Positions 1 to 64,000 of a stretch of DNA of 64,000 bases are shown here, piece by piece; the first letter of the stretch is position 1; every line of letters begins with the position of its first letter. The position numbers were made by a program, and so were the translations under genes. The DNA is from Selaginella moellendorffii (lineage: Eukaryota; Plantae; Lycopodiophyta): NCBI RefSeq assembly GCF_000143415.4, contig NW_003314285.1, forward strand, positions 833,370-897,369, written 5' to 3'. The notes under the pieces were generated by a model that ran no database searches, was not told the DNA's origin, and was given only the letters and a program-made list of their open reading frames with translations.

Positions 1-1234
1 AGATGATCCCGTGAAGAGCTCGGCCAGTGGAGAAATCTTCCAGAGCTGTGCAAGCATCGATCGTGGACACGAAAGTTATGGCGTCGGATGGGACTCCTTG
101 GAGCTGCATGGTCCGGAAGAGCAGCAGAGCGTCCGAGAAGTCGTGGTTTTGGACGAGAGCTGCGATAATCGCGTTCCAAACTACCGGATTTCTTTCATGG
201 CAATGGAAGTTCTCGTGGAAGATGTCTCGAGCATGCGCGACGCTTCCACACTTCGCAAACATGGTGACGAGAGAAGTGGCGAGCACGGCGTCGTAGATCA
301 AAGTTCTTCCACCTCCGAGCTCGCGCGCACAGCGATGGAGGAGCTCTCCATCGCGCAGCGGCGATGGAGCGGCCAGTCCAGACGCGAGGTTGACGAAGGT
401 GGTGGCGTCGGCTTTGATCCCTTCGAGCATCATCGCGTGAAACATTGCCAGAGGATGGAGACGATCGAGCTGAGAGTGCGCAGAGATCATCACGTTCCAG
501 CTCACGACGTTCTTGCTTTGGATCCTTGCGAAGGCCAGCCGAGCTCGATCGAGATCCCGGCAGCGAGCATACATGTTTACGATCGAGTTCCCGACCGCCA
601 CCGAGCTCTCGTCCATCGCGCTCTCCATCGCCAGAGAATGGACCGCCCTCGCGTCTGTGGAGCTCTCCTGGAAGATCGAGAGCACCGCGACGAGCGTGAT
701 GGCGTTTGGATGGATCCCGTCCAGCTGCATCCTCCGGAAGAGATCCAGGGCTTCGTGGGATCGATTGGAGTGAGAGGTGGCCGTGATGATCGCGTTCCAG
801 GCGATGAGATCCTTGCGAGCGATGGCCGTGAAGGCGGCCTTTGCGCGATCAAGGCTGCCGGATCTGGCGAAAGTGGTGAGGAGCGCGGTGCCAAGGACGG
901 AGTCTCGGTGAAGGCCCAGATCGATGATCCACTGGTGGATGCGATCGCCCAGGTGGATGGAGTGGAGAGCCGTGCAGGCTGAGAGGATCTCGACGAGGGT
1001 GATGCGATTGGGGGGGATTCCATCGGCTTGCATTTGCCGCAAGAGGGTGAATGCTGCAGAGGGGTCGTTGCTGCGAGCGTAGGCTCCGATGAGGGCCGTG
1101 TACATTGCGACTGTGGTGGATGAGGGCAGGGGCTGTGCGGCGTGGCGAGTGAGGAGGATGTGGCGGGCCTGAGAGAGGTGGCCGCAGCGAAGGTGGGATT
1201 CGAATGTGAATGCCGGCCATGGCAGCTTTGGCAT
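1..1234 (-). CDS. PLS-class pentatricopeptide repeat protein, 5' part (runs off the left edge)
   Basis: Hand translation from ATG 1234 gives MPKLPWPAF...MYTALIGAYARSNDPSAAFTLLRQMQADGIPPNRITLVEILSAC...LGTALLTTFARSGSLDRAKAAFTAIARKDLIAWNAII, which are P/L/S repeats. Intronless where read. Absent from the ORF track because there is no stop within the window. Confidence 0.9.
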   Translation of the reverse strand, partial: MPKLPWPAFTFESHLRCGHLSQARHILLTRHAAQPLPSSTTVAMYTALIGAYARSNDPSAAFTLLRQMQADGIPPNRITLVEILSACTALHSIHLGDRIHQWIIDLGLHRDSVLGTALLTTFARSGSLDRAKAAFTAIARKDLIAWNAIITATSHSNRSHEALDLFRRMQLDGIHPNAITLVAVLSIFQESSTDARAVHSLAMESAMDESSVAVGNSIVNMYARCRDLDRARLAFARIQSKNVVSWNVMISAHSQLDRLHPLAMFHAMMLEGIKADATTFVNLASGLAAPSPLRDGELLHRCARELGGGRTLIYDAVLATSLVTMFAKCGSVAHARDIFHENFHCHERNPVVWNAIIAALVQNHDFSDALLLFRTMQLQGVPSDAITFVSTIDACTALEDFSTGRALHGII

Positions 1235-2608
1235 TTTGTTGTCGCTGCTTTCATCTTTTCAAGTCATCCATCTGCTACTTCAACCTTAAGAAAAGGAAAC
1301 ACTTCAAATTAGTCCTATCTATCTATTTATCTGTAATGCTGTATTCATTGAGGCATTTGTTACGAGTGGATGTTAAAGTGATTTGTTAGTTTTTTATTCT
1401 TTCTATATTTACACTATATGTAGTTTCCATAAAATCTATTAAAATTATAAAGCAAGTATGAAGCAACTATCACATATATTAAAAACTTACAATTACGTAT
1501 TTACTACCATGATAAAGATGGTTGGTGAATGATTGAGCTGTATGTCTTTAAATGCAAAATATTAGATATTATCATATAGTTCAAAGTGTATTTATGAATA
1601 TTAAATAAATTATACCCACTAAAAATCAGATATCAATTACTTTGTAAAAAGATTTATTTTCATTTTGGTTTTTGCTTTTCTTAGTTATCACTGACTTGAA
1701 TTTGGGCTTAGAATTGTCCTTTGATAAGGCTGACCTGTGCAAGCGAGGAGGACTGATTCTATAGCAATGAAAAAGGAGGAGCAAAGAATTCGAATCACTG
1801 TATAGAGCAACTTCACAAGCTCTTTCCTACTGACGGCAGGACGATCCTTGTCTCTCCCGAATGTGTTACAGTACAAAGAATATTTACATTAGAAAGGGAC
1901 AAGGCACTGTTTTTCTCCTCTGAAGTGTTTCTCAAAAGACCATTGCCGCTCATTTGCTTTCTTCAAATTGCTGTAATTGGCGTACCTTGTCTGATGTTGT
2001 GATATAAAGCTGAGTGAGCAGTGAGCATTACGGCCATTAAGATGGCAACTCGCACTCGCCTTCGAAGAAAGAATCGACCTCGGTCACGCCTTGAGATAAC
2101 AGATCAAACTGGTGTTTCACCACTGCAAAAATTTTGAACTGGCATCTCCAGGCCATGATCCAAGAACATAAGCGTCCAAGACGACTGCACTAGAGACATG
2201 TTTAGTCAGTTGTTATGAGGCATACAAAAAACCCAAAACAGTAGAAGCTGACCAAGAACTTACGAAAGAAGAAGCACAAACAAGCATAGCAAGGAAGCAT
2301 TCAGGCTCTTCAATAAAAAAAGAAAGGCGACCATGGAAACAAACTTTAGAAACGAAAGAAAACAAAGAAGAGAAAGCTTACGGCGGATAGCAGCGAGCGC
2401 GAGGAGGTAAAAGAAACCGAGTCCAGTCCCGAAAGCAGAGTGAGAACCGGAAGTAGGAACACATCCTTCATCATCGCCTTCTCCCACCACCATCCCCATC
2501 GTCACCACGACCCCTTCCACGCCTTCTTCTCGCAAGTTCCCATCCGCATTGATCATATCCACCGCCCAGGGACTCTATCTCACTTGTAAGTTCGTCTTTA
2601 CTCTCTTC

Positions 2609-8193
<5,585 letters not shown>

Positions 8194-8197
8194 CGCT

Positions 8198-8230
8198 AAA
8201 CCCTAATCTCTCTGTTTCTATAAACCCTAA
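8198..8230. promoter_or_regulatory. two telo-boxes (AAACCCTAA) just upstream of NRPC1
   Basis: AAACCCTAA occurs at 8198 and 8222, next to the NRPC1 start codon. Telo-boxes are typical of plant translation and ribosome-biogenesis gene promoters. Confidence 0.55.
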
Positions 8231-8399
8231 AAGTCCACAAATTTAATTACAAATCATCCAGGTTTCCAAATGCAATACTTCTGTCCCTAGTTTCCTTCAC
8301 AAGGTAACAATTAAAAGTAAAGGATAATTGAATTTTCCGTGGTGAGAAGCGTCACCCTATAAGCGATAGAATTGGTTCTGTGGATTACACGTCGGGAAT

Positions 8400-8610
8400 G
8401 CGCTGGTCTAGGAGTTAGAGTTTATCAAAGCAAGAAGATGGTGGGTCTCGGCGTAATCTCGGGACAACGGCTGAGAAACGGGCACTCCGGCTGTTTAAGC
8501 TCATGCTGCTCCACGGAGTGAAGCCAAGTTTAACTCCATCGACCGGGCCGGCCAAGTTGGCGAGGCCGAGAATTTCGTAAAGACAATGCCCGTTCGGCTA
8601 GGCGCTCGCA
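8400..8610 (+). pseudogene. collapsed PPR gene remnant
   Basis: 8479 onward reads RALRLFKLMLLHGVKPS (P-motif helix B). In a different frame, 8541 onward reads DRAGQVGEAENFVKTMPVRL (S2/E1-like GRAG..EAE..IKTMP). The intervening repeats are missing. Confidence 0.7.
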
Positions 8611-8816
8611 TATTTTCTGGAACTTACGTAACACAGTCAACTGGCGTTTTTTTTATGAAACGAAGCACTATTGGAGTGAGCTAGATAAAAAGTTCCATAC
8701 CTCTTCTCGTAAAAAATATTGATCGGCCTTGTGTGAGCTACTTGTACAAAACTTACGAAGCAATCCCTCTTGCTCGCTTATTCTTCGGGTTGTGCAACAA
8801 TTTGAAAGGCGGATGG

Positions 8817-10473
<1,657 letters not shown>

Positions 10474-11052
10474 TTTGAGACCGTCCAGCGTCACGCACTG
10501 CAAGGCACTAGCTACTGCACCTGATCCCGAGTAAGAAATCCGTCACGACGAGCGCGAAATTTTACCTCTGCTCCCACAAACATCCCTGGATTACGCGATC
10601 GCGCAGAGAGGCAGCTCAAGATTTTCCCAGCGATCGAGAAATCTCCCAAGAACAGCGCCAGCGCCTCGCTACGACCTCCTCCCCATGGCCGTTCTTCCCA
10701 AACCCTACTGGCGAGAGCATATTCGCTTGGCCTAAAGCAATTTTGGCCGTTACAGGCATCCACGTGGCGTCCACGTCACTAACCTAGAAATTAAGCTAGT
10801 TCCAAAGGTATCGTGGCACACTTTAAAGCTCCATCCATGTGGACACTCTGGCAAACGTTGTACTGGACGAATTTTTTTCTTTGGTCATTTTCATTTCTTT
10901 CGCCACACACTTGGGCAATCAAAAACTCTTGCAAACGAACCAACGATCAAAAGAAGAGAAAGAAAAAGAAGAGAAAGAATCGATCAATTCCAATCGTGCT
11001 ATGGTACAATGCTGCCGCCGCCGCGATGCCCCTGGTTCTTCTTGCGAGATTT

Positions 11053-11405
11053 CTAGAAAAGATTGTAAGGGAAGGCGTCGAGCGGATGAATCAGGTATGT
11101 GAGGACGAGCGCCGCGAACATGAGCACGTACGCGATTCCTTGATCGATCGAGACCCCTGGAGACAATAGCCCGTTAGATTCGATCTACATTGCCCAGAAC
11201 CGCAAAGATCTAGCAAGAAAGAGCGAGAAAGAGGGCCGGGGAGAGGAAATCTTGCAAAAACGCCTAGGTTTTCGCGATTTCGCGATTTCTTACCGTCGCT
11301 CTGTGGCGCTGGCGCCGGCGCTGGAGATTCTTGAGCTATGGCGACCGATCCGAGCAGTAGTACCATCGCCGTGGCCAAGGCGGCGAGAAACCTCGACGCC
11401 TCCAT
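11053..11405 (-). CDS. arabinogalactan peptide (AGP16/20/22/41 family), GPI-anchored, 2 exons
   Basis: Signal peptide, then QESPAPAPAPQSDG, spliced to VSIDQGIAYVLMFAALVLTYLIHPLDAFPYNLF*, matching the family motif SDGxxIDQGIAY..LTYLIH. Confidence 0.92.
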
Positions 11406-11573
11406 CGCTAGACCAAAAGAATGAACGTTCTCTAAATTATCCCTGGCCTTTAGTATGAATGACGGCTAAATGTACAAAGGTTAAAATTACCTCGCTGTTG
11501 TGGCCGTTGGATCCGGATCACACCCAAATGATTGCTGGCCGTTGGATGAAGAACAGTATTTTACAGGTTTTAT

Positions 11574-14500
11574 TTACAAAAGTTTTGACGATGTCACTAG
11601 CAGTTCTTGGAGCTTCTTCGCGTTTAGTGGCTTGCTGATGTAGCCATCCATCCCAGCAGCGATGCAGCGATCGCCATCTCCAAACATTGCGTGAGCGGTC
11701 ATGGCGACGATGGGAGTGGAAGACATCCCTTTGTTCTTCTCCATCTCCCGGATCTTGGTGGTCGCTTGGAATCCATCGCAGATTGGCATTTGCACCTAGA
11801 GAGGTAGAAGATTAGAAGCTCGCCCTTGAAAGATCACGAGCAAAAGTTCTTACGTCCATCAGGATGAGATCAAACGTTTCTTGCGATGCTTTCTCGATTG
11901 CCTCGGCTCCATTGCACGCGATCACGGCCGAGTGACCCCACTTTCGAAGCAGTGATACGGCCACCCTTTGGTTGACGATGTTGTCCTCGGCTACTAAGAT
12001 CTTGAGACTTTTGTGTTCCTCCGGAGAAGCCTCTAGCTTAGCCTGGCCGAGAGAAGAACGATCGAACTTAAAAGGAGAGTGTAAGAAAATCGAGAAACGT
12101 ACTTGTTGCGAGTGCTCTATCCTTAGAGCATCATTCTTGTGAATTCCAATAGCAGCTTGTAGTGTACGAATCAGCAAAGCACGCTTGATCGGCTTTGATG
12201 TGTAGAGTTCCACGCCTAGATTCCGACACCTTCCACACGAGAAGAGTTTTTAGCTATTATTTCAGAAAATGAAAGTAAAAAACACTTACCTCTCACCGTC
12301 CGTGTGGTCGATCGAAGTAAGCATGATAATGGAAGGAACTTCTGTTGAGTCGACAAGCCGCGGCAGCTCCGAGGAGCCACTTTTCTCGAAGGCCCGCCTA
12401 TCGGTGTGGTGAGTTCCCGCTGGAAACTCCGGGTCGACTTCTTCGACTAGCATTTGGATTGTAGAAGAGCAGTTCCCAACGCTACCACCGCTTGACAAAA
12501 GCCTTTTGATCTCTTTGATCCGGCTTTTTCCTATCAGGCCCGGCCGCTCTTGCACGTAGTGAACTAGCTCTGCTGCTTTGCTTCCAGGCTGCCATAAATC
12601 CACCAGTAAGACTTGAAATGGTTTCGAGTGGGAAGCAAGTTGCAAGGCATGTTTTGCATCTTCAACGGTGAGACTTGTTTCGACGATCATTCCCCAAGCC
12701 TGGAGACATGTAAGCATCGTAAATACACTGCGCAAACAAAATTATCTAATTTACCTTGAGCATAGACACGAGGATTCCAAGGCTCGTGATGTGATCATCC
12801 ACGACCAAAGCTTTGATACCTTTCAAGCCATCGATCTTTGGAGACAAAGGAAGATCGCAAGAGGGTGGAATGTCAAAAGCAGCTGTGAAGTAAAATATGC
12901 TTCCTTTTCCTTCACTTTCCACCCACATTTTTCCTGCCATTGCCGCAGCAAGTTTGGAAGAGATAACTAAACCAAGTCCAGTCCCACCGTATAGCCTGCA
13001 GATAAAAAAATAAAAAGAAATAAAACTGAAAATATCGGTTTTACTACGGCAAAAACCACCTTGTTGTGGACGAGTCCACTTGTGAAAAAGCTTGAAACAA
13101 CAACGATTGCTTTGCCTTTGGAATGCCAACACCTATGGAGCAAGCAGTACATGAATGTAGAACTCGTACTCTTGAAACAATAGAGGCTCACCAGTGTCTT
13201 TCACAGCGAAAATAAGTTCAACTCTATCACGATAGATGTTGTGCACTTGAGCTGAAACCACAACTTCGCCTTTTTCAGTGAATTTGATACTATTACCTGT
13301 ATAGAACGAGAAAAACACCATTTGTAAAATAAAGAAAATGAAAAAAAAATATTTACCTATCAAGTTCACAAATATTTGGAACAACCTCCCAGGATCTCCA
13401 ATAAGTTGATCTGGAACGTCCAGGCCGGCCCTCCAAGCAATCTCAAGGCCTTTCTTATGTGCTCGAGCGGCCAGCACAGACACCGCATGCTCGAGCTGAT
13501 CGTACAAAGAGAATTGTATCTCCTCCATCTCCAGCTTTCCAGCTTCGATCTTGCTGAAGTCGAGAATATCAGTGATGATTCTCAACAAATGCTTTGCCGA
13601 AAATCTAACCTGTTAGAATCCCAAAAGGTTAGTAAGCAGCAAGCGAAAGGTATAAGAACATACGAGATCCAAATACTCCTGTTGCTCGAGAGACGTCCGT
13701 GTGTCTAAACAAAGCTCTGTGCAGTTGATGATACCGTTGAGAGGCGTTCGGATCTCATGAGACATGTTCGCCAGGAACTCGGACTTGGCCTTGTCCGCAG
13801 CAACGGCTGCATCTTTTGCCATTTGAAGCTCCACCTCAATTCGCTTGCGTTCGTCGATTTCCGAGGCAAGCTCGTCGTTTGCCCGTGCCAATGCTCTAGT
13901 TCTCTCGAACACCTGGAAACAGAAAGTCCATGTATCGAAAAGAGAGAGAGAGAGAGAGAGAGAAAGAAAAAAAAGAAAGAAGAGAAGTCAATGGTACCTT
14001 CTGTTCGAGTGTGGCATGGTGATTCGATATTTGGTCAGCCATGCTATTAAATATCACTTGTAGTTCATGGATCTCGTCACGAAACCAGACGCATCCAATG
14101 TTTACTCTCGCCCCCATGTCGCCTTCACCTAGAGCTGCCGCGACGCGTCCAAGCTCGATAATAGGAGAAGTAAATATCTTCAGCAATTGACAAACACGAA
14201 TGTTAACAAGGATTCTAGAGGAGAAAAACAAAAAGATACCTTTGCAACGCATAGAGAAGCTATAATCCCAAGTATTAGCGTTATGACGATCATAATGCTT
14301 ATCACAATCTTTATATTGTCAACGGGAGCGTAAGCTTCTCGCGTGTCTACTTTCGCAAGTAGCACTGTAAAACAAAACAGAGTATAAAAAAGAGGTGGTG
14401 GAACAAAGAAAAACAAACTTATACACTGACCCCAATTTGAGTATCCCATTGGAGTATAGGCACATATCACCTTCACTCCTCTGTAGTCACGTTGGTGGAG

Positions 14501-15636
14501 CACTCCGGATCGCTTTTGCATCGCAGCGTCTAACGCTGTTTTCCAAGGCAAGCTTGTGACTTGCGGATTCATGCGTGGAGGCATCACCAAATGAAAAGTT
14601 TTGTTGTTCATTGGAACCCCGACGAGCAGTTCTCCAGACTTTTGCAGCCCGATCCTTTCATAAATGAGATCCGCAAGAGTTGTCGCATTGATCCTTGCAA
14701 TCAGCATGCCAATCCGAGTGTCATTCTACACAAAGCCAAGCTGCAATCAAATGACAAATCACATTAAAAAACAAACTAGAGCACTCAAGAAACATGGAGC
14801 TCAAAAAGAAAAGTAAATGTGAGAGACGGGGTGAGAGACAAGTTCATAAAAGAAAACCACAGACAGGCGAGAAATCTAGGAAAAAGACGAAAGCTTACCA
14901 TGTAAATCCCTTTGGAAATATTATAGCTCCAGGTGTTGCCTTCAAGTATGGGGAGCTCGATGTGCACCGGACTTTTCATCTCGGGATTCTTAAACTGTAG
15001 TTTCTCCTCAAAAGTATCTTCAGTGGCAATCCGCAACTTTCCACTCGAATCGAAGATGGCAGCACTCTTAAATTCGGAAATCGCCGAGATAGCCGACCGA
15101 AGATCATACTCCGCAGTGGCTTTGGAAACCTCTGACCGGTTTGCCAAATAATTGATAATCTGTATCCTCGAAGAAATCAAGACCATCTTGTCAATTTCAC
15201 CGATGAAGTAGTCATCAACTTCCCCCCTTCTCAGAATCGATACGGCCACAAGACGCCTTTCAATCTCTTTCGAGAGCTGCTCTCGAGTCTTGAGCCATAA
15301 AACAGCAGCTAAAACTCCAGACGACAAAACAACCTGCGAAAAAACACCAAAGACTTTAGTCCGGAAGAGGAAAGAAAAAACGAACTCCTCTCAACAAGAG
15401 AAGCAACAGTGAAGTGATTGAAAGCTACTTACCAGAGTTCCAATGAAGACAGTGAGCTTAATCCAAATCGAAGACTTGAGACTCCTCCGTGGATAAGGAT
15501 TCCGACCCGAACTCCTGGGATTGATTGAGTCGAGCTCCATCTCAGTAGCAACCGCCGACATGAATCTCTTCCCTTTAGATCCCGTCCATAGGAACTTTCG
15601 GAAATTCCTCCTCAGCGTTAACAAGCAGAAAGCCAT
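11574..15636 (-). CDS. membrane hybrid histidine kinase: TM, Cache-like sensor, TM, HAMP, HisKA, HATPase, two receiver domains (multi-exon)
   Basis: H-box [22 protein letters not shown]-box [17 protein letters not shown]1 AVKDTG and G2 [15 protein letters not shown]-like [21 protein letters not shown]...[20 protein letters not shown]1 ALVVDD...LLVD...SKP and REC2 ILVAEDN...LILMDVQMP...MTAHAM...YISKP. Confidence 0.9.
13940..13985 (+). repeat. (AG)n microsatellite and purine tract in a histidine kinase intron
   Basis: agagagagagagagagagagagaaagaaaaaaaagaaagaagagaag. Confidence 0.85.
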
Positions 15637-16258
15637 TTTTGCCCTGCCAGAGTATCTCTCAGCATCCGGCAAGCACCATAGGAGCTGCTCGTTAAAGAGC
15701 TCGAAACCTCGTTCTTCTCCATCACAAGGCCGGAAGATCGATGAAAAAAAAACTCCGGAAAACTCCCACTTGCCAATTATCAAAGTATTAGATTGAACTC
15801 TTCCCAGCTACATGCCGCTGCGAGCTCCACAGTTTGATAGCCGAGGAACTGTGCCACCGACAACGACACCCTCGTTAGTTTCTCGCTTAGACCATTCTTT
15901 TGGTGAGAACGAAAGGAAAAAAACGATTAAAATGATATTTCTTTAGCATAGCGTGCTCCAATTATTGGAACTATGAACTTACCCGGTAATAATCGATCGA
16001 TCAGAGTGTGATCGTCGCAAGACAGCTATAGCGAGAGTGTAACTTTTCACAAGATCAAAGAGATCAAAGAGCCCTAGAAAACAAATGTTAAACCAGGATG
16101 GGCTACCAGAGATGGGTGCTCTCTAGCTAGAACTGGAAACTAAAGCCCTAACCACGTGGCAAATTCTAATTTCGCGCCAAAAGTCAAAATTATCCTTGTC
16201 GCTGTCCAATGGGTGTTAGTCTAACACAGATTTTCTTAGGGGGTTTTTAGGGTTCTTG

Positions 16259-18548
16259 ATGGCCGCGTGTGGCGCATTCGAGTTCCAGGCCATCGTGGAT
16301 CTCCCAAGGCGCCGGATTCACAGGTGAGAAGCCGATTCCCAATGTAGATCGATCTCTGCGGCTAAAATGCGCGCCCAGGCAGCGCCAGCTGACCAAGTGG
16401 CGATCCGGGAGCGCGGTTCGGGCTTCTTCCCAAGGTATGATCGCAATCTCAATCTCTCAATCTTGAATCGGGCTCTTCAGCGCAAGCGCAGTTCCATGAG
16501 GCATGCAAAAGGGGGAACCTGGTACCTCTGTTCCAGCGGATATTTTCGGATCACCTGACTCCTGTGCTAGCTTATCGATGCCTGGTCAAGGAAGATGACA
16601 GGGAAGCGCCTAGCTTCTTGTTTGAATCCGTGGAGCATACAAACGGTGTCAGCAACGTCGTAAGTTTGGATTCATTCTGGTGTCGTGTATCGGTTCTAAA
16701 GCCTGGATTTTTTTTTTCCCAGGGTCGCTACAGCATGGTAGGGGCGCAGCCTGCCATGGAAATTGTAGCTAAGGAAAATATGCTGACTATCATCAGCCAC
16801 GAGGATGGATACGAAAACGAAAGGATAGTCGACGATCCAATGAAAGAACCGGAAGAGATCACCTCAGACTGGAGCCCAGTGCCAGTCGATGGTCTTCCAA
16901 ATGTTTTCTGTGGTAAAGTTGCTAGCTATGTTTTGTGGAAGTCGGATTGACAGCGTTTTTCCAGGTGGCTGGGTCGGTTATTTCTCGTATGACACGGTGA
17001 GGTATTCCGAGAAGAAGAAGATTCCGTTTGCTAGTGCACCCTTGGACGACAGGGGATTACCTGATATGCACTTGGGCCTCTACAAAGACGTCATCGTATT
17101 CGATCATGTTACAAAGGTGAGCTTTGTTGCAATCTTCCACTTTAATTGCTTTTCTTTTCAGATTGCGTATGCAGTTCACTGGGTCGACATCCGGAGATAC
17201 GAGGATCCGAATACAGCTTTTCAGGACGGAAAGAAGCGATTGCAAGAACTTATCGATCGTGTTCAGAACACTGAAGTGTAAATATCCATCGTGTTAAGTG
17301 GTTGATGATCTCATCTTGATGTGTTAAAGGTTCTGATGCTCCTTTTCTAGGCCGAGGCTTTCCCACGGAAATGTGAACCTGTCGGTTGGGCATTATGGGA
17401 ATCGTGTCAACAAGTCGAATATGTCACTTGATCAGTTCAAGGGGGCCGTCTTAGCTGCTAAGGAGCACATACTTGCCGGTGACATATTCCAGATAGTATT
17501 GAGCCAGAGATTTGAGAGGAGAACCGCCGCGGATCCTTTTGAGGTTTATCGAGCGTTGCGAATTGTCAATCCAAGCCCCTACATGATTTATTTGCAGGTT
17601 CGTGTCCAACTTTACGCCAATTCAACGTGTTAACGTTCCGTGCAGGCAAGAGGCTCAATCCTGGTCGCATCAAGTCCCGAAATTCTCACACGCATCAAGC
17701 ATGTAAGTCGTGGACGCTTTTTTCTGGTGGTTTGTTCTTATTTGAGGACTTTGCAGGGCAAGGTCATCAACCGACCTCTTGCGGGAACTCGAAGGAGAGG
17801 AGTTTCGGACGAGGAGGATAAGAAACTGGAGGAAAGCTTGCTAAAGGATGAGAAGGAATGTGCCGAGCATGTGATGCTGGTCGACCTTGGACGAAACGAT
17901 GTCGGCAAGGTTCATATACTTTGCGTTGTTTTGTTTTCCTCCTGTTTTGATTTTAAAGTGCGCAGGTTTCCAAGGCAGGATCCGTGCAGGTTGAAAAGTT
18001 TATGGAAGTCGAGCGCTACTCACATGTGATGCACATCAGCTCTACGGTATTGTCTCATCCTCGCTCTTTTTATATTTTCCACTTTCTGAATGCTCAGGTG
18101 ACCGGAGAGTTACAAGAGGGACTCTCATCGTGGGACGCTCTTCGCGCAGCGCTACCGGTTGGAACAGTTAGCGGTGCTCCGAAGGTACTGATACTGGCAA
18201 ACTGTGCTCTAACGTGCACTTTGTTTTCACCATCAGGTGAGAGCCATGCAACTGATAGACGAGCTGGAACTTACTCGACGCGGGCCGTATAGTGGTGGCA
18301 TCGGCTCAATATCTTTCAATGGAGACATGGACGTAGCACTTGCTCTTCGCACGATGGTGTTTCCCACAAGGTCCCAGGACAAGAACGGTTCTTGGTTAGC
18401 TCATCTTCAAGCGGGGGCCGGCGTTGTCGCTGATAGCATTCCGGACGAGGAGTACAACGAGACGGTAAACAAAGCAGCGGGTTTGGGACGAGCAATCGAC
18501 CTTGCGGAGACAGCGTTTCCGGCCGAGAAGCTCATGGAGGTCTCATAA
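16259..18548 (+). CDS. ASA: anthranilate synthase alpha subunit, plastid-targeted (multi-exon)
   Basis: [114 protein letters not shown]. The first intron was inferred at 16324-16378. Confidence 0.95.
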
Positions 18549-19119
18549 AAGCTATGTTCTCTCTCTCCTTTTTCTAACTTCCAGTGCGATAATAGGACAA
18601 TGTCCTGGAGAAAAAATCAAACTTGGGGGTAAGCTTTTCCTTCGTCGTTTGTTCCTTTCACTTTTGGACTTTGTAGAGTGAAAGTCGAAAGCCATCGGAT
18701 TACTTTTGGAAGGTTCCTTCTTAAAACGCATCAAGCAACCGGCGCCGGAGAGAAACAAGCAAAAAAAAAACGCGAGAATCTCTTGTTTGAGGTGGACTGC
18801 ACTAAGAACAATCGCGTGATCATTGATCCGGACTTGTGGGATTTTAAAAAGGCGTGGCCTTCATTGGAAATGCTTTTCTATGTTTCGTGCGTGGATCGAT
18901 ATCGTTGTGTTGTACCAGTCGGGTTCACACTAGCCCAGTGCACACGGGGATATTCTCGGATAACAGCTTTAAATCTGTAGGATATTCTCCTCCAGACCTC
19001 ACAGAGATTCGTTACCAGTTATTCTTCCCGGATTTGATGAGAAAAATATTTGTTGTTTGTCATGATTTGGGGCGCTCGTACGGCAAGGCCGTTTCGACAC
19101 CGAAACATCCGTGGGGCTG

Positions 19120-19335
19120 TCTGACACGTGTCACCATCCTGGCGGTTTACAGGCCTGGAATGCCCAGCGCCTTGGTATTATGCCGCGCACGCGTTCGGGC
19201 GCGCAGACTCCCGTTAAGTGGTCGACACGTGGCAGGTCCCATGCCGTTGGATCTGCCAGATTTTAAATATCTCCGTCAGCTGACCTTGCCACCGTACGTG
19301 GCACTGTTAAGACCGTTCGATCCTGACACGTGGAC
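19120..19335. promoter_or_regulatory. cluster of four ABRE/G-box elements plus a CE3-like ACGCGT upstream of the TIFY8-like gene
   Basis: GACACGTGTC at 19123, ACGCGT at 19189, GACACGTGGC at 19224, TACGTGGC at 19295 and GACACGTGGA at 19325. Confidence 0.65.
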
Positions 19336-20054
19336 AGGCTTGTGTCTGATGATGCTCAAGGCTATGGCTTGCGCGAGCGGATTGTCCCTCCCATCCCTCG
19401 TTCTTGCGGGATTGGAGCTAGGGTTATTGTCTCGCCGCTAGGGCCTGCTAAGGGCGACAACGATCTCCAGCGCGGCCGGCGCGCCACAGCTGGCTCGATT
19501 CTTCGCGTCTTGTTCTCTCCGGCGGCTGGCTTGTGAGCTCGAAGCTCCTCTTCGTGATTCCAGGGCCGTGATACGGTAGGTCTGTGGAAATCTCATGGAT
19601 GGAGAGGGCTTAGAGTACAGTGGGCTGCTGGAATGGAATTCCAGTCGAGTGTGAATGATCTCGCGGCCCAGGAGGATGAGTGGGAATGCTTGCCGGTTTA
19701 AAGCCGCATTATGGTGAGCTCCATAGATAGATGATAGATCTCGTCCGGCAAGGTGAGCGGGATTTCGTGGTACATCCACACAGCTGGTCGCTATTTAAGA
19801 AATTTGGCCTGGGCTCCTCCTGGATTGCCACTGCTGCCATCAATTCCGCTTTTGAGAGTCAAGCGATTTCTCCAAGTCCAGGTTAGCGGCTTCATTTATT
19901 TCTTCCCTTCCAGTTTTTTGTTTCTTCCTCTTCCTCGTTTTTCTTTTTTCTTTTTACTGAAGCTAACGAACAGTGGTCGCTGACGATGCTCCAGGCACCC
20001 AAGGGTGATGCACACATATTTTGTACCATTCGGCTGACTTGAAGTGGCGATGAG

Positions 20055-21760
20055 ATGAGTTTAGTGGTTATGGAGGAGCAAAGTCAACCTGTCTTTCGGG
20101 ATTTTTTGGGCTCGTCCGCGGCCCCCAATCCAGAGACAAAGCAGCCGGAGCTGTCGGCGACGGACTCGGTCAGGGTTTCGCAAAACAGTGGCTTCATGGA
20201 GCAAGAGGATGGAGAGGCGTCTGTAAGAGGGGGATCCACATTCTCGGCGCCATGTCCATCGTCGGCCCCAGGTCCCAGCTTCCCGGCCTCATCCGACCCA
20301 GGAACGGGTAAAGTTTTTTTCCGTCACGGCTATGGAGCTATGAAGCTGACAGTCTCTTGTCTTTTCACAGAGCTCTGGCGCCATGGCAAAGCTCCTGCTG
20401 GGATGCCATTTAGTCATGCCATCAAGGCTGCTAATTGCGTGAATGATGACGTTACGAGGAAACGGGAGGAGCTTGCAAACAGGGCTGCTTTCAGGGAGAA
20501 TGATATGATGGAGGGCTCGCGTCCTAGCAAGGTATGGTTGCTCCACTCTCGCTTACAGAAATTTCTCATCCTCGCATTTCTTTTCTTGTTTCAAGGCTTC
20601 CCGGTTTAAGCAAAGAGAAAACGAGGCCCTTCCAAGTACAGGTGATTTCGGCCTCACGATGCAGCCTCCTCGAACCTCGCAAGCTGGAGGTAACTTGTGG
20701 CTCCAAACCTCGGTTTTTAATCCGTCCACGGGTACGTCGAAGCGGATAGAATCTTCCAGGCCGACTTCGGGCGTGCCTATGCTAGCTCGTCCTATGCAAG
20801 CCACCTCGGGTGCTACCGCAGGTGCTACTGCTGGCGGGGTGTTTTCGCGCAACCCTGCGAGTAGCATTCTGCCTCCTCCAGCGGACGAGGGATCTAGAAC
20901 AGGTTTGCAAGGTGGCGGCATCGCGGCACTCATCAACAGCGCTAATGCCAAGCTGCCGTCGGCAAGACCGCTCGCTGAGCCTCCGGCGCTTGAGCGCACT
21001 GCTAGTCTGGACAGACCGAAGCCTCCTCTGCAAAATGGAGGCTCAGATTCTTTACTGCCCTCGTAAGCTAACTCTACATCTTCGAGTCACTGCGAAACAA
21101 AGCTAATGTTTTTCCTTGCCGCAGACACAAGACTTCGACAACGTCAGCTACTCGGCAGCTGACAATATTCTACGGGGGACATGCTCATGTGTTTGACGAT
21201 GTATCTCCGGAAAAGGTGAGAAGAAACTCCCAAGTCAAAATTTATTTATTTTTATTTTTCCTTTCTCATGCTTTGGCTTTGATCGTGGCATTCCAGGCAG
21301 ACGCGATCATGCAAATGGCTGGCTCCAACGGGAGATCGTGGTCCACGACGTATGCTCATCGATCCTCGCGGTCCGAGGGCTCTCTGGCCGACCTCCGACG
21401 AGAGAAAGCCGCGATTGGCGCGACCTCACTGACGGTTCCATCGGAGAACCAAAACGCTCCTTCGAATCTCCAGCGCAAGCACAGGATTCCCCCCGACCAC
21501 CACACTGTCAAAGTCGGGATTCCTGGAGACGTGCCAGTTCCTTCAGGTACTTCCAAAGAGCTCCAAAGTTGTTCTAAAGCTTTCTTTTCCTTAACTTCGC
21601 AGGCATTCCAATTGGAGATGGAAATCGATTCGCAATGGCCAACGGCCGAGCCCCTGCTGGACTTCACGGCTCCTTCTACAACATGAAAGAGGTAAAAAAA
21701 ACCTCTTTTTTGGTGGATTTATGCTGAAAGATTGGATTTCTTTGCATTGCAGGCCGCTAG
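20055..21760 (+). CDS. TIFY8: TIFY8-like protein (TIFY/ZIM domain, no Jas motif seen), multi-exon
   Basis: N-terminal PVFRDFLG and TIFY domain QLTIFYGGHAHVFDDVSPEK/ADAIMQMAGSNGRSWSTTY. The 3' end is tentative. Confidence 0.85.
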
Positions 21761-21917
21761 CAATGGCCAGCACTGGCTTTAGACAGGTTTGGCACTAGGT
21801 AGTGTAAATTATGACAACATCGAGCTTTTACAATTTTCTCGCCTTCCATTGGCCACGTGGCACTCTGACGTGGAGCTGGTGTGTGCTAGGGCTTTCGCAA
21901 TTTCTAGGGTTTGTGCG

Positions 21918-22271
21918 ATGGCTGAGGCGCGCTCGGTAATGCGGGCGCTGCTGCGCGCCCGGAAGGTCGCATTCAAGGACGACAAGCCGATGATCGACGC
22001 GGCCGCGAAGCACGTACGATCGATCTTCGAGGAGCGGCGGCGGGTGAGCGATCCGGTGGAGCTTGAGAAGAATCTCCAGGAGGGGCGGGAGGCGGCGCAA
22101 TACCTGGTGGAGAATGTAATCCAAGCCAAGAGGAATTCGCAAGGCCACTACGGTAAGCAGATTTTCTAGTCCCTCTTGTGATTATTGAACCATAGCATGG
22201 TATGGTTTTCTCTAGCAATGGGCTTAAAGAAGGAACACATGGGAATGGAATTTGAGGGAGCGTCTCGATGA
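21918..22271 (+). CDS. mitochondrial LYR-motif protein (LYRM7/MZM1-like), 2 exons
   Basis: MAEARSVMRALLRARKVAFKDD...VRSIFEE...EAAQYLVENVIQAKRNSQGHY/AMGLKKEH. Confidence 0.8.
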
Positions 22272-22781
22272 GCTTGTTGGTATAGATTCTCTTCTTTTTG
22301 CTTCTTTCCTACTGATTGCTGGAATCCTGGATGCTTTCAATAACCTTATCACATTTTTGTCAAATTTTTTTCGAGATATGCAATACTTTTTGGTCTTCAA
22401 AGCTGAAAACCTTTATACCTTCTTCGTTCTTATTTGACAAATGCAAATAAACGTTTATATTCATTGTAAACCATCCCAGAACCCTAAACCTGCCTGGTTA
22501 CACAAGATACATTCTTTTCTCTGTCTGTCTCTCTTTTGATGTTAGGCAACCTCAAGGCATTAAGGACAGGTTTGTAACCTCATGAGCCAGCCATCGCTTT
22601 TCCGATGGAGCAATGGACTTGAGAGGCCTCAGAGGGAGTGGAGAGTATAGAGTGTCTATCAATTAATCATCCAGAATGCCGATCCAAGGTAGTAGTGCAT
22701 GTCAAACTCTGGTGATTTCTTGGCTATATATTCACGTGCTTTGTAAAATTTGAATTGAATATGAAGTTTATGAACCTTTCG

Positions 22782-24465
22782 TTATGTAGCTTGCAGCTTT
22801 ATTCTCTTGTAGCCTTCTCTTTGCTTGGAAAGCATCATATCAGCGGATATGTTGTTGGCCAGCGTGCATACCTTTCGAGGTCTTGGCACAGTTCTTGGTA
22901 GTGTGAGCTCGTGTCCGGGCAAGCTGGATTCCAGCGTCATCCGCTGCGCTTCTGGTGGTGGCACCGGCTTGAACTTGAGCAGCTTCCCATACTCTCGGAG
23001 AAGATGAAGCATGTACTGGTACACGAAGTCCATGCTGAGCTCTTTGTCGAGAAATGACTTTGCACATTCCCCAATTGCAGCGGCCTGGAGCACGAGAGGG
23101 TTTACGGAGTAAGGCGAGATCCAAAGTCTTACCTCCTTTGGGTGAGCATTTCCCCAATCGACAGCAAACTTAGTCGAGTTGCAAATGTTGTCTCGATCCA
23201 CAGGCCAAAAATGAACGAAAGGAATCAGTGACCGGGCGAAGAACTCCTGAAACATCGGCTCGATTTGTAGGACTGTTGAACCGCATGCCAATATGTACTT
23301 GAAACTGACAGACCATCCTCCTCCTTGGACATAAATCTTATACCTGAAACAGAGTCACCCTCAGCAAGCAATCAACCAAATGAAACACCTGTGTTGGCAC
23401 TGTTTTGACAAGTCTGAATTGTTAAAATTGTGTTCTCTTTCAGCAAACCAGTCCTGCACAGGTCTTTATAACATTTTCAAGCCTTTTGACAGAATTCACT
23501 CACCTGGTGGTATGTTACAAGGTTGTAGTTGTGCGTGTTGTTGGCGGTGCATTTGACCAAGTCCGCTCTAGCCGGACCCATGTCGTAGTTCCCCTTCCAG
23601 AATGCTATCGGTTGCCTGTGTGACCAATCTAGTTTCTCGGCTCCAGAAAAGATTTTTCCCTTTTCTAAACTCCAGGGAAGGATATTAACTTCTGGCCTGT
23701 ACACCAGAGTGCATGCTCAGTTCCGAAACGACCAAAAACACTCAGACTCACCATCCCCAATAGGACCAATCTGGAAACACAATGTCGTAGTGGTCACGTC
23801 TGCTGGTGCAATAAAGGAACAGTGGCGGAGGAGGCCAGGATCCATTCTTCTCAGGCTGGTGCTCCGCTCTGAACACGAGTGGCCAATCTCCGCAGTTGAA
23901 CATCAGGTCAACGTCAGGAACCATCCCTGGATACTCTTTCAGCAGCATTAGCAAGCCCCACAGCGTGAAATCATCCCGGGTCTCGAAGCACTTATTGTAG
24001 CGCTCCATGTAGAGAGTCCCGTTGACTATTACTACACGGAAATCTGCTTTGGATCGAGCATCTTGGAGGTTTTGTTGGGAAATCCCTGTTTCTTTCCAAG
24101 GTGCGAGATCATTCTCAATCCAGGCGAAGTACGAAGGACATTGATTTTCCGAATTTGGGGATAGACACCTCTGGAGCTCCCGCAGATCGCTCTTCTGCAG
24201 CCTGAAGAAAGAGCCTGGAGAATCTGAAGCAGAAGCAGACTCCTGACTGCTCAAGGCCCAGGTCCAATCCCAATTCCAGTTCCAGTTCACAGCCTTCAAT
24301 TCAAACTCCAAGCAGCCAATTAACACGAATTTCTCTTGAGAAGCTCACCTGAAGATGCTCTGTAACGAAGGCGAATAAGATCAGCGTAACAATGATAACA
24401 ATCCCGGGCTTGCGGAGCTTGCTGAGAGTCCTCCAAAGAGGCGTAATCGCAGTGAACTCCACCAT
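22782..24465 (-). CDS. glycosyltransferase family 90 (DUF821/CAP10, Rumi-like), multi-exon
   Basis: N-terminal TM helix, CPSYFAWIENDLAPWKETGIS, VPDVDLMFNCGDWP, DIVFPDWSYWGW, and YKIYVQGGGWSVSFKYILACGS. Confidence 0.9.
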
Positions 24466-26217
24466 AACTACAGGTTCGGAGCGAGACTGCTGCCAAAACA
24501 CTCATAAGAAAATCGAGTGGGACTGAGTTTGGTTGACTTCCAAGCACGAAAAGATTAAGTTTACATTTCCATGCATGCCAGAAATTACGGCATGAATGAG
24601 TTCAACATCAGCCATTACTGTTTGTTAGGGTATAAAACCACTTGGGATCATTGTCGACCTGCCTCCTACACTCCCTCCACTTTCTTGTGCTTGAGCCGCC
24701 CGAATCTCCTCCGTTCTACGCAGGTAATCAGACCTTTCAGCTGGCGTAAACTGCTGCATTTCCTGGGCATTCCGAGAGAGCGATCGAGCTGTTCGAGCAC
24801 ATATTCGATCTCCCACTTGATCAGTAACGACCTGGAAGGAGGGAGGAGTATCTTACAGCAGGATCTTGTTTCTTGGACTGCGATGCCCTATGAAGCAGCA
24901 CAGAGATGTGGGTACCCAGAAAACACCAAATCGATCTTTGACAGGAGAAGGAACAGGTCAAGAGTTTTCCTGGACTGCTGTGCGGGTGCGCAGATTGTGA
25001 AGACCATGGTCAGCACCTTGAAACACCTTTCAGGTGACCTTTTCTCCATTTATCAAAGGATTCTCATGTAACATTATAGACATAGACCTGTTTATTTATG
25101 TAAGGGAAGTCTTTGCTTGAAGCAGTACTTCTGTAGATTCACCTAGTATGTCTGGCAGTAGAAATGTATGTGTAAGGTGAATTGGGCATCATAGTTCTTG
25201 ACAAGGTGGAAGTTGTTACAGCCCGGATTGAGTGTTTCTTCAGGCCCAGCTGATATCTTGTGTCTGGAACTCTGTGTAGGCAGGGGAACGCACTGTGTAG
25301 TGTCGAGTTGATTGCACTGGATTCACTTCTTCATAGTAGAGGTAGTACTTCGTTAAGTGCTTGTCAATAGATTCAAGTGTCTGTTCCACCTCCCATGCAG
25401 TGTAATAAGAGAATACAAAATGAATTAGAAATGATTTTCAAGTGGTCATAGATACTTTCATGGATCATTATGTTGTCATCATCATTAAGCATATCAAGAC
25501 TCAAATATTGAAATACACAAAATAAACTTGCTTCTGTCTTCTTCACACATCTCTAGCACTTGTTCCCAGCAGCTGTGGAAGGGGACTCATGCCAAGATGT
25601 GCCAGTTTGGACTGGAGAGAGACTTTGCCTACTCGATGTCTATAAAAAAAATTAAGAACTTAGAAGTAGAGAAGGCAAGTTGATTCTTCTAAACATTGGA
25701 GCCACTGGAGCTCACAACAACCCAAGAGGCACACACACACATAGACGAGGCGCAAGAAGGAATAAATGGGAGGAGAAAAACTATCAAAAGGAAGTAACTT
25801 TCCACTGAAAGATCCCATGTAAAGTGAGTTAACGCAAAGATTTCTTCTGTTTGCAACACAAACTAGTAGTAAATTGCAGCCAAGTTCCTTCCTCACTATC
25901 TTCTCTCTTTTGTTTCTAGTTTCTTGCACCAATTTGTGGTTTTAAAACCATTCTCGCACCAACTAGTGATTTTGAAACCCTTTGATCTTCCTAGATGGAT
26001 TAGAGTGATAGTTCGTTCTTTGAAATTGTTCTTTGAAATCGAGAGGCTGTGTTTTGGGCCATATCTGTCCAGCACGGCGTTCGTACCAGTCCTCTTGAAT
26101 CGTGATCCCTTTGACATCTCGATCCTGTGCTAGATGGATACGTTGGAGCTACTTACATTTGGCAATTTATGTACAATCTGGCTATTTACAAATCAGACGT
26201 TTTCTCGTCTTCTTTCC

Positions 26218-27069
26218 TCACGGGTCTGCTTGCCAGCCCAGGGTGTCGTCTTCGCTCGACGTGTAGCTGTCGTCACTGATCTCCCCGTCACTGCTCTCTT
26301 CCACAGCGGTTTGCGCATCTTTGGGCTTGGCATATCTCTCGCAGTACTCTATAATCCAAAACACACCACAGAACTTCAAAGCTAAACTAGAGGATTTCTT
26401 ACCTTTCACCTTTTGCTCGTACCTTTCTTTGTCCCTCATCATCAGAGACCCGGCCTCGCCATTCAAAGGGTCACTTGGATTTGGATACAGCAGCAGCTGC
26501 GGAAGGAATGACTCGAAAACATTGACGAGGTCTGCCAAAACCAATACAAGCTTAGAACCCAAAAGAAGAACAAAGACTGAAGAAACAAAATCTTTACCAA
26601 ACATGGGGCTCCAAGTGTGATTGATCACATCCAGGCAAACAGATCCCGAGCTGAAAAGCACCGTCAGTCGCAGAGCCAATGGGTCAAGAACGAAAATTTA
26701 CGACTCGTCGACATTCGGATGGAAGATCTTGTTCACGAATCCAATGGAGGGCGATTTGTAGGGATAAGAGTCGGGAAGCTCAACGCGGACCTTCCACACT
26801 CCACTCTCATAAGGACCTGGCAATAGAATCCATCGCAAATCAAGCCAGAAACTGGAATGATCTATCCCAAATCGAATGAGGAGAGTTTTTACTATCTGCT
26901 GGCCCCTGAAAATCCACAATGAACTCGTTCATGCCATCGTTGAGCATTTCCACCTTGTAATCGCTCATCATGCTGCCATAGCGCGATCGATTAGAGAATG
27001 GAAGCTTCGATGACAACAAACTCACAGCTTCATCACATCCATCTCCCGGCGCCGGCTTGGAGACGACAT
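26218..27069 (-). CDS. ubiquitin-conjugating enzyme E2, UBC4/5/6 (UBE2H/Ubc8) class, multi-exon
   Basis: [22 protein letters not shown]..., [17 protein letters not shown] (catalytic Cys), [12 protein letters not shown], and an acidic tail. Confidence 0.95.
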
Positions 27070-27177
27070 TGTCCAAAAACCCTAAATGAATGAGCAACCC
27101 CAAACGTGTTCTATACATATAATAACGTAGAATATTCTAGTGGATTTGGGGCATTTGGGGCATTTGGGATGGGATGA

Positions 27178-29877
27178 ATGCTTGCCAAGAGAGAAAGAAG
27201 GGAGGTCTACAACCAATGCATCCAGCGTCTCCAGGAATGCGCCAATGCGCGGGCGCTGGGCGATGGCAAGCGCGCTCACGAGCTCATCCAGCAATCGGGC
27301 TGGATCCACGACAGGCTGCTGGGAAATCTCCTCATCCGGATGTATGGCATCTGCGGCTGCCTGACGGACGCCATCGCCGCCTTCGATGCGATCCGGGAGC
27401 GCAACGTCTACTCCTGGAATCTCATCGTTGCGGCGAATGCCCAGAACGGGCAGCTCCATCACGCGGCGGCGCTCTTCGATCGCATGCCACAGCGGGATTT
27501 GTTCGCGTGGAACGCGATGATAGGGATTTTCTGCCAGGCCTCGCATCTGGAGGAGGCCAAGAGCGTCTTTGATCGGATGCCGGAGAGGGAGGCGCTGTCA
27601 TGGAACTCGATTCTTGCGGCCTTCTCTCAAAACAGCCATGCTCACCACGCTCTCGAAATATTTCGCAGGATGCCGGCTCGCGATCTCTCCTCCTGGAATT
27701 CGATGATACAGATCCACGCGCAGCTGGATCAGACCGACGCCCTGCCGGGATTGTTCGACGCAATGCCAGAACGAGACGTGATTTCCTGGACGACGATCGT
27801 CGCGGCATTCGCAAGAAAGGGGCAAATGGAGAGGGCGGGGGAGATCTTCCGCCTGATGCCACAGACCAACACTCGAGGCTGGAATGTGATCCTCGTCGGC
27901 TCCTCCCGCGGTGCCAGATCCATCTTCGACACCATGCCGGAGAGAGATCTCGTCTCGTGGAACGAATTCATTGCCGCCAGTGCCAAGATCGGCGATCTTG
28001 ACGCCGCCTCGACGATCTTCCAGCTGATGCCGCGACGCGACGTGATTTCCTGGACGACGATGCTCCACGGCGTGATGAGCTATGGGCGCCTGGAGCACGC
28101 CAAAAGACTCTTCGACGAGATTCCGGCGCGGAATGTGGTGACGTGGACGGTGGCGATTACATCCTACGGCGACGGTGGCGATGTGGATTCCGCGCGGGAA
28201 GCCTTCGCGCGAATGCCCCAGCACAATCTCTTCACCTGGAACGCGATGATGAGCGCTCTCTCCGATCAAGGTAACGCGATCCATCTCCAGGATGCCAGGG
28301 AGATCTTTGATGCTCTGCCTTACAGGGACGCGATCTCTTGGAACACTCTCATCTCCGGCTATGCCCAGCAGGGGCAAATCCGTGATGCGTTTGATCTCTT
28401 CGCCCATATGCCCGGCCGCGATAATGTCTCCTGGAACGCAATCCTCCTGGCCTACACCGAGGAATCGCTGCTCCAAAACGCGATCGCGCTCTTCGATCGA
28501 ATGCCCTGCCGGGATCTCATCGCGTGGAACACGATGATCCGGGCGTATGCCCTGGACGGGCATATCGACGAGGCACGGCAGGCGTTTGACGGCGCGGATG
28601 AGAAGGACGGGGTGGCGTGGACGGCCATGATCCGCGGGTACAACCACAATGGCTGCTCCGGCGAGGCCATTCGTCTCTTCATGGCGATGGATCTGGAAGG
28701 GATCAAGCCTTCCGGCGGGCTGTGCTTTGTGGCGGCGCTCAATTCGTGCTCGGCACCGCGGTTTCTCGAGCAGGGCAGGCGATTGTGTGAGAGGATCCTG
28801 GCGCTGGGGCTCGAGAGCGATCAGCTGGTAGCGGCGGGGCTGATCTCCATGCTGGGCAAATGCGGGGATCTCCAGAAGGCCGCGCGATTCTACCGCGAGG
28901 AGCTCTCGGAGGATCGGCGAATTGCCGTGGCGGGAGCGATGATCTCGGCCCTCGCAGCGAATTCCCAGGTGGGCGCTGCACGGGAGCTCTTCGATCGCCT
29001 CCCAGAGCCCACGAAGGACTGGAATGCGATGATCCAGGCTCACGTCGCGGCCGGGGAGATCGACAGAGCGGAGGAGCTCTTCCAGGAGATCCCAGCTCCA
29101 GACATCGTGGCCTGGTCGACGATGATCGCTGGCTACGCGCGATCCGGGCGAGGCGAGGAGGCGCTGCAGAGATTCCGGTCCATGGATCTGGAAGGCGTGC
29201 GCGCCGACGCCAGATCGTTCGTGGCGGCGGTGGAGGCGAGCGCGATCACTGCCGATTCATCGCGGCTGGAGACGATCCACGCGCTGGCGGTGGAATGCGG
29301 CCTGGATTCACACACGATCGTGGGTACCAGCATCGTGGACGCGCTGTGCAAGCGCGGCAGCCTCGCCCACGCCTGGATCGCCTTCGCCAAGATCTCCAGC
29401 CGGCCCAGGATCCCATGGAGCGCCATGGTCGGGGGTCTCGCACGGAACGGATATTCCCGCGAGTCTGTGGCGCTGTTCCGGGAGATGCTCGCGTACGGCG
29501 CCGCCCCCGACGCCGTCACCTTCGTGTCCGTGCTGGCGGCGTGCAGCCACGGTGGGATGCTGCGCGATGGCGTCGGCTACTTCGTGGCGATGCCGTTGGA
29601 TTTTGGAGTGTCGCCCACCGTGGATCACTACCGGTGTGTGGTTGATTTGCTTGGACGAGCCGGGCTGCTGGGAGAGGCCGAGGAGTTTTTGGAGGAGGCT
29701 ATGCCGGTCTTGGGGAGGGAGGATAGCGTGGCGTGGACGTCGCTGCTGGGATCGTGTTGGAGCCATGGAGAAGTGGAGCGTGGGAAGCGACTGGGAGAGT
29801 TGGCGGTGGGGTTTAATTGGGAGGAGCAATCCTCGTCCCCCTTTGTGCTGCTCTCCCACTTATCATGCTCGGACTAG
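27178..29877 (+). CDS. PLS-class PPR protein with E domain, no DYW (intronless, 899 aa)
   Basis: Many S/SS repeats (FDRMPERDVISW), then VLAACSHGG...HYRCVVDLLGRAG...AWTSLLGSC, ending at SSPFVLLSHLSCSD*. Confidence 0.93.
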   Translation: MLAKRERREVYNQCIQRLQECANARALGDGKRAHELIQQSGWIHDRLLGNLLIRMYGICGCLTDAIAAFDAIRERNVYSWNLIVAANAQNGQLHHAAALFDRMPQRDLFAWNAMIGIFCQASHLEEAKSVFDRMPEREALSWNSILAAFSQNSHAHHALEIFRRMPARDLSSWNSMIQIHAQLDQTDALPGLFDAMPERDVISWTTIVAAFARKGQMERAGEIFRLMPQTNTRGWNVILVGSSRGARSIFDTMPERDLVSWNEFIAASAKIGDLDAASTIFQLMPRRDVISWTTMLHGVMSYGRLEHAKRLFDEIPARNVVTWTVAITSYGDGGDVDSAREAFARMPQHNLFTWNAMMSALSDQGNAIHLQDAREIFDALPYRDAISWNTLISGYAQQGQIRDAFDLFAHMPGRDNVSWNAILLAYTEESLLQNAIALFDRMPCRDLIAWNTMIRAYALDGHIDEARQAFDGADEKDGVAWTAMIRGYNHNGCSGEAIRLFMAMDLEGIKPSGGLCFVAALNSCSAPRFLEQGRRLCERILALGLESDQLVAAGLISMLGKCGDLQKAARFYREELSEDRRIAVAGAMISALAANSQVGAARELFDRLPEPTKDWNAMIQAHVAAGEIDRAEELFQEIPAPDIVAWSTMIAGYARSGRGEEALQRFRSMDLEGVRADARSFVAAVEASAITADSSRLETIHALAVECGLDSHTIVGTSIVDALCKRGSLAHAWIAFAKISSRPRIPWSAMVGGLARNGYSRESVALFREMLAYGAAPDAVTFVSVLAACSHGGMLRDGVGYFVAMPLDFGVSPTVDHYRCVVDLLGRAGLLGEAEEFLEEAMPVLGREDSVAWTSLLGSCWSHGEVERGKRLGELAVGFNWEEQSSSPFVLLSHLSCSD

Positions 29878-30109
29878 GCAGAATCGGCTTCCTTCTATTA
29901 TTTTTGTTAGATTCTAGACATCCATCTTTTGTGAGGTTGAAACACGCATAACAAGCACACCAACAGGAAGAGGATTAATTAACAAGACATTAATGCTATA
30001 ACAAGACATGTGGTAGTGTTGCAACTTCCATACTAAAATGCGATGATAAAGTGGAGATTCTTCGTGGTCAGTTCTTGTGTATTTATCTCCATGCTCTACT
30101 ATAAAAAGT

Positions 30110-30835
30110 TGAAAACTGATCACAGGAAAAGAATAAAATATGTCAACGATTAATCAGCCACCCTTACAAAAACGATGCCGCCAAAAAGAAACGCTTTCAC
30201 TACTTGGCGATCACATCCTCGATCAAATCGGCAGCGTCTTGCACGGTGACAATCTTCTCGGTTCCTTCCTCGCCCAGGCTGATCTTGAAGTTCTCCTCGA
30301 GTTGCATCATCACCTCAACCTTTGGAGACGAATCAAAGCATGAGTCGGCTCCAAGATCAGTTGGAGTGACGCTGGACTGATCGATCGAGAGCTGGGTGGC
30401 GATGATCTTCTGGACTGAAGCAAGAGTCTCTGGCTTTGCCTGTGGAAAAAGAAGATCAAAGACTCGCAATCCCCTAGAGAAAATCCGAGCACTAGAAGAA
30501 AGGTGTATAGAAGCATATCACGAGCAACCTCGCTTGCTAGTGCTGCTTGTCAAGACAATGGCGCTGGGCCTGAATCCGACCACCGGGGAAGCTCTCGCAA
30601 GGGATCCGACGCTTGCAGCAGGCACCATGGAGCACGATCCAGCGGGCCGTACCAAAAGCAGATCTTAGGGCTACCTCGCTCGATCGATCGGGGTCACAAT
30701 GCGAGACGAGATTACTCCGAAATGCTCGCAAATAGGAACTGGGGGAGAGAGCCTCAAAGACTGGCTAGGAGCTCAGATTATATGGAGGGACAAAGCCCTT
30801 GACGGAGCATCCAAAGAGGTTCGTTTATCCAACAT
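30110..30835 (-). pseudogene. decayed duplicate of the plastid acyl carrier protein gene at 41422-41948
   Basis: Same exon, intron and flank sequence as the intact copy. The start-codon region is deleted, there is an early TGA in the transit-peptide exon, and deletions remove about 4 codons of AAKFA plus LDT and the intron-2 donor (DLGADS-CFDSSPK). Confidence 0.88.
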
Positions 30836-31105
30836 GGAGTGCAAATCTTCGAAGACTGGAGAGCTAGACTTGGAGCTCTGCTGAGAATTACTCATGGACA
30901 AGTGAATGTTTAAGTAAAAACTGTATTTATTCCTTTTGAGGTGGACAAATTGATTTTTTCAACACAAAAAACAATAGCTTTATCAAGTTGGACTTATTTT
31001 TTCTCTTACTTGGTCAGAATGCATTCAATATAATGCAATGGTGAATTTTTAATTGATGAAATTCTAATTCTCCACTCTCTTGCATTACATAAATTTATTT
31101 CATGT

Positions 31106-31281
31106 TGTGAGTGTTTGGAATATGGAAAGGGAATACAGAAAATGTGCATATTAATTAGCCCAAAAACCCTAACTTATATACAGGAGCGAGTGGTCCAGAT
31201 TGAAACCAATCCGATGGCTACCAAAATCCCACTACGCTAATATTAATATACGGCATCGTAACCGTACACTTGGCCCTCACA
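31106..31281 (-). repeat. 3' LTR of the gypsy element
   Basis: Direct repeat of 39855-40030, with about 18 mismatches in 176 nt by hand count. Confidence 0.93.
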
Positions 31282-31299
31282 TCATCCCCGGAATAATGG

Positions 31300-34200
31300 C
31301 AAACCATCAAGGTTCTCTTGTAAACGGGTTGGGATTTAGAGGAACGTTAGGAGGAGGCATCGGCAGATCTATAGGTGGTATTAATTGCTCATGATCCCTT
31401 TGTATAAAGCGTTTCAACCGCTGCACATGCACAATCTCTGGAGGATCAGTCTGCTAGACGTCATGCCAAACCTCATAAACTTGTGGTCCAACTTGCCACA
31501 ACACCTGATATGGTCCTTTCCATTGTGCAAGGAGCCCCTTAGATAAACCACATACCGTAAGATGGGGAAAACAGACTAAGGCATCGGTGGATCTATAGGT
31601 GGTATTAACTGCTCCTGATCCTTTTGTATAAAGCATTTCAACTGCACATGCACAATCTTTGGAGGACCGGTCTGCTGGACGTCATGCCGAACCTCATAAA
31701 CTTGTGGTCCAACTTGCCGTAACACCTGATATGGTCTTTTCCATTGTGCAAGGAGCCCTTTAGATAAACCACGTACCGTAAGATGGGGAAAACGGACTAA
31801 CACCAAATCATCCACTTTATACTCCGCAGGTGGACGATGATGGGAGTTGTAGCGCCATTGTTGTCCCACTTGTACGCGGCCTAAGTGTTTGGCAGACTCC
31901 GCTCGGACAAGTGGAAGAATGCTTGTCAAATATTGATCCCATGACCTAGCATCCGCAACTTATGGCAATCGCGAGGGTAAACCCAACTCCATTGATAATA
32001 TTGGATCATGACCATATAGGAGTTTATATGGTGAAGCACCAATAGAACTCTACACCCCAGTGACATATGCATACTGAAGAGACGACAAATAACCATCCCA
32101 ATCCGAATGCTAAAAGTTCACATACTTCGCAATCATCCCCTTGAACGTCCGAATGAGCCGTTCCACCAAACCGTCTGATTGTGGATGATAAGCACTCGTG
32201 AAAGTGTGGCAAATCCCCAACTGAGACGTCAAAACATGAAATGCTTCAGCCATAAATGCGGGACCATTATCCGAAAGAATCCGCTCTGGACAAGAATGCT
32301 GGAACACCACTCGATTGAGGAGGAAGTATCCAACAGTAGTTGCAGAGGCGTTAGCAAGAACACCAACTTCCACCCAACGAGTCAAATAGTTAGAAGCAAT
32401 AATAACATACTCATTGCCAGCAGTCGACCGTGGAAAAAGTCCTATAAGATCAAACGCCACCAACTCAAATGGACGGGAAACTGCAATTGACTCCAACCGT
32501 CCTTCCGCAGCCCGAGGGGGAGTATTACGAGCTTGGCACCAAACGCAACTACGCACATACCGGATAATATCACGTCGCATCTTCGGCCAATAGAAAGACC
32601 TGCGTAGCTTCTCGATTACACAACGATGTCCCATATGCCCACCTAGAATAGAAGAATTATGGTAGGCATGGAAAAACTGCGGAATAAAGATAGAAGGTAC
32701 CACCAACCGTAAATGATCATTAGGATTTGTCCCCACAAAATAAAGAAGGCCACCTTCAAGATGATATTGAGAATGTAAATGCCGGAAAGGCAAGTCATCA
32801 GCAAGTGATGTAGGATTCTCAAACCCATTTTGAAGCCTTCGAATCCATGGCTCAATCTTTTGAGCCTCGCGAACCTTATCAACTGAAGGTAGATTTTGCT
32901 TTGCACCTTGTGGACACTAAACAAGTACAGCAATTGCCGACAGCACAGAATCCTCGTCAAGAAAATCCACAGATGCTAGAACAACAGGCTCATCAGAAAC
33001 ATGAGAAGAGAGTGAAGAAGGAAGAGGAGCTCGAGAAAGGACATCAGCATCAACCATAGAACTCCTTGGGCGATGAACAACATCAAAATCATATATCTGA
33101 AGCTTTAAGGCCCACCGAGCAATACGACCAACTAGGTTCTTCCCCTTTAATAACGAAGTAACAGCAGCATGGTCACCTTCAAGTAACGTCTGAGAACCAT
33201 GTAGATATGCATTAAGTTTCTCGAAATCCCAGACTGCTGCTAAACACTCCTTCTCTGTCGTGGAGTAGTTCATCTCCGCTGGTTGTAATGTACGGCTTAT
33301 ATATGCAATGGGATGGCACTAACCAGGCACACTCGAGCTCTCTTGCATCAACACACCTCCAAGACCAATGTCAGAAGCATCCACGCGCAAAATAAAAGGT
33401 CGAGTGTAGTCAGGATATGCCAAAACTGGAGGAGTCATTAACAGCTCTTTGAGATCCCCGAACGCCCGCTCACAATCCGGAGACCAGATGAAAGATGATA
33501 TTGATGACTTCAGCAACGCTCGCAATGGTGCAGTGTGATCAGAAAGATGATCCACAAAACGACCGAGATACTGCACCTTGCCCAAGAAGCGCTGCACATT
33601 ATTCACACACTTCGGAGTATGGAACTTTAGAACAGCCACAAGTTTGTTAGGATCAACTTGCAAACCCTTACGTGAAATAAGGTACCCAAGATAAGTTGTA
33701 TTCTTGGACCCAAATACGCACTTCGACCGCTTCAACTTTAAACCAACGTCGCGTAGCCGATCCAACACTTTACAAATATCACGAATGTGCTCCTCCCACA
33801 TCCCCTTCGAGTGGATCAAGACATCATTAATGAAGTCAGCAGTCACCTCTGGCATATCGCAAAGAACCTCGTCCATCATCCGCTGAAAAGTTGTTGGAGC
33901 ATTGTTCAAACTAAACGGCATCACCAAGGATTCGTACAAACCAAATGGTGTACAAAAAGCGGTCTTAGGAATATCTTCTTCGGCCATCAGTACTTGCTAG
34001 TACCCAGAAGCAAGATCTAGCTTGGTGAACCAACGACTTCACCCCAGACGATCCAAGAGATCAGCAGTGTGAAGAAGAGGGTTCACATCTAGGATCGTCA
34101 CTTTGTTTAACGGATGATAGTCAATGTAGAAACGAATACTCCCATCGGGCTTTGTCACAAGATGAGGTTCACATGCCCAAGGACTCCACGACTTCTGAAT

Positions 34201-34865
34201 AACACCTTTCTCCAACATCTCCTTGACATTTGCATGTAAAATCTAGATCTCCTTGGGTGACCGACGACGAATGGGAACCTTGATTGGACGAGCATCCCCA
34301 GTTGGAATGGGATGACGTGTGGCAATCTTAGCCCCAGATGATAGGTCAAATTCAAAGAGATCAGAATACTCCTTCATAAGCCGGTCCACCGCTACAACAC
34401 AAAGATCATCGGAGGGATTGGAAAAGGGAAGAGCAGAACAAGATGGAAATATAGGAGGAAATAGTGGGGGAACAAAAGTAATGGAAGCAGAGGTAAAAGT
34501 AGAGGGACGAAGAGGGACAGAAGTAAGAGGAATGGATGAAACGTAAGGAAGTATGAGACAAGGGGGAGAAGCCTCAAAGTCACACTTGGCATGATTGCGT
34601 TGCAACCAATCCATACCAAGAATGAGGTCAAAAGCTTGACTCGGCACCACCCGCAAGGACTGCAACTCAAGCATCTAGATCGCCCATACGCACAACCAGG
34701 TCCACCTCATCCCATGCATATGCATGTGTATGGCCGTTGCCATAAAGAATGAAAACGGGTTCCGTCGCACGATGCAAGATGGCAACGTGTGGCAATAGGT
34801 CGAGCAATAGAAGATAAACTCAAACCTGTATCAACCAACACAGAGAGAAGAAGAGGAGACCTCTT
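31300..34865 (-). pseudogene. gypsy pol (protease C-terminal part, RT, RNase H, integrase), disrupted
   Basis: ORF-track fragments 34243-34674, 33319-33987, 32917-33273, 32110-32793 and 31576-31929. Confidence 0.92.
31355..31800. repeat. about 224-bp tandem duplication of the integrase C-terminal (GPY/F) region
   Basis: aggcatcgg..gatctataggtggtattaa...gatggggaaaac.gactaa occurs twice, and both copies encode FPHLTV.GLSKGLLAQWK.PYQVL.QVGPQVYEV. Confidence 0.9.
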
Positions 34866-35406
34866 TGTAATCGACTAAATTTTCCATTCTGCTTTAGTCA
34901 CTTAACCACACCTCTGACCACTTGGAGGAGTCTCATTCACAACCTCCATAAGTCCAATCCAGGACTTGGGACTTGCTAGCCCCGAGAATGGCATCCATGC
35001 CACTCAACATTTGCACTTGGTCCAAGTGCTCCACATGTCCGATCCCATGACCGACACTCAAAGGTACCACCGACATAGCAGCCCGTTACGCTAAGGCCAT
35101 GCCCAATCACCTTTGCCACACTGGTAGTCCAATACCACTTGCATCACAGTCTTGGCTCTCCAAGACTAGGCAAACCATCCGTGAGTGGTCATCTCAGATC
35201 CACTCCTTAGCATCCTTAGGATGTCCACCGACAAGGGGATAGCCTTCCCCACTATCCCTCTGTCAGTCCCCACTAAGTCCCTTTCTGCCCCTGGTCGTGT
35301 TTGCCAACACTGCCACTAGATCGAGACCCACAGGCCCGACCACTAAGTCCCACAGTCCTCTGGGACTTCCTCACCACACGACTGTGTCCTTGGTCACTAC
35401 CCCAGA
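34866..35406 (+). repeat. left terminal inverted repeat (541 bp)
   Basis: tgtaatcgactaaattttcc...ggtcactaccccaga. Confidence 0.95.
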
Positions 35407-35861
35407 GGACTGCTCCTCTTCCTTTCCACAGTTTGGGCCTTTGGGACAACATTTCGGAACACCGTGGCCTTACGCGAGCCACCTGGGTACTCTCCTCGCC
35501 TTCTGCCCTTGGGTGCTCTAGCCATGGGCTTAGAGCGGGTTCCATTGAGCCACACTAGGTATCCAAGTAGGTAGTGCCACCCACACTTGGACTGGGAGCA
35601 TCGGCCAGTCGATCTCCCGGGGGAACTAGAGCCGGCTCTTGAACACTTCACCAAGCTACCCCGCTTGTCGGTCCGTGTTCACTCTAGTCTTGGACTTCCC
35701 AGTGGGCAGCTCATCACCCAACACTGGGTCCGGCCTTCCTGGGCCAAACTGGCCTTTCCTAGCCAAACTGGCTCCACTGCAGTCCTCCCCCTTACTATAC
35801 TTTTGGAGCTCACCAAACCCCCCAGGGTCTAGGAGACGAACGCTTTGGGCTTTCACCCTCT

Positions 35862-36387
35862 CAGACTCGAGCTCGGACTCGGACTCAGACTCGGACTCGG
35901 ACTCAGACTCGGGCTCGGCCTCGGTCTCGGCCTCGGCCTCGGTCTCGTTCTCGGTCCCGATCTCGGTCTCGGTCTTGGTCCCGGTCTCGGTCTCGACTTC
36001 GGACTCCATCTCGGACTCCATCTCGGACTCCATCTCGGACTCCATCTCGGGTCCATCTCGGACTCCATCTCAGGTCCATCTCGGACTCCATTTCGGGTCC
36101 ATCTCGGACTCCATCTCGGACTCCATTTCGGGTCCATCTCGGACTCCATCTCGGGTCCATCTCGGACTCCATCTCGGACTCCATTTCGGGTCCATCTCGG
36201 GTCCACCTCGGACTCCATCTCGGACTCCATTTCGGGTCCATCTCGGGTCCACCTCGGACTCCATCTCGGGTCCATCTCGGACTCCACTTTGGACTCCAAC
36301 TCGGGTCCATCTCGGACTCCACTTTGGACTCCAACTCGAGTCCATCTCGGACTCCACTTCGGACTCCAACTCGAGTCCATCTCGGAC
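35862..36387. repeat. compound minisatellite (CTCGGA and CTCGGT hexamers grading into CTCGGACTCCAT, CTCGGGTCCAT and CACTTTGGACTCCAA units)
   Basis: Directly visible tandem array. It produces the spurious SDSD, ESEM and PRW ORFs in the ORF track. Confidence 0.95.
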
Positions 36388-38023
36388 ACTTCCACGTGTC
36401 ATGTGTTGGCTTTTGGGTCCCTTTTTGGAGCCTCGCTTTTTGCTCGCTTCGTGCTCGTTCCTCGAGCACTTCTTTGGGAGTTCCACTCCCGCTCTTGACT
36501 TTTCAAGTCGGAGCTTTTGGTCCAAACGTGTTACGCTCGTTTGGCTCTCGCTTCAGCCACTACCATGTGGCACCCTTCCCGGCTCCACTTTGGGGCCTAG
36601 GGATTTTGTGTCTCACAACTCCACCACCCATAGACGAAGTTCGATGTCCTCATCGAACGGTAAACCATTTTATAAAGTAACACCCAGATGTGTTACCATT
36701 TCCATCCTTGGCCCCTAGCCAATATTTGTCAATGGTTTGACATTGAAGGCTCACCATGCCTTCTCCATATTCATCAATGGTTCGACACCAAAGGCTCACC
36801 ATGCCTTGCCCATCCTCTAAGGAGGATAGTCTCTCCAACTTAGAGATTCACTTGACCACCTGGGGTGGTTTGCTCCTTTTTATTGGTTCAGTTCTCGCTA
36901 AACCTATTAGAGACACACTCTCTAACTCAATTCCACTACTCATTCTTGAGTAGTCACAGATTCCATTGATCTACCTTTGCACTTTGGAACGTTTACTCTC
37001 GACTTTTTGGAGTCAATTTCCTAGGTGTCTCTAACACCTTGCCTTGCACATTTTGTGCAACTCCACTTCCCCTTCTAGGAAGCTCTCTACTCGAGGGCAC
37101 CATCATCCTCTTTCCTATTTTGTGCCACCTTGGGCACTAAATTCCAGTTATTATACTTTGTGCTAGGGCTGTCCATAGCTCTATCATTTGGCTATCTTAC
37201 CGCTCCCTCCCTTGGAGCTTCCACTTTTGCTAAATCGGAGCAATTCGGAATCCATCTTTGGAGACACACTTCCTTTCCCACAATTTGTTAGCGTCCAACA
37301 CATTAGTGTTCCTCGCCTAACTTTGTCACTTGGATTCCTTCCCAGGGATTCCACGGCCCTATCTTGGCCACTCATCTTTTGCTCCTATTCGTTGATTGTT
37401 GCACCAAGCAACATCGAATCTCTACCTCCCTCCTTGAGGTATTCTTTTGATTCCATAGCAAAGGCTCTGCTTTGCCAAGACTAGGGTGTTCACCCCTAGT
37501 AAGTCTCTTTTAGCATCTTCTGCTGTGGGCTCTATCCTCGGCCCAACTTTGTGACCCTCTCATGGGTCTCTTTAGAGACTACTTTCCTTGGACACACTAT
37601 GCAATCGCAATGACATAGCTCATTTCCCTAAGGTGCTTTTCCCACTTGGTCACCTTGACCAAGCCACACCATCATCAATAGTTCAAATTAACACTTTGAA
37701 CTAGGAACCTTATTCCTTAACCCAAACAAGGACCTTGTCCTTATTTAGCCACAAGATCACCTAGTGATCTCACCTCGGCACCTTAACAGGTTTGCCAATA
37801 GGTACTAGGTCTTCCAGACCTTTAACTTGTTAACTATGACCCCGGGGGCATCCCCCACACTTGGCGGTGCGCCCAAGCCAGCCCTTCCGGCCAAGGGTCT
37901 ATAGCAACTGAGATTAGGTGTCCCCATCTCACTCACCACGTCCTTTGTGCCACTTGCACCAAAGCGTTCAAGTTAGATATGCCGAGCTTTCACACTAAGC
38001 AATCTAACCGTGCATCAAGGTGA

Positions 38024-38564
38024 TCTGGGGTAGTGACCAAGGACACAGTCGTGTGGTGAGGAAGTCCCAGAGGACTGTGGGACTTAGTGGTCGGGCCTGT
38101 GGGTCTCGATCCAATGGCAGTGTTGGCAAACACGACCAGGGGCAGAAAGGGACTTAGTGGGGACTGACAGAGGGATAGTGGGGAAGGCTATCCCCTTGTC
38201 GGTGGGCATCCTAAGGATGCTAAGGAGTGGATCTGATATGACCACTCACGGATGGTTTGCCTAGTCTTGGAGAGCCAAGACTGTGATGCAAGTGGTATTG
38301 GACTACCAGTGTGGCAAAGGTGATTGGGCATGGCCTTAGCGTAACGGGCTGCTATGTCGGTGGTACCTTTGAGTGTCGGTCATGGGATCGGACACGTGGA
38401 GCACTTGGACCAAGTGCAAATGTTGAGTGGCATGGATGCCATTCTCGGGGCTAGCAAGTCCCAAGTCCTGGATTGGACTTATGGAGGTTGTGAATGAGAC
38501 TCCTCCAAGTGGTCAGAGGTGTGGTTAAGTGACTAAAGCAGAATGGAAAATTTAGTCGATTACA
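38024..38564 (-). repeat. right terminal inverted repeat (541 bp)
   Basis: tctggggtagtgacc...ggaaaatttagtcgattaca. Confidence 0.95.
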
Positions 38565-38688
38565 CTCTTGTTATAAAAACGAGCTTGTAAAGTAAACACT
38601 GGATGAACTGGTGTTGAGTGAACCCCTTGATGATACTCCCGAAAGAAAGATGGAGGGGTCACTGACTTATTCATGCAAGGTCCCTCCG

Positions 38689-39621
38689 TTACTCGCGCGA
38701 CTCCTTGTTTCCTGGATGCATCTTAGTGTCCAAACCTTCCACTACAGCAGCACCAACGGGACGTTGCTGACGCCAAGGTCTCCACCCAGGAAATGGAGGT
38801 CGCCAATCCGGAAAACGCCAACAACGCTGATAAGTATGACCAACTTCGTCACATGCCCAGCAGCGAATATCACGGCCACGACCACGTCCTCGCCCTTGTC
38901 CTTGGACTCGAGTAGCAGCAGCATCAACCTCCATTGGAACAGGACCATCACCTATAGGAAGAGGAGCTGAAGGACGTGTAGCAAGAAGTGGGAGAGGCGA
39001 TGTCTCATAACGTTGTGCCAAGTGAAGAGCATCGTCAAGGGTGGCGGGAGCAAGTGCATGCACAAGTTCGACAAGATCTTGACGAAGTGCTGGCCACAAC
39101 ATTCCTCGCTTGATCCGCTCCGACATATTTGGCTCTGCACGAAGCAAAAGACTTCGGAAACGAACGCCAAATTGCATCACCGACTCAGATGGCCCTTGGC
39201 GAAGACGATGCAATTGTTAGAAAGCATCATCACAGTCATCAGCATGTCCGAAGGCACGTTTGAAGACATCTGGAAGAACACTCCAATCCCCGCGAGTGGC
39301 TGCTCCCAAACTGTTGTACCACTGCAATGCCATCCCTTGGAGACACGTGGGAAACTCACGCAAACGTTGAGCATCATCCCAAGAATGATATGTGGCAATC
39401 ACCGTGAAGTGATCGAACCAATGGTACACATCATCCCCAGGATTCCCGCGAAAGAACTCCGGCCGAACGCGAGGATTGGCACCAAGAGCAGGAGGAGTTG
39501 TACCATGTGCCGTGAACAGCGCTATCAACTAAGTTTTGTTGTTCAATTGCAAACGCATAGCATCAAACAATTGGACCAACTATTGCTCCAGAGTCAAAGG
39601 AGGAGATTGCTGATTTGCCAT
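38689..39621 (-). pseudogene. gypsy gag with premature stops
   Basis: MANQQSPP...RPEFFRGNPGDDVYHWFDHF...LQGMALQWY...LRQGPSESV...PVPMEVD...CWACDEVGHTYQRC. Three in-frame TAG/TAA stops are consistent with CAG/CAA deamination. Confidence 0.9.
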
Positions 39622-39834
39622 GGAGACAAATGAAAAAGAAAGAGCAAAAGAAGAGAAATGACAAAAAGCTAGAAGGAAATGGTAGATCTAGACAATGCAA
39701 AAAGCTAGATCTAAACCAAAATCCTGAAAAGAAAGAACAAAAGAAAGGAAATGGAAAAAGCTAGATCTAAACAATGCAAAAGTTAAATCTAAACCAAAAT
39801 CCCAAATTTAAGCACTCCTTAGAGATAATCAAAG

Positions 39835-39853
39835 GTGCCCCTCACCTCCACCA
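39835..39853 (-). other. primer binding site of the gypsy element (tRNA-Ala-like)
   Basis: The minus strand reads TGGTGGAGGTGAGGGGCAC one base after the 5' LTR. It resembles the complement of a plant tRNA-Ala 3' end (from memory, about 2 mismatches). Confidence 0.6.
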
Positions 39854-39854
39854 A

Positions 39855-40030
39855 TGTGAATGCTTGGAATTTAGAAAGGGAATACAGAAAGTATGCATCT
39901 CAATTAGCCCAAAAACCCTAGTTTATATACAGGAGCAAGTGGTTTAGATTGAAACCAATCCGACGGCTACCAAAATCCCACTACGCTAATATTAATATAC
40001 AGCATCGCAGCCATACACTTGGCCCTCACA
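39855..40030 (-). repeat. 5' LTR of the gypsy element
   Basis: Direct repeat of 31106-31281, followed on the minus strand by the PBS. Confidence 0.93.
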
Positions 40031-41421
40031 AATTCAAAAATTAATAAAAAATAGTCAATTAAAAATTATTTTTTAATAAGTCTCAAAAACATAAACTGTT
40101 TATAAATACAGTTGATATGTATAAATGAACGATGCAAATGAAGGACATCGGTATTTTTTTGTACAAGCATGCATTTGAGAACAATGTTAGAGGGATGAGT
40201 TTAATTAGAATATGAAAAAATTAAAGGAGCTATAAACACCAAAATGAAAATGGAGTTATAAAACTGAGAATGGTGTATTACAATAAATCAACCATGTTTA
40301 CATATGCATAGACAAAATATAAATTTAATATATGTGAACCAAAAATATGAAATTTTCCACAACCAATAGCTCTTAGGTCATTGATGAGATATATCATAAC
40401 AAAAAGTCAATGTCAAGATTGTAAAACAATACAAACTTTTAAGAAAGATACTCAAGCTCTCTCGTAACCCTTTGTGCTGGGAATTAGATTGGACACGGAC
40501 TCCAACTTCAACCAATGGCCACACCATAGTCAATAAAAGAAAAAAAAACAAGTAGATAATAGTCACGTATATAATTCAATAGTCAATCGTGAATATAGAA
40601 TTAAATACTCATGAGTGCCCTTTCCACTTTTTCCTTGATATTCAGCCCGAAAATCCTAATCTCCTTCATAGACTGATTGCCAGTCAGGTGAATGTGGACT
40701 GTAAACAATGTTATTGCTATTAGCCTTCTCCATTCTGTCTATGCTGCTGCCACCAAACTTCCCTCCTACTGCTGCTCTAGACGTGGCAGCAAAGTAATGT
40801 GCCACCCAAAGTTGGGAAACAACAAAACAAGTAATTTGGAGATGAAAGGGCAACTAAGTTAGATGGCAGTAGCATAAAAAGGTGAGATGCTTGGAGGACG
40901 GGCATTCGCAATTGGGGATTAGAAGAATGGCAGATAATTTAAATGAACTCTTGAAAGTGGTGCTTAATGCACAAACGCCTTCAGAGACATGGCATCTGGG
41001 CTATTAAGACTTGTCGTGCGCCTCTTTGCTGTGAGGATTCTTAGTGTTCTTGTGGCTGGCTGAGGAAACTAAGTGAACCCATGCTCAACCGAGCTGGATT
41101 GGCATTGTTAGTATCCTGTACTCCCGGATCTCTAGGCAGAGATTCTGCAGGTCCTGCCTATGCCTTGGTGGCTCTGGGCAAGATTAATAGGCAGAGCCCT
41201 CCTGATGACACTTCCACAATTCTGGGGTGAGCCAGTCCCTAGGTGGCACATGTCCATCTCTAATTGAAAAATGGTTTCCTGTGATCACTGAGAAAGAAAG
41301 GAAAGAATAAAAATGCAGTCAACGGATCTGTAAGAACAGGGGACAAAACGAATTATTAAACTACAAAAACGATGCCATTTTGGTTGGTTGATCCGCCGCA
41401 AGAACGCGTTGCTTGCTTTCT

Positions 41422-41948
41422 TCACTGCTTGGCGATCACATCCTCGATCAAATCGGCAGCGTCTTGCACGGTGACAATCTTCTCGGCTCCCTCCTCGCCC
41501 AGGCTGATCTTGAAGTTCTCCTCGAGTTGCATCATCACCTCAACCTTTGGAGACGATTCAAAGCATCCAGTCAGAAAACAAAAAGAAGGAGCGAAATATC
41601 CATTACCGTGTCGAGCGAGTCGGCTCCAAGATCGGCGAACTTGGCAGCCGGAGTGACGCTGGACTGATCGATCGAGAGTTGGGTGGCGATGATCTTCTGG
41701 ACTGAAGCAAGAGTCTCTGGCTTTGCCTGTGAAAACAGAAGATCACATTCCCCCGGAGAAAAATCGGAGCACTAGAAGAAAGGCATATAGAAGCATACTG
41801 CGCATGAAATGAGGGAGCGACCACGCTTGCTTGTCAAGACAATGGCGCTGGGCCTGAATCCGACCACGGGGGAAGCTCTCGCAAGGGATCCGACGCTAGC
41901 AAAGGACACGGCGGGCACCATGGAGCACGATCCAGCGGCAGCGGCCAT
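41422..41948 (-). CDS. ACP: plastid acyl carrier protein, 3 exons
   Basis: Transit peptide, then AKPETLASVQKII...KFADLGADSLDT/VEVMMQLEENF, containing the phosphopantetheine site DSL. Confidence 0.93.
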
Positions 41949-42314
41949 TGCTAAAGCACCAAAAGCAGATCTTAGAGCGATCGATTGGAGTGACAATCTT
42001 ACCAGAGCGAGACGAGGTTACTCCGAAATGAGGAAAGAAATGCTCGCGAATGCCGCCTGGATCACGAGGAACTGAGAGAGAGAGCGCCTAAAACCCTGGC
42101 TGAAAGCCCGGGTTATATGGAGGGACAAAGCTCTTGACGGACCATCCAATCCAAAGAGCATGCAAAAAACAAATCATGAAAAAGGTTTTACCACAAAATT
42201 ATTTGCTTTTATCCAACTTGCTCTAATTGCAAAATGCCCCTCGAATTTGGCTACATTATCGTGAGGGTGACGGACATCTTTCTCAAGAACCCTAGAAAAA
42301 ATTTGGAAGTTATG

Positions 42315-43088
42315 TTATTGCTCTACCTCGGGGTTGGGCACACCCAGGTTAGTGGCGTCGTAGTTCGTGAAGAACACGTACTGGTAGACAAGGTGTGGAA
42401 TGCACGGCTGGAACACCTGCGGTTTCACGTCCAGCATTCGTTCCAGGAGCTGCGAGTTCTCCATGATCGTGCTCAGCAGAATTTTTCCTGTGACAATGTC
42501 GGAGCTTAGCTGCCGCGAGTAGAGATTATTTCTTTTTTCTCACCGTTTTCTGCTAGGAGCAATCGAGCAGCCTCTGCGTACTTGGTCCACACCTCCGACG
42601 TGATGAAGGGAGGATCAATCACCACGAAATCGAAGCTATGGTGGAAAGCCTCTGGGATTTCCTTGGGCTTGTTGAAATCCCATTTCACGTAGTTTGGCGA
42701 TCGAGACCACTGCGCGTCCACCTATGGAAGGGAAGATTTGCAATGCAACCAAGGGAAAAGAGACGATCCTTACATCGAAAACGAAGCTACATTTCCTGAG
42801 CTGCAAATCCTTGAGCGAGAAGTAGACGCTGGGAGTGGAGAGAAACGCGGCCTTGGTAGCGCGCTCTTCGACTTCCTGGGAGACACCAATATTTCATGAA
42901 GAAACTGTGCTGTGCGCGAGGGAGATCTGATCGAGATCCGGATCAAACACACCCTAGAAATCCATGACGATCTAGATCACCTTGACAATGGCGGCGATGG
43001 TGGCGGCCGAGTACCAGTACTGATTGAGCTCCCACTTCTCGGGCGTCCTCTGGACGAATGCGCGCCCTAGCGCCTCGCCGTCCACCAT
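42315..43088 (-). CDS. EEF1A lysine methyltransferase 1-like (N6AMT2/Efm5 family), multi-exon
   Basis: EKWELNQYWYS, AFLSTPSVY, WDFNKP, FVVIDPPFI, and HLVYQYVFFTNY. Confidence 0.82.
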
Positions 43089-43218
43089 AGCCGCGGCGCG
43101 CCACAGCCTAGAATATTTACTCCGTACTACCAAGAAACCAAAAATCTGGCCAACTGTAGAGAAGCAAATCTTGGCCGCTGGAACGCCGCCACGTGTCATC
43201 GACAAAGATCGCGCTCTT

Positions 43219-45183
43219 TTAGAATGCGTTGGAGATCAAGATGTACGGTGCCGATGCCTCGGGCTCGACCTCCAGGAGCTCTCCGTACGCCCTAGCCCCG
43301 TGCTCTTGGTTCTTGTGGAGGCGGCACGCGCTCAAGAACGTCGTCCACGCCACTGGATCCGGCAGATAGGGCATGCTGTGGATCAGCTCCTCCGCGTCGC
43401 GCAGCCGCTTGGATCGCCCCAGTAGATCGATCATGCAGGTGAAGTGCTCCAGCTTGGGATCCATCGCGTAGAGCTCCTGGATCGCCAGGAATTGGGCGCG
43501 CGCGCCCTCGAGCATCCCGCAGTGGCTGCATCCCGTGAGGATCATCGAGAATGTGGTGTCGTTTGGCCGGATTCCATCGAGATCCAAGCAGCGAGCCAGC
43601 CACAAGCCGTCGCTCCAGGGACCGTGCTCCGCGTAAGCCCCGATCATACAGTTCCACACCACCAAGTTCTTGTCCTCCATTCCATCGAATATTCTTCGCG
43701 CCTTGAGCATATGCCCGCAGTGGGCATATGCCGCCACCATTGTGTTCCTGGCGATCATGTCTTGGAACGGCATAGTTTGGAAGATTTGCTCGGCCTCGAG
43801 AATATGCCGCTTCTGGGCATGTGCCTGGACCATGACACTGTACGTGACAATGTCCCAGCAGGGCATCTTCGTAAACACCGATTTAGATTCCTCGACGCGA
43901 CCGTTTGTGGAGTACGCTGAAATCATAGCCGTCCATGAAATGAGATCTTTGAATATCAACCCAGCAAAGAGTTTCTCCGATTCTAGAATATGCCCACACT
44001 GGGCATATGCCGTGAGCATCGAAACAGAAGAGACAATGTCATAGAACGGCATCTTAGCAAATATCTTATTTGCAGAGTCAAACTCCTCGTTTTCTATGTA
44101 GGCCATGAGTATCCCATTCCAAGATACCGAGCCGCGAACAGGCATATTCTCAAACATGGCGCTGGCCTCACGCAGATACCCTTGCTGGGCATATGCTTGC
44201 ATTACAGCCGTCCAGCACACGGTATCCCTCAAGGGCATCCGCTGGAACGCGTCCAACGCCTTCGAAAGATTCCTGTTCTGGGTATATGCCACTATGAGAC
44301 ACGTCCATGTCACGACGTCCCAAGCTGGCATCGAGTAAAACAAGGTCTCGGCCTCACAAAGATGCCCCGTGTTGGTATATGCCTGGAGCATGCAATTCCA
44401 TGAGATAATATTCCTTTTTGGCATGGAATCAAAAGCCTCCCTAGCTCTAGACAAACTCCCAGCCTCGGCATAAGTCTTTAACAGTGCTGTCCAAGATACC
44501 ACATCTTTCTCTGGCATCTCACCAAACAGCTTAGATGCTTTTCGAATATGCCCAGACAGGGCATATGCTTGCATCAGGCAGCTTTGGGCCACTTCATTAT
44601 GCTGGGGCATACGTCCGTACACATACTCCACATCTTCTGCTAGGCCACACTCCACAGTTACCTGGAGGACCGTACACCATGACACAATATTTCTAGTGGC
44701 CATGTCGTTGTGCATTTGCTTGGCATCGTCAAAATGCCGGTTTTTGGCAAGTGCTTGGAGCATGATATTCTGGCTCATCACGTCAGGTGAATCCATGGTC
44801 TCGTACAAATTACATGCGTGCTGGATAAAACCATGGTCTCCCAGTGCCATGACCATGGTTGTGATGCTCACGTTGTTTGGATGGGGAATCCGCTGGAAGA
44901 AAAGCTCCGTCTTGCAGATATTCCCGGACCGGGCATATGCCGAGAGCATAATGTTCCACGAATATTCGTTCTTGTGGGAGATGCTGTGGAACGCAGCCTC
45001 GGCATCCTCGAGGCTGCCACACTTGTTGTACATGTCGACGACGAGATTCGCAAGGAAGGTGTTTGATCTACAGTCGCTAGTGCCAAGAATTTCACGGTGG
45101 ATTTTTTTTGCCACAGGTAGATCCCTGGCGGCTATGCACGATTTGATGGCATTGACGAAGAAATCCTTGTCATTCCATCTCAT
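43219..45183 (-). CDS. PLS-class PPR protein with E domain, no DYW (intronless)
   Basis: LVVDMYNKCGSLEDA, repeated MP..DVVSW, GCSHCG...HFTCMIDLLGRS...AWTTFLSAC, ending at SAPYILISNAF*. The likely ATG is 45183, because the longer ORF to 45447 overlaps the CRCK gene. Confidence 0.9.
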   Translation of the reverse strand: MRWNDKDFFVNAIKSCIAARDLPVAKKIHREILGTSDCRSNTFLANLVVDMYNKCGSLEDAEAAFHSISHKNEYSWNIMLSAYARSGNICKTELFFQRIPHPNNVSITTMVMALGDHGFIQHACNLYETMDSPDVMSQNIMLQALAKNRHFDDAKQMHNDMATRNIVSWCTVLQVTVECGLAEDVEYVYGRMPQHNEVAQSCLMQAYALSGHIRKASKLFGEMPEKDVVSWTALLKTYAEAGSLSRAREAFDSMPKRNIISWNCMLQAYTNTGHLCEAETLFYSMPAWDVVTWTCLIVAYTQNRNLSKALDAFQRMPLRDTVCWTAVMQAYAQQGYLREASAMFENMPVRGSVSWNGILMAYIENEEFDSANKIFAKMPFYDIVSSVSMLTAYAQCGHILESEKLFAGLIFKDLISWTAMISAYSTNGRVEESKSVFTKMPCWDIVTYSVMVQAHAQKRHILEAEQIFQTMPFQDMIARNTMVAAYAHCGHMLKARRIFDGMEDKNLVVWNCMIGAYAEHGPWSDGLWLARCLDLDGIRPNDTTFSMILTGCSHCGMLEGARAQFLAIQELYAMDPKLEHFTCMIDLLGRSKRLRDAEELIHSMPYLPDPVAWTTFLSACRLHKNQEHGARAYGELLEVEPEASAPYILISNAF

Positions 45184-45271
45184 TTGCCCTTGCCCACGAA
45201 TATTTACCCCTCGTTGACTTTTGAACTTGGCGCGTGGAATATTTAGCCGTTGACGCGGGTATATTCGATGT

Positions 45272-46803
45272 ATGAGTGGAATATCGTTCGTAGCTAGGTT
45301 TTCGCGATTTTGGGATGGTGTCATGACAATGATCTTGAGGAAGCTGTCGCGATCCGTGACTTGCCTCAAGCCCGCCGTGCTGGAGGATGGAGCACCGATC
45401 AAGGCGCAGCGCCACTCGGATAATCGCGGTTTCAGCGACAGCTCCAATTCTTTCTCCCACGGCGGCTTCTCGCGCCAGGCGCCGGATCAGAGCATTGCCT
45501 ATCGATTCGACATGGCGGAGCTGCTGAGAATTACGGGAAATTTCTCGGCCGATCGGCTCGTCGGGCAGGGAGGGTTTGGGACGGTCTACAAGGGCCGCCT
45601 GCGCGACGGCACAGTCGTGGCAGTCAAGCGCGCAAAAAAGGTAAGAGGAGAAATTTTCTTTGTTTTTTTGCGCGATTCCTCTCGCGGCTTGTAACCAAGA
45701 TTGGCGATTTCACAGAACAATCTCGAGTCGAGAATCACGCAGGAGTTTAGGAGCGAGATCCAAATGCTGGGCAATGTGGAGCATTTGAATCTCGTGAAGC
45801 TCCTGGGGTACTTGGAGCAGGATCGCGAGAGGATCATCGTCGCGGAGTTCGTTCCAAATGGAAATCTTCGCCAGCACCTAGATGGTATGTAAGAACTTTT
45901 CTTCTCTAGCTCAATCCTCTAAAGACCTTGGCTAAACCAGGACAAAATGGAAGTGTGCTCCACTTGGCCACCAGACTGGACATCGCGATCGATGTAGCGC
46001 ACGCATTGACTTATCTCCACCTCTACGCTGGTAAGCACGATTTTTTTTAAAGATTTCTCCACCAGACCGCTACAACGCTGCCGCCGCCCAGACTTATTCT
46101 CGCGAGACCACTGTTGTTCTTGGCAGATCGTCCCATCATCCACCGCGATATCAAGTCCACCAACATCCTTCTCACGGACACCTTCCGCGCCAAGGTCAGC
46201 GACTTTGGGTTCTCGCGAACCGGTCCTGCGGACCTAGAGTCCACTCACGTCTCCACTCAAGTGAAAGGCACCGCCGGGTATGTCGACCCCGAGTATCTCC
46301 ACACTTACCAGCTCACGGACAAGAGCGATGTCTACTCGTTCGGTATTCTCGTGTGCGAGATCATCACCGGACGAAGGCCCATCGAGCTCATGCGGCATGG
46401 CGACGAGCGAGTGACCATACGATGGGTATGTTCTCCTCTCCTCACTCAAAACGTGATTTTGTTCTTCGGGTTTTACTGTTTTCGTTGATCTCTTCAGACG
46501 TATAAGAAGTTCCGGGAAGGCAGGCTTCACGAGGCTCTGGATCCGCGGATGGAGATCACGCCGGACACTTACGTGATCATCGAGCAGATGATGGAACTGG
46601 CGCTGCACTGTGTGGCACCCAAGCGAACGGACAGGCCCTCGATGAAACGCGTTGCCGAGGCGCTGTGGAACATTAGAAGAGATCACAGGCCGGAGTTGCA
46701 GCGGCTAGCCGAGAGGGAGATTTCGTCGAGCAGGGCTGTGAGCAGAAGTAACTCGAAACAAAGCGATAGTCGTGCTTCCGCTGCTGCTCATCCCTGGCTG
46801 TAA
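45272..46803 (+). CDS. receptor-like cytoplasmic kinase, CRCK/RLCK-IV-like, multi-exon
   Basis: [47 protein letters not shown], and [18 protein letters not shown]. Confidence 0.88.
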
Positions 46804-47046
46804 ATCACAAGAAAAAAAAAATTGTAAAAAAAGTGAGAGAAACAAACAAAAAAAAAAACAAGTTTTGTTAGTTCGTATCAACGATAATTCATACCTCTTT
46901 TCGTCTCTGTGCGTGATGTGCGTCAAAGCTTCCAACAAGAAGAAAAAATAGAACTTTTGTCAGAGTGACTTGTTCTTCCTTGACTTCTTCAGGCTCACGA
47001 GCGTTCGCCCAGGGTCTTGGGCTCACGAGCCTTCGGTCCTTCTGGA

Positions 47047-48054
47047 ATGGCTGCTTGCAAATCTAGTGAGCTGCTAGCACGGAACTACACGGGAGTACCT
47101 GGATTGTTCGATGTTCTTCCAGATGGATCCGTTATAAGGTCCGATATCCTCTCTCCTTCCATAGCTGCAAACTCGAGTAGCTTCACGCGAGATGTGCTCG
47201 TAGACCGCGGCACCGGCCTCCAAGTTAGAATCTTCCTCCCTGCCGCTCACTCGGCCTGTAAGGCTTCGACCCTCTCGATCATCGTCTACTTCCATGGAGG
47301 AGGCTTCTGTATGTGGACCGCCGACACTCTCTACGTCCATAACTTCTGCGCGAAGTTGGCTCGAGCAGCACACGCGCTGGTTGTCTCGGTCAGTTACAGG
47401 CTAGCTCCCGAGCACCGGCTTCCAGCGGCTTACGAAGATGGGGCTCGAGTTCTCCAGTGGCTGGCTGGTCACAAGGATTCCTCTCACTCGTTTAAGTTGG
47501 ACGAGCCCCTGGATCCCTGGATCGTGTCCCTGGCAGATTTCTCGCAGTGTTTCCTCATGGGAGAGGGCGCTGGAGCCAACGTGATCCACCACGTCATGCT
47601 GGGCCGGAGAGAAAAGTCGCTGCCTGTGCACGGCCTGATTCTAGTGCATCCGCTTTTCGGTGGCGAGGAACGGACTCCCTCGGAGGTGGAGCTCGAGAAG
47701 ACGGATATGGCTGCACCCATTGACATGCTTGACGAGTTCTGGAAGTATTGTCTGCCGCTGGGAGCTGATAGAAACCACCACTTCTCCAATCCTTTTGGGG
47801 ACGAGGTGGCCAAGAGTCTGTCCGATGCCGAGTTTCCACGGGCTCTGCTCGTTGTCGCTGGCCGGAGCTCTCTGCAGGACAGACAATTCGAGTACTTCAA
47901 CCTCTTGAAGAGTCTTAACAAAGACGTGCTGCTCTTGTTCCTCAAGAACGCAGCGCATGGCTTCGAGTACATGGAAGGACAGGTTGATCAGGCGAAGATC
48001 CTGCTCCAGTTTACCGTCCAGTTCATGGCTGAAAAGACATCCAAAGTTTCTTAG
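47047..48054 (+). CDS. CXE/GID1-family alpha/beta hydrolase-fold protein, predicted catalytically inactive
   Basis: VYFHGGGF, YRLAPEHRLPAAYED, HPLFGGEERT and AAHGF are present. The nucleophile motif reads GEGAG and the acid position reads AGRSSLQD. Confidence 0.9.
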   Translation: MAACKSSELLARNYTGVPGLFDVLPDGSVIRSDILSPSIAANSSSFTRDVLVDRGTGLQVRIFLPAAHSACKASTLSIIVYFHGGGFCMWTADTLYVHNFCAKLARAAHALVVSVSYRLAPEHRLPAAYEDGARVLQWLAGHKDSSHSFKLDEPLDPWIVSLADFSQCFLMGEGAGANVIHHVMLGRREKSLPVHGLILVHPLFGGEERTPSEVELEKTDMAAPIDMLDEFWKYCLPLGADRNHHFSNPFGDEVAKSLSDAEFPRALLVVAGRSSLQDRQFEYFNLLKSLNKDVLLLFLKNAAHGFEYMEGQVDQAKILLQFTVQFMAEKTSKVS

Positions 48055-48178
48055 AGCTCTGTGTTTGAGATTTACCTCTCAAACGCTCGCGATAAGTGAG
48101 TTTTCGTACACAATAAAATGTAAGAACCTGGAGAAATCCATCATCAAGTTTGAGAAAAAGGTTGAAACTTTCGTTACC

Positions 48179-48967
48179 TCAAAACTTTTTATAATACTGC
48201 TGCTTGAGGAGATCCAGCTTCCGTTCAAGGTCTTCGATCTTTGATCCCCACTCGGGCTTTACGACGATCGGTCTCATGACGCCGTCGATAACGCTCTTAG
48301 GGTCCTCGCTCTTGACACTTCCTTCACTGCCGCGACGATTTTTCCTCGTCATGGTCCGTCGTTTGTTTTTTTGCAGTTGACGCTCGAGCGCCGACTGCTG
48401 CAACGCTGCCAAGACTGCCTCTGAAAACGTTGATTGATCGGAAAAAGTTGCGGTAGCAATCGAAGAAGAAGAAGAAGAAGAAGAAGAAGACGAAATCGAA
48501 GATCTCTTCTTTGAAGTTTCTTCCGCATTTAAGCTGGACACGACACTGTCAATTTTCTTCTTCTTCTTCATGGCTGTTAAAACTTCGTTTCCTCCTCCGT
48601 CTTCGTCTGGGAGATCACCCTTGAAAGCTTTGGCGAAAACATTCTCCACGGCGACTTCCTTGCTCTCCCGCGGAGATTCTTGATTTTTCCGTGCGTTATT
48701 CTTTGGTTGTTCAACCACACGCTGCTGGAGTAGCGCCGCCAATCCCGCAAAGCCCTGATTTCCAAGAATCCTTTCATTCCTCTCACTCGATTGCGATCTC
48801 TTGACGCTGTTGCTACTCCCAGCCCCAAATCTGCGCTTGCCATTGCCCTGCCTGGACCTGGACGAGCCCGCGCCCTGGCAGTAGCATTCGAGTGCCCTGA
48901 ATCCACCGATGCGAGCGGCGCGCATGCGAAATTCGCTGGATGACGATGCCGCTGCTAGCGGCAGCAT
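48179..48967 (-). CDS. uncharacterised protein, possibly organelle-targeted, low complexity
   Basis: Long intronless ORF with an Arg/Ser/Ala-rich N-terminus and a helical-looking C-terminus MRPIVVKPEWGSKIEDLERKLDLL. Confidence 0.6.
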   Translation of the reverse strand: MLPLAAASSSSEFRMRAARIGGFRALECYCQGAGSSRSRQGNGKRRFGAGSSNSVKRSQSSERNERILGNQGFAGLAALLQQRVVEQPKNNARKNQESPRESKEVAVENVFAKAFKGDLPDEDGGGNEVLTAMKKKKKIDSVVSSLNAEETSKKRSSISSSSSSSSSSSIATATFSDQSTFSEAVLAALQQSALERQLQKNKRRTMTRKNRRGSEGSVKSEDPKSVIDGVMRPIVVKPEWGSKIEDLERKLDLLKQQYYKKF

Positions 48968-49324
48968 TCGCGCCTGGCGCAAATCTAGACGCGAAAGGGC
49001 TAGAAAACTCACATTCGATCCCCTCGCAAGAACTCTTCTGGAAGAACAATGAGAGCGTCACAATATCGAGCGGCCCAGAGTCCGCCACGTGTCTAAAATC
49101 TACAACCCATTAAACTTTGGTAAAGACCTAAAAGGTTCGAGAATGTAGTATAGTTTTGATCAAACTCTTAAAGGTTTGAGTAGAACAGAATATCAGGTAA
49201 AACCATATAATTTATTATGAATTCGATCTCACCAAAGAGAAATAGAAGAACAAGAGGGATTCAAAGAGTTTTACAGTTATTAGTTACGATCACTCCCACA
49301 AATTTTACCTGGAGTTCATGGCAA

Positions 49325-49669
49325 TCACTCTGGAGGACTGGCCGTGCATAGCTCCTCGAGGCAAAACAGTTTCAGATTCAATGACTTGAGCAGCCGGATC
49401 GCCTCGCAAGAACAATCGAGCAGGATGGGCGGATGCAGCAGCGCCGCGCAGCAATCCGTGACAAATTCTTGCGTTAGAGAGACGCCGAGGCACTGGGCTG
49501 GAACGTCGACATCGCCCACCAGGCACTCGCCCAGCAATGGAATCGCGCCCGTGAGAGGAGCGAGCGCTTCCAGGGGAATAGGAGGGAGATCGAGGTCCCC
49601 GCGAGCAAATCGATCGAGCATCGCGATCGAGAGAAGAGCTAGAGATAGAAACTTCATGGTAGAACTCAT
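49325..49669 (-). CDS. secreted eight-cysteine-motif (nsLTP/prolamin-fold) protein
   Basis: Signal peptide, a short Pro-rich linker and a C-C-CC-CxC-C-C pattern. A TATA-like TATAAAAA lies upstream on the minus strand at about 49721-49728. Confidence 0.75.
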   Translation of the reverse strand: MSSTMKFLSLALLSIAMLDRFARGDLDLPPIPLEALAPLTGAIPLLGECLVGDVDVPAQCLGVSLTQEFVTDCCAALLHPPILLDCSCEAIRLLKSLNLKLFCLEELCTASPPE

Positions 49670-49869
49670 CCTCTTCGTGAATGCTAGAATGAATTCTATC
49701 GATTCATCTGTTCTTGGTGGTTTTTATAAGGGGGAAAGCGCGCCAAAAGTCCAAGATTCTAGGTCCCGGGTTCGAATCCCAGTTTTGAGGGTATTTTTGG
49801 AATGTTTTCGGTGAGGAGTTCGATTCTCTTCTCCACTCCAGCAAACTAGGAGCCCTAAGTGGACGAGCT

Positions 49870-52800
49870 ATGGCGGAGCTGGAGCCGGCGCTCAAGAAGC
49901 GGCGGCATGAGGAAGCGGCGAAGAATCCATCTCCTCCTCCCGAAATCTCTCCCAGGTATGATCCATCGGAAGACATGGAGATGAGTCCCGAGCCTCCGCC
50001 GCCTCCACCTCCGCCGCAGCAGCAAGACGACGAGCTGGAAGAAGGCGAGGCCAGCGCTAACGAAGGAGACGAGGAGCTAGACAGGGGGACGATCTCGACC
50101 GCGGCCAAAATGGAGGAAGAGGTCGTCAAGAGGCGGCACCGCGGCGAGATTCGCAGCGTTTACAGGGCTTACAGGGCTTTCAAGTCGTGCCTGGCCAGGC
50201 ACCCCAGCATTGGACGTGAGCTCGACCGCGAACTGGAGAAATCCTATGGGACTCTCTTGAAGCTCGCTAATGGTGCGCATTCTATCCTCCAGTGAGAGTC
50301 TGTGTGAGAAAGAGAGCGAGCTTGTCAGGTTTGTCTAGAACTTTTCTTTGAGCTTTCCTCCTCTCTAGTTTCTTTTCTGTTTTCCTTGTGTGAAGTTTCC
50401 TCTAGATGTTTAGTTTTTTTTTTCTTTTGATGGTCTAAAGTTTGTGTTTGGTGTTTTTCCAGGTTGCTCGAGCGTTCGTCGGATTGCAGCGGAGATAATC
50501 CCGCGCTACGCAGTTTACTGCCCGACTGCTCTTGACGCGGCTGCAAGGGTAATTTTGCAGATTTGTGACTGGACTAGCTCTATTCTCGTGCATGACAAAG
50601 GTCACGATGATGTAATCGCAGAAACAGCACAAGCTTGTTTCTCTGGGCTGGTGCAACTGTCCAAAGCAGCTAACACGGTGGCTGGCTCGTTTCTGGGACT
50701 GGGTGACATGTGTGCTGGAGTTTGCCGGAATATTGCATCATATCTGCTTTGCCAGCTGAATGGGAACGAGCTTCTCTGCGAAGAAGATGAAGAAAGCTCA
50801 AGCTCAAGCGCCGGTGGCAGGAAAATCGGCCAAGTGATCTCGGAGTCGATGTCAAAGCTTTTCCGGAACGACCCGGAGAATGTGATTGCGTCTTGCTTTG
50901 AGCTTCTCCGTGCCGATGCTCCAGAGCAACGCAAGCATGCTCTACACTTTCTGGCGCAGATAGCAGTGGAAGAAATAGACGAGAAGAACACAGACACGGA
51001 GAAGAAACCATCGCCTGTGAAGTCCGGCCTCGTATCGAAGGTAGATACTTTCGCTTGAGTCACTGTTTTTTCTCACTGTTTCTCTCTTTCCACTCAGGTC
51101 ATTCACCCGAGGCCAGCTTTGGAGAAGTGGATTGTTTCTACGGTCCGAATGTTCCGAAAGATCGAAAAGGCTGACATTGTGGGGGAATGTCTCCCTAAGC
51201 TACTGGCACTGGTCAAGTCACTGCGGACTTTTACACCGTCAGACTTGGAACTCGACGAAGAGCCAGTGGAGGAGAGGTTGCTAAGCAGATCAAGAAGCCG
51301 TCTCGTCGTCACTAATCTATCCGACGAAGGTGACAGTTGCTCACGTTCCGTGCGTGCTGTGGACAGAACAGGCAGAGGATATAGTCCAGACGCAGATGGA
51401 TGGTACAGGGAACAGGAATCACGTCCAAGAAGATCAGTACGAAGTGTCACCATTGAAAGGCCATCCGATCGGATGGAAGATACGACCTGGAGTCGTCGGG
51501 ATTCTAAATATTCTGACAGCGAAGCTTCACAGCTGAGGTCTTCTCCGGGTGCTATGGACGTCTTTACAGCCTCGGAAAGTCTCTGGGTTTCTCTGCCAAG
51601 TTCCGGGGTGACGGAGTCGATGCTGCAAGCGCAGTTCAGTATATTTGGGGACCTGGACAGCGTTACTACAGTTAGAGACCAAGGCTATGGGATAGTAGCA
51701 TACAAGAACATCAGAGACGCAGTTGACGCACGGGAAGAAATGCAAGGTTCTACGGTGTGGGGGAAGGCGCTTCGAGTGAGATTTGCAGACAGTGATACAA
51801 GGTCAACTTCAAGTTGCCATGTCTGGGTGGGAAGAATCTCCAGTCAGGCTGTCAAGGAAGAGCTGCTCAACGAGTTAACAAGTGCCGGGATGAAGCCTCC
51901 TGCTTCTGTAGTTACACTGATATCATCCAGCGCTTTGCTGCTCCAGTACGATTCTCCAGAAGATGCAAACGCGGTCATGGTGTACGTCAGGCAACGGCGT
52001 AGAGAGTCTTATAGATCTTCCTATGGCACTGAAGCTGGCGGTCGACACCTTTGCATTGTTCGCATTGATCCTCTAGTTTCTGAAGACGACATTCTCTCGG
52101 CAGTTTCGCAGTACGGTGAGATCACCGGATTGAAGTTCTCACGTCAAAGCGGGTACTGCGTGATAGACTTTCGATCCTCGGAAACTGCCGCTACTGCCAG
52201 GGCTCGACTCAACGCAGCGAGATTTGGTAACCAAGCCATGGTGGTGGACTACAGGAACAAAATTCCGGCTGAGTCTGTGCTATCGCCTACATATAGCTTG
52301 TACTCCCCGCCAGCAAGAACAGCGTCCGGGACATCGGTGGCGGCAACTTTGGAGAACTTATGTAGCAAGTTCTCGTTGGGAAGTCCGGCTCCAGCAGGAA
52401 AAACAAGGCGGAGCAAATTCGATATCATCGAAAATGTTCCGACGAATACACTCTGGATTGGCTTGCCAGAAAGCGTTCCCCAGGAGTACATGAGTGAGAA
52501 CGAGCTGCGGGTTATTTTCAATATTGCCTGCGATGGTACTGGAGCCGTGACCAAAGTGCGAAGTGCTCGAAATTCCAGAGGGCCTTGTCGCTTTGTCGAG
52601 TTTGATGGGATTGACGCAGCATCTACAGCGCTCCAGAACATCACCGGGCATTTTGACCCCAGCATTCACATCGAGTTCAGGTAAGAGCAGCTCTTATTTT
52701 TCATGAGTTTTGGACTAACAGTTCTTTCTTTTTTCTTTTTTTCTTTTTTTATTTTCTCTGTAGTAACTCCGTGTTGTCTCATGCAAACGATCACCACTAT

Positions 52801-54005
52801 CGCGACCATCCACGAAGACAGGACAAAGCAGCGTCTCGTGCCTGGGATGAGTGCTACCGATCGCCATCGGCTGAGTTTGAGGAGTGTCGAACGAGGCCAA
52901 GGCCGCATGCGTGGGAAGGAAGCGCTTATGACGAAACCTTTCAGTACAACAGGAAGCAGGCATCCCCGGGCGTTGCTAGCGCAATAGGCAGTCCAGTACC
53001 GGGAAAGCTTCACTCGCAGCCACCTCCGCTAGCACCACTACCGGTAAAAAATCTTCCCGGGTATGGACAGCTAGACCGAGCAGCGACTTGGCAAGGCTCG
53101 TCTCCGCTACATCCAATCTCTCCGGCCGCGCTAACTCCTCGGCGAAGGAGCTGCTCCGTAACCATCGGTGGTATACCGACTTCGCTGTCTTCTCTACAAT
53201 CACCCGTGACTCCGGCGATGAGAAACGCTTCAGTGAGCGGCAACCGTGATCAGGCAATGCTACCAGCGTCTCCGGTTCCTCCCTTGCCGCCCGAAGCACC
53301 GCCGCCGCCGCTGCCTCCATCGTCACCACCTCCACCGCCGCCACCACCCAGTCCCCCGCCGCCGCTACCATCCTCGCCACCTCCAAGAGCGCCCAGCGAC
53401 AGGCAGGCTAAGTCGTTCTGGCGCGGGCCACTCTGCAAGAGCGGGCTCCAGTACTGCGAAGTGATGCTTTGCAGAGAGGATTTTTCAAGTGGTCCTCTTC
53501 GCGGGTAAGCTTCTCGTATATTTTTCTGGAGCTCAAAGCTAGTTTGTTTCCATGCAGGTGGCCAGACAAACTAGATGTCACCAAACGAGCTGACTGGAGG
53601 TCTTTGAAACAAACTTTCAACACCTCTCCTTCGAACGAGGCAAGTGTTGCTAAAGACTAGAGAGCTTGTCGCTCACTTTTCCATTTGATTTCTGTGTGTT
53701 CCAGCGCGAGGTATGCAGGTTGCACGCTTCTCCCGCGTCTGGAGAAAACTATAATGGGGTAAGATCGTAGTCCTTTTGCTCATTTCTTTCCTCACTACTT
53801 TCTTCTTGCACAGTTTCTCCATTTCAAGGAGTACTTAAAGCAGCGAGACCGGGCTGGAGTGGTGAAACTTCCCGGTGCAAAAGGGCTGTGGCCCCGAATG
53901 CTGTATATCTTACCCTGGACAGCGGAAGCCTCTGCCATGCTCGCGGTTTCTGCTGAACCCTCTGATTCCCTCATCTGTGTTGTTCTTCCTTGTCCTCATC
54001 AGTAG
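49870..54005 (+). CDS. RRM-repeat and C-terminal SPOC-domain protein (Spen/FPA-like architecture), multi-exon
   Basis: RRM-like blocks (SLWVSLP...YGIVAY, HLCIVRI...YCVIDF, TLWIGLP...FVEFD), a poly-Pro linker, and SPOC-like WRGPLCKSG...WPDKLDVTKR...YLKQRDRAGVVKL...LYILP. Confidence 0.82.
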
Positions 54006-54081
54006 CTTAACTTAACATCCTTTCAGCTGCAAGCGGCTTGGAATCGAACCTCGGTAAGAGCCGATGAGAGAGAGATAGCCG

Positions 54082-54914
54082 ATGGCTGGACACAGGTTGT
54101 GGCTGCTCCAGCACAGCTCGCCGGCTTCGTTCCAGATTTGCAAGCCACGCAACAGTGGTTTGTCGTTGAGCAGGAGTTTTTGCAAGGTGTACAGCAGTGG
54201 TGGTGGTGGTGGTGGTGGTGAAGATGGAGGGGATAAGAATGCACAGGATGCTCTGGTGGAAATAGTGAGGCTCCAGAAGGGACAGATTGAAGTGGACGAG
54301 TTTGTCAAGGAGAGGGCCGAGCTGCTCAAGAACATCGCGGAGGGAGCCAATGACGAGTACCAGAGGATTGCCGACGATGTCAACAAAGGCCTGGAGGAGA
54401 TTGGCTCCAAGGTGAAAACGTTTTGATTCTTCTCGATAGTTATCATGTTCTCTCTCTCTCTCTATCTCAGGTGATTGAGAGCATGGAAGCCGATGTTGGC
54501 GAGCTCGAGCAAGAGATGGCACAAAGCAGAGCACAGATTGAAGCCGACGAGCGTGAATTCGCTGAGTTTGAGAAGAAGCTCGTCCAGGACAGGAGCGAGG
54601 GCCTTTTTTTCAAGTCGCTCTATCAGCCGCTCAAGAAATCGAGGAAGCCACCGGCGGCCAGTCACCAATTGATGGAGGAGCAGACGAAGAAAGTCGAGAA
54701 GGTGACCAAGCGAGCTGCGAAATCGTCGTCCAGGATCACAGTGTATGCCGCTCTAGCCATACTGCTGACGTTGACGATCGTGGAAGCCATTGCGACTGGC
54801 GAGGAGCTGTACAAGGTTGGTATTTACTCGGCGCTGCTACTGTGCTTAGCGTTGCAATTTGGATACGAGAGGCTCTTTGCCAACCAGAGCGAGGTGGACA
54901 AGCCAAAGGATTGA
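54082..54914 (+). CDS. uncharacterised plastid-targeted coiled-coil protein with two C-terminal TM helices, 2 exons
   Basis: Transit-peptide-like N-terminus, acidic coiled coil, DRSEGLFFKSLY, and two hydrophobic segments. Confidence 0.75.
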
Positions 54915-54935
54915 ATGTCCGCACCTCCAGCCGCG

Positions 54936-57900
54936 TCATGCTGTTAGAGCCTCTACCTCCTTTTGTTTCCTTGCTTTTCTTTTGATTAGCTTTACCGGAG
55001 GTGACTGCAAGGAAAGAAATGAGGAAAGAAATGTTGAAAGGAAGTGTATAAAGTTATGACCTCTTCTTGGGACTCCGGCTCTGCCACTACCGGAGAAATG
55101 TTCTCGTTGTTACTGTTTACATAAGGGGCCGCTTTGTCTCCCTTTCTCTGGCCACAGAAGTTCATCAAGTCTGTCAGAATGTTTGGAGAGTGTACCTTAT
55201 ATGATCTCTTTGGTGGCTTGCAAGCATCGTCTTTTTGCTTAGCAGTAGTGACTTCTCCCACAACCTGCAAAGCGGGTGAATTAGAACGAAACTCGTATCA
55301 AGATCTTGAGAAGTGCTACTTTGTTGTCAGGAATTGGCATTTGAGTCTCCAAGCTCTTTCCAGCCTTGGTCCTGGGTTTTCTCTTTACAACCACAAAAAC
55401 ACTGTGAGAAACATCTTTGATTATAGATTCAATTTCACTCACCTTGGGTGTGTTAGGATGCCCACCGGAATCCACGTTCAGTTGGCATTCTGCTGCACTA
55501 GACGGCTGCAAGAAATCACCTTCCATTAGACCTCGAATGTCTTTGCTCTCCTGTACTTGAATTTCGTTTGGAATTTCCAATGTAGTCGCATTAACTTCGG
55601 GAACTGCACGCGTTTTCTTCTACGTAGAAAGAAATCCGTGTAAGCTCAACTTGTTTCGCTTCAACTGACCTTAGATTGTCTCTTTGGTTTTGCGACCGCG
55701 ACTTCTGAAACCTTTACAAAAGCCATCGTCGTTATCCACATGGATTGTCCAAAGAATTTACCTTGTTCTTGTTCTGGATACTTCCATGAATGTTCACGGC
55801 CTTCACTAATTCTATCGTCGCCTCTAGTTCTTGGCCCTGGCAAACAGGACCCAAGCGGCATAGTTGGTCTTGTACCTCATCCTAGCAATAACATCAGTCT
55901 CCAACAATGTACTGCTTTAATGCTACCTTAATCGTTCGACTCTCCTTAAGATTGATGTCGGTCATTCTATGTACCTAGAAATCAACAGAGCATGAAAACG
56001 AGCTGAGGGGGAAAAAAAAAACGCTTTCGTACATTTGAGCTCTCGTCTGATGCGCGTCTGGACGAGCGCCTCTGCGTAGAGAAAAGAATTACAAACGTTT
56101 GAAGCGAAAGTAAACAATAAGTACCTTGTATGTAGATCCTTGGTCCACTTTTATTGATCTCTCCAGCAAGTCCAGAACCTTATTGGCAAGATCATCAGCC
56201 GGTGTTTGTGCTTTAGCTCCAGCATCTCCAGTATAACACTGGAACAGCTTGAGCACTTTATCCGTGTCAATGGACTGTTCAGGCGGTTTTCTCTCGTTCA
56301 CCGCAGTGAAATAATTTCCTTCTACTGGCAAGGACGTGGTTTCACTGGCCGCCAACTTCTCGCGGCCGGATGAATCTACATCGTCTTGTTCGATAGTGTC
56401 TATGCCGATCGTGCAAGGTGCCTGCTCGTAGTTCACGGATAGTTGCTGCAGAGTAAGTCCCCGCTCTTGATGTTCGTCCGTTACTGCGCGTTGCGTGTCC
56501 GTTTCAGCCTCGGTATCGTTCGTACTGAATTCGGTACTACGGCTGGAGTTGTCCGGGAAAACTTCTTCTTGCCTGTCCAAAGCAGCATAGTCCTCGGTGC
56601 CACAGCTGGGAATGTCCTCGTTGGCTGACAGAACTTCTTCCCCCTGCTCGATCAGAATTGTCACTTCGTCTTCTACAAGACGCTCCTCGCTATAAGCGTA
56701 GACTGATGTTACATGCATCCCTTGGTCCGCGATTGTTTGCTGCTCGGATAATTCCGGTGTCTCTACTATGATTTCCTGAGAGGTTCCCGAGACAGATAAT
56801 TCCAGTGTCTCTGCTGTGATTTCCTGAGAGGTTCCCAAGAAATCTGCCACCTCCTGCTGTTTCGCCAGTACTTTCGAGCGTGTAAGTCCGAAGGTTTTGG
56901 AAGCCAGCTTGCGAGTAGGACGCTTGACACGCTTACGCGATCTGCGACCAAGCTTTTCCTGAGAAGGGGAGGCTTCCAAATCTGTTTGTTCCTGTTGTGC
57001 GGGGATACTCTCTACGTCGTCACACCCTTTCTCGATGCACAGTGTCTCAGCTTTATCTCTTGGCGACAACCACCTTCGGCATATGTTTCTGAAGAAACCG
57101 GAAACTGATGCTGATAGCCATGAGTAAAGTGTCGTCGTCTGCTCTTCTACCGCTACTAGAGCATAATCTTTCTTTGTTTCCTCCACGAAGGGCTCGGAAG
57201 AAACACTTTCGTGCTTCTCAGTTGCGTCAGCTTTGCCTTGCAGAGGGATTCCCTCTTTAGCAGCTTCAGCATTTTTGGATACCTTCGCGACGGCGTCTTC
57301 TGTGCCTTGCAAAGAAGCTTCTTGCTTATTTTCATCAGCTTCACCAATCTTCGCAGTTTCGCCTTCTAGCTTCGAAGCCGATATCACAACCCCTCTCTTA
57401 ACTGGGAGATGCTTCCTGTATACTGTTCTCGAAAGTTCCAGCTTCGCACTCCCCTCTTCATTCCATAGGAAAATATAGCTCCACCGGTCGCTGATATATC
57501 TTCGTTCGATCTTCACCATCTCTGGCAGGCTTAGCAGGAAAGGAACGATCTTCGCATGTCCATAAAAGTTGGGCTCCAGACGTATGTTTCTCGCCACTAG
57601 TTGGGCATGGAGCTCGGCCAGCCATATTCCCTTTGGATACTGACGAAAGAGGTCATTCAGCTGACTTAAAACCTCCATCGGATACTCGGCTCTCTTGCTG
57701 CTCTTCATATCCGACGCTGGAGCCGTCGACGGGAAGAACAAGTACGACCACGTCTTGTTGTCCTTCATAAGCTGCCTCTCCACCCTCGCAAGGCGCGGTA
57801 AAGTTAGAAGATATGGAACCAGTTTCTTGTGACCGTAGAAATCGCTGTCAAACTGGATCTTCCGGGAGAGCATTTGTGCCTGAAGATCTCCCAGCCATAA

Positions 57901-59275
57901 ACCTTTTGGGTGAGCCTTCAAAAGCGTGTCTAAGTGACCAAGCACGTCCGAAATACTCTCAGTTTTGCTGGCCTTCTCAGCACGCCTCGTGTCGGGAGCA
58001 GGGTTCGCTGACTTTCCGGGAACTGAGTTTGCCTTGAACGATATAGTTTCTGCGGACTTCGTTGTGAAAGCTTGCGCTGCTGCTGACTGCGACTTGGTTG
58101 TGGAAACCTGCACTGCTGCTGGCTGCGACTTAATCGTAAGGACTTGCGCTGCTGGTGGCTGCGACGGCGAAGGAACAGATGGTGAGAGTGGCGCCGAAGA
58201 CACGGAAGGAAAATTCGGTGAAGAGACAGAGTATGGCGATATACTAGGAGCTGTTTCGGACTGAGGCAAAGGTGGAAGCACGGATGGAACAGTACCGAAG
58301 GACGAAGAAGACGATGACGATGAGCACGAGAATGGTGGAGGAACCGGAGGACACGAAAATGGCGGCGTTGAGAAGTAAGGAATTTTGTGTTGCTGGCTGG
58401 ACTTGGATCCGCTATCAACCTGACTGCTAGCTCCCAGAGATGGAGAGGGTGGTGGTGGTGTTTTCAACAGTGGTGGCAGAATCGGCCTCGGAGCTGGACC
58501 GTCAATGCTCCACGACGTCGCAGCAACCAGCGCCTCGCCCCTCACAAGGCTGTTCCAGTACCACACGCGGCTAGCAGCTCCCAGGAGCGATGGAGATATG
58601 TAAGCTCCCGCCGGACACGCTAGCAGGACGTTGTAGTTCCTCATCCGGAGCTTGTGGAGAGCTGTGGAGAAGTCTCGATCTCCCGATATGAGAAACAAAT
58701 GCGCTGGAGGAGGATTTTCGATCGTCCACAGTATAAGATCCATGAGCAATGCTCTGTCACTCGATTCCGACTCCTTCCCACCTGGAGTTACAAAGAAGAA
58801 AAACGTAAGCAAAGAAAAGAGAGAATTTTTGGACCTGATGGTACGTGATGGAGACGAATTCCAGTGGCCGAGAGGCTCTCCTGGACACATCGCGAGAGCT
58901 GGAGCATGTCGCCATAGCCGGAGATGCTCACGGGACCTTTGAATCCGCTGGATCGCAAGCCCGAGACAATGTTGAGCCCCACGCGATGCGCATCGATCCC
59001 ATACGGCACATTGCAATTCTCGAAATCCCACCACACCCCGATCTTCACTGCCGCGCCACCCGCATCCCATCCGGCGCCATAGACCGCGGCATTCCGATCA
59101 TCGGCGGCATCCACGGCCAGAGCCTGGCATTCCGGAGTGGAAAATATCGAGCGGGAGGGAAGCGATCGATGCTGCGATGAATCAATCCCCTGAGAATCGC
59201 AAGCGAGGAGGAAAATCAAACTACCTGGATGCTGCGGAGGAGGAATGCGGGCTTGATCTTGGCGAGGCGCGTCAT
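54936..59275 (-). CDS. NYN-domain nuclease with two OST-HTH/LOTUS-like repeats (MARF1/MNU-like), probably mitochondrial
   Basis: NYN motifs VWWDFENC, SDRALL and LFLISGDRDFSTALHKL. Two repeats LL..HPKGLWL..L...FYGHKKL..YL. Presequence-like MTRLAKIKPAFLLRSIQ. The C-terminal exons are tentative. Confidence 0.8.
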
Positions 59276-59511
59276 GCTCCTCTCCCCGCCATGCCCAAAA
59301 CCCTGAACCCTAGACCTAGAGATAAACGTGGCTTATGTTTAAAGGCCTTTAAACACGATTGGACATTCTTGTGTAAAGAATGGACAAGAATTTTAGTGGA
59401 ATGTTTTTAAAACTTGTCACTCACGTGGACCAATCCATTCGTGCTATTTTAAAAAATATAAACCAGAGCCTTTTTTTCTCTAGGGCTCTTGGATAGGTCT
59501 AGCATCGCTGA

Positions 59512-62226
59512 ATGGAAAGCCAAGGCCTGGCGCTGGTGGATGTAGAGCGCGGCGATGTCAACGGTACCGATTTCAAGGAGCCGCTGCTGCCGCGCAAGAA
59601 ATCTCACTTCCCAGTCTTCGCCACGGGCAATGAGAGCGTCTCCTTCACCGGGATCATCAAATCGAATGTGTCGAGCCTCGAGAGCTTGGATTACGAGTAA
59701 GATCACTTGTCTAGTTCCTCTCTTTCGATCCGATCTGGAATTTTTGGATCCCGGCTGCTAGGATCGTGGAGAATGATGTGTTCAAGCAGGATTGGAGAGC
59801 TCGCACGAACTACGAAGTGCTCCAGTACGTTATTATGAAATGGACGTTTGCGTGCCTCATTGGAGTACTCACTGGCCTCGTGGCATTGCTGATCAACTTG
59901 GCGGTGGAGAACATCGCTGGAGCTAAGCTCCTTATCACACTCAAGCTCCTTCAATCGAATAGGTAGGAACCTTTTGTTTTCACTCTTCCTTTTCTTTTCC
60001 ATGTCGGTGTTCTTATTTATTACAATGCGATCTACAGATATGTGCTTGCAGGACTGTTGCTTACTGGGATCAATCTAGTTCTTGTGTTATTTTCCTCGGT
60101 TCTGTGCGTCTACTTTGGTCCTGCTGCTGCCGGTTCCGGGATTCCTGAAGTAAAGGCTTATCTCAATGGTATCGACGCTCCAGAGATCTTGGCACCCAAC
60201 ACCTTGGTGGTGAAAGTAAGTAAGCTTTTCCACACGTAGACTTAAACTCATGTAACGGAGGTAATTTGCAGATCCTGGGTAGCATAGGGGCCGTGTCTGC
60301 TGGATTATGTGTTGGAAAAGAAGGGCCTCTAGTGCATGTCGGTGCTTGTATAGCTTCTTTGCTGGGACAAGGTGGATCAAAGCGATACCACCTCAGATGG
60401 AAATGGCTGCAAGTTTTTAAAAAGGATAAAGACCGTCGTGACTTGGTGACTTGTGGTGCTGCAGCTGGAGTTGCAGGAGCATTCAAGGCTCCTGTTGGTG
60501 GAGTACTGTTTGCCCTTGAAGAGGCATCGTCATGGTACCTGTTTCTTTTTACTTTTTCCTCCTGCGTATTCACTCGCGTTCTCTTCACAGGTGGCGCAGC
60601 TCTCTCTTGTGGAGAACATTCTTCACCTCGGCTGTGGTTGCCGTAGTACTCAGGATCGGCAGCATGCTGTGCAAGGAAGGAAAGTGTGGGCTCTTTGGAG
60701 CTGGTGGCCTGATTCTCTTTGACGTTAGCGATGTGGTCGTTGGTTTCTCACTTCTGGACTTTCTTCCGGTGGTGGTCTTGGGTGTAAGCGGCGGTATCAT
60801 CGGCAGTATCTTCAACAAGCTGAGTTCCAGGACTTGTGTGTTCTACTCGCATTATCTGCACAAGTAAGTCTGTCACAGCTATCTTTGAGCTATCTCCTAA
60901 TGCTTTTGATACACCAGGAAAGGTTCGGTCGCTAAGGTGATGCTGGCATGCTTTGTCGCCCTCGTCACCTCGATTTTCTGCTTGTGCCTCCCTGCGCTGG
61001 GGCATTGCAGACCGTGCCCGCATGAGGCTCTTATGGCAAACGAGTGTCCCAGCTACGGGCGAACAGGAAACTTTAAGAAGTTCAACTGCGAAGCTGGCCA
61101 TTACAACGACCTGGCGAGCTTGTTATTCACAACAAACGACGACGCCATTCGGAACCTGTTCAGCACCAACACTCCGCAAGAGTACCATTACGCGTCGGTG
61201 CTCATTTTCCTCGTCGAGACGTTCCTGCTTACGCTGATGACTTACGGGATCGCGGTGCCGTCGGGTTTATTCATTCCAGTCATCCTCAACGGGGCTTCCT
61301 TTGGCCGACTGGTGGGCATACTCATGTCCTCGTCACACAACTTGAAGCTGGACGAAGGCCTGTACGCGGTGCTCGGTGCGGCGGCTTTCCTCGGTGGCTC
61401 GATGAGGATGACCGTGTCACTCTGCGTCATCCTTTTGGAGCTGACCAACAACTTATCGATGCTGCCGCTCGTCATGCTCGTCCTCCTCATCTCCAAGACA
61501 GTGGGAGATATATTCAACAAGGGACTCTACGACATCCACGTCCGTCTCAAGGGGTTTCCTCTGCTCGAATCGCACTCGGAGCCATTCATGCACCAGCTGA
61601 CGGCCGCGGACGCGCTGAAGAACCCGCTGGTGAAGATGGCCCGGGTGGAGAAGGTCGGGGTCATCATGGACATTCTCAGGAACACGAAGCACAACGCTTT
61701 CCCGGTCATCGATTTCTCCTCGCCACCTGGGAAGCCTGTCTTCTGCGGACTGGTGCTGCGCTCCCATCTCCTGGTGCTGCTCAAGCACAAGGCCTTTCAG
61801 CCCAGGAGGGATTCTTCGCTGGACATCCTCAAGCTCTTCTCCGGCTTCGATTTCGCAAAGCCCGGCTCTGGGAAAGGCATGGTCATCGACAACATAGAAG
61901 TGAGCAGCGAGGAAGAAGACATGTACATCGACATGTATCCCATTACGAACGCGTCACCGTATACTGTACTGGAGACGATGTCATTGGCGAAAGCGTACAC
62001 ATTGTTCCGCCAACTCGGCCTACGGCATCTTTGCGTCATGCCCAAGACCCCACAGGTAAGTTTTGAGTAGTTCTATGTTTTAACTCACGCTCTATACAAA
62101 CAGGACGAGCCGATCTTAGGAATTTTAACGCGCCACGATTTTGTGCCGGAAAACCTGTTGACGCTGTATCCGTACCTCAAGCACAGGGCTACCAAGGTTC
62201 CCAGGCTTTCCAGCTTCCTGGCTTGA
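59512..62226 (+). CDS. CLC anion channel/antiporter (CLC-c-like) with two CBS domains, multi-exon
   Basis: SLESLDYE, GSGIPE, GKEGP, GGVLFALEE, PSGLFIP, HNAFPVID, and GLRHLCV. Confidence 0.95.
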
Positions 62227-62395
62227 TTCATTATTTATTGTGATTTGTTATTATCCTTCATTTCGGTGCGATGTTCTTCATGTGTACAGAGGTTGAAACA
62301 TAATGGTATCAGCGAGATTTTTCTTCCAGTTTTTAGAACTTTTTAAACTATAAATATATTAGCTTTAAAACATGTAATAATAATGAAAGATAAGT

Positions 62396-63418
62396 TTATT
62401 GTATATATGGGTGATGGTCACATCCATCTCCATTGATTATGAGACAAAACATGAGTACTATAAATATGAAAAACAAGACAATGGGCTCCTCAATCGCTCC
62501 GTAAACAAACAGTATAACAAGTAAAACCACCTCTAAGAAAAGGGCTATGGACGCCCCCTGTTTCATGTCTTCTTCTTGTTCCAAGCTCGTGAGATCGGCT
62601 GGCAGGCTGTTACCGGTGGCATCGGCAAAGTCTTTGAGAATCTTCTTGGCGACTCTTTGCTGGGGGTCGAAGTGCTTGAGATAGCTCCTTGGAGAATCCA
62701 GCATCAAAGGTGAGATGTTGACAACGTAGACGAAGGCGAGGCAGGCGTTGAAGAGGTATACGTGCCGCCATGTTGGTAACAGCGGGATGGCGATCACGGG
62801 AAGGAGCACGGCGAACTGGATGCAAACGATTGTCCATGCCGCATTTGAGAGGCTGTGCTTGCCGTGACACCACCGATCCTCGTCGAAGACGTGGAAGATC
62901 CCCATCTGGACGTTGGAGACGTAGCAGAAGAACTTGACGATTTCAAGGGGGAAGGCGTTGGGAGAGATTGTGAGCCAGATCTCACATACGGCTCCAATGA
63001 AGAATGTGCAGCTTATGATCCATTTCTTGCTGTGCACGACGTGGGCAAGCAAGCCTGCGTGGGAGAAAAGGTGGTGGAAATCAAATATTGCGAAGACCAA
63101 GGCTTGGAGAATTGGGGACTTACCCATTAAAAGGATCTCCAAGACGATCGAGAAGCCCAGGAATGGCTGTAGAGGAGCATCCTGATCGCCTCCAGTGATG
63201 CTCACTAGCTTAAACGCTAGCGAGTGGTGGAATGTATGTTTTGATCCCCAGAAAACGTATGCCAAGTGAAAGAAACTGACCACGCAGCTTAGGGAATAGA
63301 AGATACTTTGGCGTTGAAACAGCCACTCATGCTTCGCCCATCCCTGCTCAATCTCTTCCAGTGAATACTGACCATTGCGATTAGCACGACTAATTCCTCG
63401 TAGCAGCCCTTCTTCCAT
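62396..63418 (-). CDS. divergent multi-pass membrane protein resembling the N-terminal half of plant OCT (SLC22-like MFS) transporters
   Basis: Intronless 340 aa with several hydrophobic segments. TWRHVYL...LDSPRSYL...AKKILKDFADATG resembles OCT SWR.LY...ESPRWL...A..IL..IA..NG. Confidence 0.55.
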   Translation of the reverse strand: MEEGLLRGISRANRNGQYSLEEIEQGWAKHEWLFQRQSIFYSLSCVVSFFHLAYVFWGSKHTFHHSLAFKLVSITGGDQDAPLQPFLGFSIVLEILLMGKSPILQALVFAIFDFHHLFSHAGLLAHVVHSKKWIISCTFFIGAVCEIWLTISPNAFPLEIVKFFCYVSNVQMGIFHVFDEDRWCHGKHSLSNAAWTIVCIQFAVLLPVIAIPLLPTWRHVYLFNACLAFVYVVNISPLMLDSPRSYLKHFDPQQRVAKKILKDFADATGNSLPADLTSLEQEEDMKQGASIALFLEVVLLVILFVYGAIEEPIVLFFIFIVLMFCLIINGDGCDHHPYIQ

Positions 63419-63490
63419 AAAATCGCACAGAACCTAAACTTAAACCTTAAGTATACTAATATATTAATGAATAAATATTACAAATTATTA

Positions 63491-64000
63491 TTATTGTAAT
63501 GGAAAGCACAAAATTTTTGGAACAAATCTACTACCGCGCTCCAACCAACAATACATCAAAGCAAGTTCCTGCGCAAGAGCAACCAGAACCTTTGCTTTGC
63601 TCACACCTTGCTCTTTCAGAACTGGGCGATCTTCAGGCAGGATGTTCTCAGTTGCATCTGCAAAATCTTTGACCACGTCGAGGGCGCTGCTCTGATCAGA
63701 AGAGAAGCCCCTTAAGCACCACAAGTAGTCCACGGGAGAGTCCATCATGTGTGGCACGATGAAAGCCAAGTACGCAAACGTAAAGCATGCGTTCCACTCG
63801 AGCAAACACTTCCAAGTCGATAAGTGACGCGCAGCAAGAATGGGCCAGAAGATCCCAGCTTGCAAACACAAGAAAACCAGTACCGTCGTGGCGGGATCAT
63901 CGCGCTTCCCATGAAACCAGAAATCTTCCTCAAACCAGTGGCAAATTCCCATGAAAACGTTGGAGACGTAGCAAAACGAGATGATAACCTCAAGCACGCA
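63491..64000 (-). CDS. tandem paralogue of the preceding membrane protein (3' part only)
   Basis: Shares FCYVSNV.MGI.H.F.ED.W.HGK, STW, MDSP and KDFADAT.N.LP with 62396-63418. Confidence 0.65.
   Translation of the reverse strand, partial: CVLEVIISFCYVSNVFMGICHWFEEDFWFHGKRDDPATTVLVFLCLQAGIFWPILAARHLSTWKCLLEWNACFTFAYLAFIVPHMMDSPVDYLWCLRGFSSDQSSALDVVKDFADATENILPEDRPVLKEQGVSKAKVLVALAQELALMYCWLERGSRFVPKILCFPLQ

What the first reader, a model, noticed from the sequence alone, without database searches (positions are those of the whole stretch)
34861..38569. Foldback element with retroviral-integrase signatures: 541-bp TIRs, TG...CA ends, 5-bp TSD, no coding capacity
Seen: a 3,699-bp insert whose ends are 541-bp inverted repeats (about 5 mismatches, so it is young or homogenised), starting TGTAATCG and ending CGATTACA, flanked by a perfect CTCTT duplication. 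Removing it restores the host protease frame through LVDTG. I found no transposase, integrase or RT motif inside. Knowledge: TG...CA with a 5-bp TSD is the footprint of LTR-retroelement integrases, but those have direct repeats. The long-TIR DNA transposons I know differ: MULE 9-11-bp TSD, CACTA 3 bp, hAT 8 bp, Polinton 6 bp; as I recall, Ginger has 4-5 bp and GingerRoot 6 bp, with shorter TIRs. Inference: three options. It may be a non-autonomous member of an undescribed integrase-type (Ginger-like) DNA transposon family, an inverted-LTR derivative mobilised in trans by a gypsy integrase, or a giant solo LTR with unusually long inverted ends.
Basis: partly seen in the sequence, partly recalled or inferred. 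Interest (0 to 1): 0.85.

Follow-up and report, generated by a model that had tools for sequence, protein, structure and literature searches.

The report
Retrotransposon inserted with two identical ends
The 3.7-kb 'foldback element' is a broken copy of a highly repeated LTR retrotransposon that carries a flipped copy of its own tail end where its front end should be, likely a one-off copying accident that integrase still inserted cleanly and probably not a new transposon family.

Summary
In detail: 34866-38564, 541-bp inverted arms with 5 mismatches, TG...CA ends and a CTCTT duplication inside a gypsy protease region. The reading as a new TIR transposon is not supported. Public contigs of related genomes show that the arm is the 3' (U5) end of the LTR of a highly repeated LTR retrotransposon: other copies run on from it into a tRNA-Met-type primer-binding site. 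At the inner junction (38017/38024) other copies continue into more internal sequence on one side and into the LTR body on the other. The insert reads, on the minus strand: inverted U5 piece, 6-nt filler, 1.4 kb non-coding internal DNA, purine tract, full 1,752-bp LTR. It is a 5'-truncated retrotransposon integrated by two U5 ends. Most likely reverse transcriptase doubled back on its own cDNA; joining of two cDNAs at one target is the main rival. No genome or long reads were available, so the junction has no independent support and the family is unnamed. This scan noted four similar insertions before in other genomes (unchecked notes). Interest 0.3.

The parts
34861..34865 (+). Left copy of the 5-bp target-site duplication CTCTT
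   Evidence: Sequence; host-family contigs without the insert
34866..36617 (-). Complete 3' LTR, 1,752 bp, TGTGAGAC...CGATTACA. The U5 end at 34866 is shown; the U3 start at 36617 is inferred.
   Evidence: PBS-type loose ends beyond the U5 end in other copies; TG directly after a purine tract; higher summed depth than the internal part (weak hint only)
34866..35406 (-). Left arm = last 541 bp (U5 side) of the 3' LTR
   Evidence: arm begins at LTR position 1212
35872..36387 (.). Tandem arrays (6-bp and 11/12-bp units) at LTR positions 231-746, on the U3 side
36618..36629 (-). Polypurine-tract-like stretch GGGTGGTGGAGT directly before the LTR's TG (inferred PPT)
   Evidence: Sequence. The likeness of the upstream GAGGACA motif to chromovirus 3' ends is recalled and comes from no call.
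36618..38017 (-). 1.4-kb 3' part of the element's internal region, non-coding, cut off at 38017
   Evidence: No Pfam family at cut-off; other copies continue past 38017 into a stretch like 37838-37870
38018..38023 (+). 6-nt filler AGGTGA at the junction, in neither continuation seen in other copies
38024..38564 (+). Right arm = inverted copy of the last 541 bp of the LTR, giving a second U5 end
   Evidence: In other copies the letters before 38024 equal the reverse complement of 35407-35431, i.e. the LTR body
38565..38569 (+). Right copy of the target-site duplication CTCTT
31106..40030 (-). Host: older, broken Ty3/gypsy element with 176-bp LTRs (31106-31281, 39855-40030; 18 differences) and gag-PR-RT-RH-INT order; the insert lies in its protease region
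   Evidence: Pfam hits in 6 of 7 host ORFs: Retrotrans_gag, RVP_2, RVT_1, RT_RNaseH, Integrase_H2C2, rve, SH3_Tf2-1

Best explanation
The insert is a 5'-truncated copy of a highly repeated LTR retrotransposon with the LTR's U5 end on both sides, likely made when reverse transcriptase doubled back onto its own new minus strand and likely inserted by the family's integrase in one concerted step. Shown: the anatomy, that both ends are U5 ends, the 5-bp duplication, and that other copies do not continue through the junction. Inferred steps: (1) minus-strand synthesis ran normally through U5, R, U3, the purine tract and 1.4 kb of internal sequence; (2) at 38017 the 3' end left the RNA and, through 3-nt microhomologies and a 6-nt filler, primed on its own single-stranded U5 region 541 nt from the end and copied it out; (3) plus-strand synthesis from the purine tract opened the stem, and a second tRNA primer or a second strong-stop DNA filled in the other strand; (4) the linear DNA now had two U5 attachment sites ending in CA, which integrase supplied in the particle joined to target DNA with the usual 5-bp stagger. 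The copy has no 5' LTR, PBS or genes, so it would be unable to retrotranspose again. The 5 arm differences would have arisen after insertion.
For: U5 identity: letters beyond the arm's outer end in other copies read, in element sense, CGATTACA-ATT-TGGTATCGGAGC (table 7: 50 contigs in X1, 37 in X2 [same sample], 2 in X4; agreement 0.6, 0.6 and 1.0; no X5 row among the 24 of 4,936 rows shown). That this is a tRNA-Met PBS rests on recall of the motif; PMC6317226 gives tRNA-Met as the commonest plant PBS (39%) and 5 bp as the TSD of 93.4% of elements (passages). Junction: loose ends behind 38017 (44 contigs in X1, 2 in X5) go on into internal sequence; loose ends before 38024 (31 in X1, 1 in X5, 2 in X4) go on into the LTR body (14 of 38 rows shown). 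Same template for both arms: 99.1% identity, whereas only 41,399 of 201,905 X1 pieces on the stretch are 99% alike or better; both arms share alleles that are the minority in most runs at 34915/38515 and 35326/38104. Four of 5 arm differences are transitions, three at CG or CHG sites, as expected of decay after insertion. The filler and its flanks match two 9-nt stretches on the strand a copy-back would use, 37650-37658 and 37754-37762 (0 of 4,000 Markov sequences held both; 0.06-0.15% of 200,000 fake junctions). HIV-1 integrase with LEDGF binds two U5 duplexes (PMC3623958, passages).
Against: The filler test is post hoc. A single 12-nt reverse-complement match to the whole junction also lies in the chromosomal flank at 42974-42985 (0.2% of insert 12-mers have such a match within 5 kb, 1% within the window). 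It points to repair on the chromosome, so at least one of the two template paths is chance. At 35326/38104 the shared allele is the majority in X2, and only two such sites could be read. Near-identical arms also follow if two cDNAs came from one source element. The U3 start at 36617 is inferred; no loose-end row for it was among those shown. No full-length member of the family was obtained.
Confidence: 0.55

Rival explanations
1. Two-donor integration: one integrase complex joined the U5 ends of two separate cDNAs (or of a cDNA and a second strong-stop-derived piece) to one target site, giving the 5-bp duplication. Host end-joining then fused the two free inner ends with a 6-nt templated filler.
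For: Gives the same anatomy and TSD. The whole 12-nt junction has a reverse-complement match 4.4 kb away on the chromosome, as templated-insertion repair could leave (knowledge of polymerase-theta repair, recalled). [quoted passage not shown]
Against: Needs two long deletions and survival of a chromosome break. The flank match is expected for 0.2-1% of random 12-mers, up to 3.5% by Markov models. The arms share minority alleles, which one template explains most simply.
Confidence: 0.25
2. Rearrangement after a normal insertion: a full element inserted with CTCTT on both sides, and its 5' part was later replaced by an inverted copy of U5 through repair or template switching.
For: A filler-bearing junction is typical of repair (recalled). 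The filler's possible template in the flank.
Against: The new U5 end abuts the TSD to the base, CA included, with nothing lost or added. Repair has no reason to stop exactly there; integrase does.
Confidence: 0.08
3. A non-autonomous member of an integrase-type (Ginger or GingerRoot-like) DNA transposon family, or a unit that has spread with these inverted ends.
For: TGTNR termini as in Ginger (PMC2836005), long inverted ends, 5-bp TSD as in TDD-4 and TDD-5.
Against: The arm is followed by a PBS-type motif in other copies and continues into a direct-repeat LTR body. TIR and TSD lengths do not match Ginger1, most Ginger2 or GingerRoot. No DDE protein inside.
Confidence: 0.05
4. Giant 3.7-kb solo LTR whose own ends are 541-bp inverted repeats.
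For: TG...CA and 5-bp TSD fit a solo LTR; a PBS next to the arm in other copies is also compatible.
Against: Every LTR copy should then carry the 38017/38024 junction, but other copies leave the sequence at both sides of it. A purine tract plus TG lies inside.
Confidence: 0.02
5. Assembly artefact (a fold-back chimera or a mis-join between repeat copies).
For: A high-copy repeat nested in another repeat; no long reads were available for this locus.
Against: Exact TSD; host flanks colinear across the site; arms differ at 5 sites with a methylation-type spectrum.
Confidence: 0.05

Closest known systems
tRNA-Met-primed plant LTR retrotransposons (Ty3/gypsy chromovirus type suspected, not shown; classification of PMC6317226)
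   Same: TG...CA LTR, purine tract before the 3' LTR, tRNA-Met-type PBS after the 5' LTR in other copies, 5-bp TSD, high copy number, nesting in another LTR element.
   Different: This copy has one LTR plus an inverted U5 piece in place of two direct LTRs, and no PBS or genes. The superfamily could not be tested because no RT or integrase of the family was recovered.
Ginger1 and Ginger2/Tdd DNA transposons (PMC2836005)
   Same: [quoted passage not shown]
   Different: Ginger1 has 40-270-bp TIRs and 4-bp CCGG/CCGT TSDs; Ginger2 has 50-180-bp TIRs and mostly 4-bp TSDs; both encode a transposase. Here the 'TIR' is an LTR U5 end.
GingerRoot (PMC6839031)
   Same: Plant element with inverted ends that co-localises with gypsy elements; 5 of 77 have TG...CA ends.
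   Different: 6-bp TSD (6-8), 100-150-bp TIRs, 72 of 77 with TA...TA ends, DDE motif in 54 of 77.
DIRS-1 retrotransposons (search listing only)
   Same: Retroelement with inverted terminal repeats.
   Different: Uses a tyrosine recombinase, not a DDE integrase (listing). That it makes no TSD is recalled. Here there is a clean 5-bp TSD and the family has ordinary LTR features.
Retroviral concerted integration with U5 substrates in vitro (PMC3623958, PMC11054761, PMC2857682; passages)
   Same: Integrase can hold two U5 ends; two donor molecules can be integrated into one target.
   Different: Those are test-tube reactions; PMC11054761 describes integration in infection as using one U3 and one U5 end. 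This is a genomic fossil in a plant.

Membership tests
LTR retrotransposon (as source family) | LTR with TG...CA termini | tested here: met
   36617-34866 on the minus strand reads TGTGAGAC...CGATTACA, 1,752 bp; U3 start inferred
LTR retrotransposon (as source family) | PBS just after the LTR's 3' end | tested here: met
   In other copies, not in this one: loose ends at 34865 in X1, X2 and X4; tRNA-Met assignment recalled
LTR retrotransposon (as source family) | Polypurine tract before the 3' LTR | tested here: met
   GGGTGGTGGAGT directly before TG at 36617; function not shown
LTR retrotransposon (as source family) | 5-bp TSD | tested here: met
   CTCTT; 93.4% of plant elements per PMC6317226
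Intact LTR retrotransposon (this copy) | Two direct LTRs flanking the internal region | tested here: not met
   The 5' side is an inverted 541-bp U5 piece
Intact LTR retrotransposon (this copy) | gag-pol coding region | tested here: not met
   0 of 41 stretches at Pfam cut-off
Ty3/gypsy versus Ty1/copia (source family) | RT, RH and INT order and phylogeny | not testable with these tools
   No genome held; pattern scans brought no member
Ginger1 | 4-bp CCGG/CCGT TSD and 40-270-bp TIRs | tested here: not met
   5-bp CTCTT and 541 bp
Ginger2/Tdd | 50-180-bp TIRs, 4-bp TSD (5 bp in TDD-4 and TDD-5) | tested here: not met
   TSD length fits TDD only; arm length and LTR origin do not
GingerRoot | 6-bp TSD and 100-150-bp TIRs | tested here: not met
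Any TIR DNA transposon family | Several copies with the same inverted-end structure and different TSDs | tested here: inconclusive
   Other copies of the sequence diverge at the junction, but short contigs of other samples cannot exclude a few copies
DIRS order | Tyrosine recombinase, no TSD | tested here: not met
   No recombinase hit; TSD present; the no-TSD rule is recalled

The most novel reading that the evidence does not exclude
Two-U5 insertion is a recurring by-product of LTR reverse transcription across fungi and plants, and it creates TIR-bounded units in one step. That would be a direct route for the LTR-to-TIR conversion that Bao et al. (PMC2836005, Discussion) called unclear and explained by two separate LTRs. 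Read-through from the host's 5' LTR across both arms would also give a 541-bp hairpin RNA able to silence the whole parent family.
Probability: 0.2. Interest if true: 0.6.

Novelty: new variant of a known kind. Interest (0 to 1): 0.3.

Why it matters
As one dead copy it matters little: it adds no new transposon superfamily. It is a clean natural record that a plant LTR integrase can likely use two U5 ends with a normal 5-bp stagger. It also warns that TIR-based annotation can file such copies as DNA transposons. If a survey shows such insertions to be regular, they give a measurable rate for a reverse-transcription error, a candidate origin for Ginger-type TIRs, and a source of inverted repeats that could trigger silencing.

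Tried and rejected
No whole genome is held for this window, so copy number and TSDs per copy could not be tabulated. In the focused lay, none of the 24 listed pieces (of 1,808) from three DNA runs bridged 38017/38024. These runs hold at most 65% of the stretch's words and a filter drops records, so this neither proves the junction unique nor confirms it. No RNA holder was listed with more than a small share, and RNA run X22 laid 0 reads on the 120-bp junction stretch: no test of expression. Summed contig depth is higher over 35427-36714 than over 36715-38002 (X5 2,880-16,989 against 231-1,479), but the tool says this is no copy number, so it is a hint only. Pattern scans for a full-length member failed: one search used a motif one base off and is void; (viral contigs) gave 0; (metagenome contigs) gave one hit, L001, a bacterial contig with a chance 20-mer and no BLAST similarity. 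A protease-like look of the arm's translation was considered and dropped (no Pfam or tblastn support). The small hairpin before the purine tract is not unusual in energy (z -0.61). No TATA-like motif near the arm's inner end was found among the 8 motifs tried, so whether the arm equals the strong-stop DNA is open. No other piece of the insert lies in the window. ARAGORN and Rfam were blank. The Atlas placed the host integrase only among generic eukaryotic integrases. Literature: 10 searches listed no paper that describes a genomic two-U5 LTR insertion with a TSD. The library lacks most subscription papers, and I read no supplements; the Additional files of PMC6317226 may list the source family. 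PMC12789967 and PMC11226609 passages were off topic. SM-Tcn1 (440-bp LTRs, no PBS; PMC2864245 passages) does not fit the source family.
Full report
Observation. The insert spans 34866-38564 (3,699 bp). It starts TGTAATCG, ends CGATTACA and is flanked by CTCTT on both sides. Its arms are 541 bp with 5 mismatches. It lies in the protease region of an older gypsy element on the minus strand: 176-bp LTRs at 31106-31281 and 39855-40030 with 18 differences, and Pfam hits for gag, protease, RT, RNase H and integrase in gypsy order in 6 of 7 ORFs sent. The flanks are colinear, and contigs of other host copies run across the site without the insert. The host is broken at further places. The insert has no detectable coding capacity: 0 of 41 stop-free stretches reached a Pfam cut-off.

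What the arm is. No genome is held, so I laid contigs of public runs on the locus. The sequence is highly repeated: 201,905 pieces from run X1 and 3,873 from X5, a run of another organism. Beyond the arm's outer end, 50 contigs in X1, 37 in X2 (same sample as X1) and 2 in X4 continue with the same letters. In the element's sense these read CGATTACA, a 3-nt spacer, then TGGTATCGGAGC. I recognise this from memory as a tRNA-Met primer-binding site; PMC6317226 (passages and section 9 read) gives tRNA-Met as the commonest plant PBS and 5 bp as the TSD of 93.4% of elements. The moderate agreement of 0.6 is expected, because the same end meets varied chromosomal flanks at 3' LTRs and solo LTRs. So the arm is the U5 end of an LTR. 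Inside the insert, a purine tract GGGTGGTGGAGT followed by TGTGAGAC at 36617 marks the likely U3 start and gives a 1,752-bp LTR with tandem arrays in its U3 half. That boundary is inferred.

The junction. A second lay on 37961-38080 shows what other copies do. Behind 38017, 44 contigs in X1 and 2 in X5 continue into more internal sequence resembling 37838-37870. Before 38024, 31 contigs in X1, 1 in X5 and 2 in X4 carry exactly the reverse complement of 35407-35431, the LTR body. The six bases between, AGGTGA, belong to neither continuation. A family of foldback elements, or a giant LTR with inverted ends, would carry this junction in most copies; the family does not. Short contigs from other samples cannot exclude a few more copies, nor confirm this one.

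Anatomy. On the minus strand: TSD, inverted last 541 bp of the LTR, filler, 1.4 kb of non-coding 3' internal sequence, purine tract, full LTR, TSD. This is a 5'-truncated LTR retrotransposon whose two chromosome junctions are both U5 ends, each ending in CA at the TSD with nothing lost. That precision points to integrase acting on two U5 ends (about 0.8 for this much, the two leading mechanisms together). [quoted passage not shown] PMC11054761 (passages) describes normal infection as using one U3 and one U5 end.

Mechanism. I favour a copy-back during reverse transcription (0.55). The arms are 99.1% alike in a family where 85,995 of 201,905 X1 pieces are under 95% alike to this stretch (host flanks included). 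They share alleles at 34915/38515 (the other allele holds 61-100% of summed depth in all four runs) and 35326/38104 (60-100% in X1, X4 and X5, but 23-31% in X2). The filler with three bases on either side matches two 9-nt stretches on the new minus strand itself, at 37650-37658 and 37754-37762, which gives a path with 3-, 6- and 3-nt homologies (0.06-0.15% of fake junctions). Against this, the whole 12-nt junction also has a reverse-complement match in the flank at 42974-42985 (0.2-1% by an empirical control), which would suit repair on the chromosome after two cDNAs were integrated at one site (0.25). Both tests are post hoc and at least one match is chance, so the filler does not decide. Rearrangement after a normal insertion (0.08) does not explain the exact end at the TSD. 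An artefact (0.05) does not explain the TSD or the mismatch spectrum: 4 of 5 transitions, 3 at CG or CHG sites. With a recalled grass LTR rate of 1.3e-8, which may not apply, the arms date to about 0.36 million years and the host LTRs to about 4.2, the right order for nesting.

Comparison. GingerRoot has a 6-bp TSD, 100-150-bp TIRs and mostly TA ends (PMC6839031, parts 1-3 of 7 read). Ginger1 and Ginger2 have 40-270-bp TIRs and mostly 4-bp TSDs (PMC2836005, passages and Discussion). Neither fits. DIRS-1 has inverted repeats but a tyrosine recombinase (listing only). The source family's superfamily is untested; a chromovirus type is a guess from a recalled motif. No call determined the organism; the PPR-rich, gene-dense window looks to me like a non-seed plant, from recall.

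Novelty. Ten searches of the open library found no paper on a genomic two-U5 LTR insertion, which is weak evidence given its gaps. This scan has noted four such insertions in other genomes (unchecked notes, not support). My note reached the two-U5 reading before I saw them; the term copy-back is taken from one of them. Bao et al. call the path from LTR element to TIR element unclear and suggest two separate LTRs in opposite orientation. A two-U5 insertion would make such ends in one step, but this copy carries no integrase and shows no sign of having moved again. Verdict: real, explained in outline, a structural variant of an ordinary element; interest 0.3.

Noticed in passing
window 30196-30814 and 41421-42149: Two diverged copies of an acyl-carrier-protein-like gene (label recalled from the translation, not searched) flank the host gypsy element on the minus strand; the left copy lacks a stretch at an intron boundary and looks broken.
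   Followed up: partly
window 31100-31105 and 40031-40036: The host element's flanks (TCATGT and AATTCA) show no matching TSD, and its LTRs differ at 18 of 176 sites, so it may be a recombinant of two copies or have lost its TSD.
   Followed up: no
window 39831-39854 (minus strand): The host's PBS reads TGGTGGAGGTGAGGGG, which I recall as a tRNA-Ala type, not among the common plant PBS types listed in PMC6317226.
   Followed up: no
window 31355-31800: 221-bp tandem duplication (91% alike) at the 3' end of the host's pol region.
   Followed up: no
window 37838-38017: In other family copies the sequence past 38017 resembles 37838 onward, which suggests a roughly 180-bp tandem repeat in the family's 3' non-coding region; the break fell at a unit boundary.
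   Followed up: partly
window 27474-28538 and 43219-45486: Long runs of 93-bp-period repeats in ORFs that look like pentatricopeptide-repeat genes (label recalled).
   Followed up: no
window 42974-42985: Exact 12-nt reverse-complement match to the insert's inner junction, 4.4 kb from the insert; chance or a repair template.
   Followed up: yes
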